Assembly: GCA_001800285.1 (NCBI GenBank)
Contig: MGVC01000005.1
Location: 18,476 to 82,475 of the forward strand
Origin: Elusimicrobia bacterium RIFOXYA2_FULL_39_19
GTDB lineage: Bacteria > Elusimicrobiota > Endomicrobiia > CG1-02-37-114 > XYA2-FULL-39-19
DNA length: 64,000 nucleotides
Direction of reading: 5' to 3'
The number at the start of each line of letters is the position of its first letter. The first letter of the stretch is position 1. Position numbers and translations under genes: made by a program. The notes under the pieces are model-generated. The model had not been told where the DNA came from. It was given only the letters and a program-made list of their open reading frames with translations, and made no database searches. Of this stretch, positions 1-64,000 are shown piece by piece.

Positions 1-2837
1 TCTTTGTTTTCATTTACGGCTATTTCAAACAGCGTATCCTGGCCCTGCACCATTTTGTTTCTTCTTTCCAGCAGTTCTTCCAGCTGGTCTATGGCTTTTG
101 CGCGCACATAGGAAGGCAGGGAAATTTTATCTTTTAAACCGGTAAAATCAAAAGCGCCCGCTTTTATAAGCGATTCTATTACTTTTTTATTTACCTGGCG
201 GGTATCTACTCTCATGCAGAAATCCTGTAAAGATTTATACGGCCCGCTTTTGCGCCTTTGCTCAATTATTTCTTTTACTGCCATTTCACCAACGTTTTTA
301 ATTGCTAAAAGGCCGAAACGGATTTTTTCGCCTTCTACGGTAAAGGGCATATCGGATTTTAATACATCCGGCGGCAGAACTTCTATGCCGGATTCTTTGG
401 CTTCCTGAATGTAGCTTACCAGGCGCGAACCCTCTTCTTTTGCCAGGGAACTCCTGCCTATTTCACTTATCAAAAGCGCGCAGGTATATTCCAGCGGGTA
501 ATTTGCTTTCAAATAAGCGGTGCGGTAAGCCAGCAACCCGTAAGCGGCGGCGTGAGATTTATTAAACCCGTACCCGCCGAAATGCACCATGAGGTCCCAG
601 GTTTTTTTGGATATTTTTTTATCTACGCTGTTTTTATGCGCGCCTTCCATAAAGCTGACTTCCAGCTTTGCCATTTCTTCCGGAATTTTTTTACCCATGG
701 CCTTGCGCAGTACGTCAGCCTGTCCGGCTGTAAAGCCTGCCAGTTTTATGGCTATCTGCATAACCTGTTCCTGGTACACTATAACGCCGTAAGTATCTTT
801 AAGTATCGGCTCCAGGCAGGGATGGTCATACTTGATTTTGGTTTTCTGGTGTTTTCTGGACACAAAGTCATCTATCATACCGGAACCCATGGGGCCTGGG
901 CGGTACAGGGAAACCAGCGCAATAATATCTTCAAATATGGTAGGTTTAAGTTTTCGTAAAAGGTCTTTCATGCCGGAAGATTCCAGCTGAAACACGCCGG
1001 AAGTTCTGGCTTCCTGAAGCAGTTTGAAAGTATTTTTGTCATCCAGGGGCACTAAAGACAGGTCAAAGTTTTTATCCTTATTGGCATTTATAAGTTTCTG
1101 CGCTTCTTCAATAATGGTAAGCGTGCGCAGACCCAGAAAGTCCATTTTCAACATGCCTAATTTTATAAGAGCGTCATCATTATACTGTGTGGTTACTACT
1201 TCTTCATCGCCGATGGTTTTGCGCGTAGCGCGGATAAGAGGCGCAAACTTTGTAATTTCATCTTTGGCAATCACCAGCCCGGCGGCGTGCACGCCCTGGT
1301 GCCTTTTCAGGCCTTCCAGTTTCATGGAAATATCTATCATTCTTCTTATGCCTTCATCAGAATTATAAATATCTTTCAGTTCTTTTACGTTGGTTATAGA
1401 CTGGTAAAGCGTAGAGCCCTGCGGGATAAGTTTGGCTATGCGGTCGCCGTCTGCTACGGCAAAACCCATTACGCGCGCCACGTCGCGCACTACCAGGCGC
1501 GCCTGCATGGTGCCGAAAGTGATAATCTGGGCTACGTTTTTTTCGCCGTATTTGTTTCTTACATATTTTATTACTTTATCACGGCCGTAATCTGCAAAGT
1601 CTATGTCCAGGTCAGGCATGGTTTTTCTGTCGGGGTTTAAAAATCTTTCAAACAGCAGGCCGTATTTTAGCGGGCAGATATCCGTAATACCCAGTGAGTA
1701 GGAAACTATGGCTCCGGCACCGGAGCCTCTGCCGGGGCCAACGGGCACGCCGTTATTTTTAGCGTACTGCACAAAATCATTTACAATTAAAAAGTATTGC
1801 GAAAAACCCATTTTACTAATTACCGATAGCTCAAAATCCAGCCGCGCTTGTATTGCCGAGGTCACTTCTTTATATCTTTTCTTTAAACCTGCTTCGCAGA
1901 GTTTTCTTAAATAGGTATCTGCGGTTTCCCCTTTTGGAACTTCATAGTGGGGCAGGTAGGTCTGGTCAAAACTTAAGCGCAGATTGCACTTTTCGGCTAT
2001 TCTTATGGTGTTTTTTATGGCTTCAGGATAGGCGCTGAAAACTTTCATCATTTCTTCTGGCAGTTTATAATAAAACTGATTTGTGGAAAATTTCAAACGG
2101 GTCGGGTCATCAAGTTTTTTACCCGTGCCTATGCATAAAAGCGCATCGTGCGATGTGTAGGCGTCTTCTTTGTGCAGGTAGTGGCAGTCATTGGTGGCAA
2201 CAATGGGTGTTTCAGTTTTGTTGGCAAGCTCAATAAGCTTCGGTAGTACTGCCCTCTGCTCTACCATGCCGTTATCCATAATCTCTATATAAACATTTTC
2301 CGCGCCGAAAATATCTTTATACTTATCCAGCAAATCATACGCCAGTTCTTTATTGCCGGAAGCCAGCGCTTCGGGTATCTGGCCGTGCAGGCAGCCGGTC
2401 AGGCAGATAAGCCCCTTGCTGTATTTTCTAAGCACTTCATAATCAACGCGCGGTTTATAATAAAACCCTTCCAGAAAACCTATGCTGACTAAACGCATCA
2501 GATTATTATAACCTTCAAGGTCTTTTGAAAGCAGGGTTAAATGGAAAGTTTTGCCTATGGTTTCCGGTTTGCTTTTGTCTAAAATTCTGGTTTTATCGGT
2601 GACATAAACCTCACAGCCTACAATGGGTTTAATGCCTTCATTTATGCAGGTAGAGTAAAACTCTATGGCGCCGGACATATTGCCGTGGTCTGTAATGGCC
2701 AGGGCAGGCATTTTATAGCTGGATACAAATTTTATCAGCTCTGACGGGCCGCCTTTATCGTTTACAATACGGCAGGCGCCGTCAAGCAGTGAATATTCCG
2801 TATGATTGTGCAGATGTACAAACTGTGAATTCGGCAT
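1..2837 (-). CDS. dnaE: DNA polymerase III alpha subunit (DnaE), N-terminal ~945 aa; C-terminal part lies beyond window start
   Basis: Minus-strand translation from ATG (complement of 2835-2837) gives MPNSQFVHLHNHTEYSLLDGACRIVNDKGGPSELIKFVSSYKMPALAITDHGNMSGAIEFY..., the canonical DnaE PHP-domain N-terminus. No stop is reached before position 1. An RBS-like AAGGA sits 5 nt upstream. The six-frame track shows only short antisense ORFs on the plus strand here. Confidence 0.85.
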   Translation of the reverse strand, partial: MPNSQFVHLHNHTEYSLLDGACRIVNDKGGPSELIKFVSSYKMPALAITDHGNMSGAIEFYSTCINEGIKPIVGCEVYVTDKTRILDKSKPETIGKTFHLTLLSKDLEGYNNLMRLVSIGFLEGFYYKPRVDYEVLRKYSKGLICLTGCLHGQIPEALASGNKELAYDLLDKYKDIFGAENVYIEIMDNGMVEQRAVLPKLIELANKTETPIVATNDCHYLHKEDAYTSHDALLCIGTGKKLDDPTRLKFSTNQFYYKLPEEMMKVFSAYPEAIKNTIRIAEKCNLRLSFDQTYLPHYEVPKGETADTYLRKLCEAGLKKRYKEVTSAIQARLDFELSVISKMGFSQYFLIVNDFVQYAKNNGVPVGPGRGSGAGAIVSYSLGITDICPLKYGLLFERFLNPDRKTMPDLDIDFADYGRDKVIKYVRNKYGEKNVAQIITFGTMQARLVVRDVARVMGFAVADGDRIAKLIPQGSTLYQSITNVKELKDIYNSDEGIRRMIDISMKLEGLKRHQGVHAAGLVIAKDEITKFAPLIRATRKTIGDEEVVTTQYNDDALIKLGMLKMDFLGLRTLTIIEEAQKLINANKDKNFDLSLVPLDDKNTFKLLQEARTSGVFQLESSGMKDLLRKLKPTIFEDIIALVSLYRPGPMGSGMIDDFVSRKHQKTKIKYDHPCLEPILKDTYGVIVYQEQVMQIAIKLAGFTAGQADVLRKAMGKKIPEEMAKLEVSFMEGAHKNSVDKKISKKTWDLMVHFGGYGFNKSHAAAYGLLAYRTAYLKANYPLEYTCALLISEIGRSSLAKEEGSRLVSYIQEAKESGIEVLPPDVLKSDMPFTVEGEKIRFGLLAIKNVGEMAVKEIIEQRRKSGPYKSLQDFCMRVDTRQVNKKVIESLIKAGAFDFTGLKDKISLPSYVRAKAIDQLEELLERRNKMVQGQDTLFEIAVNENK

Positions 2838-2847
2838 TTATTCCTTT

Positions 2848-4026
2848 CTATATTCCCAAATCTGTGGGCGCCCGGCCTATACTGCGCAGCAGGGCAATAA
2901 CTCTGCTGATATTAGCGGTTACTTTTATGTCTGTACCGGCTCTTTGGGGATAGATTTCATAAAGTTTCCGGTATTTTTCGGGTGTCAGGTTTATCATCAG
3001 CGAATTTCCGCCCGCCATTAAACCGCTTTTGGCGCCGTTTTCTTTATCCAGCGTTTCTAATGATGTGGTAACAAGTATTTTTGCTTCCGGGCAGGCAAGG
3101 CGCGCTTTGGCTATGGCGTTTAACGCCAGTTCCAAAGACGGTTTGTTTTCATTTGCCAGCGGTGTCTGCGGATGCGGTATAAAAGGCCCGAAAGAAAACA
3201 TATCCGTGCCAAGCGCTGTAGTAAGTTTGATATCATTTTCTAAATCTTCCCGGGTCTGCCCCGGCAGGCCTGCTAAAAATCCGGTAAAAATCAGGTAACC
3301 CATGTCCCGCAGCTGTTTAATCAGTTCCAGGCGTTTATTAAAATCACTGTCCGGTTTCATTTTTTTATATAACTGCGGATTGCTGGTTTCAAACCTTAAC
3401 AGCACGCCGCGGGCGCCTTCGTCATACAGGCGTTTATAAAAAGATATATCTTTTTCCCCTACGCTTAAAATAAGCAGTATGGGTGTTTTTTCCATTATGG
3501 ATTTTACTACAGAACCCATTATTTCTGCTGTATAGCTGTCATCTTCACCGGACTGCAGGACCAGCGCTTTAAAACCGTGCAGATTTATTGCGTCAGCCGC
3601 CGACTGAATAATTTCATCGGGCTCCATTTGGTATCTTTTAAGCTGTTTATTATCTTTTCTTAAACCGCAGTACAGGCAGTTATGTTTGCAGTAGTTTGAA
3701 AATTCTATTATTCCGTGCACACAGCAGGAATTGCCGGAATATTTATGGCGCACGGCATTGGCCTTTTCATACATGGTTTTTGTTTCCCGGGCAAGGTTTT
3801 TATCTACCTGTGCAAGCTCATGAAACATTTCTTTCCAGGACTCCAGCACCGGCAGGGCCTCGCGCTCTGATATTCTTTGGATTACCAGCCCGCCCTGGGC
3901 ATAAATGTATTCGCCTAAAGCAAGGTTATAAAATTCATTTCTTGCTTTCTTTTGCTCACCGAAGTATTCTACGGTGATTATTTTATCGTTAATTTCTACT
4001 ACTTTTCCCGGAATGGCGTAGCACAT
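2848..4026 (-). CDS. hydE: HypC/HupF-family N-terminal domain fused to a HydE-like (BioB-type) radical SAM maturase
   Basis: N-terminal MCYAIPGKVVEI...GEYIYAQGGLVIQRISEREAL matches HypC signature MC(L/I)AIPxKV...VHVGFA. Residues ~110 onward carry SNYCKHNCLYCGLRKDN (CX3CX2C), which closely resembles the HydE motif NVCRKNCLYCGLRRDN, followed by a BioB-like TIM-barrel-length region. Confidence 0.65.
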   Translation of the reverse strand: MCYAIPGKVVEINDKIITVEYFGEQKKARNEFYNLALGEYIYAQGGLVIQRISEREALPVLESWKEMFHELAQVDKNLARETKTMYEKANAVRHKYSGNSCCVHGIIEFSNYCKHNCLYCGLRKDNKQLKRYQMEPDEIIQSAADAINLHGFKALVLQSGEDDSYTAEIMGSVVKSIMEKTPILLILSVGEKDISFYKRLYDEGARGVLLRFETSNPQLYKKMKPDSDFNKRLELIKQLRDMGYLIFTGFLAGLPGQTREDLENDIKLTTALGTDMFSFGPFIPHPQTPLANENKPSLELALNAIAKARLACPEAKILVTTSLETLDKENGAKSGLMAGGNSLMINLTPEKYRKLYEIYPQRAGTDIKVTANISRVIALLRSIGRAPTDLGI

Positions 4027-4040
4027 TTTGTTTTAGGGGT

Positions 4041-5498
4041 TCAGTAAAACAAATCCCGTTCTCCATTTTTTATCTGCGCCAGTTTATCTGTTACCTGCGC
4101 ACGCATTTTCTTATCTTCAATTTTGTTTAAATAATGGTTTATTAATTTATAGCCGGGTTTGTAGGCGCCGTTTTGTTTTGCAAAATCTTCCAGATATTCA
4201 GCAAAGGTCAGCAGGCCGTTTACCCGGCAGAATTTATGTATTTCACCTGGTTTGGACAGTTCCATGAAATGTTCACCGGTCCTGCCCAGCCGGTAACATG
4301 CCGTGCAGAAACTTGGCAGCAGTTTTTGCGGCAGAATGGATTTTATAACTTCGCTTAAAGAACGTTCATCACTTACTTCAAACTGCACGCCCTTTTTTTT
4401 GTTTCCGTAACCGCCCACTTCCGTAACACTGGCGGCGGACGCCTGGGAAATACCCAGTTTAAAAGCCTGTTTTCTTATCTGCGCGCTTTCCCGGGTGCTG
4501 ATAATCATGCCTGTGTAAGGGACAGCAAGGCGCAGTATGGCAATAAGTTTTAAAAAGTCATTATCTGCTACCGGATATTCCGGCTTATAAGTTACAGACG
4601 GCGCTGGCCGGAATCTGGGTACAGAAATAGTGTGCGGGCCGGTGCCGTGCTTTTTTTCCAGGTAATCTGCGTGCATAATAAGAGCCAGCACCTCAAAGCG
4701 CCAGTCATAAAGCCCGAATAAAACACCGAGGCCTATATCATCAAGGCCTGCTTTGAATGCTTTATCATACGCGGTTAACTGCCTTTGATAATCTGCTTTT
4801 AAGCCTGTATGCAGTTTTTCAAAAGTTTCTTTGTGGTAAGTTTCCTGAAAGAGCTGGTAGGTGCCTATTTTTGATTTTTTAAGTTTCCTGTAATTTTCTT
4901 CAGTGGTGGCGGCAATGTTTACGTTTATCCGGCGTATTGAACCCCTGGGTGTTTTTACAGAGTATATGGTTTCTATGGCTTTGGTTATGTAATCAATGGT
5001 ATTTTTTTCACTGTCTTCGCCAAGCTCCAGCAAGACTCTTTTGTGGCCTGCATTAATAAGGTACGTTACCTGGGCCTTAATTTCTTCAAAAGAAAGTTTT
5101 TTTCTTTTAAGCGCGGTATTTTCTTTATGAAAATTGCAATAATCGCAGTTATTAACGCAGTAATCGGAAATATACAGCGGGGCAAAAAATACAATTCTTT
5201 CGCCGTAAATTTCGTTTTTAATATGGTTTGCCGTTTCAAATAGCTTATTGATAAGTTTTTTGTTTTTTAGGTTTAGCAGTATGCCCGCTTCTTTAAGACT
5301 GAGGCCTTTTTTCTGACGGGCTTTTTTAAGTACTGCTAAAACAGCTTTATCAGCAGGACTTTGTGTCTGCTTTAAAATACCGTTTATAACCTGTTCATTT
5401 ATTATGTTCATAACATATTTTCCTGTTATTTTTCTGATCCTCTCCACTTGCAGATTGTGTCGCAATTTTGGAATGTAGTGGCCAAGCTTGCTTGGCAA
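4041..5498 (-). CDS. hydG: [FeFe]-hydrogenase-type radical SAM maturase HydG (ThiH-like tyrosine lyase)
   Basis: N-terminal CVNNCDYC (CX3CX2C) radical SAM motif. C-terminal CTACYRLGRTGEHFMELSKPGEIHKFC is an exact CX2CX22C second-cluster motif diagnostic of HydG. Size is 485 aa. Confidence 0.8.
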   Translation of the reverse strand: MPSKLGHYIPKLRHNLQVERIRKITGKYVMNIINEQVINGILKQTQSPADKAVLAVLKKARQKKGLSLKEAGILLNLKNKKLINKLFETANHIKNEIYGERIVFFAPLYISDYCVNNCDYCNFHKENTALKRKKLSFEEIKAQVTYLINAGHKRVLLELGEDSEKNTIDYITKAIETIYSVKTPRGSIRRINVNIAATTEENYRKLKKSKIGTYQLFQETYHKETFEKLHTGLKADYQRQLTAYDKAFKAGLDDIGLGVLFGLYDWRFEVLALIMHADYLEKKHGTGPHTISVPRFRPAPSVTYKPEYPVADNDFLKLIAILRLAVPYTGMIISTRESAQIRKQAFKLGISQASAASVTEVGGYGNKKKGVQFEVSDERSLSEVIKSILPQKLLPSFCTACYRLGRTGEHFMELSKPGEIHKFCRVNGLLTFAEYLEDFAKQNGAYKPGYKLINHYLNKIEDKKMRAQVTDKLAQIKNGERDLFY

Positions 5499-5640
5499 TA
5501 TTAAATAGCACCGTCTTTTATCATCTGTCTGCCGACCAAGACCTACTATCCTTCCAAGCGGATGTCTGTAGGCACGAATAATGTTGCTGGTCGGCCACTA
5601 CCATTATAACACAGTATGTTGCGTGATGGCGAAGTGATGG
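5499..5640 (-). ncRNA. Candidate structured 5' leader RNA (nested helices) between hypA and hydG; unassigned class
   Basis: Minus-strand read: GTTATAATGG (a -10-like element), then GTAGTGGCC...GGCCACTAC enclosing GGCCGACCAG...CTTGGTCGGC and hairpin GCCAAGCAAGCTTGGC. These are long-range complementary segments within a 140-nt noncoding gap. Confidence 0.25.
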
Positions 5641-5648
5641 GTGTGGCT

Positions 5649-5999
5649 TTACTTATCGCCTTCTATGCTTTCAAGATATATGTCTTTCCCCGAAACCAGC
5701 TCAATATTTTTGCTTTTACATTTCGGGCACCCATCAAAAGTAATGGTGTCCGCAGTAATTTCTTCCCCGCAATTCAGGCATTTTGAGCGCAGGGGCTCTT
5801 TTATTACAACAAGTTTTGCTTTGTCTGCTATGGTGCCGGGAAATATATGATCTATAAAACTGTGGCGCAACAGGTCTTCCAGCACACCGCCGGCTTCGCC
5901 TAGCTTTACTGTTACCTTGGTTACTTTTTTGAGGTTATTGTGCTTGGCTTCTATTAATAGTTTTTCAAACAAGTCTCTTGCTATACCGGTTTCATGCAT
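5649..5999 (-). CDS. hypA: Hydrogenase nickel-incorporation protein HypA/HybF
   Basis: MHE start, 116 aa, C-terminal zinc motif CLNCGEE...CPKCKS (CxxC-Xn-CxxC), typical of HypA. Confidence 0.8.
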   Translation of the reverse strand: MHETGIARDLFEKLLIEAKHNNLKKVTKVTVKLGEAGGVLEDLLRHSFIDHIFPGTIADKAKLVVIKEPLRSKCLNCGEEITADTITFDGCPKCKSKNIELVSGKDIYLESIEGDK

Positions 6000-6040
6000 T
6001 GGAGTTTTCTCTTTCTTTGGGTTATTTAGGTTGATAAACG

Positions 6041-6403
6041 TTGGCAGGTGTTTCCTGTAGGAACATTCTACAAAATAAGGGCTCTCAATTCAAACAAAAT
6101 GAAATCATGGTAGCCATTGCCGCCAGAACACGATTGATTGACAATAATCTTCACTATTTATATAATTCTTTTATGGCAGGCGAAATAGGAATTTCCAAAT
6201 GGTTGTCGTATTCTTCAGCGCAAAAAATAAAACATTTAAAAACTACCGAAAATAAACGCGCCGTTAAACTGCAGAAATTAACCTACGCACAAGCTGTAAA
6301 ACAAACCCACCAGTTGCTCCGTTATGTAGATTTATTGCCGCATAAAACACGCAGGCATAAACCTGTTGGTATTGGAGTTACCCTTGGCACACATAAAGTT
6401 TGA
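6041..6403 (+). CDS. Hypothetical ORF in hypA upstream gap (doubtful)
   Basis: 120-aa ORF from the track with no recognisable motif and no RBS seen. It may be spurious within a 427-nt intergenic/promoter region. Confidence 0.12.
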   Translation: MAGVSCRNILQNKGSQFKQNEIMVAIAARTRLIDNNLHYLYNSFMAGEIGISKWLSYSSAQKIKHLKTTENKRAVKLQKLTYAQAVKQTHQLLRYVDLLPHKTRRHKPVGIGVTLGTHKV

Positions 6404-6426
6404 AGACGGCGTGCTATTATTTCTGC

Positions 6427-6981
6427 TTACTTTTCCTGCAATAAAATAACGTTGCAATTCTTGTCAAATTCCTTTAAAACTTCCTGGCTGACTCTTTTAT
6501 AAATCTCAAAATCTTCATACACTATGGCAAACACACCGCTTTCTGACGGCTCTGCATTAATTGAAAGAATAGTTTTACCGTCATTCCATTTCAGCGTGCC
6601 GTCATTTATGCAGGCAGGCCCATAAATTGCATTATAATAATCGCATATTTTTCCGTGAAACCCGCAAAATTCATCCATAGAATCATTATCATTTATGGAA
6701 TAAATTGTATGTATGCTGTACAACTGCCTGTCGTAAAATATCAGATTAACATATTTCACATATTTGTTATCAACGTCGTTTAACAGTACATTGCCCCAAT
6801 GTTTACTGCTTTCCATATCCTTTTTATAGTTGCCGGTAAAAACCAGGTTGCTGAAACTGGTACCCAGCGTGTAGCCGTAAAGAGTGCGTTTCAGGCTTGG
6901 GCTTGAACGAAGAAGGGCCTGAGCGTTTAACATACTCATAAAACCGGATAAAACAATTAAAAACATTATAATCTTTTTCAT
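6427..6981 (-). CDS. Secreted Cys-containing hypothetical protein (signal peptide)
   Basis: N-terminal MKKIIMFLIVLSGFMSMLNAQA signal peptide; 184 aa; several Cys (CGFHGKIC, CIND). Lies directly downstream of the PorV-like gene on the same strand. Confidence 0.55.
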   Translation of the reverse strand: MKKIIMFLIVLSGFMSMLNAQALLRSSPSLKRTLYGYTLGTSFSNLVFTGNYKKDMESSKHWGNVLLNDVDNKYVKYVNLIFYDRQLYSIHTIYSINDNDSMDEFCGFHGKICDYYNAIYGPACINDGTLKWNDGKTILSINAEPSESGVFAIVYEDFEIYKRVSQEVLKEFDKNCNVILLQEK

Positions 6982-7070
6982 AAAGCCTCCATTTTTTATA
7001 ACACCCTCACCTCAATCCTCTCCGATGAGGAAAGGATGAAAACAGAAGTATAATTTTGTTTTAATAAGTC

Positions 7071-8186
7071 TTATGGTGCAATATTATTTTCTGGCATGGG
7101 TAAACTTTCCAGCTTTTCTTCAGCCGGCACAACTTCCGGAACTGCTTGTATTTGTGGTTGCGTTTGGGTTTCCGGCGTTTTTTCTTCCTTTGCTTCTGGT
7201 ACAGTTGTCTGTACCAAATCTTTGCTTTTATTATATTTAAAAGGCATAGTCAGCGAAAGCCTGTAAGTATTTCCTAAATATCCGTACGGAGAAAAAGAGC
7301 AGTCCACATTTCCATAAGCACTGTTTATCCCAAACCCTGCAGACAACCCGCTGTCTGCCTGGTTGCGCCCGTTAAAACCAAGCCTTAGTTTTAGAATATG
7401 CAGTAAAGTATATTCAGCACCCATATTGATTATTAGCGGAACATCTTTTGAAAAGGTTGTATCAAAAGCAAAAAGCAGGTTTTGTTCAGGCAGAGTGTAT
7501 GCCGCGCCCAGTTTAAAATTTAACGGCAACTCTTCCTGCGTGCTGTAGAATTTTGCCCTTGTGCCAAGGTTTTGCAATACAGCTCCTGACTGAAAAACCT
7601 CATTGAATTTATACAAACATCCAATATCAATTGCTATTGCCTGTGTTTTTACAAAATCAATTCTTTCGTTTATATATTTCACGCTTAACCCGGCAGACAG
7701 CTTATCATTTAGTTGTTTTCCGCTGCCTAATGTCACCGCCATATCCTGTAAAAGATACTCACTCAGGCCATAGCCATTTCTATTTGAAATAGTAGTCCTT
7801 TGAATTGTGCCCCAGTCAACAATATTTATACTGCCGCCAAAACCAGTATTGGACACAAAGGCAAAATACCGCTGATTTATTTTCTGCAGCCAGAAAGTGT
7901 GCATAAAGTTTACTTCACTTCTTTTTATAACAGCCAAGCCGGCAGGATTATAGTACAAAGCATTAAAATCATCCGCTACGGCTGTAAAGGCCCCGCCCAT
8001 ACCTGCAGGCCTTATGCCTGTATCCAGCCTTAAAAAACCAAAAGGCGTAGTACCCGCACCTTCAGCAGACAAACGGATAGGCGCAGATAAAACACAGAAT
8101 ATACCGGCACAGAAAATCCAGAGCAGAACTCTGCTGTGTTTTCCTTTTAGAAATGAAAGTGTATTTTTTATAATTACCAGTTTCAT
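7071..8186 (-). CDS. PorV/PorQ (LptO)-family outer-membrane beta-barrel, T9SS cargo-shuttle-like
   Basis: Signal peptide, then GAGTTPFGFLRLDTGIRPAGMGGAFTAVADDFNALYYNPAGLA, a family-defining N-terminal motif of PorV/PorQ/UPF0164 barrels. Alternating beta-strand pattern with aromatic C-terminal region. Start ATG overlaps the giant gene's stop (ATGA at 8183-8186). Confidence 0.55.
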   Translation of the reverse strand: MKLVIIKNTLSFLKGKHSRVLLWIFCAGIFCVLSAPIRLSAEGAGTTPFGFLRLDTGIRPAGMGGAFTAVADDFNALYYNPAGLAVIKRSEVNFMHTFWLQKINQRYFAFVSNTGFGGSINIVDWGTIQRTTISNRNGYGLSEYLLQDMAVTLGSGKQLNDKLSAGLSVKYINERIDFVKTQAIAIDIGCLYKFNEVFQSGAVLQNLGTRAKFYSTQEELPLNFKLGAAYTLPEQNLLFAFDTTFSKDVPLIINMGAEYTLLHILKLRLGFNGRNQADSGLSAGFGINSAYGNVDCSFSPYGYLGNTYRLSLTMPFKYNKSKDLVQTTVPEAKEEKTPETQTQPQIQAVPEVVPAEEKLESLPMPENNIAP

Positions 8187-11100
8187 TTTATTATCCCCAG
8201 CTTAAATACTTTTCTCTCTCCCGTGCTTGACACAATAACCGCCAGATACCCGCCGCTTGCTAATTCAGAGCCGTTATTATTTTTTACATCCCAGTTAAAT
8301 GTACCGGATGATTCAATATAACTGTCAAAAACCAGTTCACCGCTTACCGTATAAATATATATTTTTACCGCTTCCGTAAGATTTTCAAATACTATACCGG
8401 ACTGCGAATTGCCCTGGCTGTAGGGAATACCGTTATCATCAGCACCGTCATAAGGCACATACGGGTTCGGATAAACCAACACATTATCAAGGTTATTTGA
8501 AGCAGCTGCAAATATACCAAAAAGGCTGAAATGGCCTACTTGTATAGATGCCGTATTATTAATTTTGTCTACTGTTGTTTCCGAATCCTTTTTCCAAATA
8601 CGGGATGATTCATCATAATAAAGGATTTTTATATTTTCTTCCCGCATATCCGTATCATCAATTATTCCGTCATTATCTTCATCTGCGTAAGCTATAATTA
8701 TAGTTACATTTTTCAATAAGGTTTTCTGCCCGCTTGCCAATTCAATACTTCTGAACATTCCCGCGGATTTATATTTCCTGTCTGATGACGGAATTGAAAG
8801 CGGGTTAATGGCTACTTTTACCAAATCAAAAGAACCGGAAAGAGCCCCCTCCGGGATAATAATTTCGGTAAAATGTTTTTTATTAATATCAGCTAACTTA
8901 ATGCTGTTTTCTACATTGTTATATATTTTCTGTGTTTTTTCCGGGACCCCATTTTGTATTTTTTCTTCCATATCAGGGCTTATTCTGTCAATGACTACAT
9001 TAACCGTTTCCGGATTATTGTCATAATTTCCTGTCTTATCATAAGCTACACACCTTAACTGATAATTCCCCTGCAAGAAATCAGATTCATTGCTTACATC
9101 CCAAAAATAGTTATAAGGGTATGTTGCATCCGGATTGGTAAACAACGAACCAGTAGAATAAATATTATGCCATTCATCCTCAGAAGCCTTCCTGTACTGG
9201 AAATAAACATACCTGATATCAGAACTCTCACCTGATGTTATCTCGCTGGTCAACGTTATCCTGTTGCCGCTTATTTTCTCGCCTTCTTTAGGCGCTGTTA
9301 TTTCAACCTTTGGCAAATCCACATAGTTTGATATATTTGTTATCCTGAATTCTGAAGACTTATAAGGAAATGTATTGTTTTTATCTGAAACCATAGTCTG
9401 GGGCACAATAGTCAAACCGCTAAACTCTTCAAGCCGTATACCGGTATAATCATTTTCTGTTGAATTCATTGAAAGATCTGTATAACCCACATCTCCTACA
9501 ATATATAGTTTTACTTCAGCGGTTGATATATAAAGACCGGTTGATTCTATTGATAGACTTGCCATTCCTGAAACGAAATTCATGTTTGGATTGGCTCCTG
9601 TTGAATGTGGAATGGATGAAATAAATACATCAGTTGTTGCATCAAATTTTCCATCACCATACGGAAAAGCAGCACTGGTTGCCTCTTTCCAGATACTCAG
9701 GCACGAAAAATCACCCTGGCCCTTTCCCGGAATAAGCGATGTTTCTACCGTACCTGTTTGTTTAAGCGTTATATTGGTAAGTAAAGCATGGTTAGTATTA
9801 GTTTTCAGCCGTAATAACATAAGCGGAACATTTTTGCTTCCATATTTCGTATATACAGGGGCATAATTTTCTGATTTTACAATCAGCCCTATAGGGGTTA
9901 CCGGGAGCAGGCTGGTTTTACAGTAATCAAAACTTGTTGAATTGCCTAACTGTACGCCGGTATTGGTTTCAAGTACCAATAATGGAGAAACATCGTGCGG
10001 CAATCTTAACTTTATCCAGCCGCTGTCTGGAATTTTCAGGCCTATTGTATTTCCAGCAACCGCATTATCACCCATATCGTAAGCTATGAAATATGTTTGA
10101 TTTGATGGATTAAGTTTCTGTATGTTTGTCAGATAAATCATTTTTGTTTTGCTTAAATCATTGCTTAAATCAAACATATCAACTTTTTTAATTAAATCAC
10201 CGGAATTTAATTGTTTTCTTACGGTACCGTACTTCCCGCGTTCAACTATCCTTAAAAACGGTTTCGGCCCTGTTGGCGTAATTGTAGTTCCCGCCAGGGA
10301 ATACCTCATAATCTCATCGCCTGCTTTTACAAGCAGCTGCTGTTGCCCGGTAGGGAAAGTTCCTGTAAGAGTAATCGTTGACTCAACTATCAAATCAAAA
10401 GGCAGTGGTGTATATATTGAGATATAATTATAGTATACCCCATCGGAACATAACGAACTTATTTTTGTTTCTGCCTCTGAGATGCACTGGTCATCGGCGT
10501 CAAGAATGTTGTTGTAGTTTGCGTCTCTAAATATTTTTATATACTTCACATCAGAGTTTCTTCCCTCCGGTTTTGTCTGGTCCAAAGGGCCGCCTGTGCC
10601 GGTACGCTCAACCTGAATAGCGTCCCAGTTACAATTGGATTTATCGGTACGCAGTTTTAGCCTCATCATTTCTACGTTTGACTGGGACTGAAATGCACCG
10701 CTTGCAAAATGCACGTAATAAGCGCTGTCTGATACAGTAGCAGATACAGCAACCTGAACTTCCTTTATTTCTGCTGTCTGAGTTATAAACGGAGCTGTAG
10801 GCCAGAGAAATTCTACACCATCCGGAACCTGTACAGTAAAATATGTTTTGTCCAGAATACTGGCTCCTACTGTTTTACTTATTTGGGCAAATTGGCTGAT
10901 ATCATAAGTTAAATAGTATGTCTGTAGTGTAGCGGTTATGGTTCTGGCGTCATAATAGTTGTCTTCTGTTTTAAGCAACAGCGTGGCAGCCTTTTCAGTG
11001 AACGTATCACTGCCATAAGTTATTAGGCCGCAAGGCTGGCTGTTTATCATAACTGTTGATTCAAACACGCTGTATTCAGAAGTAGATGTAATTACTTTCC

Positions 11101-14100
11101 AGATTTTAATCTTACTCACATCAGCATCTACTCCTGTCCCGGTTAAATTAACTTTTATGCTTTCCCATAAAGCGGTATTTCTATTTGTTTTCATTGACAA
11201 TTGTATTACTGGTACATTTTCTGCATAACGTTCTACAGTACTCATTAATTCTGATGAGGGGGTTATATACACAGTATCAACGGTTGCTACAATCGGCATA
11301 TTAGCAGTTTTTATAGGAAAGGCAGGTATCTCACCTAATCCAATAGGCACATAAGTTGATACTCTGTGCCGCATCTCTTCTGACGGATGATTTACGCCTA
11401 TTTTGTCCTCTCCTGTTATTTCTGCGCCAATTATTTCATTTTGCCAGGAAATAAGCGGATGAGAGAATTTAGCCGACGGGCTGACATCATAAGTTATGAA
11501 ATATGCCGTTGGCGTGGTAGTAACAAGTATATAACCCCTGTTAATTGCCGGGTCATTTAAGTAAAGGCGGCCTCTGGAATTATCATAAACGCCTGAACCA
11601 ACAAGCGTGTCAGCAGTTACAATTCCCCTGTATTCAGGTGAAGCAAATCTATCCAGCCTGCTGTTTCCATTATCATCACGGTAAACTTTTATATTTAGTA
11701 AATCACTGTCTGCACCGAATAATAAGTATGACGGCGTGGTACGGGTTATGGTAATGGTACCCATTTCCACCTGAAAACCGTCAGCCCATAAATCAAGTTT
11801 CTCTACTGCAAAGTTTTTCACTCCCTGAGTTACCTGCACGCCAAAAACTACACCCGATGAATGACTGGCAGCAAAACTGCCCAGAACACCACGGGTAATG
11901 CCTGTAATAGAATTTGCTGTTTTTCCCGTGTATTTTATAATTTCACTTTCTATAACTGCATAACCGCTTGCAGGAATTGCCAGTGTTGGCGTAGGACGGC
12001 CCAGGGAATCATTTGAAAACAGATAAAGGACATCTGCGCCTGCACTTAAATTTCCACTTAACCGCGGAACCTCGTAGGTTGAAAGTGTGCCTGTTTCTTT
12101 TGGGTCATCATCAGAAAAAATCGGGGCTGATTTTACAAATATAGTCCTGGGTGATGATGCTATTGTTTTTAAAGTGCTTTTCCAGGGAAGGCCGATGTCA
12201 TCCAGATTATCGGGTTCTGATATGAAATCATCTTCGGTTTGAACGAGATTATCTTCATCTGTCGGGAAGCTTTCTGCTGTAAGTCTTACACCAAGGTTTT
12301 TTGGGTCACCGGTTCTGGGGTTAGTGGTTAATGCAGTTTCGCTGATATCGTAAGTTATAAAGTATCTTTGCGATTTTGCTACTCCGGCTCTGGCGGCAGT
12401 AATTATTTCCTGTACCTTACTTGAATTAAATCTGATAAGGGTTGCTAACGCATCGCCGGCATTACTGAATGTTCCAGAACCTACCAAAACATCATAGTCT
12501 GTGCCTGCATAAAAATAAGGGGTTACCGGACTTTTATTTAACATTCTGTCATTATTTGCGTCATACCAGACTTTAACTACCGGTACTTCCTCCTGCACGG
12601 CGCCGCCATCGTAAGAGGCTGTACCGGTGGAATATATTCTGATTGCATACCACAAAGCTTCAGACAAATCCGTTTCCAGGGTAAACTGCGCCATAACATT
12701 ATCTACTGAACCCTGAACTAAATATTGTGTATAAATATAATCAGTTGGTTTCACCAATACATCATCAGGATATTCTTTAACCTGTGACACGTAAGATTCA
12801 GTCCACCCTGTTGCCGCCCATTCAGTGCCAATCCACTGGTTATTTCTAGGGCTTCTTAAACCTACCTGTGCCTGCACATTGCCCATATAATCCGGAGAAT
12901 TGATGGTGAAGTAACCGGTTGATGGAATTTCCACGCCCAGTTTAAGCGACGCATCTACCGTACAAACAGGGCTGTAATCAAAGGTAATAAAATAATTTTT
13001 AGGTGTTTGCCGGATTTCCTGCACCCCACTAACGTCACCTACTATATCCAGCCGTGCCGGGCCAGACACAATAGCTCCGCTGGTATGGGATTTAGCGGTA
13101 GTTTTATCCTGCCCGCGGACAACACCTGTAAACAAATTATTATCTTCATCAACCCCGGTATAAGTAACTATTTCAAGTTTTGACGGGTCCCCGTTATCAT
13201 CAATAATTAATTTACCCGGCGCCTTAGGCACAGAACAAAATGGCGGGAAGAAAACCCCAATATCAGCTACCTCAATTACACTGGCAGACTCATTAATACT
13301 TTCAGCTAATTCTGATACAGGAAACTCCATAAGTGAAAATTGCGGGTTCTGGTCAACCACCATCGAATCGGTAACTTCGAACATTCCGTCATTGTTGCTG
13401 TCATACCACAGCTGTATTTTATCTACATCTGTAGGCAGGCTGAGTGTTCCTTCCGGCACGCCTGATGTGGCATTTCTGTATATAGACCTATCAAGTTTCA
13501 GTCCGCCCCACAGGCCGGTTCTCTGAACTGTTGCCATGGTAAGTTTCATTACCGTTATGTTTGCATCACCCTGGGTTACTACCCCGGTTACAGTAAAATT
13601 CACGCTGGATACACTGGTTTCCTGTTTGTTTACGTTATAAACATTCAGTTCATCAACTGTGGCTGTCACTACAACTTTGGTAGATTCAATAGAGGCATAA
13701 GACTGCATAGCACCTTCTAATAAGGTTATGCCGTTTATCTGGGCACCGTGCGTATAACCGGGAGTAGCGGAATTTTCAATTTTGTAGGTTATAAAAAAGT
13801 ATCTGCTGGTACAATCAATTAACTGAGGTGTTGAAAGCATACACTGGGCGCTTCTGTCTGTAAACGGTACCCAGTTTGTCAACGCATCATCGCCTCCGGG
13901 TTCTAAAGCTCCGTTGGGGTTTGAACCAGCATCTATCCTGCCGTCATTCGGGCTGGAATCTTTTCCGTCCATATATATTTTTACGCCTACTATGTCATAA
14001 TCCTGGCCGGTGCCTGTTCTGCCTACTTTTATTTCGCTTATCGCCCCCTGAAACATAGGGGCGCTGAATGCTACCCTTAACATTCCAATATCAGATTCAC

Positions 14101-17100
14101 CCTGCTGCATGTAGGAGTAAGTAATAGGCTGTGTGGTGCCTTCAAGTTGGTAATAAGCGGCAATATCCGTTAACTGCGCATAAACTTTCGGCGGTGATTT
14201 TTCTACTGCCCAGGTGGTGGTAACTATTTCAAAATTGGCCTGGGACACACCAATAGTTCCTGAAGTTTGTATAGACTGGTAACTCTGCAACCGTAACCCA
14301 AAATATGTACCGGTAGTTGCGCTGGTGGCTATGCGCACTGCAATGAAATACGTTTTAGGTAAAGTATTTACTGAAACTTCTGGTTTTACGCTTAAATTTC
14401 TGAAGTACCAGGCGTCAGTGCCCGCATCATACTCAGCATCACAAAGTTTAGTGTCTGTTGGTTGGCCGCCACTTACAAGTTCCGGGTCAAAGTAATAGTT
14501 GCCGCTTGCGTCATAGTAAAGACTCATCTTACTAATACTGCTGGAAGGCGTATTGCCAAATTTTTCTACTTTTATCTGTTCCAGTTTTTCTGTAAGATTG
14601 GCTTCCACAGGCAGGGTTACCATAGTAAGTCCGGCCATACCAAACGGCTGGAAGTTTTCTACAATATCCCCGTCACCCTGATACACTTTCTTAGAAATAA
14701 CTCTTGATAGATAATTAGAACCTCTCAACAAATTTTCCGGGTCTAATATCGGTGTTACTTTTATGCCTGAAGTTACCAGGTTCGCATCTGAATGTGCTGT
14801 TTCAACTCTTGTGCTGTCATTAGTCCAGCCGTACACTACACCATCCGCAGGATAATCCAGCGCCTGAGTAACAGGAGATGCATAATGAGTAGCGCTGATT
14901 TTTAGTGATTCCTGCATCTGGTTGATTACCTGCAACCCCTGCCAGACACCGCTGTCACTTTCTGTATAAGCATAATAGGTTGCACTGCCGGGCATAGCTC
15001 TTAGTGTTACTGCGGTAGTGGAGCCGGTATGTGCAAACTTTATTATACCTTTATAATACTGACCGTTGGTGCTATCGCCGGATGCCACATTACCAAACCG
15101 GTCTCTGGCTTTTACGGTAACCGTGCCGTTTGAATTTACCGGCAATGGATTTGTTAAGGGATAACTGTGGTGAATTGTAAAAAACCTTGCAGGAGCAGGA
15201 GTGATATACTGGTTCTGTGTTGCAGATACTAACTGTATTGAACCGCAGGTTCCCTCAGCTCTCAATGTACTGGTACCGGCTTTTGTATCAAAGAAATATA
15301 TGGAATGCTCTGAAGAACCCGGGGGTATAATACCCGGCAGGAAACCGCCCTCGCAAATACTGGGCCAGTCAGCGCTAAGCATTAAATTTTTTAAAGGGTT
15401 TTCACCGGCACGGGCAGAAGTTGAATTTGTACAGGTATAAACTATGCTTGTAGCATCAGAAGAAATAGTAACATTATCTGACTGGTCCCTTAACTGGATA
15501 GTTATCACTGTAACGGTTTGAACACGGTTTGAATAAGAGCTTAATGGAACAGGTAAAACGGCTGATGAAAACGGATTGTAGCCTTGCACGGAATATGTAG
15601 AAACAACACTTCCTAAATTTCCGGAGCCGGTATACGCAATGGTTGTACCAGCAATTAATCTTCTTGATTCCGTTATAAAAACAAAATGATGGGGGTTCCC
15701 CGCAACTACTGAATAAGTCTGCACAGCTACAGCCCAATCTGTCTTTGCCGGGTTCTGCGCAGTTATTTGAAAATTCCCCAGATTGGTATCTATCATGTAA
15801 AAACTGGTGGTGTCATCACCTATATTTAACGTAACAATATCAACCGCAGGTTTTGCTACCCACCCGGAAGTAATATTTGGCGAAGCAAACCTCACATTCC
15901 CTGTACCGGTAGAATTAAGGTCAAAGATACTCATAACTTCTTCACCTGTAATTACCGGTGACGGGTTGGAAAACTTGTCCTGTGTCTGCAGTAAAAAAGC
16001 TGATGATGTAGTACCGGCCGCCAATATCTGATGAGATGATATTATGGCCAGTTTCTTTATTGGTGATGCCGTTATCGGTACGTATTGGCCGGAGCCCGGT
16101 GTTTCCCAACTTCCGCTTGAAGCTTTTACATGAGGCATGGTGGAAGCAGCAATATTATATGGCGGATAAGTTTTTGATGCTTTTGTATCTGCATACCAGA
16201 ACTGGGTGGCATATTGGCCGGCTGAAATTGAAGCCGTTGAGGTGTGCATCCACGGTGAAGATGTAAGTGAGAAGGAATAATTTCTGCCGTATTCCGTAGT
16301 GGCAATAGTATCCACTTCGCTTTCAAACGTTAACCTGTGCAAATAATCTATGCGCAATGAATTACCTGCCCCGGAATCACTCTGCAGGTTCATGGTAGTG
16401 TCTACGTTTACAGCTTTCGGGTTGCCGTAAGTATCCTGTGTTTCTATTTCAAGCACCTGCAAGCTATTCTGGTTGTTATAAACTATACCCGCCAGTAACG
16501 GCAGTGTGGTTGAAGGAATAACATCAAAACCTACCTGAGTTATAGCGCCCGGGTTTACATTAAATGTTGTTGAACCAACATAGATACCATACTCAACAGA
16601 AGCTGTCCATTTACCTATTGACGGACGCGCAGGCAGAGCGGCGGTAGCCGTGCCCTGAGAACCGTCTTCGCCTGCAGGCCATGAAGCATACATATCTGAA
16701 TACCTGAATGATGCCTGTGAATTGGCTGCAGGTACCGGCCATACTGCCGCGGACCATATAGGTATAGCTACATCATACATGCTCAGCATAGTATCGGTAG
16801 TTTTATTCCAATATTTCTTCTGTGAATTTAGTACAGAAGGTGAATCAGTTTTCAGCTGGGTGCCGATAGAAAGAGAAACTATGTTTGTTTCACCCGTCGG
16901 GTTATTCCAGTAATCGCGTTTTTCAAAAGTAAATACGGTAGATTTTATGTTACCCGCAGAAGCTTCAATGTCTGACGGTGTAGTTACAAACTGGAAGCGG
17001 TATAAATCACCGCCGGTAGTCATAATGTTTACAGATTTACCTGTAATGGTTGCACCCGCAGCGGTAGATACCTGCACCTTGGCATAATGGCCTCCGGTAG

Positions 17101-20100
17101 TGGATACCTCATAGTATAATTCTTTGCCTAGGCCGCCCACTTCACCATTGCTGTCGGTTGTAGTAGAAGTAATTACATTGCCGGAAGCATCTTTTATAGT
17201 TCCTGAAGAACCAAATACATCCACTACACTTAATACCGCGGAAATATTTGAACTTGAAACCTGGTTTTCATAAGAGTCGGCAATAAACGCTTTTACCTGC
17301 TGACGGTTAGGCACGCCGCCGGAGATGCCCGCTTTTACATAGATCGGGTCGGTCCACGGGCTTGGTATAGCAAATGCAAACTTGCTGGGGTCTCCCGGCC
17401 TTACTTCTATTACCGGTCTGTTTGAATATCCTGACCTATTGGCATCTATCAGGGAATCTGTGCTCTGGCGCCAGTTTATCCAGCGGGTACCAGCCTTTTT
17501 TAGTTGAATGGTAAATAAGTGTGAACCGGCATCTGCGTCAGTAAACACATAGTGTTCTCCGCCGCTGCCGGGTAGAGGTTCTGGATTCTGCAGTGAATTA
17601 TCAAAGTCCGTAGGAGCAATTTCTGCCAAGAACTGCACTTCACCGGTGTATCTGGTGCTTCCGGTAGAACATATATTGTGGTATCTGTCTTTTACATTTA
17701 TTCTTACATTGTAATCTGAACCAGCATAAGCCCAGGTAGAGCCGCGCACAGGGTCAATATAGCTTGTACCCTGCATGTAGTAGGCGGCGTCCGGCCATAT
17801 TCTTATCTGGCTGGATTCTTTAGAAGTATATTTTACAGCCGCGGTTGACCAGTCAACCGACACGCAGGTCCAGGAAGAAGAAGCAGTCAACGGCCTTACG
17901 CTGAAGGCTCTTGAACCGAAAGCCAAGCACTGTATGGTTGGCTCAGAATCCTGATAATCCCAGGTGGTTACCGTGCAGGAAGGCATATCTACACCTGACA
18001 TAATCCTGTTATACCAGATATCTGTTAATACAACATCTATGTTAAAGGCATCCCCGGCTGTATGCACAGTTGGCTGGGTATCGGTCCTGCCGTAAGGAGC
18101 AATGTTCCATTTTCCGGGAACGTGGGTTTCACCCGGCACCACCACAAGTAAAAATGCCGGCGAAGATGGATTTACTGTAAACTGCCTGCTGCTGACATCT
18201 GTAATATATCTCGGGTCAGAACCATCAACATCCTTGGTCCAGAGCATATGCCAGGTAGCAGCAGTTTTGAGCTGTATTTGAAAAGTATTGCTGGCGCTTA
18301 TGTCGCCGAGTGGTGACGTGGATGAATTGGCATCATAAGGGTCATTGGTTTCTACCGTCACTTCAGGCATGGTTATTCCGGGTAGTGACGGAAATATTCC
18401 TTTATTATAAGTATTGTAGTAGTTATCTACTAAGTTTACTGTTACTTCAAACACAGTACCGGCAGTCTGGGTTACCGGAGAACCTGTTTTACCGTTAGCA
18501 GTGCTAACATTTAAACCCCATGCCGGCGTTTCACCAGGAAGTATTATCTGGAGATGGTTCGGAGTGCCCGGTAGTACAGTGAAAGTGGATACGGTATAAT
18601 CCGGTGCACTGTTTGGATATTTTGTATAAGTACCATAAAGTTCTTCCGCAACTGCATAGTGGTAAGTGGCGGCACGTTTTAAACCAGTAGTGAAACTGGC
18701 TGTCTTGTAACCCGGGTCTGTACCGGTAATTGTTATCTGAGCTGGTTCTACATTATAAGGATCCGTAGGAGTGTATAGAACAATGGTTCCCTCTGCACCG
18801 GATACAATATTGAAGTTGCTGTCTGTAATGGCCACAGTAACATCAAATGGGGCACCAGCGGTTTGTTGTGATGGACTGCCTGTTTTACCATAAGGTGAGT
18901 TCATGTCAAAGTTTTGGCCTGGTAAAAGAACCAGAAGTTTTGAAGCTGTGTTGCTAACAACCGGGACCTTTGAGCTGGGCTGGGAATTAACCATAATTCC
19001 GGGATATCCCTCACCTTCCACCCAGCTAAATGCCGACATTCTTATACGCCAGCCGGTATTGCTGGATGTTGAAAAAACCCATTTTTCAGAATCATCTAAA
19101 ATATATTGTCCGTTTGAAACCCATATACTTCTCCCAGTTACCTGCGGGTCGTTAGGGTCACCGTCTGCTCCATCAGACATAAGTGTTAGAGTAGGATTTT
19201 CATCAGTCTGGTTATAACATTGGTCCAGGCATAAAACAGTTGTTTTAAAACCCACACCAGCAACCTGTGCTGTTGGGTTGGAAGCTTCCGTTTTTCCCGG
19301 TTGAGAGCCGGTAACTTTACCGTCAACATGGGTTTCACCCGGTACCAATATCTGAATTCTGTAGGGAACATTTGTAGTAATGGCTATGCTCTGGGTATAA
19401 TCATATTTATAATTACTGCAATAATCTGTAGTTGCTGTGATGATAGTATTTTTCTTTGTTACAAGCGTAATGCCAAATGTCGTAGTCCCGGAAAAAAGAG
19501 TTTTTGTACTGGGGTGCGTGTCATATAAATCATCGGTAATTATGCTGACATTTATTCCGGTAGTAGTTACTGAATTGTAATAGTCATCACATGCATCTAC
19601 GGTTACATTAAACGATTCTCCCGCTTTATGGCTGGTTGGATAATTATTGGACATTCTGCCTCTTGTAGAAATATTACCGGCATCCGGTAATTCCCCTGGA
19701 GCAAGAATTCTCAATCTTTTAGCACTTCCTGGAATTATGTTAACAATATTTGAATCATATGTACCCAGGCTTCCGGTTGCCCTAACTGTCCAGGTGGAAG
19801 CAGTATTCATCATTACGTTATTCCACACATTCTGTCCCATAGTTAAGCCCTGGCTTCTGGAATAACTACAATAAGGGTCTGTTACCGTTACAGACACCCC
19901 TCCCATTACAGCAGTGGAACATAAGTTATAATAATTATCCGTAACACGCACAGTTACAGGAAACACTACACCAGCTGTCTGAAAACTAACGCTATAATTT
20001 TTTCCTCCGGTTCCGTCACCAATTGGCTGCTGGGTTACATTTTCTCCATAAGGAGGCTTGCCGGGAGCAGGCACTTCATTCGGCAAGATTACATGGTAAC

Positions 20101-20917
20101 GTGTAACTAAATTCGGATAAACCCTTATTTCAGAACTTGTACCGGTTGATAACCAGATATCGTTGCCATTATAATTAAGAGCTTCTGTTGGATATGCTTT
20201 TACATAATGCGTTGCATAACCTGTCAGACCTGCCATTTCTGCATTAAAAACAGTTATGGTTGTTATACTTGAACCATTAATCAAACAAACATAATTTGTT
20301 TTTGATCCATATTGATCGGTAGATTCAACATACACTATGGGGTTTGCGTCAGAAATAGTATTCCATTGTAAATCTGTGGCTTTTATTGTTATGGCAAATG
20401 GTTGGCCTGCAGTAAATCTTGAAATCGGTGTTCCTGATTTTCCAGTTGAAGAACCCGGATTTTGTGTTTCGCCGGGAACTAAAATAAGCAACTTTGATGG
20501 ATCGGAAAGCGGGTAGGCTGTTGTATTATTTGAAACACCTGAAAATAATTCCAAGGGTCCTGAAGAGACCCAGATTCTAAAATAGTATAACTTATCGCTT
20601 TGAAGGCCTGTTATTACGTAATTCTGTCTGTTCCCGGAATTAACAGAACCTGTTGATAATACCAGATTTCCGCTTGTGCCCGTACTCCAGGCAATACTTT
20701 CAAAAGTTGATTTTTGAATTTCATACCTGCTCCCAACGGGTATAGTAAATGGGCCTGGATAGGTCCAAATTAAACGGACCTCATAAGAGTTCTGACCGGT
20801 AACAGCCGAAAGATCAGTTACCGCTAAAGATTGAGCAAATATGTTTTGAATACTTATAACAAGTATAAGAATACAAAACATAATTCTGATATTTATCACT
20901 TTATTCTTAAACATCAT
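8183..20917 (-). CDS. Giant (4244 aa) secreted repeat protein with T9SS C-terminal sorting domain (adhesin/surface-layer-like)
   Basis: Single uninterrupted 12.7-kb ORF. N-terminal signal peptide MMFKNKVINIRIMFCILILVISIQNIFAQS. Roughly 8 tandem ~110-aa repeats containing L-x-I-L-x-PGE-T...GKTG...QTAG-x-F-x-VTV-x-A-x-D-x-(W/Y)-N. Later modules with recurring [YF][FY]I[TA]YD(I/V)S motif. C-terminus VYPNPY...KIYIYTVSGELVFDS...GTFNWDVKNNNGSELASGGYLAVIVSSTGERKVFKLGIIK matches the Por_Secre_tail/T9SS CTD pattern. Ser/Thr/Gly/Asn/Tyr-rich. Confidence 0.85.
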   Translation of the reverse strand: MMFKNKVINIRIMFCILILVISIQNIFAQSLAVTDLSAVTGQNSYEVRLIWTYPGPFTIPVGSRYEIQKSTFESIAWSTGTSGNLVLSTGSVNSGNRQNYVITGLQSDKLYYFRIWVSSGPLELFSGVSNNTTAYPLSDPSKLLILVPGETQNPGSSTGKSGTPISRFTAGQPFAITIKATDLQWNTISDANPIVYVESTDQYGSKTNYVCLINGSSITTITVFNAEMAGLTGYATHYVKAYPTEALNYNGNDIWLSTGTSSEIRVYPNLVTRYHVILPNEVPAPGKPPYGENVTQQPIGDGTGGKNYSVSFQTAGVVFPVTVRVTDNYYNLCSTAVMGGVSVTVTDPYCSYSRSQGLTMGQNVWNNVMMNTASTWTVRATGSLGTYDSNIVNIIPGSAKRLRILAPGELPDAGNISTRGRMSNNYPTSHKAGESFNVTVDACDDYYNSVTTTGINVSIITDDLYDTHPSTKTLFSGTTTFGITLVTKKNTIITATTDYCSNYKYDYTQSIAITTNVPYRIQILVPGETHVDGKVTGSQPGKTEASNPTAQVAGVGFKTTVLCLDQCYNQTDENPTLTLMSDGADGDPNDPQVTGRSIWVSNGQYILDDSEKWVFSTSSNTGWRIRMSAFSWVEGEGYPGIMVNSQPSSKVPVVSNTASKLLVLLPGQNFDMNSPYGKTGSPSQQTAGAPFDVTVAITDSNFNIVSGAEGTIVLYTPTDPYNVEPAQITITGTDPGYKTASFTTGLKRAATYHYAVAEELYGTYTKYPNSAPDYTVSTFTVLPGTPNHLQIILPGETPAWGLNVSTANGKTGSPVTQTAGTVFEVTVNLVDNYYNTYNKGIFPSLPGITMPEVTVETNDPYDANSSTSPLGDISASNTFQIQLKTAATWHMLWTKDVDGSDPRYITDVSSRQFTVNPSSPAFLLVVVPGETHVPGKWNIAPYGRTDTQPTVHTAGDAFNIDVVLTDIWYNRIMSGVDMPSCTVTTWDYQDSEPTIQCLAFGSRAFSVRPLTASSSWTCVSVDWSTAAVKYTSKESSQIRIWPDAAYYMQGTSYIDPVRGSTWAYAGSDYNVRINVKDRYHNICSTGSTRYTGEVQFLAEIAPTDFDNSLQNPEPLPGSGGEHYVFTDADAGSHLFTIQLKKAGTRWINWRQSTDSLIDANRSGYSNRPVIEVRPGDPSKFAFAIPSPWTDPIYVKAGISGGVPNRQQVKAFIADSYENQVSSSNISAVLSVVDVFGSSGTIKDASGNVITSTTTDSNGEVGGLGKELYYEVSTTGGHYAKVQVSTAAGATITGKSVNIMTTGGDLYRFQFVTTPSDIEASAGNIKSTVFTFEKRDYWNNPTGETNIVSLSIGTQLKTDSPSVLNSQKKYWNKTTDTMLSMYDVAIPIWSAAVWPVPAANSQASFRYSDMYASWPAGEDGSQGTATAALPARPSIGKWTASVEYGIYVGSTTFNVNPGAITQVGFDVIPSTTLPLLAGIVYNNQNSLQVLEIETQDTYGNPKAVNVDTTMNLQSDSGAGNSLRIDYLHRLTFESEVDTIATTEYGRNYSFSLTSSPWMHTSTASISAGQYATQFWYADTKASKTYPPYNIAASTMPHVKASSGSWETPGSGQYVPITASPIKKLAIISSHQILAAGTTSSAFLLQTQDKFSNPSPVITGEEVMSIFDLNSTGTGNVRFASPNITSGWVAKPAVDIVTLNIGDDTTSFYMIDTNLGNFQITAQNPAKTDWAVAVQTYSVVAGNPHHFVFITESRRLIAGTTIAYTGSGNLGSVVSTYSVQGYNPFSSAVLPVPLSSYSNRVQTVTVITIQLRDQSDNVTISSDATSIVYTCTNSTSARAGENPLKNLMLSADWPSICEGGFLPGIIPPGSSEHSIYFFDTKAGTSTLRAEGTCGSIQLVSATQNQYITPAPARFFTIHHSYPLTNPLPVNSNGTVTVKARDRFGNVASGDSTNGQYYKGIIKFAHTGSTTAVTLRAMPGSATYYAYTESDSGVWQGLQVINQMQESLKISATHYASPVTQALDYPADGVVYGWTNDSTRVETAHSDANLVTSGIKVTPILDPENLLRGSNYLSRVISKKVYQGDGDIVENFQPFGMAGLTMVTLPVEANLTEKLEQIKVEKFGNTPSSSISKMSLYYDASGNYYFDPELVSGGQPTDTKLCDAEYDAGTDAWYFRNLSVKPEVSVNTLPKTYFIAVRIATSATTGTYFGLRLQSYQSIQTSGTIGVSQANFEIVTTTWAVEKSPPKVYAQLTDIAAYYQLEGTTQPITYSYMQQGESDIGMLRVAFSAPMFQGAISEIKVGRTGTGQDYDIVGVKIYMDGKDSSPNDGRIDAGSNPNGALEPGGDDALTNWVPFTDRSAQCMLSTPQLIDCTSRYFFITYKIENSATPGYTHGAQINGITLLEGAMQSYASIESTKVVVTATVDELNVYNVNKQETSVSSVNFTVTGVVTQGDANITVMKLTMATVQRTGLWGGLKLDRSIYRNATSGVPEGTLSLPTDVDKIQLWYDSNNDGMFEVTDSMVVDQNPQFSLMEFPVSELAESINESASVIEVADIGVFFPPFCSVPKAPGKLIIDDNGDPSKLEIVTYTGVDEDNNLFTGVVRGQDKTTAKSHTSGAIVSGPARLDIVGDVSGVQEIRQTPKNYFITFDYSPVCTVDASLKLGVEIPSTGYFTINSPDYMGNVQAQVGLRSPRNNQWIGTEWAATGWTESYVSQVKEYPDDVLVKPTDYIYTQYLVQGSVDNVMAQFTLETDLSEALWYAIRIYSTGTASYDGGAVQEEVPVVKVWYDANNDRMLNKSPVTPYFYAGTDYDVLVGSGTFSNAGDALATLIRFNSSKVQEIITAARAGVAKSQRYFITYDISETALTTNPRTGDPKNLGVRLTAESFPTDEDNLVQTEDDFISEPDNLDDIGLPWKSTLKTIASSPRTIFVKSAPIFSDDDPKETGTLSTYEVPRLSGNLSAGADVLYLFSNDSLGRPTPTLAIPASGYAVIESEIIKYTGKTANSITGITRGVLGSFAASHSSGVVFGVQVTQGVKNFAVEKLDLWADGFQVEMGTITITRTTPSYLLFGADSDLLNIKVYRDDNGNSRLDRFASPEYRGIVTADTLVGSGVYDNSRGRLYLNDPAINRGYILVTTTPTAYFITYDVSPSAKFSHPLISWQNEIIGAEITGEDKIGVNHPSEEMRHRVSTYVPIGLGEIPAFPIKTANMPIVATVDTVYITPSSELMSTVERYAENVPVIQLSMKTNRNTALWESIKVNLTGTGVDADVSKIKIWKVITSTSEYSVFESTVMINSQPCGLITYGSDTFTEKAATLLLKTEDNYYDARTITATLQTYYLTYDISQFAQISKTVGASILDKTYFTVQVPDGVEFLWPTAPFITQTAEIKEVQVAVSATVSDSAYYVHFASGAFQSQSNVEMMRLKLRTDKSNCNWDAIQVERTGTGGPLDQTKPEGRNSDVKYIKIFRDANYNNILDADDQCISEAETKISSLCSDGVYYNYISIYTPLPFDLIVESTITLTGTFPTGQQQLLVKAGDEIMRYSLAGTTITPTGPKPFLRIVERGKYGTVRKQLNSGDLIKKVDMFDLSNDLSKTKMIYLTNIQKLNPSNQTYFIAYDMGDNAVAGNTIGLKIPDSGWIKLRLPHDVSPLLVLETNTGVQLGNSTSFDYCKTSLLPVTPIGLIVKSENYAPVYTKYGSKNVPLMLLRLKTNTNHALLTNITLKQTGTVETSLIPGKGQGDFSCLSIWKEATSAAFPYGDGKFDATTDVFISSIPHSTGANPNMNFVSGMASLSIESTGLYISTAEVKLYIVGDVGYTDLSMNSTENDYTGIRLEEFSGLTIVPQTMVSDKNNTFPYKSSEFRITNISNYVDLPKVEITAPKEGEKISGNRITLTSEITSGESSDIRYVYFQYRKASEDEWHNIYSTGSLFTNPDATYPYNYFWDVSNESDFLQGNYQLRCVAYDKTGNYDNNPETVNVVIDRISPDMEEKIQNGVPEKTQKIYNNVENSIKLADINKKHFTEIIIPEGALSGSFDLVKVAINPLSIPSSDRKYKSAGMFRSIELASGQKTLLKNVTIIIAYADEDNDGIIDDTDMREENIKILYYDESSRIWKKDSETTVDKINNTASIQVGHFSLFGIFAAASNNLDNVLVYPNPYVPYDGADDNGIPYSQGNSQSGIVFENLTEAVKIYIYTVSGELVFDSYIESSGTFNWDVKNNNGSELASGGYLAVIVSSTGERKVFKLGIIK

Positions 20918-21129
20918 TTTTCCTCAAATACCTACCCCGTGCAGTTTTCATCCTGATCTATCCTTTTACAATAGGATATCTGGATATTGCTCATAAAAAA
21001 AAACAATTTGAAAACTATCGCAGGGGTAAAGTGAAAACGATATCCTGTGAACAAAGATGTTTGGAATACAGGGTAAACGTCACACATGCATCCATCCGCG
21101 GGCGATCCCGTGAAAGTCTGCTGCCGTTT

Positions 21130-21166
21130 AAAAAACCGAGTGAAAGCATTGGAAAATGCCACTCGG
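21130..21166 (-). terminator. Intrinsic terminator hairpin plus U-tract in leader of giant gene (possible riboswitch expression platform, or 3' terminator of the hydrogenase operon)
   Basis: Minus-strand CCGAGTG-GCATT-TTCC-AATGC-TTT-CACTCGG followed by TTTTTT (7-bp + 5-bp stems with bulge). Confidence 0.5.
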
Positions 21167-21238
21167 TTGAGTTTACGACACTGTAACCTTACTGCGGTTT
21201 TTGGCGGCCTGGCGGTCATTGGACATTCCTCTTTTTTA

Positions 21239-21330
21239 GGCGTCTGCGCTTCAACTCCCTAGAACCGTTGGAGTCAGGCGTCCTTTAGACCCATAGCTTT
21301 GCGCCCGTCGGTTTCCCGGCGTTTGCTTTT
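21239..21330 (-). promoter_or_regulatory. Candidate c-di-GMP-I (GEMM) riboswitch aptamer upstream of giant T9SS protein gene
   Basis: Minus-strand AAGCAAAC-GCCGG-GAAA-CCGAC-GGGCGCAAAGCT-ATGGGTCTAAAGG... aligns with Vc2 GEMM core GGGCAAAC-CAUUC-GAAA-GAGUGG-GACGCAAAGCC (GCAAAC, 5-bp P-stem with GAAA tetraloop, then CGCAAAGC junction). Tetraloop-receptor-like TATGG/CTAAAGG follows. A -35 TTGACA lies just upstream and a terminator hairpin ~70 nt downstream. Confidence 0.4.
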
Positions 21331-21514
21331 ATCAATTTTTGTCAGTTTTGGTTTTGTAGAGCCAAGGTAATTTGTGCTTTTTGTCACACCCTGATATGTA
21401 TATAGTATGGAAAGATAGTAAAGTCAAGGCTTATTTACATAAACTTTACCGATGATTACTGCGGATTTGGGGTTTTAGGATTTGAGGTGACTAAAATTTC
21501 TGCTATTTGGTGTG

Positions 21515-22177
21515 TTATTTTATGCCGTATTCATCAAAAAGATGAACCTGATGGCGGCATTTGGGGCATGATATTTTGAAGATGTCCGGCCTTGCAATGT
21601 CTTTTATTTCGGTTTTGGGTTTATTGTTTTGGCTTAAATCCATTGATTGCTGGTAGGTTGAAAAAAGCGCGTAATTTCCGTAAGCCATGTGGCCTAATTT
21701 ATTAAACACCCACAGCAACTGGCTTATAGGGGCAATTACAGTGCTGCATTTTTCACACAGGAGCAGTTCTTTTTCTACGCCGGAAAATAGCGTTTTTCTG
21801 TCAAAGGTTGCCAGGTCAAATTCTGTATTGGAAAGTTTTACGCCTTTCTGCGTGGTGCATAGGCGCTCGCACTGCCCGCAGAATACACAAAGGTCATAAT
21901 GCCAGATTATACTGCGGTTAAAAACACCATCATTATCAGCAGATTCTTTTACTTCTATGGCCTGTGCCGGGCAGACTTCTGCGCAGGCACCGCAGGCAAT
22001 ACATTCATCCTGATTAGGGATAGGTTTACCGCGGAATCTTTTTTCCGGGACGTGCGGTTCATAAGGGAACCTTGAAGTATAGGGCCCTTTGATTAACGCT
22101 TTTATTGCTTCGCCAAGTTCTCTAAGTTTTGGATATCTCATATAAGTATTAACGCTGAACGCTAAATTGAAAATCAA
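21515..22177 (-). CDS. NuoI/HycF/MbhN-like 2x[4Fe-4S] ferredoxin subunit of membrane-bound hydrogenase
   Basis: CIACGACAEVCP and CVFCGQCERLC 4Fe-4S motifs; 220 aa; last gene of the operon. Confidence 0.75.
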   Translation of the reverse strand: MIFNLAFSVNTYMRYPKLRELGEAIKALIKGPYTSRFPYEPHVPEKRFRGKPIPNQDECIACGACAEVCPAQAIEVKESADNDGVFNRSIIWHYDLCVFCGQCERLCTTQKGVKLSNTEFDLATFDRKTLFSGVEKELLLCEKCSTVIAPISQLLWVFNKLGHMAYGNYALFSTYQQSMDLSQNNKPKTEIKDIARPDIFKISCPKCRHQVHLFDEYGIK

Positions 22178-22200
22178 TAAATATAAAACCTACAATAAAG

Positions 22201-22518
22201 TTATTTGTCTTTTTCATAATGGTCACAGACTGATTTTTCCCACGGCTTTACGCCGGAAAGATGTGCGGCGCGTGAAATAGCGTGGGCAGATACCGGCGCT
22301 GTAAGCAGTAAAAATAATGCGCAAAATATTGCTTTTATACCCACATCAGTAAATCCGTGGATTACAAATACGCCCAGCATAATGCCGCAGGTGCCGAACG
22401 TTACACATTTTATTGAGGCATGAAGCCGGTTATATAAATCCGGAAGCCTTACTAAACCCAAGCAGCCAATAAAATCAAAGGTTATCCCTATTCCTATAAA
22501 TATATACCCTATTAAATC
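22201..22518 (-). CDS. mrpG: Mrp antiporter subunit G (MnhG/MrpG)-like
   Basis: GLVRLPDLYNRLHASIKCVTFGT matches the MnhG signature. Start chosen at MIDLIGY so that ATG overlaps the mrpF stop (ATGA); the track ORF extends further upstream to 22569. Confidence 0.7.
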   Translation of the reverse strand, partial: DLIGYIFIGIGITFDFIGCLGLVRLPDLYNRLHASIKCVTFGTCGIMLGVFVIHGFTDVGIKAIFCALFLLLTAPVSAHAISRAAHLSGVKPWEKSVCDHYEKDK

Positions 22519-22852
22519 AATCATCAAATTTTTTCCCCTCAAGATATTTTGCCAGGGCAATAGTTGCAATAAAAGACTGCAGCGCCCACGCTATGGCTAT
22601 TTCAATAAAAAATATTTTATCTGTAAATACCGTTAAAACTCCGCAAAAACCTATGACCAGAATACCCAGAATATCTATGGCTACTACGCGGTCCGCCGGG
22701 GTTGGCCCCTTGTAAATCCTCCACAGGCATAATATACAAGAAGGAATAAGAAAGTTCACCATTCTCATAAGAGGTGAAAACTCATATTTCAGATTTACGG
22801 CTATTATCAACGCTATAAGTATCAGCCCTATAAACCAGCGTAATAATTTCAT
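22517..22852 (-). CDS. mrpF: Mrp antiporter subunit F (MnhF/MrpF)-like
   Basis: Small 3-TM protein with YKGPTPADRVVAIDILG motif typical of MrpF/PhaF. Confidence 0.7.
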   Translation of the reverse strand: MKLLRWFIGLILIALIIAVNLKYEFSPLMRMVNFLIPSCILCLWRIYKGPTPADRVVAIDILGILVIGFCGVLTVFTDKIFFIEIAIAWALQSFIATIALAKYLEGKKFDD

Positions 22853-22863
22853 TTTATATACCT

Positions 22864-23358
22864 TTATTCAAATATTTTTCCCAATATTTTTTCGTATTTG
22901 CCTATTATTATTTCTGTTGCTTTATCAATATCTTCGGTTTCCACGTTCATCCAGTGAACATAGAGATAACCGTTTTCACTGTCTACGTCTACGGTGAAAG
23001 TGCCGGGGGTAAGCGTGATTGTGTTTGCCAGATAAGTCAGGGCAGAATCACTGCGTAAATTTGTTTTTACTTTTACAATACCGGGTTTTATAGGAAGGCC
23101 CGGGTGCAGTATTCTGTAGGCGCCGTCAATATTTCCTTTTACCATTTCCCATATAAATACCCATATATAATAAACCGCCCATATATATCTTGCATGCTGT
23201 TTGAATTTCCAGGGGTTACGAGTTAATATATCGCCTACAGCCCAGGCAATAAATAAACTGATAATAACACCTGTCAGTAAATACTGCCAGTCTAAAGACC
23301 AGGTAAGGGCTACCCAGAAAACAAATGCCAATAGAAATGATAACGCTCTGCTTTTCAT
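22864..23358 (-). CDS. mrpE: Mrp antiporter subunit E (MnhE/MrpE)-like
   Basis: ANTITLTPGTFTVDVD matches the conserved MnhE ITLTPGT motif; 164 aa. Confidence 0.7.
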   Translation of the reverse strand: MKSRALSFLLAFVFWVALTWSLDWQYLLTGVIISLFIAWAVGDILTRNPWKFKQHARYIWAVYYIWVFIWEMVKGNIDGAYRILHPGLPIKPGIVKVKTNLRSDSALTYLANTITLTPGTFTVDVDSENGYLYVHWMNVETEDIDKATEIIIGKYEKILGKIFE

Positions 23359-23372
23359 GACTCGCCTTTTAT

Positions 23373-24845
23373 TTATTTCATAACTGCATCAGCATAACTT
23401 GAACCGTTTATTAATACATTAACTGCCGGGTCAAGCACTATAGCTTTTAAAGCGGGAACGTAAAGCAAACCCAACCCAATACATACCGCCGCTAAAACAA
23501 TCATTGAAACACACATGGATACGGGTGCTTCCTTTATACCTGCCCACTTGCTTTTCAGCTCACCGAAAAACACGTGCTTTTGAAGCTTAAGATAATATGA
23601 CAGGGTAATTATACTTATGATTACGGCAATAAAAGCCCCCATATACTGACCGGCCTGTATGGCGGCAACAATTATCAGCAACTTGCTCCAGAAGCCGCCG
23701 AAGGGCGGTATGCCTGATATGGACATGGAACCTATTATTGAAGTTATGGAAGTAACGGGCATTTTTTTCCCGAAACCGCCCATTTCACGGATATCGCGGA
23801 TATCATCTGCGGCATTTACTACGGCACCGGCAGTCATAAACATTAATGCTTTTGCATAAGCATGGTTTACCAGGTGAAATAAAGCCGCAAAATAACCCAG
23901 CGGCGTACCCAAACCCAAAGCAAAAAAGATATAGCCAATCTGGCTGATGGTTGAATAAGCCAGCATACGTTTAATATCATTCTGATAAACTGCCAGTATA
24001 CCGCCAAGAATAATTGAAGCCGTGCCCATAATCAGAAATGTTTTGCTTATCAGCAGGGTTATACCAAACACGTTAAACATAACGCGCAGTAATGTATAAA
24101 TACCCAGGGATTTTACCAGCACACCGGATAATAATGCTGAAATAGGAGACGGCGCCGAAGAATGTGCGTCAGGCAGCCAGGCATGAAAAGGAACAATGGC
24201 TGATTTCATGCCGGCACCGATTAAAAATAATACAATTACAAAACTAATCAGTTTATTGTCAGGCTTTTGTGCCAATATCTGCGCCATGTCCGCCATATTC
24301 AAAGTTGATGTGTAAGCATAGAGAAGGCAGACACCCATTAGAATAAACAACAAACCAACAGTATTAAGAACCGCATATTTAAAAGATGCTTCCAACTCTT
24401 CTGCGCGAGTACCGAACGCCACCAGTGCATAAGATGCCACGCCGCCTACTTCTATCCAGATAAGCAGGTTGAATAAATCTCCGGTAAGCACTGCTGCGTT
24501 CATACTGGCAAGCATAACCAGATATAGGGCAAAGTAAGTCCATTTTGAAGTATATTTACCTATGTAGCCAATAGAATAATTGGCGGCAACAAAAACAATT
24601 GTATTTATAATAACAAGAATTAAAATGCTTAACCCGTCAGCTACCAGGTTTATGCCCAGAGGCGGCGCCCAGCCGCCGATGTTGTAGGAGGTAAACCCGC
24701 CTTTAATAAGAAGTTTTAACGATAACACCATAAGAACAAAAGTAACCAGCCAGGTTATGGTATAGCTGACTTTTCTGGAATATTTTCCTGTTACGGAAAT
24801 TATAAAAGCGCCTGCTAACGGAATGATTATAAATAAAGGAAGCAT
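23373..24845 (-). CDS. mrpD: MrpD/NuoM/NuoN-family antiporter-like subunit
   Basis: 490-aa polytopic protein with PFHAWLPDAHSSAPSPISALLSGVLVKSLGIY proton-pumping-subunit motif. Confidence 0.75.
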   Translation of the reverse strand: MLPLFIIIPLAGAFIISVTGKYSRKVSYTITWLVTFVLMVLSLKLLIKGGFTSYNIGGWAPPLGINLVADGLSILILVIINTIVFVAANYSIGYIGKYTSKWTYFALYLVMLASMNAAVLTGDLFNLLIWIEVGGVASYALVAFGTRAEELEASFKYAVLNTVGLLFILMGVCLLYAYTSTLNMADMAQILAQKPDNKLISFVIVLFLIGAGMKSAIVPFHAWLPDAHSSAPSPISALLSGVLVKSLGIYTLLRVMFNVFGITLLISKTFLIMGTASIILGGILAVYQNDIKRMLAYSTISQIGYIFFALGLGTPLGYFAALFHLVNHAYAKALMFMTAGAVVNAADDIRDIREMGGFGKKMPVTSITSIIGSMSISGIPPFGGFWSKLLIIVAAIQAGQYMGAFIAVIISIITLSYYLKLQKHVFFGELKSKWAGIKEAPVSMCVSMIVLAAVCIGLGLLYVPALKAIVLDPAVNVLINGSSYADAVMK

Positions 24846-24848
24846 ATT

Positions 24849-25193
24849 TTAACCCTTGAGTTTATTGAGCTCTCTTATGTCATACGTGCCGTACTTATCA
24901 TAAATTCTCATTGCAATTGTTATAAGCAGAAAAGTTACTGCAAGGCTCATGACAACAAGTGTTAATATCATAGCCTGCACTACAGGGTCTACCATGGCAT
25001 CCGGGCGCGGCTCTGTCAGTGAAGTAAACACAGGAATAGTAGCGCCGTTTTTATAACCTACTAAAATAAGAAAGACATTCATGGAGTATTCCATAATGGA
25101 TAAACCAATAATTATTTTTATAAGGTTTCTTTTTATCAGTATTGCATAGAGGCCTAAGGTAAATAGTATAAAAGTAAGAATGTATTCAATCAT
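24849..25193 (-). CDS. mrpC: MrpC/NuoK-like small membrane subunit
   Basis: 114-aa 3-TM protein, position and size as MrpC; ATGA overlap with upstream gene. Confidence 0.65.
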   Translation of the reverse strand: MIEYILTFILFTLGLYAILIKRNLIKIIIGLSIMEYSMNVFLILVGYKNGATIPVFTSLTEPRPDAMVDPVVQAMILTLVVMSLAVTFLLITIAMRIYDKYGTYDIRELNKLKG

Positions 25194-25657
25194 TTTTTAT
25201 CCTCGCTAAGCCTGTAAAATATCAGCGCCAGAAACACGGAAAAAAAACCCGAGGCTACCGCCAGACATATTGCCAGGTTCATCAAAGGCATTATACCGGA
25301 ACTAAAAAGTGAAAATGGTTTTCCTATATAATCTACTCCCGGAGTGCGAAAAAAGTTATACATGAAATAACCTTTTGTCATTCCCAATATTCCCAGAATT
25401 AAAAAGGAAAGAGAACCTAACCCCACAAGAAACTGTATGGTTTTATCTGTTATTCTTTTCATAGCCACTTCTTTACCGAAAGCCAGCATAACGTGCATAT
25501 AAGAAAGAGCCACAATAATTCCGCCGGCAAAGCCGCCGCCGTGCACCAGATGGCCGTTCATAATGAAGTAAATACCAAACAACAGAATAAGCACCACCGT
25601 GTATCTGGTAATAGTTTTCACTATTATGGTCATGCCTTGTTCCGGTTTTTTAATCAT
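25190..25657 (-). CDS. mrpB: MrpB/MnhB-domain subunit
   Basis: GHLVHGGGFAGG matches the MnhB HLTPGGGFQGG motif. Confidence 0.7.
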   Translation of the reverse strand: MIKKPEQGMTIIVKTITRYTVVLILLFGIYFIMNGHLVHGGGFAGGIIVALSYMHVMLAFGKEVAMKRITDKTIQFLVGLGSLSFLILGILGMTKGYFMYNFFRTPGVDYIGKPFSLFSSGIMPLMNLAICLAVASGFFSVFLALIFYRLSEDKK

Positions 25658-25669
25658 ATTTTTTTCCTG

Positions 25670-26191
25670 TTATTGTTTCTCTTTATAGACTTTCTTCCTT
25701 ATAATCATCAGCACCGCAATAATTGAGGCAAACGCTATAGATACCTGTGCCAGCATATCAAAAGCCCTGTAATCAAGAATAATTGCAGATACAATGTTGG
25801 GCACGCCGGTTTGTACAAACCCGTTTTTAAGGTACTCTGAACCTATTTTCATAATAGGAGTTCCGAAACCCGGTATTTCAAGCAGGGCAATGTTAGCAAA
25901 TGTAAGAAAAATACCCATCAGGATAATGCTGATAGTTGTTGCAATAAATCTTCTTTCACGCACGTTTACCTTATCTTTTATTCCTACGGCACGGATAATA
26001 ATAACAAGTGAAAGAATTTCCACTACCAGCTGTAATATTGCCAGATCCGGGGATTGTAATAAAAGAAATACAATGGATAATCCCAGCCCCACTGCGCCAA
26101 TAGCTACCACCGAACCAAGTAAATCAGCCGTACCTATGGCTATAGCGGCCGCAATAATCATAAACACCAGAATAATCTGTATCTGAATCAT
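25670..26191 (-). CDS. MrpA-C-terminal/MnhB-N-terminal-like membrane subunit (DUF4040-like; MbhD/E-equivalent)
   Basis: 173-aa polytopic hydrophobic protein between the NuoL-like and MrpB genes, as in Mbh-type operons. Confidence 0.5.
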   Translation of the reverse strand: MIQIQIILVFMIIAAAIAIGTADLLGSVVAIGAVGLGLSIVFLLLQSPDLAILQLVVEILSLVIIIRAVGIKDKVNVRERRFIATTISIILMGIFLTFANIALLEIPGFGTPIMKIGSEYLKNGFVQTGVPNIVSAIILDYRAFDMLAQVSIAFASIIAVLMIIRKKVYKEKQ

Positions 26192-26192
26192 A

Positions 26193-28040
26193 TTACTTTC
26201 CTAAAAAAACGTACAACAGAATGGTTAAACCCATAATGCTCATGGCAAGGTAAATATGCATATTACCTGTATGCATCAGTGCTAACGCTGAAGCGAAAGC
26301 ATTCACAATAGCTTTTCCCCAGTCATAAATATCAAACACTTTTTTCTGGGCCAGCGCATAAGTTTGATCAAATATTTTTATTTCCTTAATAGTCTGGTAA
26401 AAATCTACGCCTGTTACCCTCTGGTTTTCCGGCAGCACTTCTCCGCCGATAAATATTTTATGCCGTTTTATTACAGACCCGAGACTGAAACTCGCCAGGA
26501 AAATAATAATGCCTATAATAATACACGCTATCAGAAGCATTGTGGCCAGTTCCGGCTGCCAGAAACCAATAAGATTTCCGCTTAACTGCAGATTAAATGC
26601 TGATAATGAAGGAATAATAAAATACTTTAAAGGAAGCGCAAAGGCAAACACGCCAAACACAATACAAAGCCCGGCAAGTAAAAGCTGGGGCAGCCACATC
26701 TGCCAGTTTACTTCGCCTTTTTGTTCATTTTTTTTCTGAGCGAAAAATATTGCATGAATAAGTTTCATAAAGCTTGCCAGTGTAAGGGCGGACCCAAACA
26801 TAGCCGCCACCAAACACACTAAAGCAATAATTTGAAATTTGGGTGATGCATTTTGAAATTGTGTTATCAGCCCCTGGTAAATCATCCACTTGGAAACAAA
26901 ACCGTTAAATGGCGGAACACCTGAAATAGACATAGACGCTATAAAAAACGCCGCAAAAGTCAGCGGCATGCCCGCTTTGCCTGCCAACGCGCCCAGTTTA
27001 TCTAAATCTGTGGTACCGGTTTTCTTTTCTATGGAACCGCCGCATAAAAAAAAGCAGGATTTGTATATTGCGTTATTTAACATATGAAATATTCCGCCTG
27101 CTATGCCCACCGGGTTTCCCGTGGCAAGGCCTAATATCATATAACCAACTTGTGAAACAGCGTGATAGGAAAGCAGTTTTTTCAGGTCATGTTGTATCAT
27201 GGCCATAAAAACAGCGGCAATAATCGTAACTGCACCTATAAACATAAGAAAAGCCGTTAACGGCAAACTTAAAGAAAACAAATTAAGTGAAATTCTGGCA
27301 AGCAGATAAATACCCAGCAGTTTATCCAGTGATGCCGGAAGAAGGGCAATTACCGGGGCAGGCGTTACAGGAGCCATATCTGGTATCCATGTATGAAAAG
27401 GCATAGCCCCTGCTTTTGCAAACGCTCCTATAGCCAAACATAAAAACGCTGTAAGAGCCAGCGTTGAATCTGCGGTTGAAAGAAATATTTTATCCATCTG
27501 CAAAGTACCGGTTAAAACCCAGATAATTGCAATACCTAAAATCATAAGGCAGTCTGAACCACCTACTATGATAAAGGTTTTCTTTGCCGCATCTTTTGAA
27601 TCCGGCGAATTTGATTGTATGAGAACATAAAGCGTTAAACCCAGAAAACCCCAGAAAACAAGCATTAATATCAGATTGTTTGCCAGCACACAGCCCAACG
27701 CCGCACTTATTGACCATAAAACAGATGTATAATAAAAACTTGAAATTGAAAATTTGTCTGTTTTAGGAAAGAATTTTGTTGAATATAGTATTACCAGTAT
27801 ACCAAACAAAGCAATGAACAGCACCAGAAAACGGTTGAAATTATCTATACGGAAAAGTTCTAAACCAAAAAGCTGAAAGTTAACGGGATTTGTTCTAAAA
27901 ATAATAAAAGTCATCAGAAATACAGCAATGGAACCGGCAAGTGCAAGCAGCTCGGCAATTAGCCTCTGCTTTTTAGGAATAACTGCGCAGACAAGCCCTG
28001 CGACAAACGGCACAGCTAATAAATATAAAATTAAATCCAT
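26193..28040 (-). CDS. MrpA/NuoL/MbhH-like large antiporter-type subunit
   Basis: 615-aa polytopic protein with WIPDMAPVTPAPVIALLPASLDKLLGIYLLARI and HAVSQVGYMILG motifs of complex-I subunit 5 family. Confidence 0.8.
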   Translation of the reverse strand: MDLILYLLAVPFVAGLVCAVIPKKQRLIAELLALAGSIAVFLMTFIIFRTNPVNFQLFGLELFRIDNFNRFLVLFIALFGILVILYSTKFFPKTDKFSISSFYYTSVLWSISAALGCVLANNLILMLVFWGFLGLTLYVLIQSNSPDSKDAAKKTFIIVGGSDCLMILGIAIIWVLTGTLQMDKIFLSTADSTLALTAFLCLAIGAFAKAGAMPFHTWIPDMAPVTPAPVIALLPASLDKLLGIYLLARISLNLFSLSLPLTAFLMFIGAVTIIAAVFMAMIQHDLKKLLSYHAVSQVGYMILGLATGNPVGIAGGIFHMLNNAIYKSCFFLCGGSIEKKTGTTDLDKLGALAGKAGMPLTFAAFFIASMSISGVPPFNGFVSKWMIYQGLITQFQNASPKFQIIALVCLVAAMFGSALTLASFMKLIHAIFFAQKKNEQKGEVNWQMWLPQLLLAGLCIVFGVFAFALPLKYFIIPSLSAFNLQLSGNLIGFWQPELATMLLIACIIIGIIIFLASFSLGSVIKRHKIFIGGEVLPENQRVTGVDFYQTIKEIKIFDQTYALAQKKVFDIYDWGKAIVNAFASALALMHTGNMHIYLAMSIMGLTILLYVFLGK

Positions 28041-28042
28041 TT

Positions 28043-29257
28043 TTATTCCGTAATACCCATTTTCTTTTTCAGTTCCCGGGTTTTTTCCTGGCTGAGTTTT
28101 ATTAAATCACTGCCGCCTAATATTTTCTTATTGGTGTTTTTATCAATTACAACGCATCTTTCTGTACAGCAATAGCACGGGTCTACCGCTCCTAAGGTGA
28201 TAGCGGCGTCAGAAATAGTTCCCTTGATTGCGGTAATTTCATTTGTTGGCACATTTACATAAGAAGGGGCGCGGATTTTATGCCTTACCGGCCTGTTGGA
28301 ACCGTCTGAACGCACAAAGTGGAACACTTCCCCTCTGGGCGCTTCGTGCCGGCCTATGCCTTCACCTGCAGGAATGTTTTTTATTTTAAGATCAAAATTG
28401 CCTTCCGGCTCTTTTTTCAGGCCGTTTAAACAACCGCGTATTATTTTCACAGATTCGTACATCTCTAAAACACGTACTACAATTTTATCAAAGATATCAC
28501 CGTTAACGGCAGTAATAACTTTCCAATCTACCATACCGTAAGCGGCATATGGATTATCCCTGCGGATATCAATATCTACGCCGCTTGCTCTTGCTAGCGG
28601 GCCGACAGCGCAGAAATCTATAGCTTCTTTTTTTGTAAGCGGACAGATGCCTTTGGCTCTGGCTTGAATTACCGGGTCATCCATGACAGCGCCCTTGAAA
28701 AGGTCTATATAAGGAAGCAGGCCATCAAGCATTTTTTCCATTCTGGGAATATCTTCATTCAAAATATCTAAACGGACCCCACCGATTTTAAACATTGAAT
28801 AATGCTGGCGGTTACCGGTAATGTACTCCATAACATCTAATAACGGCTCTCTGGCTTTCCAGACCCACATCCATACAGTATTGTATCCTATAAAATGCCC
28901 CGCAAGTCCCAGCCAAAGCAAATGCGAGTGCAGTCTTTCAAGTTCGCCAACTATGGAACGGATATATTTGGTTCTGTCGGTCACTTCTATGCCTGCAAGA
29001 TCTTCTACGGCATTTACATAAGCAAACGGGTGTGAAGTGGAACAAATACCGCAGATTCTTTCAACAGTGAAAGCTACCTGGTCAAAGTGTTTGCTTTCGG
29101 AAATTTTTTCTATGCCACGGTGGTTATAACCGATTTCTATATCCAGTTTTTCCACTTTTTCGCCGTTTACAAACAGCTTGAAAAATTCAGGCTCTTCCTG
29201 AAGCGGATGATACGGCCCTATCGGTATAACAGTTTGTTTTTTCTTTTCTTCTTCCAT
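28043..29257 (-). CDS. Group 4 [NiFe] hydrogenase large (catalytic) subunit (NuoD/HycE/MbhL-like) with intact Ni-Fe ligands
   Basis: N-terminal RICGICSTSH (L1 RxCGxCxxxH) and C-terminal DPCYCCTER (L2 DPCxxCxxR) both present; 404 aa. Confidence 0.85.
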   Translation of the reverse strand: MEEEKKKQTVIPIGPYHPLQEEPEFFKLFVNGEKVEKLDIEIGYNHRGIEKISESKHFDQVAFTVERICGICSTSHPFAYVNAVEDLAGIEVTDRTKYIRSIVGELERLHSHLLWLGLAGHFIGYNTVWMWVWKAREPLLDVMEYITGNRQHYSMFKIGGVRLDILNEDIPRMEKMLDGLLPYIDLFKGAVMDDPVIQARAKGICPLTKKEAIDFCAVGPLARASGVDIDIRRDNPYAAYGMVDWKVITAVNGDIFDKIVVRVLEMYESVKIIRGCLNGLKKEPEGNFDLKIKNIPAGEGIGRHEAPRGEVFHFVRSDGSNRPVRHKIRAPSYVNVPTNEITAIKGTISDAAITLGAVDPCYCCTERCVVIDKNTNKKILGGSDLIKLSQEKTRELKKKMGITE

Positions 29258-29329
29258 TTGCTTTCCCTTGCCCCGTCTGCCTTTGCAGGACGGATAATTC
29301 TAATGCTCTAAGCTCTAATTTCTAATGCT

Positions 29330-29764
29330 CTACTTCTCCGTCTGCCTTAACGGGTATTTGCCTTCCGGCCAGTCTTCTGCCAGAAGCAATCTTTTCATAT
29401 TCGGATGATTTTTAAAATTTATGCCCAGCATTTCCCAGATTTCACGCTCAATCCATTCGGCTCCGCGGATAAGCGGTGTGATAGAATCTATTTCCGGTTT
29501 ATCTTTTTCGTTTAAGTAAACGCGCAGGGTTATGACTTCGCCTGTTTTGTCATAAGAAAAATGGTACATTATTTCAAACCCGGTCCTTAAATGAACCCCG
29601 GTGGCTGTAATGAAACGGCTTTCTAAACCGTTAAACATTATTTTTGTGCATTCAATGATGTCATGCGGATTTATTTCCAGATAATGGCGTTTCTCGTTTT
29701 TCTTGAAATAATTTTTTACTTTATTTCCCAGTTTTTCTCTTGCTTTTTCTATAATGCTTTCCAT
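29330..29764 (-). CDS. NuoC/MbhK-like 30-kDa subunit
   Basis: EREIWEMLGINFKNHPNMKRLLLAEDW matches NuoC signature. Confidence 0.75.
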   Translation of the reverse strand: MESIIEKAREKLGNKVKNYFKKNEKRHYLEINPHDIIECTKIMFNGLESRFITATGVHLRTGFEIMYHFSYDKTGEVITLRVYLNEKDKPEIDSITPLIRGAEWIEREIWEMLGINFKNHPNMKRLLLAEDWPEGKYPLRQTEK

Positions 29765-29775
29765 TTTATTCCTGT

Positions 29776-30201
29776 TTATAAACCTTTAAGTTTTTTTATC
29801 AGCTTTACCACGCCCATTATCATGGCTTCAGGCTTCGGCGGGCAGCCCGGGACATACGCATCAACGGGTATTATTTCATCCAGTGGTTTTACGAAATTAT
29901 AGGAATCCCTGAACATATTACCTCCGCAGGCGCAGCTGCCTATGGCTATAACAACACCGGGCTTGGGCATCTGTTCATAAACTTCTTTTATCCTGGGGGC
30001 TGTTTTCATGTTTGGTACGCCGGTAACCAGCATGGCATCGGCATGTTTTATACTGCCTACCAGAGATATACCAAAACGTTCCACGTCATGCCTGGGTGTA
30101 AGCAGGTCAAGAATTTCTATATCGCAGTTGTTGCACGGGCTACAAGCCGCGTGATAAACCCAGATTGATTTGGTAAGCGCTTTGATAACTATTTTTTTCA
30201 T
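29776..30201 (-). CDS. [NiFe] hydrogenase small subunit / NuoB/MbhJ-like (proximal 4Fe-4S)
   Basis: CSPCNNC...GSCACGGNMF...VPGCPPKPE, the conserved NuoB/HycG Cys pattern; 141 aa. Confidence 0.8.
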   Translation of the reverse strand: MKKIVIKALTKSIWVYHAACSPCNNCDIEILDLLTPRHDVERFGISLVGSIKHADAMLVTGVPNMKTAPRIKEVYEQMPKPGVVIAIGSCACGGNMFRDSYNFVKPLDEIIPVDAYVPGCPPKPEAMIMGVVKLIKKLKGL

Positions 30202-31110
30202 TTATAATCCGATTAACGCCAGAATTACTGCAATTAAGGACAATCCTGCGCCGTAGGTCCAGAAAAACTTTACGGCCTGGTCTATTCTTAAACGCGGATT
30301 TGTGTTTTTTATAAGTATTATTATTACAAGAACTCCAGCAAATTTAAGTAAGTTGTACAAAAAATCTGCAGAAGGCATAAACAGGGCTACAAGAAAACTA
30401 GGCAAAACAAAAAGCATAATCCATTTTGTAAGCTTAAATATTGCCAGAGGCGTGCCGGAATATTCTACTGCCGGGCCTGCAATAATTTCCTGTTCCGCTT
30501 CCGGAATGTCAAAAGGTGTCAAGCAAAGTTTTGCCTGGATACATAAAATTGCCACAATAAAAGCAATTATGCCTGAAGCTGATGTAATAACTGCCGGATT
30601 TGCCAACTGATAAGTTACTATGTCGCCCATTCTTATACTGCCTGTTTTTATGATGACAGTGAGAATACTTAAAATAAAAGGAATCTCATAAGAAAGAATT
30701 AGTTTCATTTCTCGGCTTGCGCCGATAGATGCTATAGGATTATTGGAAGCAAAACCGCCAATTATTACCGCTATTGAAGGAATGGCCAGCAGATAGATTA
30801 CTACAATTAAATCTCCTATAAAGGTTTTGCCGGGTACAAGCATGGCATTCCATACTATTACTGACACCAGGGTGATAGCGGCCAGCCCGAAAACCGGAGC
30901 GGACAAAAACGTAAATACAGAGGTCTGTTCCGGCACAGAAATTTCTTTGCCCAGCAATTTTACGAAATCATAAACCGGTTGTAACAAAGGAGGGCCTTTA
31001 CGCCACTGGACCCTGGCTGATACCTTTCTGTCAATATAAACAGCCAGCATTCCGAAAACTGCGGAAAACAAAAAACCCGGAAAAATTAAATAATCAAAAA
31101 ATGTGCTCAT
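30202..31110 (-). CDS. NuoH/HycD/MbhM-like membrane subunit
   Basis: RKVSARVQWRKGPP N-terminal motif of NuoH/ND1 family; 302 aa, polytopic. Confidence 0.8.
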   Translation of the reverse strand: MSTFFDYLIFPGFLFSAVFGMLAVYIDRKVSARVQWRKGPPLLQPVYDFVKLLGKEISVPEQTSVFTFLSAPVFGLAAITLVSVIVWNAMLVPGKTFIGDLIVVIYLLAIPSIAVIIGGFASNNPIASIGASREMKLILSYEIPFILSILTVIIKTGSIRMGDIVTYQLANPAVITSASGIIAFIVAILCIQAKLCLTPFDIPEAEQEIIAGPAVEYSGTPLAIFKLTKWIMLFVLPSFLVALFMPSADFLYNLLKFAGVLVIIILIKNTNPRLRIDQAVKFFWTYGAGLSLIAVILALIGL

Positions 31111-31111
31111 T

Positions 31112-31645
31112 TTATTTTACTACTCCGGCTTTTGCATCTTTTTTCCATGGTATACCATGGACTGCCAGGTGGTCATTTATTATATAAATGTTTTTTTCTG
31201 CCGATTCTTCAACTTCAACATATTTAAGCGCTTTGTTTGGGCAGGTTTCTACACAGAGCGGGTCTTTATCATCAGACCTTCCCGCACAATAATCACAACC
31301 GGAAGATTTATAAGGAAGTATGTCAGGATATATTGTACCAAACGGGCAAGCTACGCTGCAGGATTTACAGGAAGTGCATTTCATCATAAACCGCTGTAAT
31401 ATACCCGCATCATCTTTGCCCAGGGCTTCCTGCGGGCAGGCATTAACACAGAACTTTTCTTCGCATCTTCTGCAGACTACGTACTGGGCCGCTTTTGAAA
31501 GCATCTTTTCCGGGCCGTTGTTTGTTATAGGCGTTTTTAAAAGGTTTTCTGTGTTATGATAAAAGTAACTGCATTTGGCAGAACAGCACTTATCCTGATT
31601 TTTGCATTTGTAGCAGATTTCTATGTCTAAAAGTATTCTTTTCAT
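31112..31645 (-). CDS. Poly-ferredoxin-like 4Fe-4S cluster protein (electron-transfer subunit)
   Basis: Several CxxCxxCxxxCP-type motifs (CVNACP, CKSCSVACP, CDYC...CVETCP); 177 aa. Confidence 0.65.
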   Translation of the reverse strand: MKRILLDIEICYKCKNQDKCCSAKCSYFYHNTENLLKTPITNNGPEKMLSKAAQYVVCRRCEEKFCVNACPQEALGKDDAGILQRFMMKCTSCKSCSVACPFGTIYPDILPYKSSGCDYCAGRSDDKDPLCVETCPNKALKYVEVEESAEKNIYIINDHLAVHGIPWKKDAKAGVVK

Positions 31646-31647
31646 GT

Positions 31648-32475
31648 TTAATCCCAGATTTCCGGTTCATCCTTCAGTTGTTCATAAGTGAAAACCGGAC
31701 CATCTTTACAACAATAGTGAGGGCCGACACCGCAATGCCCGCATTTTCCCAGCCCGCAGCTCATATTTCTTTCCATGGAAAGATACGTATTTTCAGGGTT
31801 ATAACCCTGCTGGTATATTTTAAGCGTGGCAAATTTCATCATTATCGGCGGCCCGCAGACAATTACCGCGGCATTATCTCTGTCTGCATTTACTTTATCA
31901 AGCAAACAGGTGACTAAGCCCACTGTTTCATCCCATTTTACATTTTCCGGACATTTATCTACGCTTCTTACAATTTCAAGGCCCTTTATTTCTTTCCATT
32001 TCGGGAAAAGATATTTATAAACTACATCATCCGGTGTTTTGGAACCGTAACATAAAGTAATTTTTTTGAATTTTTCAATTTGTTCAATCAAAGTCAGAAG
32101 CAGTGACCGCAGAGGAGCCAACCCTACCCCTCCGCCGACTATCAGCACTTCATGGTTAAAATATTTTTCTACCGGGTAGCCTTTGCCGTAAGGGCCTCTT
32201 AAACCAACAGTATCTCCGGGTTTAAGGGCATGAATTTTTTCTGTGTTTACACCCACCTTCATTATGGTAAATTCCATGGTATCTTTAACTGAAGGAGAAG
32301 ATGACGGCGTAAAGGCAGATTCTCCGATACCCGCTATTGTAACCAGCATGAACTGGCCGGTTTGAAAAGCTATAGGCTGTTTGGGCCTGAAGACAAAAGT
32401 TTTGATGGAAGCTGTTTCATCAATTACTTTTTCAACCGTTGCTTCTATGGGAAGATAGGGATTAACCTGGCTCAT
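31648..32475 (-). CDS. FAD/NAD(P)H-binding oxidoreductase with C-terminal [2Fe-2S] (sulfhydrogenase gamma / AsrB / PyrK-like)
   Basis: FNR-like fold signatures (FRPKQP...GQFMLV; GGGVGLAPL nucleotide-binding loop) and C-terminal CGLGKCGHCGVGPHYCC cluster motif; 275 aa. Confidence 0.7.
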   Translation of the reverse strand: MSQVNPYLPIEATVEKVIDETASIKTFVFRPKQPIAFQTGQFMLVTIAGIGESAFTPSSSPSVKDTMEFTIMKVGVNTEKIHALKPGDTVGLRGPYGKGYPVEKYFNHEVLIVGGGVGLAPLRSLLLTLIEQIEKFKKITLCYGSKTPDDVVYKYLFPKWKEIKGLEIVRSVDKCPENVKWDETVGLVTCLLDKVNADRDNAAVIVCGPPIMMKFATLKIYQQGYNPENTYLSMERNMSCGLGKCGHCGVGPHYCCKDGPVFTYEQLKDEPEIWD

Positions 32476-32479
32476 ATAG

Positions 32480-33490
32480 TTAACTTTCTGCGCTTAGTTT
32501 TTTTACTACGTCGCGGATATCAATTTTGCCGGGGCATACAGAAATACAGCGGCCGCAGCCGGTACAAGCATAGATGCCAAAATTAGTTTTTCTGTAATTT
32601 AATTTGCACTGGTACCTGTTTCTGAATCTTTCATGGATTTTCGGCCTGGCATTTCCGCCGCCGGCCACTTTGCCGTGAGTAGTGTAATGGCAGGCGTCCC
32701 AGTAGCGATACTTAGCATTAGCTTCAGTTAAGTAGAAACAATAACAGCTGGGGCAGATGTTGTTGCAGCCGGTGCACTGAACACAGGTTTTACAGTATTC
32801 TTTCCAGCTTTCTGATAGATACTTTCTTCCTGCTAAACCCTTAAAATCAATATCTTTTATACTTTTATAATTAACATTTATGCGGTCAAGCGTTTTTACT
32901 GCAGAGTCACGCATTTCTTCTCTTTTAGATAGCTCTGTATCAACTGCATCCCTGAAAAACGCCTGGGCCTGAGCTATGATTTCTTCTGCAACAACTGAAA
33001 TCACATCTACTACATAACCGTCATCAACTGGAGAAAAATTAAGGTCAAAACTTTTATTTTCATAGGCCTGAGCAAACGGATTGCCGCCTATAAAGGTGCA
33101 GAAACAGGTATCTTTTGGGGTTGGGCAATCTGAAGCAAAGATGAGCGTATTAGCCAGCTTGTTTTCTACAAACGGGTCAGTGCATACTCCGCCTAAATAT
33201 ACTTCTTTTATTATTTTCAGGGCATTCAAGTCACAGGCTTTTACACCAAAGATTATTGTTTTCTTTTCCAAATTAAGAGAGGCCGTATCCAGTTTTTCGT
33301 TGTGATTAAAGAAAAAAGACCTTAAGGGCAGGTTGGCGCGGACATTATCGATGCTTATATCAATTGACGGGCCATTAGCGGAATACTTTTTGTAGGCATC
33401 ATTATCAGCAAGGTAGTAGATATCATTATCTACCGATAGCGTGCCTAAAAAATCGTTTAAATCTTTCTTAAAAATAAATTGTGATTTCAT
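32480..33490 (-). CDS. 4Fe-4S protein, sulfhydrogenase beta / AsrA-like
   Basis: 336 aa with CKTCVQCTGCNNICP and CTGCGRCISVCP ferredoxin motifs plus additional Cys pairs. Genomic pairing with the gamma/AsrB-like gene. Confidence 0.6.
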   Translation of the reverse strand: MKSQFIFKKDLNDFLGTLSVDNDIYYLADNDAYKKYSANGPSIDISIDNVRANLPLRSFFFNHNEKLDTASLNLEKKTIIFGVKACDLNALKIIKEVYLGGVCTDPFVENKLANTLIFASDCPTPKDTCFCTFIGGNPFAQAYENKSFDLNFSPVDDGYVVDVISVVAEEIIAQAQAFFRDAVDTELSKREEMRDSAVKTLDRINVNYKSIKDIDFKGLAGRKYLSESWKEYCKTCVQCTGCNNICPSCYCFYLTEANAKYRYWDACHYTTHGKVAGGGNARPKIHERFRNRYQCKLNYRKTNFGIYACTGCGRCISVCPGKIDIRDVVKKLSAES

Positions 33491-33623
33491 AAGATTAGTT
33501 AAATTATTTGAATTATCAGATTAAACAAAATTATTCCATTTATGTCAAGAAAATGCACTCAAAACATGCTTTTGTTAATCCACGCGGGCAGAGCCAGTGG
33601 TATTCTGTTGCCGTTTTACGGGG

Positions 33624-34343
33624 TTAGGCCTCGGTTTTTTCTATTTCTTTGGCAAGAATTACAGCTTCAGCTACGGCACGAAGGGTTTTACGGGCATCCA
33701 TACTTTTTTTCTGCAGCAGCCTGTAGGCATCTTCTTCAGAATGACCATACTGTTTCATAATGATACCTTTGGCTTTTTCTACAAGCTTGCGGGTTTCAAG
33801 CTCTTCTTTTAAAATATTTGATGTGACCAGCAGGTTCGCATTTTCTATAACTACGGCCGCCTGGTTTGCAACAGTTGTTAAGACAGCTATTTCTGAATCA
33901 GTAAACTTATGAAAAAATGAAGTATAACAATTTAAAGCTCCAATGGGTTTACCTTTTACGTCCAGCGGCACGCACAGCAAGGACTTTAAACCCAGTTTTT
34001 TTGCCATATCCTTAAATTTAAACTCCGGTTCATTTAAAACATCTAAAACCTGAATAGGTTTATTTTCCTTGAGTACTTTACCTGCAATGCCTTCCCCTAT
34101 TTTTAAAGAACCCTTTTTTATATATTCCTCACTCATGCTTTGGGTAGCTTTAATGTCCAGGGCTCCCTGCTTTACATCAAATAACATTATTGAACAGATC
34201 TCTGATTTCATTACCTGTGCGGTTACGGTGACAATAAGCTTTAAAATATCTTCCAAGTAAAGGTCTGATGTGATGGCTTTGCTGATTTTTGAGACAGCGT
34301 TAATGAAATCATTGTGGTCAGTCTTGTTTCTTGTTTTTTTCAT
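33624..34343 (-). CDS. GAF-domain plus ANTAR-domain RNA-binding antiterminator regulator
   Basis: N-terminal GAF-like region. C-terminal AKGIIMKQYGHSEEDAYRLLQKKSMDARKTLRAVAEAV matches ANTAR consensus (AKGiLM...EeAy..Lr..Sm..n.kL..vAe.v). Confidence 0.7.
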   Translation of the reverse strand: MKKTRNKTDHNDFINAVSKISKAITSDLYLEDILKLIVTVTAQVMKSEICSIMLFDVKQGALDIKATQSMSEEYIKKGSLKIGEGIAGKVLKENKPIQVLDVLNEPEFKFKDMAKKLGLKSLLCVPLDVKGKPIGALNCYTSFFHKFTDSEIAVLTTVANQAAVVIENANLLVTSNILKEELETRKLVEKAKGIIMKQYGHSEEDAYRLLQKKSMDARKTLRAVAEAVILAKEIEKTEA

Positions 34344-35377
34344 TGTATTTTTGATTGTATTTCTGCAATTTTGCAGGCTGTCTTTGATTTTCCGGTTATT
34401 TTTCCTGTTTCAAGCAGCGCAATTCCCGGGCATCTTCTACACGCTTTAATGTTACTACATTTCAAACACTCTTTGCAATCTTTTGTACTGTATTTTCTAA
34501 GCCTTTTTGCTTTTTTTGATTTATGCCATATATTTCTGAAACTTTGATTTTTCAAATTTCCAAGCGGATATAATAACTGCAAACATGGATAAACAATTCC
34601 CTGCGGTGAAATACCGGCAAAAACTTTGCCTGCATTGCAAAACAAATCAGGAACATCCTGTAATGAAACATCTGTTGAAACTTCGTACTGGTTTATCAGA
34701 TATTTATTTAACTTTTTATCCGTATAAATGGTTTTAAGCTTTTCGGCGCTTAACTGAAACCTCTGGATTGTGCAGTCACCGTTATTTTGGGGGGCAAGGA
34801 CCGGGTCAAGCCTGTATTCAAACTTATTTTTTTTGGCAAATTTTATCAGCCATTTGTAATCGTTGAAGTTTATATTCAGAAGCGGCGCTTTAATTCTAAC
34901 CGGAACCTTGTATTTCTTTAATAATTTCAATGCAACAAGTGTTTTTTTAAAAGAATTGTTTTTTGCCGTTATCTGTTCATGACTTTTTTTTCTTCCGTAC
35001 AAACTTATCTCTACAGCGCTTAACCCGATTTCCGATAACATTTTTGCGTGTTCTTTTGTTATTAAAGTACCGTTTGAAAAAAGCCGGAGATCAAAATTTA
35101 ATTTCCTGGCGTAAGCGCATAATTCTAACAAGTCTTTGCGTAAAAATATCTCTCCACCGGTAAAACATAAGTACAGGCAACCGGCGCGGGCAAGCTTATC
35201 AAGGATTGTTTTTACTTCCTTCGTGTTTAATTCGCTTTTGTTTTGTTTTATCAGGTAGCAATGCAGGCATTTCAGGTTACATCTATGCGTAAGTTCAAAT
35301 ACGGTATAAAGCGGCAGGTTATTTTTATATGCAGCTTCTGTTAAACTGTTTGATGGGCTAATCATTTTGTATTTCAA
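34340..35377 (-). CDS. Radical SAM / SPASM-domain peptide-modifying maturase
   Basis: CNLKCLHC (CX3CX2C) near N-terminus. C-terminal Cys-rich SPASM-type CKECLKCSNIKACRRCPG; 345 aa. Confidence 0.75.
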   Translation of the reverse strand: MKYKMISPSNSLTEAAYKNNLPLYTVFELTHRCNLKCLHCYLIKQNKSELNTKEVKTILDKLARAGCLYLCFTGGEIFLRKDLLELCAYARKLNFDLRLFSNGTLITKEHAKMLSEIGLSAVEISLYGRKKSHEQITAKNNSFKKTLVALKLLKKYKVPVRIKAPLLNINFNDYKWLIKFAKKNKFEYRLDPVLAPQNNGDCTIQRFQLSAEKLKTIYTDKKLNKYLINQYEVSTDVSLQDVPDLFCNAGKVFAGISPQGIVYPCLQLLYPLGNLKNQSFRNIWHKSKKAKRLRKYSTKDCKECLKCSNIKACRRCPGIALLETGKITGKSKTACKIAEIQSKIQ

Positions 35378-35624
35378 TCAAACCTTTTTCTTTCAATTCT
35401 GAAATAAACCCTGTCACATCATCAGCAGCTACTGTTTTTTCAACATCATATTCCTTTAACAGTAAATCAACCAGTTTGGCGGCACTGCACTTTTTATGCA
35501 GTTTCTGCCAGATAAAAGCGCCCACCTCATCCAATGAATGCAAACAAGATGTTCCTGTGTTTACAATATAGGCCTTGCCGTCAATAACTCTCCAGGCAAT
35601 ATTTTTTGAATGGCTTATTAGCAT
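35358..35624 (-). CDS. PqqD-family RiPP recognition element (peptide chaperone)
   Basis: 88 aa; WRVIDGKAYIVNTGTSCLHSLDEVGAFIWQKL...YDV...DDVTGFISELKEKGLI fits the PqqD/RRE pattern. Overlaps neighbours in operon. Confidence 0.65.
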   Translation of the reverse strand: MLISHSKNIAWRVIDGKAYIVNTGTSCLHSLDEVGAFIWQKLHKKCSAAKLVDLLLKEYDVEKTVAADDVTGFISELKEKGLIEIQND

Positions 35625-36412
35625 AATTTCTCCGCAGAAATATTTTTAGGAAAAAATAGTGTTTGAAAAATCAGCTTGTTTTTCATTGAGAGAATTGTAT
35701 CTATCATTTTACTTATCAATTTTGGGTCTTTACTGAAAAACAGTATGTTGGGAAGCAGTTTTTTTATAAATGCCGGGCTGAATTCATTTTTTACAAAATA
35801 CTTTTTGCTCTTTTGTATAAAACAAATCTTTTTAAGCTTCAGGGTCAGATTTGTTTTTCCGGGTTTCAGTTCTCCCCAAAATGGTGTACTGGAAGCTTTT
35901 ATTATTCCGTTAATATTTTGCACAAGAACCAGCTCATCAGAAAGTACAGCTGAAGGTTTAAACTTTTTTGCTATGGTTGACTTGCCTGCATTTGTTTTAC
36001 CAATAAATAAATTAGCAGCATTTCTGAATTTAATACCGGAAGCATGCACTAAAAAACCGTTATTTATTACAGAAAACACCGAAAAAACAACTCTCAGCAG
36101 GGAATCAAGCGAATATATGTTTTCCCTTAGTTGGGCAACAGCCTTTAATTTAGAAGTGTCAAAACTTAATTGAAAATCATTTCTTGAAAAACAATGAACA
36201 CCTTTTATGTTTTTATATGTTACTTCCTTATTCTGATTCAATTTATCAGGAACAAATACTAATTTTAAATCAAGAACTTTCTGTTTTTTGAATGATCTTA
36301 CAAAAAATGGCCCATATCTTTCCGTTATTTTATTTAGGATACTACGATTTACAGAATTATTTATCTGTAAATTTAATGCAAGTTTTGTACCTAAAAGAAT
36401 TTTATAATTCAC
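35618..36412 (-). CDS. HPr-kinase-related P-loop kinase (HprK-related kinase A-like)
   Basis: GKTNAGKST Walker-A in the C-terminal half, and size/context as HprK C-terminal-domain homologues found with PqqD proteins. Confidence 0.5.
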   Translation of the reverse strand: MNYKILLGTKLALNLQINNSVNRSILNKITERYGPFFVRSFKKQKVLDLKLVFVPDKLNQNKEVTYKNIKGVHCFSRNDFQLSFDTSKLKAVAQLRENIYSLDSLLRVVFSVFSVINNGFLVHASGIKFRNAANLFIGKTNAGKSTIAKKFKPSAVLSDELVLVQNINGIIKASSTPFWGELKPGKTNLTLKLKKICFIQKSKKYFVKNEFSPAFIKKLLPNILFFSKDPKLISKMIDTILSMKNKLIFQTLFFPKNISAEKLC

Positions 36413-36441
36413 AGGTTTTCCGGTAAGCTAAGGCAAGGAGG

Positions 36442-37554
36442 TCAGATGGTTTTTACCCACCATCTTCTGGCTTTCAGTTCCAGTGCGAGTTTTTTATCTT
36501 CTAATTTCAATTTTGTTTCATCTACAGCTTCCGTTATATAGATAACGCTGTTTTTGCTTAAATCCACCAGCTTTTCTGTTGGCACTCTTTTATTTTCACT
36601 GTCAATTACTATTTTAAGTTTGGGCCTTGTGGGTAGTCCGGGGTTTGAGCCTACAACCCGGGCTATTTCGTCAGTATTTACCCGGACATAACTGCCTATA
36701 GGATAAAGTGAAACCTTTTCTATGAATAACTTTACCAGATTCATATCAAAATTCATGTCAGCCATATCAATCATTTTCTTAAGCGCGTCATGTGACAGTA
36801 TGCTTTCTCTCCAGGACCGCGGATGGGTAAATGCTTCAAACACGTCAGCTACGCTGATAATTTTTGACATTATGTCTATTTCTTCTCCGGAAAGACCTTT
36901 TGGATAACCGGCGCCGTCTCTGCGTTCGTGTACCTGGGATATAATTACGGAAACTGCGGTTTTGGTTTGCGGAGACATTATTACATTTTCCAGCAATTGT
37001 TTATTATACATAGTGTGTTTTTTGATTTCGCTGAATTCTGAACCATTTACCTTGCCTTGTTTTGCCGCAAGTTCTACAACTTTAAGCATTCCGATGTCAT
37101 GCAGGAATGCTGAAATGGTAAGTTTTTCCAGCTGTTCTGAAGAATAGCCGTAGGCAAAACCAAGGGCTGTAGAAAGAATAGCGGTATTAACACTGTGGCT
37201 ATGCAGATATAAGTCCGGCGTAGTATATCTGCACATGGCAATCAGTTCATCATTGTTGGCTACTATTAAAGCTATTATTTTTCTTGCTACATTTAAAAGC
37301 GGGTTTATGTCTACTTTGTTTTTTTCAATATTCAGAAGGAACTTTCTTTGCGTATCAATACCTTCCGTATAGACTTTTTCCGCTGAATCTACACGGTGTA
37401 TCTCCTGAACAAACTGTACCTTGTCCAGTTGGGGCTCTTCGGTTTTTTCTTCAACAATTTCTTCGGGTTCTAATTCGGATACTTCTTGAGGGGTTAAATC
37501 TTCAGTGGATTTATTTTGGACGGATTTTTTCTTAAGTATGTCTGAAAGTCGCAT
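36442..37554 (-). CDS. HD-GYP domain c-di-GMP phosphodiesterase-like protein
   Basis: HSVNTAILSTALG...LHDIGM...HERRDGAGYPKGL, the HD and GYP signatures. Confidence 0.75.
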   Translation of the reverse strand: MRLSDILKKKSVQNKSTEDLTPQEVSELEPEEIVEEKTEEPQLDKVQFVQEIHRVDSAEKVYTEGIDTQRKFLLNIEKNKVDINPLLNVARKIIALIVANNDELIAMCRYTTPDLYLHSHSVNTAILSTALGFAYGYSSEQLEKLTISAFLHDIGMLKVVELAAKQGKVNGSEFSEIKKHTMYNKQLLENVIMSPQTKTAVSVIISQVHERRDGAGYPKGLSGEEIDIMSKIISVADVFEAFTHPRSWRESILSHDALKKMIDMADMNFDMNLVKLFIEKVSLYPIGSYVRVNTDEIARVVGSNPGLPTRPKLKIVIDSENKRVPTEKLVDLSKNSVIYITEAVDETKLKLEDKKLALELKARRWWVKTI

Positions 37555-37614
37555 GGTTTAATATATAAAATACTTGGCTGTATGTCAATTTATCTGAAGG
37601 CAGATTTCTGCACT

Positions 37615-39687
37615 TCAACCGTCGTAGGGCAGTTCAATGATAAAGGTAGTTCCTTTCTTTAGTTCGCTTTCAATTTCTATATTCCCGCCATGCTCTTTAA
37701 TAATTCTGAAACTTGTAGATAAACCAAGCCCGGTACCTTTTGTTTTGGTAGTAAAAAATGGTTTGAATAACTGTTTTATGTTTTCTTTGGAAATACCAGG
37801 CCCGGTGTCTTTTACTTTTATCTTGAGATTTTCTTTGTTACTGTCTTCCAGCATTATACTGATAATTCCCTGGCCGGGAATAGCCTGTATGGCATTTAAT
37901 ATAATATTCATTAAAACTTGTTTTATCTGGGCGGGGTCTGCATAAATAGTAATGTCTTTTCTCGAATATTCTTTGACTACTTTTATATTTTTCTTTGCCG
38001 CTTCATGGCTTAAAAGCATAAGAATATTTTCAATTATATAATCTACATTTATTCTTTCAAACTGGTTCTTTTGAAGCCTGCTATAATCTGAAAGGCTATT
38101 CAATATTGTTTCCAAATGATCCAGTTCCTGAGGCACAATACTGCTGAACTTTTCCCGGTACTCTTTATCTTCAAATTTCCGAGTTAGAAGCTGAGTAAAA
38201 GTTTTTATAGCTACCAGCGGATTTTTTATTTCATGTACTACTGTGGAAGCCAGTGTGCCCAATGCTACCATTTTATCCGCCTGATACATGCTTTTTTCAA
38301 AATTACGCAATTGTTCGGTAAGCCTGGCGTTTTCTATAGCAACTGAAGACTGGGATGCTATTGAAGAAATAAAATCCAGGTCCTGCCTTAAAAAAGCATC
38401 TTCCGACATTTTTTCTCCAACACAAATTATTCCTATAAGTTCTTTATTTAATTTTACGGGAACCATGAGCATACTTTTAAGTTTAAATATTTTTCTTTCA
38501 AATTCACCTTTAATTTCATTAAGTTCGTTAAAAAATATTTTGTTTTTGTGTTTTTCAAACCAGCTTGTAATGTAGTCACCTTTTTCAAAACACACTTCTT
38601 CACTGTTAAGTAGATTAAAATTTCTGGACATTCTTATTGTATATTTTTCATTTTCTTCATTAATAAGAAGAATGGAAATCTTTTTTACAAACAGGGTATT
38701 GGTTATGGTATCAGCTATATGATCCAGTAAGGGGCCCAGCACCATCAAAGAACTTAATTTGTCGCTGAAGGCAGATAATATTTTCTGAGAATCATACTTT
38801 GTCTTGAAAAACAGTTTATCTACTATGTTTTGAAGCCAATTACGCACAGGAACAAAACCTGCAGCAACAATAATAGCAGTAGCCGTATTAACAAGAATTG
38901 AATTAAACCTTAAATATTCCAGGCCAAATGCCAGAGAAACGGCAACTATTAGTGTATATATACCTGCTACTATGGTAGTCAGTGCTGTATAAACTATAGC
39001 GCGTTTAATGACTACGCGGATATCAAAAGCCTGGTATTTTAGAATGGAATAAGCAATAAGCCCGGTCCAGATAATATTTATAAATCCGCTAACAGGATAA
39101 ATTTCAAATCCAAGAGAAAGAGCAAACAATGTAAATCCGAAAAAAACAAAAAGACTGATACCGATAAAAAAATATTTTAACTGGTTTTTAACCATGAATG
39201 ATTCTGTAACTTTAAAGGTCTTAACAAGATGGGCTAATCCATAGGATATCCAGAAAGCAACATTTAATGCAGACAGGATGTAAAGCAGAGTAGGTTTTGG
39301 TGCATAGGTCACACCTACTCTAATGTATTCTTTTGTCATTAACCCAAAAAAACCCAATATTGTAAAAAGTATTCCTATACCGTAGGACAGGTATATTAGC
39401 TTTTTGTTTCTTTCACTTATATTTCTTGATAATATCAGCATAAAATGGAATCCAGCTGCTGGTCCTAACAAGAAACCAAATCTGAATGTATCTGCCCATG
39501 TTTTGGCTAATACAGCATTTGGCATGACGTATAGTCCAAATAAGTCAAAAGACCACATTGCAATACAAAACGCAAAAAAAGCAAATATTCTGTTAAGCGG
39601 GCTTTTTGTATTTTTTTGAAACACAAAAACAGACAGGACTAAATTGACTATTGTTGAAGTTAACCAGGGAATGCAATGTATGTTCAT
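37615..39687 (-). CDS. Multi-TM sensor histidine kinase (HisKA + HATPase_c)
   Basis: N-terminal ~7 TM helices. H-box STVVHEIKNPLVAIKTF. G-boxes DTGPGIS and GTGLGLSTSFRIIKEHGG. Confidence 0.8.
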   Translation of the reverse strand: MNIHCIPWLTSTIVNLVLSVFVFQKNTKSPLNRIFAFFAFCIAMWSFDLFGLYVMPNAVLAKTWADTFRFGFLLGPAAGFHFMLILSRNISERNKKLIYLSYGIGILFTILGFFGLMTKEYIRVGVTYAPKPTLLYILSALNVAFWISYGLAHLVKTFKVTESFMVKNQLKYFFIGISLFVFFGFTLFALSLGFEIYPVSGFINIIWTGLIAYSILKYQAFDIRVVIKRAIVYTALTTIVAGIYTLIVAVSLAFGLEYLRFNSILVNTATAIIVAAGFVPVRNWLQNIVDKLFFKTKYDSQKILSAFSDKLSSLMVLGPLLDHIADTITNTLFVKKISILLINEENEKYTIRMSRNFNLLNSEEVCFEKGDYITSWFEKHKNKIFFNELNEIKGEFERKIFKLKSMLMVPVKLNKELIGIICVGEKMSEDAFLRQDLDFISSIASQSSVAIENARLTEQLRNFEKSMYQADKMVALGTLASTVVHEIKNPLVAIKTFTQLLTRKFEDKEYREKFSSIVPQELDHLETILNSLSDYSRLQKNQFERINVDYIIENILMLLSHEAAKKNIKVVKEYSRKDITIYADPAQIKQVLMNIILNAIQAIPGQGIISIMLEDSNKENLKIKVKDTGPGISKENIKQLFKPFFTTKTKGTGLGLSTSFRIIKEHGGNIEIESELKKGTTFIIELPYDG

Positions 39688-39787
39688 AAATTATTAATTT
39701 TATAAAATATAAATTTCAAACCTTAAATAGTAGTATATCAAATGAACATGCATTTTCAAAACATCAGCAAATATCTTCTTTACTTGA

Positions 39788-41125
39788 CTAATATTTGTAC
39801 GCCTCTTTTATTGACATATACAACTGTTCATAGATGGGTTTTGAAACCGGGACCGACTTACCAGCACTTCCTTTTGTATAGGTTCTTAAGTACAAATCCG
39901 CCAAGCATTCATAAAATTTTTCTCTTGGTAATTTCGTAGGAAATATTGAATGAATAAAATCAAAAAGATTATAATTGTAAGTCACAAATTCTTTGTACCT
40001 TTCATGATACAAATCTGTTCCGGGTAACGGCGTCAGGACAGAAAATATCGGGTGCGGAAGATTCATTTTTTCAACATAATCACCTAACTCTATAAAATCC
40101 TTTTCCAAGTAATCGGGATTTACAATGAACTGGGCAACTACTGTAATATTATTTTGGTGCAAAATATTTATAGCTTCTTCATTGTTTTTTACTGAATTGC
40201 TTTTGTTAAAAACCTTTAGTTCTTCATCCCTGAAAGACTCAATACCCAACAGTACCATTTCCGCTCCAATCTCTTTCCATTTTGCTATTAAATCGGGATG
40301 TTTTACTATAGTATCTGACCTGGCAATAAGTTTGTATGTCTTTTTTATTCCTTTTTCTTTTAGTAATTCGTACAGTTTTTCTGCTCTGTTAACATCATGC
40401 AGAAAATTATCATCACAAATACTTATATAAGGTTCTTCTATAGTTTGAATCTCTTTAACAATACTTTCTGCGCTTCTTAATCTATACCGGCCCCTTTCAT
40501 GCTTCCAGACTGCACAGAAATTACATCTAAACGGGCAACCTCTTGAAGTTAGTAAAGATGCTACCGGCCTCCAGGCTGCCCTGAAATATTTTTCACGGTA
40601 TTTTTTGGTTAAATGTCTTACTGGGAAGGGCATATCGTCAAGATTTTCCATAAAATCTCTTTCCTGAGTTATTTTAAGTTTACAATTTTCCTGAATACCT
40701 ATACCCTTTATTTTTGAAAAATCTTTTTTAAATTCTACTGCATCAACTATTTCACTGAATGTCGCCTGGCCTTCACCAATCACAACAAAATCTATGCAGG
40801 CTTTATTAAAATCCTCAGGAATTAGTGTAGGGTGGTGGCCGCCTACTACAGTAATAACATCTTTATTGAATTTTTTAATGTTTTCAAATATTTCACAAGC
40901 CGCATATACATCGGGAGTTAAAGCTGTTATGCCTACAATATCTGGTTTAAATGTGTCCAGGTCTTCTTTCAATAGTTTATCTATCCTCATATCCAGGATT
41001 TTAACGTTATGTTTATCTAAAACACCTGCTGCAATTGTTTCCAGAGCTAAAGGTTCTGGCAAATATAACACCCCGGATCCTACTAAATTTTCATTTAACG
41101 GCGGTTGAATAAGTAAAATGTTCAT
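39788..41125 (-). CDS. B12-binding-domain radical SAM enzyme (class B)
   Basis: N-terminal Rossmann-like B12-binding region (MNILLIQPPL...). CPFRCNFC radical SAM motif; 445 aa. Confidence 0.7.
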   Translation of the reverse strand: MNILLIQPPLNENLVGSGVLYLPEPLALETIAAGVLDKHNVKILDMRIDKLLKEDLDTFKPDIVGITALTPDVYAACEIFENIKKFNKDVITVVGGHHPTLIPEDFNKACIDFVVIGEGQATFSEIVDAVEFKKDFSKIKGIGIQENCKLKITQERDFMENLDDMPFPVRHLTKKYREKYFRAAWRPVASLLTSRGCPFRCNFCAVWKHERGRYRLRSAESIVKEIQTIEEPYISICDDNFLHDVNRAEKLYELLKEKGIKKTYKLIARSDTIVKHPDLIAKWKEIGAEMVLLGIESFRDEELKVFNKSNSVKNNEEAINILHQNNITVVAQFIVNPDYLEKDFIELGDYVEKMNLPHPIFSVLTPLPGTDLYHERYKEFVTYNYNLFDFIHSIFPTKLPREKFYECLADLYLRTYTKGSAGKSVPVSKPIYEQLYMSIKEAYKY

Positions 41126-41926
41126 TTAATTCTCCTGTAATAAATTTATTTCCAAACATTTTCTGTTAAAAAGATCTACTAACGAACAGTTCGGTACTAC
41201 TATCGGTTTTCTTTTGTCTAATAACATTAAAACAGTTTCAAGCACCAACAGAGATCCCGCTAAGGAACATATAGGGCTTATTACTGAAGGAGTTATATCC
41301 CTGTTTGTCAGCTCAACTATTTTGTTGTGAGGAATATAATCGGGAAGTTTCACGCTGAGTTTTTTGAATATTTTATAAAAATCCGGCTCGGTGCCGGCAT
41401 CAACACCAAAAAACTTTTCCATTGTCAAACCTTTTGGGTCAAACACCAGCAATGGACTGCTATAAGCAATAGCACCTGACAAAATAACATAAAGATTTTT
41501 CTCCCGGGCCTTCGGATAAAGGGCCATACGGGCTTCAAAAGTGAAAAACTCTATGGCATCTATTACCAGATTGGCGCCCTGCAAAAACTCATCCACATTA
41601 TCTTTATTTACTCCTTCAGAGAAAACATCTACTTTAATTTCTGGATTGATATCTCTAACTATTTCAGCTATTACTTCCGCTTTTTTTCTGTTTAAGGTTT
41701 TAATGGAAGAACCAAACTGCCTGTTAAAATCTGTTGCTGAAAAAACTTCAGGGTCTGCGATTTTTATATGCCCCACACCCAATCGGGCAAGGCGTTCTGC
41801 CGGAAAGCCCCCTACTCCACCGACTCCCGCTATGCAGACAGTAGAATTTTTTAGTTTTTCCTGTTCTGCTTCTGTAAGCAGGCCTATGTTTCTGTTGGTA
41901 ATTTCAGTATATGCGGGTTTATTCAT
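41126..41926 (-). CDS. ThiF/MoeB/HesA-family E1-like adenylyltransferase
   Basis: CIAGVGGVGGFPAERLARLGVG nucleotide-binding motif; 266 aa. Confidence 0.7.
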   Translation of the reverse strand: MNKPAYTEITNRNIGLLTEAEQEKLKNSTVCIAGVGGVGGFPAERLARLGVGHIKIADPEVFSATDFNRQFGSSIKTLNRKKAEVIAEIVRDINPEIKVDVFSEGVNKDNVDEFLQGANLVIDAIEFFTFEARMALYPKAREKNLYVILSGAIAYSSPLLVFDPKGLTMEKFFGVDAGTEPDFYKIFKKLSVKLPDYIPHNKIVELTNRDITPSVISPICSLAGSLLVLETVLMLLDKRKPIVVPNCSLVDLFNRKCLEINLLQEN

Positions 41927-42483
41927 AGTATAAAAGGAATCAGGGCATACGTTTCTTTACGGTATTGCCTGTATTCATCCCCCAATTTAGAAATTAGTGC
42001 TTTTTCTTCAAACGGAATTCTGGAATAAATAGCAAGCACCATCAGTACAGCTCCTGAGGAAAGCATGTAATATGCATTTGCTATCAAAGCTACCGCTATC
42101 ACATCAATTACATTGCTTAAATAAACGGGATGCCTTAAAAACTTATACGGGCCTTTTCTAATTACCCTATGGTTTTCCCGTATTTCTATATCAGCGCTCC
42201 AGAATTCTGATAAAGTTGTTGCTCCCCACCTTTTGAGAAAAAAACGCGCAACCCACAACACCATACCTATGGCAGCAACAGTATAATTTATCTGCCTGTT
42301 TACTACCAGAAATTCCACAACTACCAGTACAAGGTAACTGGAATAAGCAATACCCAGAAAGTTAATGGTCCACTTGTCGCGGATTTCTCCTTTAGTTTTT
42401 TTCTTTTCATAAAGACTTATTTCAAAATACCTAAGCAAAATCATAAAAACCATAAACAACGCAAAAAAAATCTGATAATTCAT
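41923..42483 (-). CDS. Isoprenylcysteine carboxyl methyltransferase (ICMT)/PEMT-family membrane methyltransferase
   Basis: NHRVIRKGPYKFLRHPVYLSNV C-terminal motif; multi-TM, 186 aa. Confidence 0.65.
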   Translation of the reverse strand: MNYQIFFALFMVFMILLRYFEISLYEKKKTKGEIRDKWTINFLGIAYSSYLVLVVVEFLVVNRQINYTVAAIGMVLWVARFFLKRWGATTLSEFWSADIEIRENHRVIRKGPYKFLRHPVYLSNVIDVIAVALIANAYYMLSSGAVLMVLAIYSRIPFEEKALISKLGDEYRQYRKETYALIPFIL

Positions 42484-42499
42484 GTCTTTTTTCTCCTTT

Positions 42500-43897
42500 T
42501 TAGAATAATCTTAAATTCATCAACTTACCTGAAAACAAATTTGATATTTTAAACTGCGAGGTTTTGCACAGCCCTCCACCGCTATTTCCGTACATTTCAG
42601 GAAAAATACCGGCATTAATAGCCGCAGTATTTTTTACACCCTGATAATCAACTCTTTTTACTATCATGGAGATATTATTCCCGCCTAAACCAAAAGAATT
42701 AATAAGAGCTGAATTAACTTCGTTTCTTCGGCTTTTATTAGGCACATAATCCAAATCACAGTCAGGATCTTCCTCTTCATAATTAATGGTTGGCGGCAGA
42801 TGGTTTTCCTGTATAGACATCAATGTTGCCGCCATTTGAATAGCGCCTGTAGAGGCAAGCGGCTGGCCTATCATGGACTTTATAGAGCTTACAGGTATAT
42901 CATAAGCAGATTCCCCGAAAACTTCTTTTATAGCCATAGTTTCTCTTTTATCCGACACCTGGGAGGAACTGCCATGCGCATTTACATAATCTATGTCTTC
43001 TGGCTCCAACCCGGATTCATCCAATGCAAGATTTATAGCTTTTACAACTTCCTTGCCTGTCGGTTCCATTTTAAAAATATTATATCCATCATTTGTTACA
43101 CCGTAACCTGAAACTTCCGCATACATCTTTGCTTTGCGTTTCATAGCAAATTCATAACTTTCCATTACTACCACTCCTGCCCCTTCTGATAAAATATATC
43201 CTTCTCTGGATTTTTCAAAAGGCCTGCTAACAGTTTTCGGGTTTTCTTTTCCTTTTCCTTTTGCCAGCACCTGAGCAGCACAGAACGTATCAAAAGCAAA
43301 CGGAGTAATAGGTGTTTCACTTCCTCCGGCTATTACCACATCGGCCCGGCCGTTTTTTATTAAATCATAACCATACGCTATTGCATTTAAAGCTGAAGAA
43401 CAACCGGTGCAAATGGTCATGTTAGGGCCTTTTATACGAAATTCCTGGGCTATTACACCCAGCGCTGTATTGTTGTTTATTACGCTTACACATAAAGGAT
43501 TAATACCGTTTACACCTTTTTCTCTGAAAACATCATACTGTTGTTCATTTAGTTCCTGGCCCCCAATAGAAGTAGCAAAAGATATACCTGTCCGGTAAGA
43601 CAAGTCCTCATCAGAACCGTCAAGTTTTAATGAAGCGTCATCTACTGCCATCCTGGTTGCCGCAAGGGCAAACTGCGCAAACCGGCTTAACCGCCGGCCC
43701 AATTTATAATCCATATACTTTGAAGCATCAAAATCTTTTACTTCTCCAGCTACCTGGCTGGGATATTCGCTTGGGTCAAATCTTGTAACCCTGCCAATTC
43801 CTGACTCACCTGAAACTGTTGAATTCCAAAACTCATCCTTACCTATGCCATTTGGTGCAATTACACCAATACCTGTAATAACTACTCTTTTGCTCAT
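42500..43897 (-). CDS. Beta-ketoacyl-ACP synthase (FabF/FabB-like) with ~50-aa C-terminal extension
   Basis: MSKRVVITGIGVIAPNGIG, active-site region ICTGCSSALNA, HGSSS, and FGLGGNN motifs. Confidence 0.75.
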   Translation of the reverse strand: MSKRVVITGIGVIAPNGIGKDEFWNSTVSGESGIGRVTRFDPSEYPSQVAGEVKDFDASKYMDYKLGRRLSRFAQFALAATRMAVDDASLKLDGSDEDLSYRTGISFATSIGGQELNEQQYDVFREKGVNGINPLCVSVINNNTALGVIAQEFRIKGPNMTICTGCSSALNAIAYGYDLIKNGRADVVIAGGSETPITPFAFDTFCAAQVLAKGKGKENPKTVSRPFEKSREGYILSEGAGVVVMESYEFAMKRKAKMYAEVSGYGVTNDGYNIFKMEPTGKEVVKAINLALDESGLEPEDIDYVNAHGSSSQVSDKRETMAIKEVFGESAYDIPVSSIKSMIGQPLASTGAIQMAATLMSIQENHLPPTINYEEEDPDCDLDYVPNKSRRNEVNSALINSFGLGGNNISMIVKRVDYQGVKNTAAINAGIFPEMYGNSGGGLCKTSQFKISNLFSGKLMNLRLF

Positions 43898-43958
43898 TCT
43901 GTCTTCACCTTTCCTTTAAGTATTTTAAATCCAATGAGAAGCGTGTTAAAACAGTATG

Positions 43959-43975
43959 CGCAATTAGTTTGCCAG
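43959..43975 (-). promoter_or_regulatory. Sigma54 (-24/-12) promoter driving KAS operon
   Basis: Minus-strand CTGGCAAACTAATTGCG = TGGCAA-N5-TTGCG versus consensus TGGCAC-N5-TTGCA. GG and GC are 10 nt apart. It lies ~60 nt upstream of the KAS ATG, with an AGGAAAGG RBS in between. Confidence 0.55.
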
Positions 43976-44002
43976 GCACCTTCCTATATAAACAAAAAAA
44001 GA

Positions 44003-44050
44003 GAAGCATACCTATTTGTGCATCAAGTACAAATAGGTATGCTTCTCAAA
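44003..44050 (-). terminator. Rho-independent terminator of NtrC-type regulator gene
   Basis: Minus-strand GAAGCATACCTATTTGT-loop-ACAAATAGGTATGCTTC followed by TCTTTTTTTG. Confidence 0.6.
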
Positions 44051-44073
44051 ATGTTTTTAAAACTCTAAAACTT

Positions 44074-45465
44074 CTATTTTGCGGATTGTATTCCAAGTAT
44101 CTTCATCTTATATATGAGGGTGTTTCTGTGAATACCCATTAATTTTGCGGCTTTTGTCTGGTTCCAGTTAACTTTTTCCAATATCCCTATGACAAACTTC
44201 TTTTCATACTGGCCGCAGACATAATTTACCAGGGACCTTTTTTCTTCGGGAACTGTTTCTTTATCAAACTCTTCAGGCATAAAAATATCTAATGGAAACC
44301 TGTTGTGTGTTATCACGCTATCTTTGCTTAATGCCACCATTCTTTCCACAATGTTTTTAAGTTCCCGCACATTTCCCGGCCAGTCATAATTTTTCAATAT
44401 GTTCATGGCCTGTTTGGAAATACTTGTGATATTCTTTGAAAACTTTTTATTGAAAAACTTTATGTAATAATCAATCAGAAGAGAAAGGTCTTTCTTCCTT
44501 TCACGTAACGGCGGAAGATTTATAGGAACTACGTTTAAGCGGTAATATAAATCTTCCCTGAACTTTCCATCCTTGATAGCTTTTTTAATATCCATATTTG
44601 TAGCTGAAATAATACGGGCATTTATTTTTAAATCTTTTATACCGCCTACGCGCTGAAATTCGCGGGTTTCAATTACTCTAAGCAGTTTTGACTGCAGGTT
44701 CATGGGCAGGGTGCCTATTTCATCAAGAAAAACAGTACCGTTATCCGCTAGTTCAAACTTCCCAAGTTTCTGGGAAATTGCATCTGTAAATGCGCCTTTT
44801 TCATGTCCGAAAAGCTCGCTTTCAATAAGGTTTTCTGGTATGGACGCGCAATCAACTACCACGAAAGGTCCATTCTTCCTGTTACTGTTATAGTGAAGGG
44901 CTTTTGCCACCAAATCTTTTCCCGTACCACTTTCTCCCAGAACCATTACATTTGAATCTGTTTTACACATTTCAAATACAAGTTCAAAGATTCTTTTCAT
45001 GGGTTCGCTGTTGCCGATTATATTTTCAAACGCAGTCGGTTTTATTTCAGATCTCAGATAAACTACTTCTTTATTGAGCCTTTTTCTTTCAAACGCTCTT
45101 TCTACAGACAAAAGCATTTCGTCGGCATCAAAAGGTTTCATGATATAGTCATAAGCGCCAAGTTTCATGGCTTCAATAGCGGTTTTCACTGTTTTTACGG
45201 CAGTAACTACGATTATTTCTACATCAGAATTAATGGCCCTTATTCTCTTTAAGGTTTCAAGGCCGTCCATACCTTCCATTAAAATATCAAGAATTATCAA
45301 ATCAACATTCTGTTTATTTACTACATCAATAGCGGCCGGGCCGCTGTTTACACCCAAAACATTGTACTTATCCAGCAAAACCTTGAATGTTTCAACAACA
45401 TTTACTTCATCGTCAACTACCATAACAACCAGCGAATCTTTGTCTAACAACTTCTTGTTTTCCAT
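44074..45465 (-). CDS. Sigma54-dependent response regulator (NtrC/AtoC family: REC-AAA+-HTH)
   Basis: Receiver domain (VVMVVDDE...). AAA+ GESGTGKDLVAKALH. ESELFGHEKGAFTDA (GAFTGA motif). C-terminal HTH. Confidence 0.85.
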   Translation of the reverse strand: MENKKLLDKDSLVVMVVDDEVNVVETFKVLLDKYNVLGVNSGPAAIDVVNKQNVDLIILDILMEGMDGLETLKRIRAINSDVEIIVVTAVKTVKTAIEAMKLGAYDYIMKPFDADEMLLSVERAFERKRLNKEVVYLRSEIKPTAFENIIGNSEPMKRIFELVFEMCKTDSNVMVLGESGTGKDLVAKALHYNSNRKNGPFVVVDCASIPENLIESELFGHEKGAFTDAISQKLGKFELADNGTVFLDEIGTLPMNLQSKLLRVIETREFQRVGGIKDLKINARIISATNMDIKKAIKDGKFREDLYYRLNVVPINLPPLRERKKDLSLLIDYYIKFFNKKFSKNITSISKQAMNILKNYDWPGNVRELKNIVERMVALSKDSVITHNRFPLDIFMPEEFDKETVPEEKRSLVNYVCGQYEKKFVIGILEKVNWNQTKAAKLMGIHRNTLIYKMKILGIQSAK

Positions 45466-45658
45466 AATAATCTCCTAGATTTGTACATTAATTTATGCAA
45501 TGATTATACCTTATTTGCCTATGTTTTTCAAGTATTCCAAATTTATCCAACCGCTTCTTTTAATAAATATTTTAAATATTTATTTCATTAAATATATATA
45601 ATAATTGATTTACGCTGTAAAATAATGTATATTAATTGAGAAAGGCGGGAAACTAAGG

Positions 45659-47485
45659 ATGTGCGGAATTGTAGGTTATATAGGAAACAAATTTGTTGAT
45701 TCAGTCCTTGTGGTAGGGCTTGAAAGGCTTGAATACAGGGGCTATGATTCAGCTGGCATCGCCACCATATCTTCCGGTGAACTTTTTGTCTGTAAAAAGA
45801 AAGGCAAATTAAAAGCCTTGAATGACTGCCTTAAAGAAGCCGGCCTTGGCGGAAACATCGGTATAGGCCATACCAGGTGGGCCACTCACGGAGAACCTTC
45901 TGAGATTAACGCTCATCCGCACACTGACTGCAAAAATGAAATAGCCGTAGTTCATAATGGAATTATTGAAAATTACCAGACACTTAAAGAAGACCTCGTT
46001 GCCAGAGGCCATTTTTTTAAATCAGAAACAGACACTGAAGTTATACCGCATCTTATAGAAGAAAATATTTCTGAAGGCCTGGAAACAGCGGTCAGAAAAG
46101 CTGTTGCAAAAATAAAAGGCTCTTTCTCAATCTGTGTAATAAGCGAAAGTGAACCGGATAAAATCATAACCGCCAAATTCGGCAGCCCTTTGGTAATAGG
46201 TCTGGGAAAAAACGAAAATTTTATTGCATCAGATGTTACAGCCATTCTTCCCCATACGAAACAGGTTATTGTTTTAAACGACGGCGAAATAGGTATTGTT
46301 TCAGAAGAAAAAATAACCGTCACAACCCCCTGGGGTGACACCATAAACAAGGAAGTAGAAACCGTTTCCTGGAAAGCTGAAGATATTGAAAAAGGCAATT
46401 ATCAATTTTTCATGCAGAAGGAAATTTTTGAACAACCTAAAATAATTGAAACTGTAATTTCCAAAAAAGTAACTGCCGGAAATATAATAACGCTTGAAGA
46501 AATGAATTTAAGCAATAATTACCTGGCAAAAGTCAAAAGGATAATTATTCAGGCCTGCGGCACTTCCTGGCATGCCGGGCTTATAGGAAAATACTGGCTT
46601 GAAAAATACGCGCATATTCATACTGAAGTTGACGTGTCCAGCGAATACAGATACAGAAACCCCATAGCTGAAGGCGACACTTTAATGCTTGCCATTTCCC
46701 AGTCCGGAGAAACAGCCGACACGCTTGCCGGTATCCGTGAAGGCAAAAGCAAGTTTATAAAAGTTTTATCTATTGTGAACGTTGTGAAAAGCACTATTGC
46801 CCGTGAATCTGACGGCATCATTCCTATCATGGCGGGCCCTGAAATCGGCGTAGCTTCAACAAAAGCTTTTACCGCGCAACTAACTGCTCTTTATCTGTTT
46901 GCCCTTCAACTGGGCAAACTTAACTACACTATAAGCGACACTGAAGCAAAAAACAAACTTGAAGGCTTAATAGAAATCCCCAAAATAATGAATGCTGTTT
47001 TAAAAAGACAGGATGAAATCATAAAACTTTCTGAAAAATATTATCAGAAAAAGAATTTTATTTTTCTCGGCAGGGGCATTAATTATCCCAATGCACTCGA
47101 AGGTGCACTTAAGCTAAAAGAAATTTCCTACATCCATTCTACGGGTTACCCGGCCGGTGAGTTTAAGCATGGTCCTATTGCGCTAATTTGTGAAGATACA
47201 CCGGTAATATGTCTGGCACCTAAGGATGAATTGTATATCAAAATGATAAGTAATATAGAAGAAGTAAAAGCAAGAAAAGGAAAAATTATTTCCATCGCCA
47301 CTCAAGGAGACACAAGAATTCAGAGCCTTTCGGAAGATGTTTTTTTTATTCCTGAATGCCATGAAGATATATCGCCTATTGTAACCGTTTTACCGCTTCA
47401 GCTGTTGGCTTACCATATAGCTGTAAAGCTGGGCTTTGATGTTGATAAACCAAGGAATTTAGCAAAAAGCGTTACCGTAGAGTAA
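45659..47485 (+). CDS. glmS: Glutamine--fructose-6-phosphate aminotransferase
   Basis: MCGIVGYIG N-terminal nucleophile start, SIS domains, C-terminal ...KSVTVE; 608 aa. Confidence 0.9.
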   Translation: MCGIVGYIGNKFVDSVLVVGLERLEYRGYDSAGIATISSGELFVCKKKGKLKALNDCLKEAGLGGNIGIGHTRWATHGEPSEINAHPHTDCKNEIAVVHNGIIENYQTLKEDLVARGHFFKSETDTEVIPHLIEENISEGLETAVRKAVAKIKGSFSICVISESEPDKIITAKFGSPLVIGLGKNENFIASDVTAILPHTKQVIVLNDGEIGIVSEEKITVTTPWGDTINKEVETVSWKAEDIEKGNYQFFMQKEIFEQPKIIETVISKKVTAGNIITLEEMNLSNNYLAKVKRIIIQACGTSWHAGLIGKYWLEKYAHIHTEVDVSSEYRYRNPIAEGDTLMLAISQSGETADTLAGIREGKSKFIKVLSIVNVVKSTIARESDGIIPIMAGPEIGVASTKAFTAQLTALYLFALQLGKLNYTISDTEAKNKLEGLIEIPKIMNAVLKRQDEIIKLSEKYYQKKNFIFLGRGINYPNALEGALKLKEISYIHSTGYPAGEFKHGPIALICEDTPVICLAPKDELYIKMISNIEEVKARKGKIISIATQGDTRIQSLSEDVFFIPECHEDISPIVTVLPLQLLAYHIAVKLGFDVDKPRNLAKSVTVE

Positions 47486-47509
47486 CTAAAAGGAAAGGAG
47501 GTGTTTGAT

Positions 47510-47761
47510 ATGGTAGAAAAAAGACGTGAAATGACACAGGATGTAATGCTTGAAATCAACAAGGAAGAAACCGGCAAAAGCATGTACATACTCAGAGTTG
47601 TCAGCTGGAACAAGCAGAAACCCAAGCTTGAAAAAAGAGCTTTCTGGAAAAAATCCGATGAAGAAGAAATGAAAATGAGCAAAATAATCGGATTAAGCGC
47701 AAATGACATCAGAATAATCACAGAAAGGAAAGACGAAATTTTAAAAGCTCTGGAAAAATAA
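47510..47761 (+). CDS. Small charged hypothetical protein
   Basis: ATG at 47510 with AGGAGG RBS 9 nt upstream; the track's GTG at 47501 has no RBS spacing. 83 aa, Lys/Glu-rich. Confidence 0.4.
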   Translation: MVEKRREMTQDVMLEINKEETGKSMYILRVVSWNKQKPKLEKRAFWKKSDEEEMKMSKIIGLSANDIRIITERKDEILKALEK

Positions 47762-47768
47762 AACTACT

Positions 47769-48455
47769 ATGGGCAGGCGCATACTTGTTATTGACGACGA
47801 ACAGTCGGTAGTTGAATCTGTAAGAATGATCCTTCAAGATGAGGATTGTATAACATACGGAGCCCAAACCGGAAAGAAAGGGCTGAGTAAATCAAAAGAA
47901 TTGCATCCGGACCTGATAATTCTTGACCTGAATCTTCCTGACATTGACGGCATTAAAATATGCGAGCATTTAAGAAAAAGTAACAAAACTTTTTCTATAC
48001 CTATTATAATGCTTACAGCCAGAGACAATACAAAAGACATTAAAAAAGGGCTTGAAACAGGCGCCGACGATTACATCACAAAACCTTTTGATGTAGATGA
48101 GTTTTCAGCCAGAGTAAAAGCATTATTCAGAAGGATTGAATACATTCACACCCCCTCAGATATACTTACCTGTGACGATATAGTCATCAACATTCCAAAT
48201 TTCAGCGTTACCTTAAAAGGCAAAGAAATTTCCCTCACACAAAAAGAATTTAAACTACTTTGTGTTTTAATAAAAAACAAAAACAAACTGCTTTCTCAGC
48301 AATTTCTTTACCAGGAAGTCTGGGGATTTAAAGAACAACCTTACGGTTCGTTTACATTACAGGCTCACATTTCAAATTTACGCGAAAAAATGGGTCCATC
48401 TATCGCTTCAAGAATAACTGTAATTGAAGGCAAGGGCTACAAACTCAAAAGTTAA
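47769..48455 (+). CDS. OmpR/PhoB-family response regulator (no adjacent kinase)
   Basis: Receiver domain (ILVIDDE...DLIILDLNLPDIDG) plus winged-helix C-terminus (LTQKEFKLL...GYKL). Confidence 0.8.
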   Translation: MGRRILVIDDEQSVVESVRMILQDEDCITYGAQTGKKGLSKSKELHPDLIILDLNLPDIDGIKICEHLRKSNKTFSIPIIMLTARDNTKDIKKGLETGADDYITKPFDVDEFSARVKALFRRIEYIHTPSDILTCDDIVINIPNFSVTLKGKEISLTQKEFKLLCVLIKNKNKLLSQQFLYQEVWGFKEQPYGSFTLQAHISNLREKMGPSIASRITVIEGKGYKLKS

Positions 48456-48603
48456 CCGGGTTCGTTTTTGCTGTACTTATGGTTTCTCCCTCTCTTATAC
48501 TTGATTTAAAAAAAATAAAATGCTAAATTCCTTAAGGTAATTTTAGCAACGCATACGCTAAAATCAAATCTAATCAAACTTCAGACAATTTCCGGGTATC
48601 ATA

Positions 48604-49698
48604 ATGAAAGCTTTAAACAACTACGCCATACTTGCGCTTGAAGACGGCACTGTGTTTGAAGGCAGAGCTTTCGGCGCACAAGGTGAAAAAACGGGCGAAG
48701 TCGTTTTTAACACCAGCATGACAGGCTATCAGGAAATTCTTACAGACCCCTCCTACAAAGGCCAGATAGTCACCATGACTTATCCTCTCATTGGCAACTA
48801 CGGTATAAACGATGAAGATTTTGAATCAACTAAACCCTGGGTTGAAGGTTTTGTAGTAAAAGAATACTCAAAAATTGTCAGCAACTGGCGCTCTACATCC
48901 AGCCTGGGCGACTTCCTGAAAAAATATAACATTTTAGGCATTGAAGGCATAGACACCCGCGCCCTTACCAGACACATCCGGGAAAAAGGGTCTATGAAAG
49001 GTATTATTTCTACAAAAAAACAGGACATTAAAAAAATAATTCAAAAAGCCAAAAACGCACCCGGACTGGAAAACAAAGACCTGGCAAAAGAAGTGTCCTG
49101 CCATAAAGCTTACGAATGGAATAAAAAAGGAAAACATAAAGTTGTTGTAATTGATTGCGGAGTAAAATATAACATATTAAACGAATTAGCCAAAAATAAC
49201 TGCCACGTTGTAGTAGTTCCTTCCAAAACCACAGCCAAACAAATACTTGAATATAAACCTGACGGCCTTATGCTTTCAAACGGCCCCGGGGACCCGGCCG
49301 GTGTACAAACTGTAGTTGAAACTGTAAGAACCTTGCTTGATAAAATGCCCATTTTCGGTATTTGTTTAGGCCACCAAATGCTGGGGCTGGCGCTTGGCGG
49401 CAAAACTTTCAAGCTAAAATTCGGCCATCATGGCGGTAATCATCCAGTGAAAGATTTAAAAACAAATAAAGTTGATATTACTGTTCAAAACCATAACTTC
49501 TGCGTTGATATTGAAACCCTTAATAAACAGGATATTGAAATTACTCATATGAACTTAAATGACCGCACCCTGGAAGGCATGAGGCATAAAAAACTTCCTG
49601 TTTTCAGCGTTCAGTTTCACCCGGAATCTTCACCCGGCCCGCATGATTCAAGTTATTTATTTGAAAACTTTGTAAAACTTATTGAAACCAAAACATAA
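48604..49698 (+). CDS. carA: Carbamoyl-phosphate synthase small (glutaminase) subunit
   Basis: LALEDGTVFEGRAFGA...TGYQEILTDPSYKGQIV. GATase catalytic region (FGICLGHQ). Confidence 0.9.
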   Translation: MKALNNYAILALEDGTVFEGRAFGAQGEKTGEVVFNTSMTGYQEILTDPSYKGQIVTMTYPLIGNYGINDEDFESTKPWVEGFVVKEYSKIVSNWRSTSSLGDFLKKYNILGIEGIDTRALTRHIREKGSMKGIISTKKQDIKKIIQKAKNAPGLENKDLAKEVSCHKAYEWNKKGKHKVVVIDCGVKYNILNELAKNNCHVVVVPSKTTAKQILEYKPDGLMLSNGPGDPAGVQTVVETVRTLLDKMPIFGICLGHQMLGLALGGKTFKLKFGHHGGNHPVKDLKTNKVDITVQNHNFCVDIETLNKQDIEITHMNLNDRTLEGMRHKKLPVFSVQFHPESSPGPHDSSYLFENFVKLIETKT

Positions 49699-49707
49699 AA
49701 GGAAATT

Positions 49708-51357
49708 ATGCCTAAAAGAAACGATATAGAAAAAATTTTAATCATAGGTTCGGGCCCTATTGTTATCGGCCAGGCCTGCGAATTTGATTACTCCGGCACC
49801 CAGGCCTGCAAAGCACTGCGCGCCGAAGGATATAAAATCATACTGGTAAACAGCAACCCCGCCACCATTATGACAGACCCGGAAATAGCTGACAGAACCT
49901 ATGTGGAACCCGTCACTTCAGACGTTGTTGCCAAAATTATAGAAAAAGAACGCCCTGACGCGCTTCTTCCCACCCTTGGAGGCCAGACCGCACTTAACGT
50001 AACTGTAGAACTGCATGAAAAAGGTGTGCTTGATAAATATAAGGTAGAACTTATCGGAGCAAAAATCCACGCCATTAAAAAAGCCGAAGACCGCGAACTT
50101 TTTAAAGCGGCTATGGAAAAAATAGGCCTTGAACTACCTAAAAGCGGCCATGCCTATAATATGAAGGAAGCCACGGAGATTGCAAAAGAAATTGGCTTTC
50201 CTATTATTATCAGGCCCAGCTTTACACTTGGCGGCACCGGCAGCGGCATAGCCTATAACCTTGAAGAATTCAACGAAATGGCGCCCCGCGCCATTGAAAG
50301 CAGCATGATTAGCGAAATTCTGGTAGAAGAATCTGTTATCGGCTGGAAAGAATTTGAACTGGAAGTAATGCGTGACATTAAAGATAACGTAGTTATAATC
50401 TGTTCCATAGAAAATCTGGACCCTATGGGCGTGCATACCGGTGACAGCATTACCGTTGCCCCGGCCCAGACCTTAAGCGACAAAGAATATCAGCTAATGC
50501 GTGATGCCGCTCTTAAAATTATCCGTGAAATCGGCGTAGAAACCGGCGGTTCAAATATTCAGTTTGCAGTAAACCCTGATAACGGCAAAATAGTAATCAT
50601 AGAAATGAACCCGCGCGTTTCCAGAAGCTCTGCACTAGCTTCCAAAGCCACGGGTTTTCCCATAGCAAAAATAGCCGCCAAACTTGCTGTAGGTTATACA
50701 CTTGATGAAATATCAAATGATATCACCAAAGAAACACCGGCCTGTTTTGAACCCAGCATAGATTACTGTGTAGTAAAAATTCCCAGGTTTACTTTTGAAA
50801 AATTTCCTGCCGCAGATAAAACCCTTACAACTTCCATGAAATCCGTAGGCGAAGTTATGGCTATCGGCAGAACCTTTAAAGAAGCCTTACAAAAAGGGTT
50901 AAGAGCGCTTGAAACAGGCAAAAGAGGCCTGGATGATATTAACGGAAAAAATAACGGGCTGTCTCTTGAAGCCTTAAAAGAAAAATTAAGAATTCCCACC
51001 CCGGACCGCATTTTTTATTTAAAATACGCCATGCAGAAAAACATGAACCTTGATGAAATATTTGACCTGACCAAAATAGACCGCTGGTTCCTTTATAATA
51101 TAAAGCAGATCCTGGAACTTGAAAATAAAATCAAAAAAAACAAAAAAATCAGCCCCGAACTTTTAAGAAATGCTAAAGAATACGGCTTTTCTGACAGACA
51201 GCTTGCGCACCTTTTGTCAAAAACAGAACTGGAAATTTACTCACTGCGTAAAAAACATAATATTATCCCCACATACAAAGTGGTGGATACCTGCGGCGCC
51301 GAATTTGAAGCTTATACGCCGTATTATTACTCCACATACGAATCCGAGGACGAATAG
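49708..51357 (+). CDS. carB: Carbamoyl-phosphate synthase large subunit, N-terminal half (split carB)
   Basis: [24 protein letters not shown] start typical of CarB. Clean stop after 549 aa (full CarB ~1070 aa). C-terminal half not adjacent. Confidence 0.8.
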
Positions 51358-51372
51358 TCCTCAAAATCCCGC

Positions 51373-51411
51373 CTGACTGTCCGCAGGGCGGACAAGGCGG
51401 ACAGCTGTCAG
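51373..51411 (+). terminator. GC-rich stem-loop after carB (possible terminator; no clear U-tract)
   Basis: CTGACTGTCCGC-AGGGCGGACAAG-GCGGACAGCTGTCAG, with GGCGGACA tandemly duplicated. Confidence 0.3.
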
Positions 51412-51481
51412 TAAATAATCACCCTTTCGTTTAAGTAATTATTAAGTGCAAAACCTAAGCCAATTTCTTTGAGGTTTTAAT

Positions 51482-54477
<2,996 letters not shown>

Positions 54478-54502
54478 TCCCGGTAATTTTCTAAACAAAA
54501 AA

Positions 54503-54595
54503 AGTGATTAGGTGATTACGTGTTTGGTTAAATGTTTAAATTTATTTCATCCTTCACTAACCACCTAATAACTAATCACATAACCACTTAATCAC
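54503..54595. repeat. Intergenic palindromic repeat element, copy A (GTGATTAGGTGATTACGTG ... CACATAACCACTTAATCAC)
   Basis: Inverted half-sites GTGATTA / TAATCAC, ending ~30 nt before the livK-like ATG. Confidence 0.6.
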
Positions 54596-54627
54596 CGCTA
54601 TGTATAAATCATTTGTAGGAGACACCG

Positions 54628-55740
54628 ATGTATAAATTAATCTCAGTTTTGTTTTTAGGCTTAATACTTATCGCAGGCTGTGCCAAACAGGATAAAAATG
54701 TAATTAAAGTTGCCCTTGCAGGGCCCTTAACCGGAGATATTGCCGCTATGGGGCAGGGCATGAAAAAAGCCATAGAGATTGCCGTAGAAGAAGCAAACCA
54801 GTCAGGCGTTTTGAAAGATAAAAAATTTCAGGCAGTTATTTTTGATGACCGCGCAGACCCCAAAGAAGCGGTAAGCGTAGCAAACCAGATAGTTTCAGAC
54901 CCGCAGATTTACGGCATTGTAGGCCACTTAAACAGCGGCTGTTCCATACCTGCCAGCCAGATTTATGCAAAATACAATCTTGTTATCATCACACCCGCTT
55001 CCACAAACCCCAAACTTACACAACAGGGACTAAAAAATGTTTTCAGAGTCTGCACCACGGATGATGTGCAGGGAAGCGCCGCCGCCAATTATGTTATTGA
55101 TAAATTAAAAATAAAAAATGTTTCCATAATACACGACAAAACCCCTTACGGCCAGGGCATAGCAGAAAACTTTAAAGCAACCTTTGAAAACCGCAAAGAC
55201 AAAGTGTTAAGTTATGACGGCATAAATACGGGAGATAAAGATTTCAAAGCCCTGCTTACAAAAATAAAAACCTTTAAACCCCAGCTGATTTATTTCGGCG
55301 GTGTTTACAGCGAATATGGCCTGCTTTCCAAGCAGGCAAAAGAACTGGGGCTTAACGCCGTATTTTTCAGCGATGACGGATCTTCATCACCGGAATATAT
55401 TAAAATTGCCGGCAGTGCTTCAGAAGGCAACTATGTTTCCATGATAGGCATTCCTCCGGCTAAACTGAAAAAAGCAAAGGCATTTTTAGATACCTTTGCT
55501 TCCAAATACCCGGGCACTGACTTACAGCCGTATGACACCTACACCTATGAAACCTCAAAAATACTTATTGACGCTATTGTAAAAACAAACATGGACAAAT
55601 CAAAAATTGCCGATTATCTTGCAACGGTTAAATTTGACGGAATTCTAGGCATAACTTCTTTTGATGCAAACGGCGATACGCTGAACAAATCTATCAGTAT
55701 TTACAAAGCAAAAAACGGCAAGTTTGAATACTGCGAATAA
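54628..55740 (+). CDS. Branched-chain amino acid ABC transporter substrate-binding lipoprotein (LivJ/LivK-like)
   Basis: Lipoprotein signal (LILIAGC), type I periplasmic binding fold motifs; 370 aa. Confidence 0.8.
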   Translation: MYKLISVLFLGLILIAGCAKQDKNVIKVALAGPLTGDIAAMGQGMKKAIEIAVEEANQSGVLKDKKFQAVIFDDRADPKEAVSVANQIVSDPQIYGIVGHLNSGCSIPASQIYAKYNLVIITPASTNPKLTQQGLKNVFRVCTTDDVQGSAAANYVIDKLKIKNVSIIHDKTPYGQGIAENFKATFENRKDKVLSYDGINTGDKDFKALLTKIKTFKPQLIYFGGVYSEYGLLSKQAKELGLNAVFFSDDGSSSPEYIKIAGSASEGNYVSMIGIPPAKLKKAKAFLDTFASKYPGTDLQPYDTYTYETSKILIDAIVKTNMDKSKIADYLATVKFDGILGITSFDANGDTLNKSISIYKAKNGKFEYCE

Positions 55741-55845
55741 ATTTCCCGATTACATCGAAAATAATCAGACAATAAATTTGTTTGATAATTGATAAATGCT
55801 TTTTCTTATCAACTTATCATCATCCCAACATATCAACCGTCTCTC

Positions 55846-56736
55846 ATGTTCATCCAGCAACTAATTAACGGACTTACACTCGGCAGCATTTATGCACTGA
55901 TTGCTCTCGGCTACACCATGGTTTACGGCGTTTTATTAATGATAAATTTTGCTCACAGCGAAATTTTTATGATAGGCGCCTACATCGGCCTTTGGGCTTT
56001 AACCGCCATTCCTGCCTTTGCCTCCTTTACTATTACCGGTTTCATAATAACTTTTCTGGTTGTACTGCTTTTTTCAGGCCTGCTGGCTGTTTCGGTAGAA
56101 AAATTAGCATACAAACCGCTCCGCCAGGCCCCGCGCCTTTCCCCCTTAATAAGCGCTATAGGCGTTTCCATAGTTTTACAGAACCTCATTATGCTTTTTG
56201 TCAGCAACCAGTCAATGCCTCTTCCGGAATTTAAAACCACCCGTTATCAGATATTCAGTGCTGAAGTAGATACCCTGCAGATATTTATTTTTTGTTTTTC
56301 TATTGCACTTATGCTTCTGCTGAACCTTTTTATCAGTAAAACAAAGTTCGGCAAAGCTATGCGCGCCACAGCACACAGCCACAGCGTTTCCCAGCTGATG
56401 GGTATAAATTCAAGCTCTATGATAGCTATGGTATTTTTTATCGGCGGCGCTTTAGGCGGCATTGCCGGCATGTTAAACGGCATGTACTACGGAAGTATAA
56501 AATATAATATGGGTTTTTTCCCTGGTATAAAAGCATTTACCGCGGCGGTGCTGGGAGGTATAGGAAATGTTAAAGGCGCTATGCTGGGTGGTTTTCTGTT
56601 AGGCCTGATTGAAACCTTTTCCGCCGGCTACATATCATCCCAGAACAAAGATGTAATCACTTTCTGCGTACTTATACTCATGCTTGTCTTTAAACCTACC
56701 GGAATTTTAGGTGAAAATGTAACTGAAAAAGTATGA
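55846..56736 (+). CDS. livH: Branched-chain amino acid ABC transporter permease LivH
   Basis: MFIQQLINGLTLGSIYALIALGYTMVYGVLLMINFAHSE aligns with LivH N-terminus. The track ORF extends to 55789 as an alternative start. Confidence 0.8.
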   Translation: MFIQQLINGLTLGSIYALIALGYTMVYGVLLMINFAHSEIFMIGAYIGLWALTAIPAFASFTITGFIITFLVVLLFSGLLAVSVEKLAYKPLRQAPRLSPLISAIGVSIVLQNLIMLFVSNQSMPLPEFKTTRYQIFSAEVDTLQIFIFCFSIALMLLLNLFISKTKFGKAMRATAHSHSVSQLMGINSSSMIAMVFFIGGALGGIAGMLNGMYYGSIKYNMGFFPGIKAFTAAVLGGIGNVKGAMLGGFLLGLIETFSAGYISSQNKDVITFCVLILMLVFKPTGILGENVTEKV

Positions 56737-57713
56737 AATTTAAAAACATTGCTATTATTACAGCCTTTATCACCGCGATTGTACTGCCCTTAATCATGCA
56801 GGCGTCAGCCAATTATTACGCCATACACGTGCTTGGGTTGCTGGGTATCTACGCTATATTGTGTGTCGGGCTTAATATTACTATAGGTTATACCGGCTTG
56901 CTGGATTTAGGGTTTATGGCATTCTATGCTATAGGCGCTTATATCGGAATAATTCTTAGTGCGAAGGGCATTTCATTCTGGTATATTATTCCTATCAGTC
57001 TGTTTATCGGCGGTACTTTTAGATATTTACTTGGCGCACCGGTATTACGTTTACGCGGTGATTATCTTGCCATAGTAACACTGGCGTTTGGTGAAATTAC
57101 CCGCCTACTATTAAACAACCTGGATTTTTTAACTAACGGGCCTAAAGGCCTGCCCCGCGTAGGTGAAACGGTTTTACCTATCAGTATTTTTTCCTTTACT
57201 TTAAGAAACGATATTCATTTCTACTACCTTATCGTATTTTTTCTGGCGCTTGCAATTATTGTCAGCTACCGGCTTGAGCACTCGCGCCTTGGCAGGGCGT
57301 TTGTAGCTATACGGGAAGATGAAACAGCCGCAGAACTTTCCGGCATAAACGTATCAAACACAAAACTGCTGGCTTTTGTAATAAGCGGTATGTTCGGCTC
57401 TCTGGCAGGAACCATTTACGCGCACTGGATAGGTTTTATTTCACCGGAATCTTTTACTTTCTGGGAATCCATATTTCTGGTGTGCATGCTGGTTATCGGC
57501 GGAATGGGCAGTATTTCTGGCGCCATACTGGGCGCCTTTATACTTGCCGGCATACCGGAATTTCTGCGTCCGGTGCTGGGCTCGGGTTTTATAGATTACA
57601 GAATGCTTATTTTCGGGCTGCTGCTTGTAGTTGTAATTATTTTCAGGCCCCAGGGTTTGCTTCCTTCAAAAAGAAGAAACCTGGAGTTGCGTATGAATAA
57701 AAACAGTGAATAA
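56733..57713 (+). CDS. livM: Branched-chain amino acid ABC transporter permease LivM
   Basis: Polytopic permease with LGLLGIYAILCVGLNITIGYTGLLDLGFMAFYAIGAY. ATGA overlap with livH. Confidence 0.8.
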   Translation: MKFKNIAIITAFITAIVLPLIMQASANYYAIHVLGLLGIYAILCVGLNITIGYTGLLDLGFMAFYAIGAYIGIILSAKGISFWYIIPISLFIGGTFRYLLGAPVLRLRGDYLAIVTLAFGEITRLLLNNLDFLTNGPKGLPRVGETVLPISIFSFTLRNDIHFYYLIVFFLALAIIVSYRLEHSRLGRAFVAIREDETAAELSGINVSNTKLLAFVISGMFGSLAGTIYAHWIGFISPESFTFWESIFLVCMLVIGGMGSISGAILGAFILAGIPEFLRPVLGSGFIDYRMLIFGLLLVVVIIFRPQGLLPSKRRNLELRMNKNSE

Positions 57714-57727
57714 ATTATTTCAAACAC

Positions 57728-57786
57728 GGTGATTAGTGGTTACGTGATTAGTAACATCTTTGCTAATCACTTAAACACATAACCAC
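57728..57786. repeat. Intergenic palindromic repeat element, copy B
   Basis: GGTGATTAGTGGTTACGTGATTAGTAACATCTTTGCTAATCACTTAAACACATAACCAC; ends 30 nt before the livG ATG. Confidence 0.6.
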
Positions 57787-57816
57787 TTTATTAGAAATAA
57801 CCAGACTAATAACCTT

Positions 57817-58575
57817 ATGTTATTATCCATTAATTCAGTAAACAAACATTTTGGCGGATTAAGTGCACTTGCAGACATGAACATGTCTGCTGCCGATAAA
57901 GAAATTGTCGGACTTATCGGCCCCAACGGCGCTGGTAAAACTACGCTATTTAACGTAATTACCGGCGTATATCCTATTGATAGCGGTGAAATAGTATTTA
58001 AAAACAAAAATATTCACAACCATAAACCGCATAAAATAGTAAAAAACGGCATAGCCAGAACTTTCCAGAACATCCGCCTGTTTTCAAACATGACGGCCCT
58101 GGAAAATGTAATGGCTGGCAGGCACTGCCGCACCAAATCAGAACTTTTCCCGGCATTACTGCGCACAAAAGCGTTTTCAAAAGAAGAAAAAGAAATACAG
58201 GACTCTTCAAAAGAAATACTGGATTTCGTAGGGCTTCTTAAATCCGGCAATGAGCTGGCAAAAAACCTTGCTTATGGCCAGCAGAGGAAACTGGAAATTG
58301 CTCGCGCCCTGGCCACAAACCCGTCATTGCTTCTTTTAGATGAACCCACGGCGGGAATGAACCACAGCGAATGCAACGGTTTGATAGAACTTATATACAA
58401 AATCCGTGAAAAAAATACGGCTATCATAGTCATTGAACACCAGATGAACGTAATAATGAACATTTCTGATAAAATAGTTGTAATGGATTACGGTGAAAAA
58501 ATAGCAGAAGGCAGCCCCGCACAAATTCAGAAAAATCCGAAAGTTATAGAAGCGTATCTTGGCAGGAATAACTAA
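57817..58575 (+). CDS. livG: Branched-chain amino acid ABC transporter ATP-binding protein LivG
   Basis: GPNGAGKTTLFNVITG Walker A, LLLDEPTAGMN Walker B/signature region. Confidence 0.85.
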   Translation: MLLSINSVNKHFGGLSALADMNMSAADKEIVGLIGPNGAGKTTLFNVITGVYPIDSGEIVFKNKNIHNHKPHKIVKNGIARTFQNIRLFSNMTALENVMAGRHCRTKSELFPALLRTKAFSKEEKEIQDSSKEILDFVGLLKSGNELAKNLAYGQQRKLEIARALATNPSLLLLDEPTAGMNHSECNGLIELIYKIREKNTAIIVIEHQMNVIMNISDKIVVMDYGEKIAEGSPAQIQKNPKVIEAYLGRNN

Positions 58576-58578
58576 AAA

Positions 58579-58640
58579 GGTGGATAAGTGGTTGGTAACA
58601 CCTTAACTAACCACATAGTGACTAAACACTTAATCACTAT
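58579..58640. repeat. Intergenic repeat element, copy C (AACACCTTAACTAACCACATAGTGACTAAACACTTAATCACTAT)
   Basis: Near-identical to the 59476-59520 copy; ends 21 nt before the livF ATG. Confidence 0.65.
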
Positions 58641-58661
58641 CTTAGGCATCAAAAAACAATT

Positions 58662-59384
58662 ATGGGAAATTATCTTTTAGAGATTCGGGACATTTATACT
58701 TACTACGATAAAATAGCCGCGCTTAAAGGCGTGTCTCTTAACCTGCAAAAGGGTGAGATAGTAGCCATTATCGGTGCCAACGGTGCCGGAAAAACCACGC
58801 TAATAAACACTATTTCAGGTTTAATTCATCCGGCACAGGGCCGGATATTATTTGAAAACAATGTAATCAGCGGTATGCCTGCATACAAAATTGCCCGTAA
58901 AGGCATAGTGCAAATACCGGAAGGGCGCAAGCTTTTTCCTAAACTAACTGTGCTTGAAAATATGGAGTTGGGCGCTTTTTCGCAGAATAATAAAAAAGAA
59001 ATAAATGAGAACATTGAAAAGATGTATGCTTTGTTTCCCATTTTAAAACAAAGAAGCAAACAGTATGCAGGCACCATGAGCGGCGGAGAACAGCAAATGC
59101 TGGCTCTGGCGCGCGGGCTTATGGCAAAACCGAAAGTCCTGCTAATTGATGAGCCGTCAATGGGACTGGCGCCCGTACTAGTAGAAAAAACTTTTCAGAT
59201 AATAAAAGAAATTAATGCGCAGGGCATAGCAATTCTGCTGGTTGAGCAAAATGCAAAAAAGTCCCTGGAAATTGCCAGCCGTGCCTATGTAATTGAAACA
59301 GGAAAGATAATAATGACTGATAACGCACATAAACTGCTTGAAAATGATATAATCAAAAAAGCTTACTTGGGTGAAATGCTTTAA
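58662..59384 (+). CDS. livF: Branched-chain amino acid ABC transporter ATP-binding protein LivF
   Basis: GANGAGKTTLINTISG; LSGGEQQMLALARGL; LLIDEPSMGLAP. Confidence 0.85.
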   Translation: MGNYLLEIRDIYTYYDKIAALKGVSLNLQKGEIVAIIGANGAGKTTLINTISGLIHPAQGRILFENNVISGMPAYKIARKGIVQIPEGRKLFPKLTVLENMELGAFSQNNKKEINENIEKMYALFPILKQRSKQYAGTMSGGEQQMLALARGLMAKPKVLLIDEPSMGLAPVLVEKTFQIIKEINAQGIAILLVEQNAKKSLEIASRAYVIETGKIIMTDNAHKLLENDIIKKAYLGEML

Positions 59385-59397
59385 TTGGATAAAAACC

Positions 59398-59520
59398 GTG
59401 ATTAGGTGATTGCGGGTAGCACCCTTGTATCATCTAATAAAAGAAAAAATAAGGGTTACGTGGTTAGGTGTTTGGCAACACCTTAACTAACCACCTAATG
59501 ACTAAACACTTAATCACTAT
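59398..59520. repeat. Intergenic repeat element, copy D (GTGATTAGGTGATTGCG ... GGTTAGGTGTTTGGCAACACCTTAACTAACCACCTAATGACTAAACACTTAATCACTAT)
   Basis: Shares a 45-nt core with copy C and GTGATTAGGTGATT with copy A; ends 18 nt before the nfeD ATG. Confidence 0.65.
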
Positions 59521-59538
59521 TCCAGAAATGAGGTTGAA

Positions 59539-60876
59539 ATGAAAAAAATAACGTTTTTTGTTTGTTTTATCTTTAACTACTTACTACTTACCACTTCCGG
59601 ATTTTTGGTTTCCCAGCTTCACGCAGAAACCTACCTGATGGAAATTGACGGAATTATTAACCCTGTAGTAGCGGATTACATATCTGACGGGATGAAACAA
59701 ACCAAAGAAGGTGATACTGTAATAATCAGGATGAACACTCCCGGCGGTCTGATGGATTCCATGCAGCAGATAATAAAATCTATGCTTAATTCCCCTAATC
59801 CGGTAATAGTGTGGGTTGGCCCTCCCGGTTGCAGAGCGGCTTCAGCCGGTGTATTTATTACTATGGCAAGTGATATTGCCTGCATGGCTCCCGAAACAAA
59901 CATAGGGGCAGCACACCCCGTACAAATGGGCGGAGGCGGCACACCTGCGGCGCCCGGAGCAGAAAACAAAAAGAACCCTTCGCAGGATAAAATAATGGAA
60001 GGCAAAATTACTAATGACGCGGCAGCCTATATGCGCTCCATTGCCAGTGAAAAAAACCGCAACTGGCGCTGGGCAGAGTTATCCGTTACAAAAAGTTTGT
60101 CCATCACATCCCGCGAAGCTCTGGACAAAAAAGTAATTGAATATATTTTTTCTAATATGGATGATCTGCGCGCAAAACTTAACGGGAAAAAAATTAAAAA
60201 ACTTAAAAAAGAATTTAAAATAGATACAAAGAGTGAAATTATAAATATTCAAATGAAACCTTTTAAAAAATTCCTGAATATGATAGCACACCCGAATATT
60301 GCTTTCATTTTTCTCACTTTGGGTATCTACGGCCTTATTTATGAGTTTTCCTCACCTGGCATAGGGTTGGGCGCAATAGTAGGCGGCAGCTGCCTTATAC
60401 TTGCATTTTTTTCCATGCAGTTATTACCGGTAAACACAGCAGGACTGCTTATGCTGATACTGGGGCTTATACTTATGGCCATTGATGTGTTTAACCCTAC
60501 CGTTATTTTAACTATTGGCGGGATTGCTTCCTTTATAATGGGCGCATTAATGCTTTTTGATTTTCCCGGAAATTTTATTTCTGTTTCTTTGAGTCTTATC
60601 TTTACCGTTGCCCTTGTTACGGTACTGCTTTTTATATTTGTGCTGAGATCAATTGTAAAAGTACGCAAAACAAAAGTAACTACCGGCAAAGAAGGCCTGA
60701 TAGGTGAAAAAGGCATTGCTAAATCTGTTTTTAGCGGCGTAAATACCCGCGGTATGGTTTTTGTACAGGGAGAGCTGTGGAGTGCAGAGCTGACCGAACC
60801 CTCAGAAATAAAAGAGGGCGATACTGTAGAAGTAGTAAATGTAGAAAGCAATTTGTTAAAAATCAAGAAACCGTAA
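59539..60876 (+). CDS. NfeD-family membrane-bound ClpP-class serine protease
   Basis: N-terminal ClpP-like region (MNTPGGLMDSMQQI...GPPGCRAASAGVFI), central TM helices, C-terminal OB-like NfeD domain (GEKGIAKS...GELWSAE). Confidence 0.8.
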   Translation: MKKITFFVCFIFNYLLLTTSGFLVSQLHAETYLMEIDGIINPVVADYISDGMKQTKEGDTVIIRMNTPGGLMDSMQQIIKSMLNSPNPVIVWVGPPGCRAASAGVFITMASDIACMAPETNIGAAHPVQMGGGGTPAAPGAENKKNPSQDKIMEGKITNDAAAYMRSIASEKNRNWRWAELSVTKSLSITSREALDKKVIEYIFSNMDDLRAKLNGKKIKKLKKEFKIDTKSEIINIQMKPFKKFLNMIAHPNIAFIFLTLGIYGLIYEFSSPGIGLGAIVGGSCLILAFFSMQLLPVNTAGLLMLILGLILMAIDVFNPTVILTIGGIASFIMGALMLFDFPGNFISVSLSLIFTVALVTVLLFIFVLRSIVKVRKTKVTTGKEGLIGEKGIAKSVFSGVNTRGMVFVQGELWSAELTEPSEIKEGDTVEVVNVESNLLKIKKP

Positions 60877-60952
60877 TACGGAAGTCGTCAGTGGTAAGTA
60901 ATTACTATTTACCACTTACAATTTACCATTCACGGCATTCAGGAGGTAAGAC

Positions 60953-61699
60953 ATGTTTTCAGGACCAAGTATTACATTAGTAATCATCGGCGTAATTATA
61001 CTGATGAATGCAGTACGCGTAGTAAATGAGTATGAAAGAGGTGTAATTTTCAGATTGGGCAGGTTAATTGGCGCAAAAGGCCCGGGTTTGTTTTTTCTTA
61101 TTCCTATTGTAGACAGAATGATAAAAATCAGCCTAAGAACAACCACTATGGACATCCCCACCCAGGAAGTTATTACCAAAGATAACGTGCCGGCTAAAGT
61201 AAATGCTGTTTGTTATTTCAGGGTTGTTGACCCTAATAAAGCAGTTGTAAGCATTGAAAATTATATTTATGGTACAAATCAAATTGCACAAACAACACTA
61301 AGAAGTGTTCTAGGCCAGGTAGAACTGGATACACTTTTAGGGGAAAGAGAACAGATTAACCTTAAACTTCAGCAGATTATTGATCAGCAGACTGAACCTT
61401 GGGGCATAAAGGTAAGCGTAGTTGAAGTTAAAGATGTGCAGATACCTGAACAAATGCAGAGAGCCATAGCCCGCCAGGCAGAAGCTGAAAGAGAAAGGCG
61501 TGCAAAAGTTATCAATGCTGAAGGCGAATTTCAGGCATCCACCAAACTGGCGGAAGCAGCGGAAATTATCGGCAAAAATCCGGCGGCTATCCAGCTAAGA
61601 TTTTTACAGACAGTTACTGAAGTTGCCTCAGAAAAAAGCACAACCCTGGTACTTCCTATACCAATAGACCTTTTAAAAGCTTTCACTGAAAAAAGATAA
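60953..61699 (+). CDS. SPFH/band-7 (stomatin-like) protein
   Basis: Single N-terminal TM helix, then [15 protein letters not shown]...[11 protein letters not shown], the stomatin signature. Classic nfeD-stomatin pairing. Confidence 0.85.
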
Positions 61700-61889
61700 T
61701 TTTTCATATACACTATTTAAACAATTACTTTTCTCCCCTTGGGGGGATTTATACTATTTTAAAAACCTGATTCTGCCAATTACAATTGCAGAATCTTCTG
61801 TTTGTTCCAGTTTTTCATACAGACATTTTAACATTTGGCAATATTTATAAATAATCTTATCTTATACATAAGTACAGGGACATAATAAA

Positions 61890-62894
61890 ATGGTCAAAAC
61901 AAAAATAGTTTGTACTATCGGACCGGCAAGCGAATCAAAGACAGTGCTGCGTAAAATGATGTTCATGGGCATGGATGTTGCCAGGCTGAATTTCTCGCAC
62001 GGTTCCCAGCAAGAACATAAAAAACGCATATTAACTATCAGAGATTTAAACAAAAAATACAGGCGCCATATACGAATATTACAGGACCTGGAAGGATTCC
62101 GTATCAGGGTAGGCAAATTAAAATACAGTCTTGATTTAAAAAGAAAAACTATAGTATATCTAGCTAAAAATAGCATTACCGGAAAAACAAATACTCTACC
62201 TTTTGATTATGAAGGTTCCCTGGCAGACATCCCCGTTAATAGCCAGATATTCATTGATGACGGAAATATTTCCTTGTTAGTAAAAGGAAGGACAAAAAAT
62301 CACTTAATAACAGAAGTTGTTATTCCCGGGATAGTAAAAGAACATAAAGGCATAAATATTCCCGGTGTGAACCTGAAATTTAAAGGACTTACAGATAAAG
62401 ATATTTATGATTTGAAATTTGGAATTGAAAACAAGGTGGATTATATTGCTCAATCGTTTGTCAGAAACAAGGAAGACATACTTCTGGTAAAAGAAGTGCT
62501 GGCTGATTATAAATTTAATTGTAAAGTTATAGCAAAAATAGAAAATCGTCAGGGCATAGATAATATTGATGAAATAATAAAAGTATCAGACGGTATAATG
62601 ATAGCCCGCGGAGACATGGGTGTTTCAATCCCGATATATCAGATACCTGTCGTACAGAAACAAATAATAAAAAAATGCAACCATGCCGGAAAATTCGTTA
62701 TTACCGCCACACAAATGCTTGAAAGCATGACAGAAAATAAAAGGCCTACCAGGGCAGAGGTTACCGATGTGGCCAACGCTGTTTTAGACGGCACTAACTT
62801 TGTAATGCTTTCAGCCGAAACCGCCTCCGGGAAAAACCCTGTTGAAACAGTAGATATGATGAACAAAATACTCAAGTTTACAGAAAATTCATAA
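61890..62894 (+). CDS. Pyruvate-kinase-like protein lacking the C-terminal (allosteric) domain
   Basis: [16 protein letters not shown]...[10 protein letters not shown]...MIARGDMGV...[10 protein letters not shown] motifs of PK A/B domains. ORF stops cleanly after 334 aa (typical PK ~470 aa); a strong RBS for the next gene follows. Confidence 0.65.
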
Positions 62895-62919
62895 TGAATA
62901 AATATTAAGGAGGTAGTAT

Positions 62920-63810
62920 ATGGAAATCACACAAGTTTTGTATGTGGTTAGCTCTGTAGCAATTTTTATTTTTCTATTTGGTATCAGGATAGTCAGGCCT
63001 ACAAAAAGAGGTTTGATTGAAAGATTAGGGAAATACAACAGATTTGCTTACCCGGGATTTCAATGGATTATTCCAATAATTGACCACTTATACTATGTAA
63101 ATGTAACCGAGCAAATGGTAGATGCTGAACCGCAGGAAATTATAACCAATGACAATCTTAATGCCAGGGTGGATGCTCAGGTATATTTTAAAGTAAAACT
63201 CGATGAAGAAAGCGTAAAAAACTCTATTTACAATGTAAATGACTACTATTTCCAGATAGTGAATTTAGCCAGAACTACATTAAGAAATATCATAGGCACT
63301 CTAACTTTAAAATCTGCTAATAGTGAAAGAGGTAAAATCAATTCCGAACTTCATAAAATACTTCGTGAAGAAACAAAACTCTGGGGCATAGAGATAGTCC
63401 GTACAGAATTAAAAGAAATTGACCCTCCCAAAGATGTTCAGGAAACAATGAATAAAGTAGTTAAAGCAGAAAATGAAAAAATTGCCGCCATAGATTTTGC
63501 AACAGCCACAGAAACCGTTGCCGATGGCCAGAAAAGAGCTGAAATAAAAAAAGCAGAAGGCATTAAACAAGCCAGAATATTACAGGCCGAAGGTGAAGCT
63601 GAAGCAATAAGGTCAGTCAATGAAGCGGCAGAAAAATATTTTATTGGAAATGCACAAGTCCTTAGAAAGCTTGAAGCTGTAGAAAAATCTCTTGCAAATA
63701 ATGCAAAAGTTATTATCCCTTCAAATACCGAGCTGGTGAATGTAATAGGCGAGCTTGCGGGTGTATTGCCTTTAAAAATAGATAAAGACAAACCCTTTTC
63801 TACAAGGTAA
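62920..63810 (+). CDS. SPFH/band-7 domain protein (second paralogue)
   Basis: N-terminal TM helix, then RPTKRGLIERLGKYNR...EIITNDNLNARVDAQVYFKV; GGAGG RBS upstream. Confidence 0.8.
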   Translation: MEITQVLYVVSSVAIFIFLFGIRIVRPTKRGLIERLGKYNRFAYPGFQWIIPIIDHLYYVNVTEQMVDAEPQEIITNDNLNARVDAQVYFKVKLDEESVKNSIYNVNDYYFQIVNLARTTLRNIIGTLTLKSANSERGKINSELHKILREETKLWGIEIVRTELKEIDPPKDVQETMNKVVKAENEKIAAIDFATATETVADGQKRAEIKKAEGIKQARILQAEGEAEAIRSVNEAAEKYFIGNAQVLRKLEAVEKSLANNAKVIIPSNTELVNVIGELAGVLPLKIDKDKPFSTR

Positions 63811-64000
63811 ATATAGTATTTCAAAACCAATATTCACCCTGATAATTATATTAAAGGTTCTTACCGCTAAATTGCAAATTCTTTTATTAAAAACCAAGCT
63901 TATAATTCTGCAGTGAAGCGGGTCTTTATAATCTATGGGGAAGTATAGGCATAGTTGTGGAAAGGTGTTCTATTTCAAGAATGCAGAAATATTTAAGAAT

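Follow-up and report, generated by a model that had tools for sequence, protein, structure and literature searches.

Organization of the locus

The window analysed, a 64,000-nt stretch of the genome of the groundwater Elusimicrobia bacterium RIFOXYA2_FULL_39_19, contains 16 ORFs on the minus strand between positions 21515 and 33490. In order of transcription, these ORFs and the element preceding them are as follows:

33520–33548, minus strand: putative sigma-70-like promoter, TTGACA (33548–33543), 17 nt, TTTAAT (33525–33520), read by eye
32480–33490, minus strand: gene 1, AsrA/sulfhydrogenase-beta-like Fe-S subunit, 336 aa (Pfam Fer4_22, 8.9e-22)
31648–32475, minus strand: gene 2, AsrB/sulfhydrogenase-gamma-like FAD/NAD(P)H/[2Fe-2S] subunit, 275 aa (FAD_binding_6, NAD_binding_1, DHODB_Fe-S_bind)
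31112–31645, minus strand: gene 3, CooF/HycB-type polyferredoxin, 177 aa, 16 Cys (Fer4_11)
30202–31110, minus strand: gene 4, NuoH/MbhM-like membrane anchor, 302 aa (NADHdh, 1.5e-67)
29776–30201, minus strand: gene 5, NuoB/MbhJ-like small subunit, 141 aa (Oxidored_q6, 5.5e-30)
29330–29764, minus strand: gene 6, NuoC/MbhK-like subunit, 144 aa (Complex1_30kDa, 2.2e-28)
28043–29257, minus strand: gene 7, [NiFe] hydrogenase large subunit, 404 aa (Complex1_49kDa and NiFeSe_Hases)
26193–28040, minus strand: gene 8, NuoL/HycC/MbsH'-type antiporter-like subunit with C-terminal extension, 615 aa (Proton_antipo_M)
25670–26191, minus strand: gene 9, MbhD+MbhE fusion (MrpA C-terminal/NuoJ-like), 173 aa (MbhD, 1.7e-11; MbhE, 1.7e-5)
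25190–25657, minus strand: gene 10, MrpB/MbhF, 155 aa (MnhB, 8.1e-22)
24849–25193, minus strand: gene 11, MrpC/NuoK/MbhG, 114 aa, starting within the sole ATGA overlap (Oxidored_q2, 8.9e-25)
23373–24845, minus strand: gene 12, MrpD/MbhH antiporter-like subunit, 490 aa (Proton_antipo_M, 3.4e-72)
22864–23358, minus strand: gene 13, MrpE/MbhA, 164 aa (MNHE, 3.7e-45)
22517–22852, minus strand: gene 14, MrpF/MbhB, 111 aa (MrpF_PhaF, 5.9e-16)
22201–22527, minus strand: gene 15, MrpG/MbhC, about 107–108 aa (PhaG_MnhG_YufB, 1e-23)
21515–22177, minus strand: gene 16, NuoI/HycF-type 2x[4Fe-4S] subunit (Fer4 families)

The mechanical ORF of MrpG extends to 22569, but its start is likely at 22524 (ATG) or 22527, and the public gene call is 108 aa; the likely start of gene 16 is the ATG at 22141, giving 208 aa. 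The ORFs and their junctions bear out the initial annotation's description of sixteen co-directional, tightly packed genes, and Pfam agrees with its gene list, except that of its two "MrpB pieces" only 25190–25657 is MrpB, 25670–26191 being the MbhD+MbhE fusion. Its four ATGA start/stop overlaps are reduced to one (25190–25193, MnhB/MrpC): MrpF and MrpG overlap by 8–11 nt, and the remaining ATGA starts do not overlap, since the preceding gene is already closed by a TAA stop.

Junctions range from the 8–11-nt overlap to a 23-nt gap, with one outlier, the 72-nt gap between the NuoC and large subunit genes, which lacks significant structure. At the asrA/asrB/cooF junctions, where it had been proposed to look for a promoter or terminator, none was seen, the 2-nt and 4-nt gaps being too small for either. 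A junction scan detected no terminator-like site at any operon junction, and promoter-like sites found by a consensus scan did not exceed chance (34 versus 36.6 expected); asrB contains one such site, matching at 10/12 (31901–31873). Since the junctions, apart from the structureless 72-nt gap, do not exceed 23 nt and lack terminators, and promoter-like sites are at chance level, the genes from asrA to nuoI likely form one transcription unit. The TTGACA/TTTAAT element, about 30 nt 5' of the first start codon, is a weak candidate for the operon promoter; it is missing from the consensus-scan list because its -10 hexamer has no A at position 2. Three public contigs with an identical large subunit all start at the asrB/cooF junction.

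Predicted subunits of the complex

The first two proteins are genuine homologues of the Pyrococcus sulfhydrogenase I beta and gamma subunits, as initially proposed. The AsrA-like protein matched the beta subunit of P. furiosus sulfhydrogenase 1 (SH1; PDB 9nez_B, E 3e-32) over residues 51–325, and its 15 Cys residues invariant in 59 relatives are all common to SH1 beta. The AsrB-like protein matched SH1 gamma (9nez_C, E 1e-54) over its full length; in 64 relatives the FAD motif FTPSS.P, the nucleotide motif GGGvGlAP and the [2Fe-2S] ligands Cys 240/245/248/256 are invariant. Position 146, aligned to an Arg of the NADPH-using SH1 gamma, is R or K without exception, and Y153 and K154 are conserved; the nucleotide-site residues lean towards NADPH.

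The polyferredoxin, with PDB matches including HycB (7z0s_B) and HDCR HycB3/HycB4, likely carries four [4Fe-4S] clusters; in 69 relatives its middle 8 Cys are invariant and its outer 8 are conserved at 70–88%. The last gene product matched HycF (7z0s_F, 4.1e-19), with 'formate hydrogenlyase complex iron-sulfur subunit' as its best NCBIfam match. Its C-terminal CxxC...CxxC pairs align with CNCRVC and CPEC of HycF, and all 12 of its Cys are conserved at 96–100%. Together, these two proteins resemble the HycB and HycF of formate hydrogenlyase (FHL) and would connect the module to a group 4 core by a wire of the FHL type. The NuoB-like subunit has invariant Cys 23, 26, 90 and 120, sufficient for one proximal [4Fe-4S] cluster. 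The large subunit carries the motifs L1 (CGICSTSH) and L2 (DPCYCCTER), neither of which varies among 80 relatives; Cys 69, 72, 361 and 364 and an additional Cys 363 within L2 are likewise invariant there. A C-terminal extension of ~37 aa follows L2, and in 23 related loci the next gene after the operon encodes a HycI-type protease. The best PDB match was P. furiosus MbhL (6cfw_L, 5.7e-85), followed by HycE. These features support the assignment as a group 4 [NiFe] hydrogenase, in line with the initial annotation, and because neither L1 and L2 nor the Cys residues of the small subunit vary, the enzyme is predicted by motif to be catalytically competent.

Pfam matches also support a complete Mrp-type module, as had been claimed. 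The membrane arm resembles that of MBS/Mrp, with a NuoL/MbsH'-type subunit, MbhD/E, MrpC, MrpD and MrpB/E/F/G. The NuoL-like subunit aligns over its full length with MBS chain 6u8y_X (9–609/9–612), and also with Nqo12; K209, K240 and K384 are invariant in relatives, as are K214, K245 and K388 of MrpD. Across the family the canonical TM5 Glu of the NuoL-like subunit is replaced by Gly, and the pumping stoichiometry is therefore uncertain. The NuoH-like anchor retains many invariant acidic residues (E134, E142, E204, E206, E208 and E216).

Conservation and regulation in relatives

The order AsrA-AsrB-CooF-NuoH-B-C-D is kept in 58 of the 59 related loci with enough upstream sequence, and 35 loci have all 16 genes in order. 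The carriers, from at least ten phyla, include Elusimicrobiota, Omnitrophota, Planctomycetota, Bacteroidota, Chitinispirillaceae, Chlamydiota, Nitrospirota, Eisenbacteria, Auribacterota and FCPU426. The module is retained in short operon forms without Mrp and in 8 loci with small unrelated genes inserted between asrB and cooF, and two additional AsrB-like matches, chosen blind, both lie within group 4 operons. The arrangement is far beyond chance, and its conservation across these loci and phyla shows the NAD(P)H module to be an integral part of the operon family; the co-occurrence proposed earlier as a check thus holds essentially throughout. The NuoI-like gene at the 3' end, initially regarded as an oddity, is a conserved trait of the family, and the mbh operon of Pyrococcus likewise ends with mbhN.

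Complex I uses NuoE/F/G, whereas the module here combines an FNR/PyrK-type flavoprotein with a sulfhydrogenase-beta-type Fe-S protein. Because these are unrelated, the suggested intermediate between Mbh and complex I is not supported; the module is better regarded as a parallel solution to that of complex I, not its ancestor. Nor is the architecture new, as the initial annotation had it; it is published, catalogued and widespread. Saganbacteria clusters with cooF, asrA and asrB were published in 2019 (PMC6349859), relatives belong to HydDB group 4g, and Méheust et al. 2020 (10.1101/765248, Table S3) list RIFOXYA2_FULL_39_19 itself under "Mbh-Mrp-oxidoreductase type, function unknown".

In 16 of 55 loci asrA is preceded by a Rex gene at a distance of 51–424 nt, and 13 of the 14 Rex boxes (≤1 mismatch) detected in 1.27 Mb of related loci are within 300 nt upstream of asrA, which links expression in relatives to the NADH/NAD+ ratio. 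However, Rex in other bacteria also governs ferredoxin-dependent fermentation enzymes, and Rex control is therefore no proof that NADH is the direct substrate. In the 64-kb window neither a Rex gene nor a Rex box was found; a GAF-ANTAR regulator is present upstream of the operon instead, which counts against the NAD(P)H:H+ reading proposed below.

Proposed function and direction of the complex

From homology, we consider it somewhat probable (about 0.55) that the 16 gene products assemble into one membrane complex that acts as a reversible NAD(P)H:H+ oxidoreductase and translocates ions, with NAD(P)H as the presumed physiological partner. Hydride from NAD(P)H would pass to FAD on the gamma-like subunit, and electrons would then move through its [2Fe-2S] cluster, the Fe-S clusters of the beta-like subunit, the four of the polyferredoxin, the two of the HycF-like subunit and the single NuoB-like cluster to the [NiFe] site, where protons would be reduced to H2. 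Redox turnover at the NuoB/NuoD/NuoH interface would drive H+/Na+ movement via the membrane arm.

It is improbable, though worth weighing, that ferredoxin is instead the main donor, as for Pyrococcus Mbh, entering through the HycB/CooF-like polyferredoxin, with the beta/gamma-like pair as a side branch of a three-way junction between ferredoxin, NAD(P)H and H2. The enzyme could then combine a membrane-bound Fd:NAD(P)+ oxidoreductase with a hydrogenase, or both donors could feed proton reduction. CooF/HycB-type proteins are generic electron hubs, and soluble ferredoxin could also donate electrons to the HycB-like polyferredoxin; the large subunit is nearest to the ferredoxin-dependent MbhL, and two Elusimicrobia loci have a Bcd/EtfAB (ferredoxin-reducing) gene set directly in front of asrA. 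However, Pyrococcus Mbh (the 6cfw complex) accepts ferredoxin with neither polyferredoxin nor flavoprotein, and a module kept in nearly every locus would be odd as an optional branch. Published reconstructions of group 4g relatives all assume ferredoxin as donor, but the carrier genome's Rnf would already cover Fd:NAD+ exchange. Rather doubtful is operation in the uptake direction, in which H2 would reduce NAD(P)+ and the free energy export ions, making this an energy-conserving hydrogenase for H2-using (acetogenic) Elusimicrobia without soluble bifurcating hydrogenases. Sulfhydrogenase I, from which the module derives, works in both directions, and from the standard potentials (-414 mV for H+/H2, -320 mV for NAD(P)+/NAD(P)H) the reaction would be exergonic by ~94 mV at 1 bar H2, but groundwater H2 is usually far below the pressure needed. 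Rex-type control in relatives better matches NADH disposal, and most other carriers (Bacteroidales, Omnitrophota, Chitinispirillaceae) are fermenters. The carrier genome was scored positive for Rnf, the Wood-Ljungdahl carbonyl branch and F-ATPase, and the only hydrogenases scored for it are Mbh-Mrp, Mbh-Mrp-Oxred and Ehr, with [FeFe], group 1 and group 3 enzymes absent (10.1101/765248, Table S3). H2/CO2 acetogenesis, which would favour uptake, was predicted for these lineages from MAG content alone (10.1101/765248).

The AsrA/AsrB-like proteins are very unlikely to belong to a sulfite or sulfur/polysulfide reductase fed by the hydrogenase or NAD(P)H, whether a membrane "sulfhydrogenase" or an Asr-type enzyme. 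In vitro, S0 is a substrate of sulfhydrogenase I, and NCBIfam AsrA and AsrB were matched (E 8e-30 and 1.6e-62), but with scores below the curated cut-offs (104 versus 323 and 211 versus 289); for the AsrA-like protein the ShyB and HydB matches are likewise under their equivalog cut-offs. The proteins are nearer to sulfhydrogenase beta/gamma, and an AsrC/sirohaem subunit is absent from both the operon and the conserved 16-gene set. We give hardly any credence to the asrAB-like genes being mere neighbours, separately expressed and functionally unrelated: the three contigs beginning at asrB/cooF and the promoter-like match in asrB would fit, but the gaps of 2–4 nt, the chance level of such matches, the order shared across phyla and the retention of the module despite inserted genes all argue against it.

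For the reversible NAD(P)H:H+ oxidoreductase, H2 evolution as an NAD(P)H sink in fermentative carriers is the favoured direction. The leaning of the nucleotide-site residues towards NADPH counts against this oxidoreductase reading, as Rex senses NADH. The initial annotation had H2 evolution consume the ion gradient (reverse electron transport); this is one of two coupling directions but was overstated, as NAD(P)H-dependent H2 formation can be exergonic at environmental H2 pressures. The sign of ion coupling would thus be set by H2 pressure: at high H2 the gradient would be consumed, and it could be generated where H2 is low, as is typical of sediments and groundwater.

Gene content and layout of the operon

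Sixteen consecutive ORFs on the minus strand between 21515 and 33490 had been read in the initial annotation as a group 4 [NiFe] hydrogenase operon. Pfam assignments confirmed both that the feature is real and that its subunit composition had been read correctly.

Genes of the operon in transcription order, with Pfam assignments
Gene 1, minus strand: Fer4_22 protein, first in transcription order (asrA; AsrA-like, hereafter beta-like)
Gene 2, minus strand: flavoprotein with FAD_binding_6, NAD_binding_1 and DHODB_Fe-S_bind (asrB; AsrB-like, hereafter gamma-like)
Gene 3, minus strand: Fer4_11 polyferredoxin (cooF)
Gene 4, minus strand: NuoH (NADHdh)
Gene 5, minus strand: NuoB (Oxidored_q6)
Gene 6, minus strand: NuoC (Complex1_30kDa)
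Gene 7, 28043–29257, minus strand: large subunit of 404 aa (Complex1_49kDa and NiFeSe_Hases)
Gene 8, 26193–28040, minus strand: Proton_antipo_M protein of 615 aa, NuoL/MbsH'-like
Gene 9, minus strand: MbhD and MbhE fusion
Gene 10, minus strand: MnhB
Gene 11, minus strand, starting in the ATGA overlap at 25190–25193: Oxidored_q2 (MrpC/NuoK)
Gene 12, minus strand: Proton_antipo_M protein of 490 aa (MrpD)
Gene 13, minus strand: MNHE
Gene 14, minus strand: MrpF (MrpF_PhaF)
Gene 15, minus strand: MrpG (PhaG_MnhG)
Gene 16, 3' end at 21515, minus strand: NuoI-like protein with two [4Fe-4S] clusters (Fer4)

Two details had to be revised: of the four ATGA overlaps counted earlier, only the one at 25190–25193 is a true one, and of the two genes taken for MrpB pieces the second is indeed MrpB, the first being MbhD/E, the C-terminal part of MrpA. 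Gene spacing ranges from overlaps of 8–11 nt to a gap of 23 nt, with a sole 72-nt spacer preceding the large subunit gene. Terminator-like sites were not found at the operon junctions and promoter-like matches occurred at chance level (34 found, 36.6 expected); a TTGACA-17-TTTAAT element lies about 30 nt upstream of the first start codon. The spacer between the NuoC and large subunit genes (29258–29329, minus strand) contains two copies of a local direct repeat, (G/T)TAGAGCATTAGAA. It has no significant fold (z = -1.06) and no further copies within the window, and it is missing in relatives, i.e. lineage-specific.

An Rfam search of 20800–34400 gave no match in the operon or its leader, the sole match being a downstream c-di-GMP-I riboswitch (RF01051; 21200–21337, minus strand; 61.3 bits with a gathering score of 35, E = 3e-10). 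Its position is within the 300 nt that separate the last hydrogenase gene from a giant gene (8183–20917, minus strand), the next gene after it, which encodes a 4244-aa repetitive surface/adhesin-like protein. The riboswitch marks the 3' boundary of the operon, and the giant surface-protein gene is probably controlled by c-di-GMP. Immediately upstream of the operon, in the same direction and within 33624–36412 (minus strand), is a gene for a GAF-ANTAR RNA-binding regulator, a neighbor not conserved in relatives; beyond it, a radical SAM/SPASM gene, a PqqD-like gene and one for a 264-aa protein without annotation together resemble a RiPP-maturase trio.

Hydrogenase core, membrane arm and electron-input subunits

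The large subunit carries the L1 and L2 motifs of group 4 [NiFe] hydrogenases (CGICSTSH and DPCYCCTER; definitions C[GS][ILV]C[AGNS]xxH and [DE][PL]Cx[AGST]Cx[DE][RL]), with both L2 ligand cysteines present, and none of the four NiFe ligands (Cys 69, 72, 361 and 364) varies among 80 relatives. Residue 363, within L2, is an extra Cys at a position held by A/G/S/T in other hydrogenases, and is likewise invariant (80/80 relatives). The closest solved structures are Pyrococcus furiosus MbhL (5.7e-85) and then Escherichia coli HycE. Pfam identified all the partners of a group 4 enzyme, namely a NuoB-like subunit with one [4Fe-4S] cluster, its 4 Cys invariant in the family alignment, and NuoC-, NuoH-, NuoI- and NuoL-like subunits.

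Beyond L2, the large subunit has a C-terminal extension of about 37 aa (28043–28150). This fits the HycI-type protease gene located directly 3' of the last operon gene in 23 related loci; none was found within the window. Clustering of flanking ORFs placed hypA, hypD, hypE and hypF nearby in related loci. In the window, genes for HydG (TIGR03955, 547 bits) and for a HypC-HydE fusion (HydE 256 bits; HypC N-terminal) adjoin hypA (2848–5999, minus strand), and the same pair lies directly 3' of the same group 4 operon in five related loci (L023, L024, L032, L053 and L082; L numbers denote loci fetched for comparison). The HydG is a genuine one, and this genome is scored as lacking an [FeFe] hydrogenase in Table S3 of Méheust et al. 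2020 (10.1101/765248); the pair may provide a radical-SAM route to the CO/CN ligands of a [NiFe] enzyme.

In the membrane arm, every part of an Mrp (CPA3) module was assigned by Pfam, i.e. the N- and C-terminal parts of MrpA and MrpB, C, D, E, F and G. The 615-aa antiporter-like subunit has MbhH of P. furiosus Mbh as its top match and aligns end to end with MbsH' of the P. furiosus membrane complex MBS (6u8y chain X) and with Nqo12. Lysines in TM7, TM8 and TM12 are invariant in both antiporter-like subunits, and by sequence the arm looks like that of MBS/Mrp with two such subunits. Around residue 131 of the NuoL/MbsH'-like subunit, a Gly (motif fWG) replaces the usual TM5 Glu throughout the family.

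The first two proteins, whose ligands are conserved, supply the Fe-S subunit and the FAD/NAD(P)H/[2Fe-2S] subunit of a module like that of P. furiosus sulfhydrogenase I (SH1), matching its beta chain (9nez_B, E = 3e-32) and gamma chain (9nez_C, E = 1e-54). Sulfhydrogenase and Asr models rank highest in NCBIfam, all below their equivalog cut-offs (ShyB 164 bits, cut-off 690; HydG-gamma 196, cut-off 650; AsrA 104, cut-off 323; AsrB 211, cut-off 289), so the beta- and gamma-like proteins are relatives rather than orthologues. Three sets of sites are invariant in the gamma-like family: FTPSS.P (FAD), GGGvGlAP (nucleotide) and the four cysteines of the [2Fe-2S] cluster. Residue 146 is Arg or Lys throughout and aligns with an Arg of the NADPH-using SH1 gamma; this basic residue lets the predicted specificity lean, and only lean, to NADPH over NADH. 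The beta-like family has 15 invariant Cys in common with SH1 beta.

The polyferredoxin resembles HycB and the HycB proteins of HDCR among PDB matches and has 16 Cys, the middle 8 invariant and the outer 8 conserved at 70–88%. The last gene product is HycF-like, including the C-terminal CxxC...CPxC motif, with 12 Cys conserved at 96–100% and 'formate hydrogenlyase complex iron-sulfur subunit' as its best NCBIfam match. The sequences therefore provide both parts of the input wire of formate hydrogenlyase (FHL), a HycB-type protein with four [4Fe-4S] clusters and a HycF-type protein with the C-terminal Cys motif. A formate dehydrogenase is absent, and the peripheral arm looks FHL-like with the beta/gamma flavoprotein pair in place of that enzyme.

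Conservation and regulation of the operon in relatives

Homologues of the large subunit number in the thousands at 62–85% identity, chiefly in MAGs, the closest being that of RIFOXYB2_FULL_48_7 (85%). A pattern scan of one genome per species found relatives in at least 586 species; the best 80 loci among these, which cover at least ten phyla of anaerobes, were compared by tblastn with the 16 window proteins. The order AsrA-AsrB-CooF-NuoH-NuoB-NuoC-large subunit was retained in 58 of the 59 loci whose upstream sequence was long enough. NuoI and every Mrp gene were present in 42 of the 47 loci whose downstream sequence sufficed, and all 16 genes stood in order in 35 loci. Carriers were Elusimicrobiota, Endomicrobia, Omnitrophota, Planctomycetota, Bacteroidales/Rikenellaceae/Lentimicrobiaceae (digesters and sediments for Bacteroidales), Chitinispirillaceae, Chlamydiota, Nitrospirota, Eisenbacteria, Auribacterota and FCPU426.

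Five short forms (L056, L058, L061, L078 and L085) are without MrpB–G and keep AsrA-AsrB-CooF and the core; L078 gave no antiporter-like match at all. Eight long forms (L008–L012, L016, L038 and L046), found in Endomicrobia and some Omnitrophota, carry one more MrpD-like gene, placed behind that for the large subunit. Two further AsrB-like homologues, chosen solely for their long contigs, both lie inside group 4 operons. The short forms and these two cases indicate that the module goes with the hydrogenase core, not with Mrp, and is no accidental neighbor, and the view that the asrAB-like genes are unrelated neighbors is rejected by the synteny. Co-occurrence of the beta/gamma-like genes with the operon in relatives, a check proposed in the initial annotation, is thus borne out by the 58 of 59 loci and the two AsrB-like homologues. 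In 8 loci, asrB and cooF are separated by small unrelated genes (TPR, cNMP-binding, four-helix, pilin-like and others), none of them for a catalytic subunit.

Three loci from different assemblies with a large subunit identical to that of the window (L001, L002 and L003) are on contigs whose first nucleotide is no more than 6 nt from the start codon of the CooF-like gene, a common start corresponding to the asrB/cooF junction (31645–31648 in the window); strain-level variation of the module and an assembly artefact are both possible explanations. In two Elusimicrobia loci (L085, 2556–5852; L086, 2681–5890), genes for an acyl-CoA dehydrogenase, EtfB and an EtfA with a ferredoxin domain, a set resembling Bcd/EtfAB, are located directly upstream of asrA in the same direction.

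A rex gene was found 51–424 nt upstream of asrA in 16 of 55 related loci. Searching 1.27 Mb of related loci for the Rex operator TTGTGAAnnnnTTCACAA with at most one mismatch gave 14 sites, 13 of them within 300 nt upstream of asrA and the fourteenth at 333 nt. A rex gene or a strict Rex box is present in 25 of 58 related loci, which suggests that Rex controls the operon in relatives. The window has no rex gene and no Rex box near the operon, and its six matches with 2–3 mismatches are scattered at chance level.

Relation to known enzymes and the proposed reaction

The architecture is not new, having been catalogued before, and for this same genome. Méheust et al. 2020 (10.1101/765248) described "Mbh-Mrp-oxidoreductase type" group 4 hydrogenases in Elusimicrobia, giving the function of the oxidoreductase as unknown. 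Their Table S3 scores RIFOXYA2_FULL_39_19 as positive for Mbh-Mrp, Mbh-Mrp-Oxred, Ehr, Rnf, the carbonyl branch of the Wood-Ljungdahl pathway and F-ATPase, and as negative for [FeFe], group 1 and group 3 hydrogenases. For RIFOXYB2_FULL_48_7 the table gives the Oxred type and Ehr alone, which identifies the clade as the Oxred type, and the window operon combines a large subunit of this clade, Mrp and extra oxidoreductase genes. An "enigmatic" cluster of Saganbacteria RX5A, with hydrogenase, Mrp, cooF, asrA and asrB genes, was reported by Matheus Carnevali et al. 2019 (PMC6349859). It also includes an unclassified molybdopterin oxidoreductase, whereas no such gene is found in the window operon or among the 18 gene families that are largest in the flanks of the related loci. 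Neither paper proposed NAD(P)H coupling, and our limited literature search found no such proposal for a group 4/Mbh enzyme of this clade, the sole precedent being the SudA-linked NADPH-MBX proposed for Desulfurococcaceae (PMC3035292).

All 14 subunit types of P. furiosus Mbh (group 4d; 6cfw) are present in the operon, in a different order: asrA-asrB-cooF-M-J-K-L-(H'/I)-DE-F-G-H-A-B-C-N instead of the mbhA–N order with the Mrp genes first. Mbh has one antiporter-like subunit and direct ferredoxin input. The window operon differs in that i) the large subunit and NuoI flank the Mrp genes, ii) MbhD and MbhE are fused, iii) there is a second antiporter-like subunit, of the NuoL/MbsH' type, iv) three electron-input subunits are added, and v) the last gene is of the HycF rather than the MbhN type. 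MBS (Mrp-Mbx; 6u8y) also has two antiporter-like subunits, but it lacks the NiFe-binding cysteines and reduces polysulfide, whereas the window family keeps four invariant NiFe cysteines.

A soluble dehydrogenase joined through HycB/CooF-type and HycF-type subunits to a group 4 core is also found in E. coli FHL (group 4a; 7z0s) and in the Fdh-Mfh-Mnh and CODH-Mch-Mnh complexes of Thermococcus (group 4b), the latter being likewise Mrp-linked. Here, the dehydrogenase is an FAD/NAD(P)H flavoprotein pair and not a molybdopterin formate dehydrogenase or CODH. This pair has full-length homology, identical Cys ligand sets and the FAD/NAD(P)H motifs in common with SH1 beta/gamma (group 3b; 9nez) and Salmonella AsrAB, but its partner is a membrane-bound group 4 core instead of the cytoplasmic alpha/delta dimer of SH1 or AsrC, and the operon does not encode a group 3b holoenzyme. 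Sulfur or sulfite reduction was considered and rejected: neither the operon nor the conserved set of related loci has an AsrC-like gene, and AsrA and AsrB score below cut-off. Complex I and the SudA-linked MBX (PMC3035292) share the concept of a nicotinamide dehydrogenase module on a NuoBCDHI-type core with antiporter-like subunits; the window module, however, is not homologous to NuoEFG or SudA, and its acceptor would be H+ rather than quinone. The suggestion that the complex is an evolutionary intermediate towards complex I is not upheld: an FNR/PyrK-type protein and an SH1-beta-type protein make up the NAD(P)H module, which bears no relation to NuoEFG; none of the 16 genes encodes a NuoE/F/G-type domain, and the NiFe cysteines are retained.

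An ion-coupled NAD(P)H:H+ oxidoreductase is the most likely reading of these sequences, with a probability of roughly 0.55; it rests on cofactor sites that are conserved, on obligatory synteny and on the probable Rex control in relatives. Electrons from NAD(P)H would enter at the FAD and [2Fe-2S] cluster of the gamma-like protein, and pass to the clusters of the beta-like protein, those of the HycB-like and HycF-like subunits, the NuoB cluster and finally the NiFe site; through the MBS/Mrp-like arm, proton reduction there, or H2 oxidation in reverse, would be linked to the translocation of H+/Na+.

For the actual electron donor and the direction of the reaction, which we infer, there are rivals. 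In one, electrons would come mainly from ferredoxin, NAD(P) being a side branch. Relatives in Omnitrophota, Cloacimonadota, Auribacterota and Endomicrobium have been reported as HydDB group 4g, Mrp-linked and assumed to be ferredoxin-dependent. The label of 4g is "ferredoxin-coupled, putative", no 4g enzyme has been characterized, and the group is heterogeneous (4g-1 to 4g-6, with differing subunit sets). In MAGs of Omnitrophota, Auribacterota and Endomicrobium, which may not be the published ones, we found large subunits 64–73% identical to that of the window in the same operon. Assuming ferredoxin leaves the conserved beta/gamma module out of account. The other rival is that the physiological direction is H2 uptake. 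From standard potentials, H2 formation from NAD(P)H would be uphill by about 94 mV at 1 bar H2. In sediments and aquifers, where H2 is at the Pa level, it would be downhill, above all with a reduced NADPH pool, so that the ion gradient may be consumed, as proposed in the initial annotation, or generated.

A bolder proposal, which we regard as unlikely, treats two membrane hydrogenases of Elusimicrobia such as this one, with the hydrogenase, Rnf and Wood-Ljungdahl scores given above, as a chemiosmotically coupled pair replacing flavin-based electron bifurcation. The beta/gamma-fronted complex would oxidize H2 with NAD(P)+ and export ions, and a plain Mbh-Mrp (or Rnf) would spend the gradient on ferredoxin reduction, the former enzyme being reversed in fermenters. 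If this were true, an acetogen would obtain both reductants from H2 without HydABC, and the reversed enzyme would give fermenters the single-complex hydrogenase, ion-coupled and evolving H2 from NAD(P)H, that has long been sought.

The value of the analysis of the NAD(P)H:H+ oxidoreductase lies in a sharpened functional hypothesis and in two new observations, the probable Rex control of the operon in relatives and the invariance of the cofactor sites. This enzyme is routinely entered as a ferredoxin-dependent Mbh in metagenome papers. If it is NAD(P)H-linked, such reconstructions would come out with different redox balances, ATP yields and H2 thresholds; to ferredoxin, formate dehydrogenase and CODH, the electron inputs of group 4, a fourth class would be added; and these organisms would have a one-enzyme alternative to Rnf plus Ech or to the confurcating HydABC for making H2 from nicotinamide nucleotides.

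Follow-up and report, generated by a model that had tools for sequence, protein, structure and literature searches.

An Elusimicrobia ScmC-PqqD-radical SAM/SPASM cassette and the candidate precursor peptides encoded by its relatives

Which genes make up a peptide-modification cassette that carries no evident precursor, and what would such a cassette act on? The question is raised by four overlapping genes in a 64-kb stretch of DNA from Elusimicrobia bacterium RIFOXYA2_FULL_39_19 (the window), described in a preliminary description as encoding a P-loop kinase, a PqqD-type recognition element, a radical SAM/SPASM enzyme and an ANTAR antiterminator with a GAF sensor domain. An ORF listing places all four on the minus strand between 33624 and 36412, exactly as described. 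Their overlaps, put earlier at 4-20 nt, measure 7, 20 and 4 nt, and from these overlaps obligatory co-translation of the four genes may be inferred. Together with the gene that precedes them and two promoter-like sites, the locus comprises the following features.

37560..37588, minus strand: sigma-70-like promoter candidate, TTGACA-17-TATATT, 11/12 matches, just upstream of the HD-GYP gene (a consensus match only; such sites are fewer across the region than in its shuffles)
36442..37554, minus strand: HD-GYP protein, 370 aa (Pfam HD_5, 5.1e-25), first gene of the conserved module
35618..36412, minus strand: ScmC-family P-loop protein with a PEPCK/HPr-kinase-like fold, 264 aa, GTG start
35358..35624, minus strand: PqqD-type RiPP recognition element (RRE), 88 aa (Pfam PqqD, 1.3e-17)
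34340..35377, minus strand: radical SAM enzyme with full SPASM domain, 345 aa, TTG start (Pfam Radical_SAM, 1.2e-21; SPASM, 6.5e-11)
33624..34343, minus strand: GAF-ANTAR RNA-binding regulator, 239 aa (Pfam GAF, 1.1e-19; ANTAR, PF03861, 3.1e-21)
33520..33548, minus strand: promoter-like TTGACA-N17-TTTAAT in the 133-nt gap after the GAF-ANTAR gene, read from the sequence

The transcription unit is likely to contain five genes, including the preceding HD-GYP gene, and not four, because a promoter-like site precedes the HD-GYP gene and a search between genes on the minus strand gave no terminator-like site. At the other end, the site at 33520..33548 would mark the start of a separate downstream hydrogenase operon, and thereby the 3′ boundary of the unit; a related locus, L010, has a comparable TTGACA-N17-TTAAAT at the same place. 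The RNA of the gap (33491-33623) is not unusually structured (z = +1.27). No Rfam element was found near the window cassette, and the relatives have none except a tRNA upstream of the HD-GYP gene. The 4,244-aa ORF of the window shows no homology to the giant proteins encoded after the cassette in relatives. A defence system was considered and rejected, PADLOC giving only a sub-threshold match to Cas10 HD and, in the radical SAM core, a generic likeness to viperins.

The domain assignments of the PqqD protein, the radical SAM enzyme and the GAF-ANTAR regulator hold, and, with the P-loop protein, all three domain types of a peptide-maturation-type cassette are present. The radical SAM enzyme contains CNLKCLHC, a CX3CX2C motif at C33/C37/C40, and these three residues, along with seven C-terminal SPASM cysteines, are invariant in an alignment of 12 homologues. 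With its PqqD-type RRE partner, it thus displays the generic features of RRE-dependent radical SAM/SPASM maturation. Its closest solved structures are SkfB (2.7e-22), PqqE (9e-13) and CteB (3.9e-9). The PqqD protein is found in 13/13 loci compared.

The identity of the P-loop protein required revision. Its GKTNAGKST P-loop occupies residues 138-146, and the fold, the Walker-A GxxGxGK[ST] and a preceding conserved His place it in the PEPCK/HprK superfamily, so that this part of the likeness to the C-terminal domain of HPr kinase stands. Both the sequence profile and the fold, however, are nearer ATP-PEPCK than HprK/P, and the family is Pfam ScmC (PF27840) and not one of the curated HPr-rel-A families. 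The PF27840 assignment is the precomputed one for an identical protein (P0001) and its homologues; in a local Pfam scan, PF27840 did not score for the window protein. Its NCBIfam matches, to ScmC and to HprK-related kinase A, are weak only, with ScmC the best. Membership of the HprK-related kinase A/PqqD systems, which had been suggested, is contradicted by the scores of 12.9 bits for TIGR04352 (cut-off 200) and 17.9 bits for TIGR04353 (cut-off 35). We regard the ScmC-like protein as a putative ATP-dependent phosphotransferase acting on a peptide substrate.

Across around 30 related loci, mostly from Elusimicrobiota and drawn from genomes as well as metagenomes, a module of HD-GYP, ScmC-like, PqqD and radical SAM/SPASM genes recurs. 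Of the four-gene set originally proposed, the ScmC-like, PqqD and radical SAM genes recur, whereas the ANTAR gene falls outside the module and the HD-GYP gene inside it. Specifically, an HD-GYP gene lies directly upstream of the ScmC-like gene in the window and in L002, L010-L013, L015-L018, L020 and L025, and is present in 12/16 evaluable loci, whose flanking contexts are of at least three kinds. The flanks of the module vary, with a tRNA upstream in L011-L016, a divergent GlmS in L010, and a histidine kinase in the window and L020. From gene context, the conserved fourth partner is judged to be the upstream HD-GYP protein and not the GAF-ANTAR protein, and the HD-GYP gene, overlooked earlier, probably belongs to the system.

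The window HD-GYP protein retains intact HD and HExxDGxGYP motifs (FLHDIG and HERRDGAGYP) and, having both these and the HD_5 domain, is predicted to belong to the HD-GYP cyclic-dinucleotide phosphodiesterase family. Profile matches to V-cGAP3 (5z7c, 1.5e-26) and PmGH (4mcw, 1.2e-21) cover positions 116-282 only. Outside this segment, the N-terminus MRLSDILKK and a C-terminal domain of ~90 aa ending in RWWVK are specific to cassette-linked HD-GYP orthologues. In the alignment, the HD-GYP proteins of L011 and L013 have degenerate catalytic motifs.

A candidate precursor family does exist, since the cassettes of relatives include genes for an S24-like peptidase and for a conserved peptide that contains Cys and ends in Ser. 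The peptide, of 45-61 aa, lies within the cassette in 12/16 evaluable loci with ScmC, PqqD and radical SAM genes. It has a Lys-rich N-terminus, a Y-x-K-P-x-[IVL] motif, an ETAALACGKC segment, two or three cysteines and a C-terminal Ser; Y, P, E, AL, C, K and the final S do not vary in an alignment of 16 peptides or in one of 13 sequences. Three members tested match nothing in Pfam or NCBIfam. The family draws matches from 2,684 clusters, and every one of the best 120 of these is called hypothetical or left unnamed. An independent look-up starting from one peptide returned a ScmC-PqqD-peptide-S24-radical SAM locus, and in L008, which has ScmC but neither PqqD nor radical SAM, the peptide is still directly upstream. 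The S24-like peptidase, which usually accompanies the peptide in relatives, scores 23.5 and 24.9 bits, just above the Pfam cut-off of 23.3.

The window itself departs from this arrangement. Searches of the 64 kb with six-frame profiles (built from 8, 10 and 16 peptides), tblastn, a leader-motif regular expression and a listing of intergenic ORFs of 20-110 aa found no precursor, extending to the whole window the earlier observation that none lies in the immediate vicinity; the source contig runs on for ~20 kb to the left of the window and ends ~250 nt past its right edge. The best peptide-profile E-values in the window range from 0.06 to 0.25, and the match at 0.06, antisense inside the HD-GYP gene, was judged to be due to chance. 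No S24-like peptidase was found within the 64 kb either. Peptide and peptidase are likewise missing from L010 and L025, and in all three loci the GAF-ANTAR gene stands in that position. L020, which belongs to the window's own subclade and has a ScmC protein 44% identical to that of the window, carries the full set including peptide and peptidase.

Taking these observations together, we favour, with moderate confidence, the reading that the peptide-maturation cassette of the window is intact and that the precursor on which it acts is encoded at another site in the genome, with the ANTAR gene as a co-transcribed neighbour. Action on a precursor elsewhere seems most likely because the enzymes keep every catalytic motif; in the alignment of homologues, the window proteins retain all invariant residues. 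The PqqD protein would bind the leader, and the radical SAM/SPASM enzyme would modify the Cys-containing core by radical chemistry, most plausibly forming thioether cross-links as in SkfB. The ScmC-like protein would act as an ATP-dependent kinase on the peptide, with the conserved C-terminal Ser as a plausible site, by analogy with the HPr-kinase homologues of phosphorylated lasso peptides, and the S24-like peptidase would remove the leader. The GAF-ANTAR protein would then be an independent, widely conserved regulator, translationally coupled to the cassette and now located where the precursor usually sits.

A broader proposal, which we put forward tentatively, is that the locus represents an undescribed, Elusimicrobiota-wide RiPP-like system made up of a ScmC-type PEPCK-fold kinase, a PqqD RRE, a radical SAM/SPASM enzyme, an S24 peptidase and, often, an HD-GYP protein. 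The conservation of the peptide along its whole length points to a conserved product, such as a cofactor, signal or cell-surface factor, and away from a diversifying bacteriocin. In the window this product would be made in trans, and the HD-GYP protein could connect the system to cyclic-dinucleotide signalling.

Two further readings appear unlikely to about the same degree. One is that precursor and peptidase were lost in this lineage, leaving the three enzymes as decaying, substrate-less leftovers, as might be supposed from the lack of either gene in 64 kb. L001 and L002 lend this some weight, for no peptide gene adjoins their cassettes, yet their identity to L020 is 71-89%; this recent loss suggests that the peptide gene can be lost quickly and that some cassettes may be orphans. 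Set against this, the precursor-less layout is found with intact ORFs in the window, L010 and L025, which differ by 40-60% at the protein level, and all catalytic residues are kept. In addition, the ScmC-to-radical SAM identity ratio is equal in precursor-less and precursor-bearing lineages, giving no sign of relaxed constraint.

The other is that the GAF-ANTAR protein is a dedicated component, sensing a ligand (perhaps the product or an HD-GYP-linked nucleotide) and antiterminating a transcript of the system. Its gene overlaps the radical SAM stop codon by 4 nt, and its adjacency to the radical SAM gene is kept in three diverged genomes. It follows the radical SAM gene, however, only in the window, L010/L022/L023 and L025, and is missing from all other cassette loci, which speaks against the cassette membership first proposed for it. 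The family is very large, with more than 5,000 homologues at E<=1e-20, and orthologues 60-70% identical occur in Omnitrophota and Elusimicrobiota; 5/5 other contexts examined, which hold orthologues 63-70% identical, are without the cassette, two of them beside genes of glutamine metabolism and nitrogen assimilation (GOGAT, GS, NAD synthase or CPSase). A simple pattern search for the dual hexaloop (AxxGxx) hairpins of ANTAR targets gave three in the window against 2.45 expected from shuffles, which is chance level, and none near the unit; the downstream gap, moreover, is unstructured and has its own promoter-like site. Because the family is so large and its orthologues occur elsewhere without the cassette, the inclusion of the GAF-ANTAR gene in the set is most likely incidental synteny. 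The gene is probably co-transcribed with the cassette. The 4-nt overlap and the retention in three lineages may still reflect a real regulatory link.

A larger protein as substrate in place of a small peptide, be it the HD-GYP protein or another, was allowed for in the preliminary description but is very unlikely. The HD-GYP protein is the most consistent neighbour, and in some lineages its non-catalytic N- and C-terminal regions are better conserved than its active site. These conserved termini, however, lack Cys and a terminal Ser, unlike the peptide, and most cassettes, including those bearing HD-GYP, carry a small peptide; L005, L019, L034 and L045 have the peptide and no HD-GYP gene. Least credible of all, and very nearly dismissed, is a known cofactor enzyme (PqqE, MftC or the NirJ/AhbD haem enzymes) or a lasso-peptide tailoring module: NirJ2, AhbD, NirJ and MftC do head the NCBIfam matches of the radical SAM enzyme, and the lasso B1 type those of the PqqD protein, yet all scores lie far below the cut-offs (135 against 500 for NirJ2, the best of the radical SAM enzyme, then 129 against 500, 116 against 265 and 101 against 381, and 47 bits against 80 for lasso_PqqD_Bac, the best of the PqqD protein), so that no curated NCBIfam equivalog is reached, and no pqqA, mftA, lasso cyclase or B2 protease occurs among the neighbours scanned.

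TIGRFAMs, NCBIfam and Pfam have entries for ScmC-type cassettes, and in the literature on SynChlorMet, on ScmC with radical SAM, or on HprK-related kinases with PqqD we found neither a substrate nor a chemistry published for them. The relatives described here give a large branch of the ScmC family a candidate precursor family (2,684 clusters) and a candidate leader peptidase, which opens the system to reconstitution. The window genome would be a natural instance in which maturation enzymes and precursor gene lie apart, and its striking ANTAR gene probably lies outside the system.

Compared with known systems, the cassette stays below the curated cut-offs of the SynChlorMet, HPr-rel-A, GeoRSP, lasso, PQQ and mycofactocin systems. 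For PQQ and mycofactocin, the scores are 101.5 against 381 (PqqE), 22.8 against 46 (PqqD) and 116.5 against 265 (MftC), and no small precursor ORF was found; the peptide of the relatives, conserved along its whole length, resembles PqqA or MftA more than it does a bacteriocin. The HPr-rel-A system (TIGR04352 with PqqD_rel_X, TIGR04353) likewise pairs a kinase-like P-loop protein with a small PqqD homologue, but to our knowledge has no radical SAM enzyme.

The sactipeptide and ranthipeptide maturases (SkfB, CteB/SCIFF and AlbA) also combine a full-SPASM radical SAM enzyme and an RRE, acting on a Cys-containing peptide. In the window cassette, by contrast, the RRE is a separate protein and not an N-terminal fusion, the SkfB, AlbA and PapB NCBIfam scores of the radical SAM enzyme are far below their cut-offs, and the cassette family has ScmC, HD-GYP and S24 partners in addition.

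Phosphorylated lasso peptides (paeninodin and pseudomycoidin) involve an HPr-kinase-homologue tailoring kinase and a PF14907 nucleotidyltransferase. The cassette resembles their clusters in placing a PEPCK/HprK-fold P-loop protein with a PqqD-type RRE in a RiPP setting, and in L005 an NTP_transf_5 gene adjoins ScmC. The likeness extends to the precursors of the relatives. Their leader motif, Y-x-x-P-x-[L/I/V], resembles the YxxPxL conserved in lasso leaders (PMC10368454), and they end in a conserved Ser, the residue phosphorylated in lasso precursors by HPr-kinase homologues (PMC8498205). The core enzyme of the cassette, in contrast, is a radical SAM/SPASM protein, the window kinase-like protein carries an additional PEPCK-like N-domain and shows no detectable HprK/P sequence similarity, and neither a lasso cyclase (Asn-synthetase-like) nor a B2 transglutaminase-like protease was found in the genes from 31.6 to 47.5 kb.

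The SynChlorMet system (SCM; ScmC TIGR04249, ScmD TIGR04248, ScmE TIGR04250 and ScmF) likewise combines a ScmC-family P-loop protein, a PqqD homologue and a PqqE-like radical SAM/SPASM enzyme, and is, like the window cassette, a bioinformatically defined, presumed peptide-modification system. The window proteins score below its equivalogs, with 14 against 125 bits for ScmC (E 0.024), 29.2 against 100 for ScmD and 102.2 against 400 for ScmE. Furthermore, the canonical SynChlorMet cassette has two radical SAM proteins according to its TIGRFAM description, whereas the window unit has only one radical SAM/SPASM gene. The HD-GYP partner in the window, and the identifiable precursor and S24 peptidase in its relatives, set the two further apart. 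The cassette is a recognised kind of system in a new form.

The ORF listing of the window returned, on the minus strand, the same four overlapping reading frames that the preliminary description had delimited, and Pfam matches and motifs seen in the translations (P-loop GKTNAGKST; CX3CX2C, CNLKCLHC) agree with the kinase-like, PqqD, radical SAM-SPASM and GAF-ANTAR domains assigned there. Together with the gene directly upstream, the unit contains:

36442-37554, minus: HD_5/HD-GYP protein, gene directly upstream of ScmC-like
35618-36412, minus: ScmC-like P-loop protein, 264 aa, GTG start
35358-35624, minus: PqqD protein (RRE), 88 aa; Pfam PqqD 1.3e-17
34340-35377, minus: radical SAM (rSAM)/SPASM enzyme, 345 aa, TTG start; Pfam Radical_SAM 1.2e-21, SPASM 6.5e-11
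33624-34343, minus: GAF-ANTAR regulator, 239 aa; Pfam GAF 1.1e-19, ANTAR 3.1e-21

Successive members of the four ORFs overlap by 7, 20 and 4 nt, and 30 nt separate the HD-GYP and ScmC-like genes, spacings compatible with a putative five-gene operon running from HD-GYP to GAF-ANTAR. The stretch separating the histidine kinase gene from HD-GYP holds a strong promoter-like site (TTGACA-17-TATATT), and no minus-strand intergenic terminator-like site was found from there to the end of the GAF-ANTAR gene.

The ScmC-like protein has no match at E<=0.01 in the local Pfam and NCBIfam libraries. Once thresholds are relaxed, its two best NCBIfam matches are ScmC of the SynChlorMet cassette (E 0.024, 14 bits, cut-off 125) and HprK-related kinase A (E 0.044, 12.9 bits, cut-off 200), and the precomputed annotation of an identical database protein and its homologues is Pfam PF27840 "ScmC". 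Its AlphaFold2 model, calculated from an alignment of 21 homologues and of high confidence (pLDDT 93.2, pTM 0.90), was compared with the PDB by Foldseek, which placed ATP-dependent PEPCK first (E 4e-6, TM about 0.5) and HprK/P next (E 2e-4). In addition, the HAS...GxSGxGKsT stretch of the family profile aligns with T. thermophilus PEPCK (E 2.9e-4). Residues H123, G138, G143, K144, T146, D159 and P177 are invariant in the family, which numbers 1,899 members at E<=1e-30 and 13,600 at E<=1e-10 among 1.84 billion 50%-identity cluster representatives. We place the protein in the ScmC family as a two-domain, PEPCK-like member; given these fold matches and the profile alignment, its initial description as an HPr-kinase-like kinase is correct at the superfamily level, but PEPCK is the closer relative.

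The rSAM enzyme reaches no NCBIfam equivalog cut-off: it scores 135 bits against NirJ2 (cut-off 500), 129 against AhbD (500), 116 against MftC (265), 104 against GeoRSP (400), 102 against ScmE (400) and 101 against PqqE (381). It does not score as any known cofactor maturase; scoring as one had been named beforehand as part of what would count against the RiPP-like reading. The nearest solved structures are those of thioether-forming SkfB (2.7e-22), PqqE (9e-13) and CteB (3.9e-9), and three rSAM and seven SPASM cysteines are invariant in 12 homologues, the window protein among them. For the PqqD protein the highest score is to the Bacillota lasso B1 model (47 bits, cut-off 80).

To place the unit among its relatives, we mapped the window proteins by profile and BLAST onto related loci (given L numbers) drawn from a genome scan, a metagenome scan and exact-protein look-ups, nearly all from Elusimicrobiota or Endomicrobiales MAGs. 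Part of the proposed four-gene set holds across these loci: ScmC-like, PqqD and rSAM genes recur together, whereas the ANTAR gene joins them in three contexts only. In 12 of 16 evaluable loci, and despite differing flanks, the HD-GYP gene immediately precedes ScmC-like, its 5′ neighbor being a tRNA (L011-L016), a divergent GlmS gene (L010) or a histidine kinase (window, L020). Common and specific to the cassette-linked HD-GYP proteins is the N-terminus MRLSDILKK; they also share a C-terminal domain of ~90 residues ending RWWVK, to which nothing in the solved HD-GYP structures corresponds. Both the HD and GYP motifs are intact in the window protein, while HD is changed to YN in L013 (8734-9858) and GYP is lost in L011 (8853-9971). 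Degeneration of the catalytic motifs with conservation of the termini, including the RWWVK domain, implies a conserved non-catalytic role for the HD-GYP orthologues, as read from sequence. Some relatives have a conserved, strongly hydrophobic ORF of 52-57 aa (MKVISTIAIILAVICMILGAISTIKYIGIGARTLATGSALLYLLAISLNTSK) between the HD-GYP and ScmC genes (L001 187-345; L002 1366-1524; L012 9526-9699; L020 9800-9958). This ORF, absent from the 30-nt gap of the window, could be a small membrane component, e.g., an export or immunity protein.

Most relatives carry a candidate precursor, an ORF of 45-61 aa within or just 3′ of the cassette in 12 of 16 loci. An S24-like peptidase, narrowly above the Pfam S24 cut-off (23.5 and 24.9 bits versus 23.3), usually follows it, either free-standing or as an N-terminal fusion to a protein of 2,000-2,800 aa. 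We aligned 16 examples of the peptide and used a 13-sequence alignment for feature calls. In the latter, the N-terminus of the peptide is rich in Lys; further features are an invariant Y-x-x-P with I, V, L or F after it, an E-T-x-A-L-x-C-x-K stretch, two or three cysteines and an invariant C-terminal Ser, retained in 15 of 16 in the larger set. The three members tested match nothing in Pfam or NCBIfam. A profile search at E<=0.01 returned 2,684 clusters; of the 120 best ones listed, all source-named members are "hypothetical", and the named ones are from Elusimicrobiota. Contigs encoding one 45-aa member, an independent starting point, have the order ScmC, PqqD, peptide, S24-like peptidase, rSAM. 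In L008, ScmC occurs without PqqD or rSAM and the peptide is still directly upstream, which links the peptide specifically to ScmC. Fusions of S24 to giant proteins are frequent (L011-L018, about 12.1-20.7 kb each; L045, 9112-14138), and the neighbors of the L045 cassette are N_methyl pilin-like genes and a gene for a 4,555-aa fn3/LTD/beta-propeller protein; these arrangements suggest that the peptide system is connected with structures of the cell surface. The precursor, the peptidase and the HD-GYP partner are informative additions to the preliminary description.

That description had found no precursor ORF nearby, and our searches bear this out for the whole 64-kb window. Six-frame searches with three successively broader profiles gave best E values of 0.06, 0.07 and 0.25, no intergenic ORF is precursor-like, and the S24 profile has no match. 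We regard the E 0.06 match, 14 residues antisense within the HD-GYP gene, as chance. These searches covered the window; the contig ends ~250 nt past its right edge and extends for about 20 kb to its left. L020, from the window's own subclade (identity 44% in ScmC, 57% in HD-GYP and 49% in rSAM), is complete, peptide and peptidase included, yet L001 and L002, 71-89% identical to L020, have neither, indicating that gain, loss or relocation of the peptide gene happens over short timescales. The window, L010 and L025 proteins diverge mutually by 40-60% and keep every catalytic residue, and their ScmC-to-rSAM identity ratio (0.75-0.80) is within the range of precursor-bearing pairs (0.74-0.98), pointing to continued function. 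Most simply, the enzymes of these three loci would still act on a precursor encoded elsewhere.

The GAF-ANTAR gene is directly 3′ of rSAM only in the window, L010 (RIFOXYB2_FULL_48_7, identical to L022 and L023) and L025, in all of which ShyB/ShyG-like hydrogenase genes follow. The protein has >5,000 matches at E<=1e-20, many of them 60-70% identical and from Omnitrophota and other Elusimicrobiota. The cassette is absent from all five orthologue contexts examined; two place the gene beside glutamate synthase, glutamine synthetase, NAD synthase or CPSase/CTP synthase genes, and three are unrelated settings. A pattern search of the window for tandem AxxGxx-hexaloop hairpins found 3 (2.45 expected), none near the unit, and the 133-nt gap 3′ of GAF-ANTAR is not structured (z = +1.27). 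This gap has a promoter-like TTGACA-N17-TTTAAT at 33520-33548, with a counterpart at the same place in L010, indicating that the hydrogenase operon starts independently. We conclude that GAF-ANTAR is probably a conserved stand-alone regulator, which in one lineage came to be the final member of this operon. The early emphasis on it was probably misplaced, and a lineage-specific regulatory link to the cassette is possible.

The surroundings hold further features, observed in their own right:

1641-2847: 1.2 kb without an ORF >=110 aa or Rfam match; possibly a pseudogene or an RNA that lacks annotation
21200-21337, minus: c-di-GMP-I riboswitch (RF01051), 61.3 bits versus gathering score 35
~22200-33490, minus: hydrogenase region with ShyB/ShyG-like sulfhydrogenase beta/gamma-like subunits, Mbh/Mrp-type membrane subunits and a NiFe large subunit
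37615-39687, minus: histidine kinase, 7TM-GAF-HisKA (PrsK-like)
39788-45465, minus: sigma54-type response regulator, beta-ketoacyl synthase, ICMT-like methyltransferase, ThiF-like E1 and B12-binding radical SAM
47501-47761, plus: ORF of a conserved 83-86 aa type downstream of GlmS (MTQDV...VVSWNKQKPKLEKRAFWKK...)

The riboswitch is ~280 nt upstream of a 4,244-aa ORF (8183-20917, minus) with a signal-peptide-like N-terminus; next comes a PorV/UPF0164-like outer-membrane protein (7071-8186). The 4,244-aa ORF shows no homology to the giant proteins encoded after the cassette in other loci. A ShyB/ShyG-type hydrogenase is also near the ScmC-only locus L007. The B12-binding radical SAM is HpnR/BchE-like (239 bits, cut-off 650). 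Only ~220 nt separate GlmS from the HD-GYP gene in L010, so the histidine kinase and the whole 39788-45465 block are absent there; the block may represent a distinct module for modifying lipids or small molecules. The GlmS-downstream ORF, also present in L010 (1924-2175, minus), is syntenic only and not precursor-like.

In the mechanism proposed here, the PqqD protein would bind a Y-x-K-P-x-[IVL] leader, and the rSAM/SPASM enzyme would act on the core with its cysteines; by analogy with SkfB and CteB, it would most plausibly introduce thioether links. The ScmC-like protein would move phosphate from ATP, plausibly onto the conserved C-terminal Ser, and the S24-like peptidase would cleave off the leader. 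The HD-GYP protein, a conserved partner, could be a cyclic-dinucleotide-dependent regulator or scaffold.

Several of these features recall known systems. The Y-x-x-P motif of the relatives' peptides resembles the conserved YxxPxL motif of lasso peptide leaders (PMC10368454). In lasso precursors, the C-terminal Ser is phosphorylated by homologues of HPr kinase (PMC8498205), and a PF14907 nucleotidyltransferase, the partner of the lasso kinase in pseudomycoidin-type clusters, adjoins ScmC in L005. The peptide is conserved over its whole length, more in the manner of PqqA or MftA than of bacteriocins, which hints at a conserved product. The cassette misses every SynChlorMet, HPr-rel-A, GeoRSP, lasso, PQQ and mycofactocin cut-off, and therefore falls outside these curated systems. 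Full-text searches on SynChlorMet, ScmC with radical SAM and HprK-related kinases with PqqD found no paper, and none of those found by a broader search (HPr kinase with radical SAM, precursor peptide, PqqD) mentions HPr kinase. The cassette type is known but uncharacterized. The original RiPP-like reading is sound: the cassette can be assigned to the RRE-dependent rSAM/SPASM peptide-maturation systems as a generic class, and also to Pfam ScmC.

Follow-up and report, generated by a model that had tools for sequence, protein, structure and literature searches.

Introduction

The hopanoid C-methylases HpnR/HpnP and the archaeal lipid methylase Gmm, which combine a B12 domain with a radical SAM core, methylate unactivated lipid carbons (PMC13459092). 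The ladderane-type clusters of anammox bacteria pair a FabF paralogue with a cobalamin-dependent radical SAM enzyme, and the two are the proposed makers of an unusual anaerobic fatty acid (PMC13459092, PMC2649909). The PEP-CTERM pair PrsK/PrsR, a multi-TM kinase with a GAF domain and a regulator with receiver, sigma-54 AAA+ and Fis HTH domains, acts through sigma-54 promoters (PMC1569441). In PhcBSR quorum sensing of Ralstonia, the methyltransferase PhcB makes a 3-hydroxy fatty-acid methyl ester and its gene adjoins that of the sensing kinase (PMC8578825). Cqs, Lqs and Vfm likewise place a signal-synthesis gene beside that of the membrane histidine kinase which detects the signal. Membrane lipids are adapted by FabA/FabB, which combine a chain modifier with a dedicated elongating ketosynthase, and by DesK/DesR, in which the gene for a lipid modifier is under the control of a multi-TM kinase.

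Here, we describe a locus of Elusimicrobia bacterium RIFOXYA2_FULL_39_19 that resembles each of these systems in part. It lies in a window of 64,000 nt (GCA_001800285.1, MGVC01000005.1:18,476-82,475), in which all positions below are counted. The locus is a real, tightly regulated operon, and it probably encodes a dedicated pathway, under sigma-54 and two-component control, to a specialised lipid-like product. No paper describing the cassette was found in the literature.

Organisation of the operon

The unit lies on the minus strand in the order activator gene and terminator, sigma-54 site, ketosynthase (KAS), ICMT, ThiF, B12-dependent radical SAM (rSAM) and histidine kinase genes. Pfam and NCBIfam domain calls confirm all five genes that the first-pass annotation had placed here: the activator (44074-45465; receiver, Sigma54_activat, AAA lid and HTH_8), the KAS (42500-43897; N and C domains of ketoacyl-synt), an ICMT/PEMT methyltransferase (41923-42483; PF04140, 61 bits), a ThiF/E1-type adenylating enzyme (41126-41926), an accessory member of the cassette, and a class B radical SAM enzyme (39788-41125; B12-binding and Radical_SAM). 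The last four are contiguous, as had been claimed; the KAS and ICMT genes are 16 nt apart, the ICMT and ThiF genes overlap by 4 nt, and the ThiF and rSAM genes abut. The flanking kinase gene had been overlooked. The unit reaches past 39788-45465 to a membrane-embedded 7TM-GAF histidine kinase (37615-39687; HisKA_7TM, GAF, HisKA and HATPase), which closes it, and a scan found no terminator between the rSAM and kinase genes.

Promoters and terminator

A terminator insulates the activator gene from what follows; the conserved sigma-54 promoter comes immediately 3′ of it, and behind the promoter lies the translationally packed operon. The terminator hairpin (44001-44047, minus strand) has a 20-bp stem followed by T7 and, with the domains of the protein, bears out the early description of an NtrC-type activator directly upstream with a terminator of its own. 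The sigma-54 site, cTGGCAAACTAATTGCg (43960-43974, minus strand; TGGCAA-N5-TTGC), carries GG at -24 and GC at -12 and ends 62 nt from the KAS ATG (43897), in agreement with the TGGCAA-N5-TTGCG promoter placed about 60 nt 5′ of the KAS at first reading. TGGCA-N6-TTGC matches once in the 64 kb, both strands included, against a mean of 1.06 in shuffled sequence; the single match is not significant by count, and its position and strand carry the weight. About 29 of 35 related loci have the same -24/-12 motif 5′ of the gene that begins the operon; we put the rate expected by chance at about 0.002 for an AT-rich upstream region of 260 nt. Terminator and then promoter follow in the same order in most relatives.

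The terminator stem holds TTTGTAC-N-TGCACAAATA (44013-44033), which resembles an element 5′ of the promoter in loci L001, L085 and L086 and may be an activator-binding site. A putative sigma-70-like promoter of the activator gene, TTGAAA-17-TATAAT (45503-45531, minus strand; a pattern match from a consensus scan, 11 of 12 positions), is located about 40 nt 5′ of the ATG at 45465. The window contains no rpoN; in relatives, a dedicated sigma-54 paralogue accompanies the unit.

The ketosynthase

The KAS shares the fold and length of FabF (TIGR03150) and 37% identity with the E. coli enzyme. Cys166, His308 and Lys340 are retained, whereas the second catalytic histidine (E. coli H340) is Gln345 and the gatekeeper Phe400 is Leu. 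In 80 of the best 120 homologues, Gln without exception replaces His340, and Phe400 is lost; in E. coli numbering, the clade keeps Cys163, His303 and Lys335 and has Leu, Gln, Met or Ala at position 400. The score against the FabF equivalog falls short of the cut-off (465.8 against 493.75). Unlike FabF, the cassette KAS never stands in a fab operon; it always occurs in the cassette context, behind a sigma-54 promoter with B12-rSAM genes, and no acpP or fab genes lie beside it in the Elusimicrobia-type loci, where a nearby ACP gene had been suggested as a check. The KAS belongs to a distinct FabF-family clade and is not a housekeeping FabF, in agreement with the first-pass annotation, which had argued against housekeeping fatty-acid synthesis. 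The C-terminal tail of about 50 residues (417-465, approximately) that had drawn attention is a genuine extension of the reading frame. It is not conserved but lineage specific, being common only to one 98%-identical relative; other family members have 408-460 residues and unrelated tails or none.

Conservation across loci

The layout of activator, KAS, B12-rSAM, ICMT and kinase is syntenic in 31 non-redundant loci from at least three phyla, the examples outside Elusimicrobia being contigs of Nitrospirae and Thermodesulfobacteriota. The core consists of activator, KAS, B12-rSAM and kinase, and nothing in the cassette is more constant than the pairing of KAS and rSAM; the ICMT gene is present in 18 of the 31 loci. 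In close relatives, the B12-rSAM genes number one to four, and genes for ICMT, ThiF and uncharacterised proteins may be present or absent; such a variable tailoring set is typical of small-molecule pathways.

A housekeeping FabF and a molybdopterin- or thiamine-type ThiF/MoeB could in principle be merely adjacent to unrelated genes. The KAS does pass the broad PRK07314 "KAS II" subfamily (446.6 against a cut-off of 387), and among solved structures it matches genuine FabF enzymes best (B. subtilis FabF, 380 bits). A chance neighbourhood is nevertheless scarcely credible: it is contradicted by the synteny, which extends to the sigma-54 promoter, and the replaced His340, the lack of adjacent fab/acp genes and a ThiF protein far under the ThiF and MoeB equivalog cut-offs, without CxxC, also stand against it. 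The original proposal thus withstands the outcome that it had named as its refutation, a KAS grouped with housekeeping FabF and companion genes that are unclustered housekeeping orthologues.

Tailoring enzymes

The rSAM enzyme has the CxxxCxxC motif at C197/C201/C204. Its best curated family is HpnR, with a nearly full-length alignment, yet it scores 239 bits against a cut-off of 650, and BchE follows with 176 against 481; all NCBIfam scores lie far below cut-off. The AF2 model (pLDDT 92) is nearest to the solved folds of AprD4, OxsB, MgmA, CysS, TsrM and TokK. Because identity to any solved enzyme is only 16-20% and every score is so low, methylation by the rSAM enzyme is a prediction, and its chemistry could instead be a non-methylating one of the BchE, OxsB or AprD4 kind. 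The comparison with hopanoid and ladderane loci that had been proposed sets the cassette apart from both. There are no hopanoid or tetraether genes nearby, and the ladderane-type family TIGR04072 gives 60 bits against 360; in contrast to the anammox clusters, the cassette has no dedicated ACP, FabZ or phytoene-desaturase-like genes and is bordered by two-component genes and a sigma-54 promoter.

The HpnR and BchE matches would fit an rSAM enzyme that works on something other than a fatty acid: a tetrapyrrole (as BchE), a polyprenoid or hopanoid (as HpnR) or a cofactor, for example, with the KAS providing only a side chain or acting separately. In nearly all loci, the KAS gene is followed by an rSAM orthologue of 50-64% identity, and the wider family (35-49% identity) stands alone, without KAS, in many phyla; its chemistry is therefore not intrinsically KAS-requiring, which also speaks for such a substrate. 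We regard this as unlikely, since the two scores are so far below cut-off, squalene-hopene cyclase, tetrapyrrole and prenyl genes occur in none of the loci, and the KAS-rSAM pairing is so constant.

The ICMT protein aligns over its full length with Methanosarcina ICMT (PDB 4a2n) and also matches the PEMT family PF04191; these matches assign it to an integral-membrane SAM methyltransferase family, unlike PhcB, which is a soluble methyltransferase. Carboxylates are substrates of the characterised ICMT enzymes and of the characterised E1/ThiF enzymes, which favours the carboxyl tailoring proposed below; counting against it, members of the ICMT family also methylate phosphate (LmtA), thiols (MddA) or amines (PEMT). 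The ThiF protein belongs to a PRK08223-like group, has the nucleotide-binding motif but no CxxC zinc motif in its sequence, and is closest to TcdA among solved structures. It had been counted as part of the cluster; it is present here, but as a rare accessory found in the cassette of only four non-redundant loci, and is not core.

The E1-like protein also raises RiPP-like maturation, in which B12-rSAM C-methyltransferases and this enzyme would modify a ribosomal (lipo)peptide precursor and the KAS would add a lipid. Several of the weakly matching B12-rSAM families are RiPP methyltransferases, E1-like proteins such as MccB and PaaA act in RiPP pathways, and a PqqD/SPASM trio lies near the cassette in the window and in L081. 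Such a product is nonetheless quite improbable: the trio accompanies only these two loci, none of the 31 has a conserved small ORF in or next to the operon (those seen are Fis-like regulators or spurious antisense ORFs), and the genes in the window are packed with gaps of at most 16 nt.

Activator and histidine kinase

The activator is a response-regulator-type sigma-54 enhancer-binding protein with receiver, AAA+ and Fis-type HTH domains (Pfam, NCBIfam) and does not reach the equivalog cut-offs of AtoC, NtrC or PrsR. The loop that contacts sigma-54 is GAFTDA where GAFTGA would be usual; 30 of 31 cassette activators have GAFTDA or something close to it, and both unrelated activators from the fetched loci have GAFTGA. 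VfmH of the Vfm system also has GAFTDA (PMC10714721). The kinase has a 7-TM N-terminal region and PrsK-like architecture, and it comes last in the cassette wherever the locus extends far enough to include it. The likeness to PrsK/PrsR stops below the cut-offs (kinase, TIGR02916 full-length, 202 against 300; activator 415 against 502.6) and at the loop, and the cassette loci lack exosortase, PEP-CTERM and polysaccharide genes.

Divergence is greatest in the sensor parts, with median identities of 36% (7TM) and 29% (GAF) against 57% for the KAS; transmembrane sensor domains often diverge fast, which makes this weak evidence of ligand sensing. 7TM-GAF sensors adjoin KAS genes with differing outputs, a histidine kinase here and GGDEF with a PilZ-KAS fusion in L118. 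An HD-GYP-type (HD_5) phosphodiesterase gene (36442-37554, minus strand) follows the kinase gene and is a weak candidate for association with the cassette, as a c-di-GMP output: a 48%-identical HD_5 gene lies 3′ of the kinase gene in L081, and other loci have PilZ and GGDEF neighbours. Across loci, the regulatory neighbours comprise Fis-like HTH, PilZ and HD-GYP proteins and extra response regulators.

Proposed pathway

The KAS clade, the synteny and the conserved promoter support the original idea of a dedicated sigma-54/NtrC-controlled lipid or small-molecule pathway distinct from housekeeping synthesis, in which C-methylation or chain extension, as first suggested, may take part.

Remodelling of membrane lipids is a possible purpose, nearly as likely as the signal loop that we favour, though doubtful in its own right. 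The rSAM enzyme would modify, for example methyl-branch, the growing acyl-ACP, and a KAS with its gate opened by the loss of Phe400 would elongate chains that housekeeping FabF would refuse, following the logic of FabA/FabB; the 7TM kinase would sense membrane state and switch the operon on, following that of DesK/DesR, and a lipid head group would be the methyl acceptor of the ICMT/PEMT-type enzyme. The minimal core of KAS and B12-rSAM, with no other FAS genes, fits a hand-over to housekeeping reductase and dehydratase, and the PEMT match, the hopanoid methylase HpnR as best rSAM family and the membrane location of the sensor point the same way. The lipid rSAM enzymes that have been studied well, HpnP/HpnR, Gmm, Tes and Grs, all have bulk membrane lipids as their substrates (PMC13459092). 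Against this, the ThiF-type enzyme has no obvious role, tailoring genes vary strongly in number and kind among close relatives, and the dense regulator/c-di-GMP island with a sigma-54 paralogue in relatives is much control for homeoviscous adaptation. The cassette also differs from both model systems in its sigma-54-dependent regulator and variable tailoring genes, and has no homology to FabA or a desaturase.

In the favoured signal loop, the kinase would phosphorylate the activator, which would open the sigma-54 promoter. The cassette provides the Cys-His-Gln KAS with neither ACP nor reductase nor dehydratase; the KAS would draw an acyl thioester from the primary fatty-acid pathway and carry out one or a few Claisen condensations. 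The cobalamin rSAM enzyme, of which relatives have up to four, would methylate or otherwise change an unactivated chain carbon. The ICMT-type membrane enzyme would methyl-esterify the carboxyl end and, in this genome, the ThiF-type enzyme would activate it with ATP to give an amide, ester or ring. The cassette contains no carrier protein, thioesterase or exporter, which counts against this scheme at chain release. Since a sigma-54 promoter stays silent until its activator is active, any basal level of the signal would have to come from elsewhere, a further point against the loop. In Ralstonia, a methyltransferase-made fatty-acid methyl ester is detected by a histidine kinase (PMC8578825, PMC11960443). 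PhcBSR, Cqs, Lqs and Vfm have neither ketosynthase nor radical SAM enzyme; the likeness proposed here is one of logic, and signalling by the present cassette is hypothetical. The full version, in which the flanking 7TM kinase senses the product, is put forward at somewhat less than even confidence.

We would expect a product that is small and hydrophobic, a methylated derivative of a fatty acid; by analogy with PhcB/PhcS, its sensing by the 7TM kinase may set up an autoinduction or lifestyle-switch loop. The cassette is conserved in many uncultivated anaerobic bacteria, in which it most likely makes a methylated lipid-like molecule.

Organisation of the gene unit

The regulatory and biosynthetic genes form a single unit at 37615–45531, with every part on the minus strand of the window. 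A predicted sigma-70-like promoter, located by pattern scan, lies upstream of the activator gene and extends up to 45531. It is followed by the gene for a response-regulator-type sigma-54 activator (44074–45465; Pfam and NCBIfam), a terminator consisting of a 20-bp stem then T7 (44001–44047; sequence scan) and a candidate sigma-54 site, TGGCAA-N5-TTGC, with the −24 GG and −12 GC elements (43960–43974; motif scan). Domain searches assigned the next five genes to a FabF-like ketosynthase (42500–43897), an ICMT/PEMT-type membrane methyltransferase (ICMT; 41923–42483), a ThiF-type adenylating enzyme (41126–41926), a cobalamin-binding radical SAM enzyme (B12-rSAM; 39788–41125) and a 7TM-GAF histidine kinase (37615–39687). 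The first four of these are a tightly packed run; the 100-nt gap between the B12-rSAM and kinase genes is terminator-free. To the right of the activator lie the housekeeping genes glmS, carAB, purF and pyrG and a Liv-type transporter.

Elsewhere in the window, Rfam identifies a c-di-GMP-I riboswitch (RF01051; 61 bits, gathering score 35; 21200–21337, minus strand) just 5′ of a giant ORF starting at 20917 (8183–20917, minus strand), whose 4244-aa product is free of Pfam matches at E ≤ 1e-5. The gene for a UPF0164/FadL-like outer-membrane protein (7071–8186) comes after this ORF. Downstream of an HD-GYP gene, a trio at 34340–36412 (minus strand) encodes a 264-aa protein, a PqqD-family protein and a radical SAM/SPASM protein, a SynChlorMet-like peptide-maturation set that is also found downstream in the related locus L081; the 264-aa protein has no Pfam match here, and the corresponding L081 protein (41% identity) carries the annotation ScmC. 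At 2848–5498 (minus strand), one protein joins a HypC/HupF N-terminal domain to a radical SAM domain, and a radical SAM and BATS protein (HydE/HydG-like) is encoded beside it.

Conservation across related loci

Related loci were gathered using the B12-rSAM, the ThiF-type enzyme and the ketosynthase as queries. The order activator, ketosynthase, one to four B12-rSAM genes and 7TM-GAF kinase is repeated in 31 non-redundant loci, 18 of which have the ICMT and four the ThiF-type enzyme. The first-pass annotation had proposed a regulated pathway other than housekeeping fatty-acid synthesis, and the synteny of these 31 loci supports it: the evidence shows a dedicated pathway under sigma-54/two-component control built on a ketosynthase and a B12-rSAM. 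Literature searches found no published description of the cassette. A genome scan anchored on the rSAM gave 80 loci, 79 of which held distantly related genes (35–49% identity) that stand alone, in many phyla, without conserved neighbours. Membership of the rSAM family thus does not in general bring the cassette with it, and the scan offered no further hint of function.

Neither acpP, fabD, fabG nor other fatty-acid synthesis genes occur in the window or in the 31 related loci, and ACP, reductase and dehydratase genes are absent from every Elusimicrobia-type locus. The check for an ACP gene near the ketosynthase, suggested by the first-pass annotation, is negative for the window and these loci. 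Accessory proteins of 316, 484, 547 and 76 aa in the cassettes gave no match in a Pfam search. A look among the small ORFs of the cassettes for precursor peptides or carrier proteins yielded only HTH regulators of the Fis-like kind and antisense ORFs that are spurious. Two Chloroflexi loci (L028 and L047), in which a ketosynthase neighbours a distantly related rSAM, were set aside, since that ketosynthase retains His340 and resembles ordinary FabF. The seemingly split ketosynthase of locus L083 reflects an assembly gap (a run of N) rather than biology. Y1-type (IS200-like) transposase genes are located within or at the end of some relatives' cassettes (L085, 11365–12048; L001, 12969–13973).

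Promoter, activator and kinase

The pattern TGGCA-N6-TTGC has its sole match in the window at 43960–43974 (minus strand), correctly spaced and 5′ of the ketosynthase gene. Shuffled 64-kb sequence also yields about one match, so by count the single match proves nothing, and the case for a promoter beyond chance rests on context. The −24/−12 motif is located 5′ of the first operon gene in approximately 29 of 35 loci, mostly right after the activator terminator.

The activator matches the sigma-54 AAA+ domain (PF00158, Sigma54_activat) with 235 bits and stays under all equivalog cut-offs (NtrC TIGR01818, 419 against 558.6 bits; PrsR TIGR02915, 415 against 502.6; AtoC NF008469, 455 against 714), and is NtrC-type by architecture only. 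Its sigma-54 contact loop reads GAFTDA, a variant of GAFTGA; this or a close variant replaces GAFTGA in 30 of the 31 cassette activators. GAFTDA has been reported in functional sigma-54 activators (PMC4641369), and a quorum-sensing protein, VfmH, carries it too (PMC10714721). We therefore rejected GAFTDA as a signature unique to the cassette, as it is known in functional DVU2106 and in VfmH. The kinase matches PrsK (TIGR02916) over its full length with 202 bits, below the cut-off of 300. Kinase and activator resemble PrsK/PrsR in architecture, but score under the cut-offs of both, and exosortase or PEP-CTERM genes are absent from the cassette loci.

The window contains no rpoN, and a search of it for a sigma-54 paralogue found none. 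In relatives, a short sigma-54 paralogue (353–419 aa), with the DNA-binding domain alone detectable, adjoins the activator and precedes the cassette (L081, 5285–6544; L086, 4506–5573; L119, 6806–7975; L114, 2482–3543; L001, 5881–6954). Its place is taken by glmS in the window.

The ketosynthase

The ketosynthase scores 465.8 bits with the FabF equivalog (TIGR03150), below the cut-off of 493.75, and passes the broader PRK07314 subfamily (446.6 bits, cut-off 387); its best solved match is B. subtilis FabF. In the alignment with E. coli FabF (whose numbering is used), Cys163, His303 and Lys335 are kept, while His340 is replaced by Gln and the gatekeeper Phe400 by Leu, so that the C163–H303–H340 triad and Phe400 set of FabF/KAS II is incomplete. 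Equivalog score, the residues at 340 and 400 and the missing fatty-acid gene context all distinguish the enzyme from FabF/KAS II. Gln occupies position 340 in 80 of the best 120 database homologues, with Gln, Leu, Met or Ala in place of Phe400. In a neighbour-joining tree, the Gln-type sequences group as one with 11 His-type sisters, one of which (L120) is found in the same cassette. On sequence grounds, the Cys-His-Gln enzyme lacking the gatekeeper Phe would be a newly defined ketosynthase active-site variant; no description of a Cys-His-Gln ketosynthase was found in the literature searches. The C-terminal tail of about 50 residues, earlier singled out as non-canonical, proved lineage-specific on comparison with homologues and is not a family feature.

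Locus L118 (4382–12647) encodes a PilZ–ketosynthase fusion of the His type, then an ACP, then an NAD(P)-binding protein; the genes flanking the fusion encode a 7TM-GAF-GGDEF protein and a 7TM-GAF histidine kinase.

The radical SAM enzyme

The B12-rSAM has an N-terminal B12-binding domain (PF02310, 66 bits), a radical SAM core (PF04055, 76.5 bits) and a CxxxCxxC motif (C197/C201/C204), which together identify a class B (cobalamin-dependent) enzyme. A fold search with the confidently predicted structure (pLDDT 92) retrieved class B enzymes that catalyse diverse reactions (OxsB, MgmA, CysS, TsrM and TokK), at 16–20% identity, establishing the class B architecture and nothing beyond. A comparison with hopanoid and ladderane loci had been proposed. 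The hopanoid C-3 methylase HpnR (TIGR04367) is indeed the top curated family, yet the score of 239 bits misses the cut-off of 650, and hopanoid genes are absent near the B12-rSAM. The ladderane-type lipid family (TIGR04072) is matched with 60 bits against 360. An ACP, FabZ and a second ketosynthase would be expected in a ladderane-type cluster; the cassette loci are without ACP or FabZ. The enzyme is a putative methylase, and methylation is its likely reaction.

The ICMT and ThiF-type enzymes

The ICMT matches PF04140 with 61.2 bits (gathering score 24) and aligns end to end with Methanosarcina Ma-ICMT (4a2n), but reaches only 95.6 of the 160 bits of the protein-S-isoprenylcysteine O-methyltransferase equivalog (NF040696). 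The ThiF-type enzyme belongs to PF00899 (134 bits) and lies far under the ThiF (83.5 against 275 bits) and MoeB (63.8 against 376.6 bits) equivalogs. Its sequence has no CxxC zinc motif, the operon holds no small ubiquitin-like (ThiS/MoaD-like) ORF, and the nearest solved structure is TcdA. Membership of the ThiF/MoeB sulfur-carrier adenylyltransferases is not upheld by these features. The enzyme is 100% identical to a protein of Elusimicrobia bacterium RIFOXYA2_FULL_39_19. A 42%-identical homologue from Malonomonas rubra (L115, 8001–8876) is located in a PEP-CTERM/exopolysaccharide locus, where its neighbours are a large TPR protein, MMPL, DUF1302/DUF1329 and a FeeM-like acyltransferase.

Proposed function

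We favour as product a small methylated fatty-acid derivative that would be sensed by the flanking kinase. Four observations speak for this reading: the set of tailoring genes differs from one close relative to the next; two of these genes come from families that modify carboxylates; ketosynthase genes are found with 7TM-GAF sensors that have different output domains; and many regulators and c-di-GMP parts lie nearby. The strongest competing reading is membrane-lipid remodelling, with labour divided as between FabA and FabB, and the evidence separates it poorly from the fatty-acid signal. By gene arrangement and analogy only, we hypothesise a quorum-sensing or autoinducer circuit, in which a diffusible operon product would activate the adjacent kinase. 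In its fullest form, which we regard as rather unlikely, uncultivated anaerobes would use an orthogonal sigma-54 circuit for autoinduction by a lipid signal, and this signal would represent a new quorum-sensing-like class of molecule. The circuit would comprise the short sigma-54 paralogue (in relatives), the GAFTDA-type activator and the 7TM-GAF kinase, and the lipid signal would be built by the Cys-His-Gln ketosynthase and the cobalamin radical SAM enzymes.

The 7TM-GAF (PrsK-like) sensor domain is poorly understood and its stimulus is not known (PMC1569441). The cassette ties this sensor to a specific enzyme set, and what it detects therefore becomes directly testable. If the favoured reading is right, the cassette would point the way to new lipid chemistry in anaerobes, for which oxygen-dependent enzymes are no option.

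What the first reader, a model, noticed from the sequence alone, without database searches (positions are those of the whole stretch)
54503..59520. Family of palindromic intergenic elements (GTGATTAGGTG / TAATCAC) placed 18-32 nt upstream of successive start codons in the liv-nfeD region
Every intergenic gap in the liv operon carries related 60-120-nt elements:
- pyrG|livK-like gap: 54503-54595;
- livM|livG gap: 57728-57786;
- livG|livF gap: 58579-58640;
- livF|nfeD gap: 59398-59520.

The elements are built from tandem GTGATTA(G/C)GTG units and inverted TAATCAC / AACCAC units. Copies C and D share a 45-nt near-identical core (AACACCTTAACTAACCAC.TA.TGACTAAACACTTAATCACTAT). Each ends at a near-constant distance from the next ATG. 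A distinct hairpin (AGTGGTAAGTAATTACTATTTACCACT) sits in the nfeD|stomatin gap. These could be REP/MITE-like elements, mRNA-stabilising or RNase-processing hairpins, or operator sites for a dimeric regulator recognising GTGATTA-N-TAATCAC.
Basis: seen in the sequence. Interest (0 to 1): 0.5.

Follow-up and report, generated by a model that had tools for sequence, protein, structure and literature searches.

The report
Dispersed sense-oriented intergenic repeat family
The four look-alike sequences between the liv transporter genes are real. They are copies of a repeat family that also sits between unrelated housekeeping genes in the same uncultivated Elusimicrobia genome, so they are REP-like intergenic elements and not a switch specific to the liv operon.

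Summary
Four gaps (pyrG|livK, livM|livG, livG|livF, livF|nfeD) hold homologous 59-123-nt elements. Each has a G/T-rich 5' arm of GTGnTTA units, a spacer, and an almost G-free A/C-rich 3' half of TAAnCAC units. Nothing else in the 64-kb window matches them.

The window comes from Elusimicrobia bacterium RIFOXYA2_FULL_39_19. A family-specific pattern found four more copies on another 132-kb contig of the same genome: lspA|lgt, aminotransferase|nadE, iscS-like|arsP and rph|rdgB. All eight copies lie between co-directional genes and are in sense orientation. Each begins 0-26 nt after the upstream stop codon and ends 14-32 nt before the next ATG.

Syntenic relatives have compact or overlapping junctions at the same places and no copies, so the elements are lineage-specific insertions.

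The A/C-rich half is well conserved (82% mean identity). The G/T arm is poorly conserved (58%). Hairpin strength varies (z = -4.6 to +0.3) and there is no covariation.

Verdict: a new REP-like dispersed intergenic repeat family that is transcribed within operons. A liv-specific operator role is refuted. The function, whether an RNA hairpin/spacer effect or merely tolerated selfish DNA, remains inferred. Interest is modest.

The parts
54504..54595 (+). Copy A (pyrG|livK gap). G/T arm GTGATTAGGTGATTACGTGTTTGG at 54504-54527, an extended AT-rich loop, and A/C arm CTAACCAC..TTAATCAC at 54557-54595. It starts 26 nt after the pyrG stop codon and ends 32 nt before the livK ATG (54628).
   Evidence: (leave-one-out E = 6e-10, + strand 35 bits against 17 on the - strand). 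Fold -22 kcal/mol; z = -1.7 for the gap.
57729..57786 (+). Copy B (livM|livG gap). G/T arm 57729-57751, loop, A/C arm CTAATCACTTAAACACATAACCAC at 57763-57786. It starts 15 nt after the stop codon and ends 30 nt before the livG ATG (57817).
   Evidence: (E = 2.5e-9). Gap fold -25.3 kcal/mol, z = -4.6.
58580..58640 (+). Copy C (livG|livF gap). Degenerate G/T arm GTGGATAAGTGGTTGG at 58580-58595, spacer TAACACCTTAA, A/C half 58607-58640. It starts 4 nt after the stop codon. The last TAATCAC unit ends 24 nt before the livF ATG (58662).
   Evidence: 61 nt, 90% identical to D; E = 4.5e-15. z = -2.9.
59398..59520 (+). Copy D (livF|nfeD gap), composite. Outer G/T arm 59398-59412. Inserted module CGGGTAGCACCC plus its own hairpin 59413-59459. 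Core G/T arm 59460-59475. A/C half 59487-59520. It starts 13 nt after the stop codon, and the last unit ends 21 nt before the nfeD ATG (59539).
   Evidence: E = 9e-18; the same GGGTAGYAYCC module occurs in copy G on the other contig. Fold -41.4 kcal/mol, z = -3.6.
55781..55819 (+). Related-architecture hairpin, not a family member, in the livK|livH gap: (TTGATAA)2 .. TTATCAAC-TTATCA.
   Evidence: TRF period 8 at 55807-55837; -8.1 kcal/mol. Not matched by the family profile.
60890..60916 (+). Separate hairpin AGTGGTAAGTAATTACTATTTACCACT in the nfeD|stomatin gap (GTGGTAA/TTACCAC units), followed by TTTACCA-like repeats up to 60935.
   Evidence: I3, D6; z = -3.2. Not matched by the family profile.

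Best explanation
The four elements are copies of a lineage-specific, dispersed intergenic repeat family of Elusimicrobia bacterium RIFOXYA2_FULL_39_19.

Anatomy. A copy is about 60-125 nt and is built from degenerate 7-8-nt units.
- A variable G/T-rich 5' arm, (GTGnTTAn)2-3.
- A spacer, GYAAMA-YCTTnn.
- A conserved, almost G-free A/C-rich 3' half: CTAAYCAC-N7-CTAAHCAC-W-TAAYCAC-T.
- Some copies also carry a nested GGGTAGYAYCC hairpin module.

Shown.
- The family inserts at junctions between co-directional genes that are compact or overlapping in relatives.
- It is always in the sense orientation.
- It fills the gap from 0-26 nt after the upstream stop codon to 14-32 nt before the next start codon.
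- It is not specific to the liv genes.

Inferred.
- Because no promoters or terminators lie in these gaps, the elements are transcribed inside polycistronic mRNAs.
- They act, if at all, at the RNA level, in the way REP/BIME and other intercistronic stem-loops do.
- The G/U arm folds back on the A/C arm (-13 to -41 kcal/mol). This would separate formerly coupled cistrons, and it could block 3'-5' decay or hinder terminating ribosomes.
- The four copies in the liv operon probably reflect local spread. C and D are 90% identical, and copies are clumped on both contigs.
For: Family and significance.

Same genome, other loci.
- LivK (P0001) and NadE (P0138) are both 100% identical to proteins named for RIFOXYA2_FULL_39_19. 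Both contigs come from the same ENA sample.
- The pattern scan and nhmmer find copies E-H at E = 3e-18 to 2e-12.
- The flanking genes are lspA|lgt, aminotransferase|nadE, Aminotran_5|ArsP and RNase PH|Ham1.

Polarity. In all 8 copies the sense strand scores 10-37 bits above the antisense strand. Copy G is on the minus strand with minus-strand genes, only 3 kb from copy F on the plus strand, so orientation follows transcription rather than replication.

Insertion.
- The syntenic relative L411 has rph|rdgB overlapping by 4 nt and aminotransferase|nadE separated by 21 nt, against 127 and 94 nt here.
- Relatives' liv operons L222, L226 and L227 have junctions of -8 to +4 nt, against 86-154 nt here.
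- There are no family hits in 108 kb of relatives' loci.

Transcription context: no promoter- or terminator-like sites in the gaps.

Folding.

Precedent. REPs are extragenic, transcribed, stabilise mRNA and can stall terminating ribosomes when they lie close to the stop codon (PMC12306157; PMC3733652).
Against: Hairpin conservation is weak.
- RNAalifold on the 8 copies gives no consensus structure.
- The four-copy pairing register pairs 80% of cells, but no better than column shuffles, and no pair has a compensatory change.
- Copy H folds no better than shuffled sequence (z = +0.3) and copy G is weak (z = -1.6).
- Neither strand is consistently favoured in folding energy.

Only the A/C half is well conserved: 82% against 58% for the G/T arm. 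A pure stem-loop function does not predict this.

Copy number genome-wide is unknown. About 95 kb was sampled, and two of the loci were ascertained through the element itself.

The orientation statistic is small: 8 of 8, and fewer independent events if the liv copies arose by local duplication.

There are no expression data.
Confidence: 0.5

Rival explanations
1. Neutral or selfish DNA. The elements arise and spread by slippage of 7-8-nt units, template switching or gene conversion, or an unidentified transposase. They are merely tolerated in gene junctions. The sense-only orientation then reflects purging of the opposite orientation, not a function. The antisense orientation would place a long G/U-rich tract with SD-like AGGUG and GUG codons just ahead of start codons.
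For: - Copies are absent from relatives' orthologous junctions.
- Architecture and hairpin strength vary.
- Copies are clumped: 4 in 5 kb, 3 in 6 kb, none in the other ~65 kb.
- A relative (L221) has sequence-unrelated 7-9-mer palindromes in its liv gaps, and L225 has a tandem 9-mer array.
- Arrays of permuted octamer units are as common as TAAnCAC arrays in viral contigs: 60 and 68 loci against 67.
- Short-unit repeats are known to be sporadic and species-specific (Mrazek 2007, as summarised in PMC4679880).
Against: - The A/C half keeps 72-95% identity across copies in different contexts while the other arm decays. That is unexpected for drifting junk unless the copies are young.
- Orientation is sense in 8 of 8 copies.
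- No transposase, terminal inverted repeats or target-site duplication were identified.
Confidence: 0.3
2. The functional unit is the single-stranded, G-free A/C-rich RNA segment, not the hairpin. It would be a landing platform just upstream of the ribosome-binding region for a trans-acting factor such as ribosomal protein S1 or a standby ribosome, Rho (a C-rich, G-poor rut-like site), an sRNA, or a global RNA-binding regulator. The G/U arm would be an optional masking partner. This would tie unrelated operons into one post-transcriptional regulon.
For: - The right half is 82% conserved and has 5 G in 305 nt, against 19% G in the genome. The left arm is 58% conserved.
- Strict sense orientation, with the end 14-32 nt before the start codon.
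- Analogous proposal for TAACTGA repeats placed forward and next to start codons (PMC4679880).
- In other phyla, A/C-rich octamer arrays end within 16 nt of a sense start codon in 21 cases against 2 antisense. This count is biased by the ORF definition used.
Against: - No binding factor is known.
- Genes downstream of elements lack a Shine-Dalgarno sequence no more often than others: 3 of 8 have one, against 29 of 64 overall.
- The TAAnCAC unit is not over-represented relative to permuted units in viral contigs.
- Six of eight copies do pair the A/C arm.
Confidence: 0.15
3. Operator sites for a dimeric DNA-binding regulator of branched-chain amino-acid transport that recognises GTGATTA-N-TAATCAC.
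For: Inverted-repeat symmetry of the units. Paired arrays of tandem octamers in Geobacter metallireducens were proposed, without tests, as global-regulator or IHF/HU sites (PMC2700814).
Against: - Copies lie at lspA|lgt, aminotransferase|nadE, iscS-like|arsP and rph|rdgB.
- They are intercistronic, with no promoter nearby.
- They are absent from orthologous liv operons.
- Arm number and spacing vary.
- Orientation follows transcription, which a symmetric DNA site would not require.
Confidence: 0.03
4. Intrinsic terminators or attenuators between cistrons.
For: Copies E and F have a U-run after the hairpin, and A-runs precede several copies.
Against: The terminator scan finds none in the four window gaps. 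The stems are AU/GU-rich with few G-C pairs, and copies A, C and D lack a U-tract. The downstream genes, livG and livF, are essential parts of the same transporter.
Confidence: 0.04

Closest known systems
REP/BIME-type repetitive extragenic palindromes (E. coli, Pseudomonas and others; GTAG- and CGTC-tagged superfamilies)
   Same: Multi-copy, extragenic, quasi-palindromic, species-specific, and lying between unidirectional genes including cistrons of ABC-transporter operons. Plausibly transcribed. Six of eight copies start within 15 nt of the stop codon (PMC12306157; PMC3733652).
   Different: Longer (59-123 nt against 14-40). Built from tandem 7-8-nt units. No terminal GTAG or CGTC tag; only an internal GGGTAG module in copies D and G. 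One arm is much better conserved than the other. Orientation is strictly sense. A RAYT could not be looked for.
Paired inverted arrays of tandem octa- or heptanucleotides in Geobacter metallireducens (classes 1-3; Aklujkar 2009, PMC2700814)
   Same: Two oppositely oriented arrays of 3-5 tandem 7-9-nt units at variable spacing. Tens of copies. Species-specific. One class sits between proB and proA, which is an intercistronic position.
   Different: The unit sequences differ (GTTGCTYN, TCTCCGTS, MTYCTGA). They were interpreted, without tests, as DNA sites for IHF/HU-like global regulators. No polarity relative to transcription was reported.
TAACTGA heptamer direct repeats and long simple sequence repeats (MacGregor 2015, PMC4679880; Mrazek 2007 as cited there)
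   Same: Short-unit intergenic arrays carrying stop codons, in forward orientation 1-43 nt upstream of start codons. Close relatives have shorter gaps without repeats. A post-transcriptional role has been proposed.
   Different: Those are perfect direct repeats with no predicted structure. Here the units are degenerate, the copies are homologous as whole ~75-nt elements including non-repeat spacer and tail, and most have an inverted partner arm.
Stem-loops of selective RNA processing and stabilisation operons
   Same: Intercistronic stem-loops within polycistronic transcripts that could set the stoichiometry of the cistrons (PMC8219983 abstract).
   Different: Those are defined by function and free energy, not by being a repeat family. 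No expression data exist here.

Membership tests
REP (five criteria of PMC12306157) | Located in extragenic regions and transcribed with the flanking genes | tested here: inconclusive
   All 8 copies are extragenic and lie between co-directional genes with no promoter or terminator in the gaps. Transcription itself was not measured.
REP (five criteria of PMC12306157) | Palindromic: forms a stem-loop | tested here: inconclusive
   z = -4.6, -3.6, -2.9, -2.7, -2.6 and -1.7 for six copies, but -1.6 and +0.3 for copies G and H. No consensus structure or covariation.
REP (five criteria of PMC12306157) | Short (14-40 nt in E. coli) | tested here: not met
   Copies are 59-123 nt.
REP (five criteria of PMC12306157) | Common consensus motif and multiple copies per genome | tested here: met
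   8 copies on two contigs of one MAG. The right half is 72-95% identical between copies. The total copy number is unknown.
GTAG/CGTC-tagged REP superfamilies and REPtrons (PMC3733652) | Unpaired GTAG or CGTC tag at one end of the palindrome | tested here: not met
   The ends are GTGA.../...TCAC(T). GTAG occurs only inside the nested GGGTAGYAYCC module of copies D and G.
GTAG/CGTC-tagged REP superfamilies and REPtrons (PMC3733652) | An associated RAYT (tyrosine transposase) gene in the genome | not testable with these tools
   Only about 95 kb of the MAG could be read. No Y1 transposase appears among the called genes there.
MITE | Equally conserved terminal inverted repeats, a target-site duplication, and a related autonomous IS | tested here: inconclusive
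   The arms are unequally conserved, 58% against 82%. No obvious direct repeat flanks the copies by eye, though the boundaries are fuzzy. No IS was seen in the sampled DNA.
Long simple sequence repeats / STRR / TAACTGA-type arrays | Head-to-tail tandem copies of one 5-11-nt unit | tested here: not met
   TRF finds only 1.9-3.9 imperfect copies. The copies share non-repeat spacer and tail, so the repeated entity is the ~75-nt element.
Long simple sequence repeats / STRR / TAACTGA-type arrays | Forward orientation close upstream of start codons | tested here: met
   8 of 8 copies are in sense orientation and end 14-32 nt before the ATG.
Rho-independent terminator | GC-rich stem followed by a U-tract | tested here: not met
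   No terminator-like site lies in the four window gaps.
Any Rfam family | Covariance-model match | tested here: not met
   The gathering-threshold scan finds only a c-di-GMP-I riboswitch elsewhere in the window. The E-value scan of 54400-61000 gives only a chance mir-279 hit at E = 0.046.

The most novel reading that the evidence does not exclude
The conserved, G-free A/C-rich half, always in sense and 14-32 nt upstream of start codons, is an RNA landing site for a trans-acting factor (Rho, S1 or a standby ribosome, an sRNA, or an unknown RNA-binding regulator). The degenerate G/U arm is a built-in mask. On this reading the family wires unrelated operons (liv, nadE, lgt, rdgB, arsP) into one post-transcriptional regulon. 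Similar A/C-rich octamer arrays next to start codons in Bacteroidota and other phyla would be the same device evolved repeatedly.
Probability: 0.12. Interest if true: 0.6.

Novelty: new member of a known kind. Interest (0 to 1): 0.3.

Why it matters
The result removes a tempting but wrong reading, that this is a regulator-binding site dedicated to the liv operon. It documents a previously undescribed dispersed repeat family in an uncultivated Elusimicrobia lineage.

The family has two features that are cleaner here than in classical REPs.
- Orientation is strictly sense and follows transcription rather than replication.
- Only one arm, the G-free A/C-rich one, is conserved.

If these features hold genome-wide, this family would be a good test case for whether such elements are selected at the RNA level. 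It also shows how compact, translationally coupled gene junctions are broken open by repeat insertion.

For annotation, the family profile can mask these elements and prevent false sRNA or operator calls.

Tried and rejected
1. Exact 14-mer GTGATTAGGTGATT in viral contigs. It returned only chance-level single hits and is uninformative.

2. Three-unit pattern TAANCAC x3 in GTDB genomes.
- I first read this as a possible cross-phylum superfamily.
- Permuted-unit controls in viral contigs gave the same counts, 60 and 68 loci against 67.
- The recurrence is therefore best read as generic short-unit repeat formation plus selection by the pattern.
- The '21 against 2 next to a sense start codon' count is inflated, because ORFs were defined as starting after a stop codon and the arrays contain stop codons.

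3. C/D 22-mer in JGI metagenomes: no hits.

4. Paralogues of the giant ORF as a way to reach other contigs of the genome. The full-length query timed out and the N-terminal fragment gave no same-genome hits.

5. RNA strand preference from G-U against A-C counts and from folding energies: no consistent difference.

6. Anti-SD mimicry (AUCACCU at unit junctions). Rejected, because the junction base is mostly T or A in these copies.

7. Replacement of the Shine-Dalgarno sequence by the element. Rejected: 3 of 8 downstream genes have one, against 45% overall.

8. A leader ORF through the A/C arm, coupled to the downstream start. The open frames are inconsistent across copies.

9. ANTAR targets. 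A GAF-ANTAR protein is encoded in the window, but I saw no paired hexaloop hairpins in the predicted folds.

10. blastn of copy D against plasmids and phages: no match.

11. Literature search for the explicit repeat sequences: none found.

Full report
**1. Observation**

- Gaps pyrG|livK, livM|livG, livG|livF and livF|nfeD hold elements A (54504-54595), B (57729-57786), C (58580-58640) and D (59398-59520).
- Each has a G/T-rich 5' arm of GTGnTTA units and an A/C-rich 3' arm of TAAnCAC units.
- C and D share 61 nt at 90% identity, and A shares 38 nt at 82-87% with them.
- All four align as one family, including a non-repeat spacer (GYAACA-CCTTnA) and a short 3' tail.
- Clusters of three or more units number six in the window. 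Five lie in gaps A, B and D; C's degenerate units do not cluster. Markov shuffles give 1.7 on average.
- In leave-one-out nhmmer searches each omitted copy is recovered at E = 6e-10 to 9e-18. Apart from weaker reverse-strand matches to the same four copies, only D's own left extension scores below E = 0.7 elsewhere in the window.
- Six further kb upstream of the window hold no copy.

Two corrections apply. livH and livM overlap. The livK|livH gap (livH starts at 55846) carries a different TTGATAA/TTATCAA hairpin. The nfeD|stomatin hairpin is real.

**2. Source organism**

- LivK is 100% identical to a protein of 'Elusimicrobia bacterium RIFOXYA2_FULL_39_19', a Rifle aquifer MAG.
- Other assemblies of the locus are identical at the nucleotide level across the 301-nt copy-A region I aligned, so they give no comparative signal there.
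- The nearest LivK relatives are only 63-69% identical.

**3. The family is dispersed and not specific to liv**

- A scan of JGI metagenomes with a family-specific right-arm pattern (CTAACCAC-N7-CTAAHCAC-W-TAAYCAC, which is not 8-periodic and so misses generic arrays) gave four loci. Two of them lie on one 132-kb contig.
- The NadE protein of that contig is 100% identical to 'NAD+ synthase [Elusimicrobia bacterium RIFOXYA2_FULL_39_19]'. An ENA copy of the contig comes from the same sample as the window contig. It is therefore the same genome.
- nhmmer finds four copies there. Flanking genes were identified with Pfam.
  - E: between lspA and lgt.
  - F: between a class I aminotransferase and nadE.
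  - G: between an Aminotran_5 (IscS-like) gene and an ArsP permease gene.
  - H: between rph and rdgB/Ham1.
- Copy G shares with window copy D a nested module, GGGTAGYAYCC plus a hairpin of different sequence.

The total copy number is still unknown.

**4. Common anatomy of the eight copies**

- All lie between co-directional genes.
- In every copy the sense strand scores 10-37 bits above the antisense strand.
- Copy G is on the minus strand with minus-strand genes, 3 kb from copy F on the plus strand with plus-strand genes. Polarity therefore follows transcription, not replication.
- The left ends lie 0-26 nt from the upstream stop codon. In E the TGA stop is inside the first GTGATTA unit, and in G the TAG stop starts the arm.
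- The right ends lie 14-32 nt before the next ATG.
- The right half is 82% identical on average (range 72-95%) and has 5 G in 305 nt, against 19% G in the genome. The left arm averages 58%.
- Copies are clumped: 4 in 5 kb and 3 in 6 kb, against none in about 65 kb.

**5. The elements are insertions**

- A syntenic relative (L411, NadE 71% identical) keeps the gene order valS-rph-rdgB...aminotransferase-nadE. There rph and rdgB overlap by 4 nt and the aminotransferase|nadE gap is 21 nt. Here those gaps are 127 and 94 nt.
- The liv operons of three relatives (L222, L226, L227) have junctions of -8 to +4 nt, against 86-154 nt here.
- No family copy occurs in 108 kb of relatives' loci.
- Some other relatives carry sequence-unrelated short-unit elements in their liv gaps.
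  - L221 has (GRCTGAAG)n..(CTTCAGCC)n and a near-perfect (ATAGGTC/GACCTAT) palindrome in two adjacent gaps.
  - L225 has a (CAGTCTGAC)4 array.
- Short-unit repeats filling liv junctions are therefore recurrent, but each lineage has its own.

**6. Structure**

- Folds of the gaps give -13 to -41 kcal/mol.
- The z-scores are -4.6 (B), -3.6 (D), -2.9 (C), -2.7 (F), -2.6 (E), -1.7 (A), -1.6 (G) and +0.3 (H).
- Neither strand is consistently favoured.
- RNAalifold on four copies finds a 15-pair helix with no compensatory pair. On eight copies it finds no consensus structure.
- The four-copy register pairs 80% of cells in all eight copies, against 27-43% in slid registers. This is no better than column shuffles, so it reflects sequence conservation rather than covariation.
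- There are no promoter- or terminator-like sites in the gaps and no Rfam family.

**7. Mechanism**

Shown: a lineage-specific, dispersed, polar repeat family that has expanded compact junctions between co-directional genes.

Inferred: the copies are co-transcribed with their neighbours and act at the RNA level. The best-supported model is REP-like. An intercistronic stem-loop or spacer uncouples the cistrons, and it can protect upstream RNA or impede terminating ribosomes. Six of eight copies start within 15 nt of the stop codon, which is the configuration reported to stall ribosomes in E. coli (PMC12306157).

The asymmetric conservation and the weak hairpins in G and H keep two rivals alive.
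- Tolerated selfish DNA with orientation-dependent purging.
- A single-stranded A/C-rich platform for a trans-acting factor.

A liv-specific operator and an intrinsic terminator are rejected. The evidence is in sections 3 and 6.

**8. Cross-phylum context**

- A three-unit TAANCAC pattern hit more than 115 loci in GTDB genomes, many of them in Bacteroidota. About a third have an upstream G/T arm that forms long hairpins.
- Permuted-unit controls in viral contigs were equally frequent: 67 loci for the pattern against 60 and 68.
- I therefore treat these as convergent members of the general short-unit repeat phenomenon, not as homologues.
- That phenomenon has been described as long simple sequence repeats, TAACTGA repeats (PMC4679880) and the paired octamer arrays of Geobacter metallireducens (PMC2700814).

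**9. Verdict**

This is a new member of a known kind, and interest is modest.

Noticed in passing
window 21200-21337 (-) and 8183-20917 (-): A c-di-GMP-I riboswitch (61 bits, E = 1.5e-9) lies upstream of a 4244-aa ORF that has no Pfam domain. Homologues of its N-terminal 900 aa are few (17) and mostly come from unnamed metagenome proteins; one is named Elusimicrobiota.
   Followed up: partly
window 33624-34343 (-): A GAF-ANTAR protein (an RNA-binding antiterminator domain) is encoded next to a radical-SAM/SPASM gene. I saw no ANTAR-type dual hexaloop hairpins in the predicted folds of the liv elements.
   Followed up: partly
window 29299-29329: A direct array of about four TCTAATGC-like 7-8-nt units sits in the 72-nt gap upstream of the minus-strand gene 28043-29257. 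It is another short-unit array in this genome and is unrelated to the family profile.
   Followed up: no
window 55781-55819: The livK|livH hairpin is built from TTGATAA units. This unit differs by one base from a rotation (CTGATAA) of the TAACTGA heptamer described in Beggiatoaceae, Cyanobacteria and Bacteroidetes.
   Followed up: no
L221 9178-11896 and 12980-14969: In a relative (GCA_017973795.1) three genes with CTD10, MC6/MC7 and DUF2326 domains, which look like a defence system, are inserted between livK and livH. Its livH|livM, livM|livG and livG|livF gaps carry unrelated 7-9-mer palindromes that occur nowhere else in the 19-kb locus.
   Followed up: partly
L411 7774-8035: A complete tRNA-like sequence is preceded about 180 nt upstream by a duplicate of its 5' half. 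It lies next to DUF2204/AbiEii genes that are absent from the syntenic region of the window's genome. This resembles the scar of an element integrated at a tRNA gene.
   Followed up: no
L409 16167-16794 and 17356-18266: Two unusually long gene-free stretches (628 and 910 nt) on the second contig of the same genome. They were not examined.
   Followed up: no
L016 7575-7670 and L031 5255-5345 (IMG/VR 3300045482): Two viral contigs carry (GGAGATTA)n..(CTAATCAC)n hairpins of -36 kcal/mol. Octamer-array hairpins therefore also occur in phage-like DNA.
   Followed up: no
L407 4860-5100 (JGI Ga0156443_102): An element from an unidentified organism (GC 37%) scores E = 3e-11 against the family profile. 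It has a TTTTACTAACCAC..TTAATCACTAC right arm and is followed by a strong intrinsic terminator. It may be a second host of a related family.
   Followed up: partly
genome loci L104-L218: A/C-rich TAAnCAC arrays, mostly in Bacteroidota, often run right up to an ATG in sense orientation: 21 within 16 nt against 2 antisense. The count is biased by how ORF starts were defined, but it resembles the published TAACTGA pattern.
   Followed up: partly
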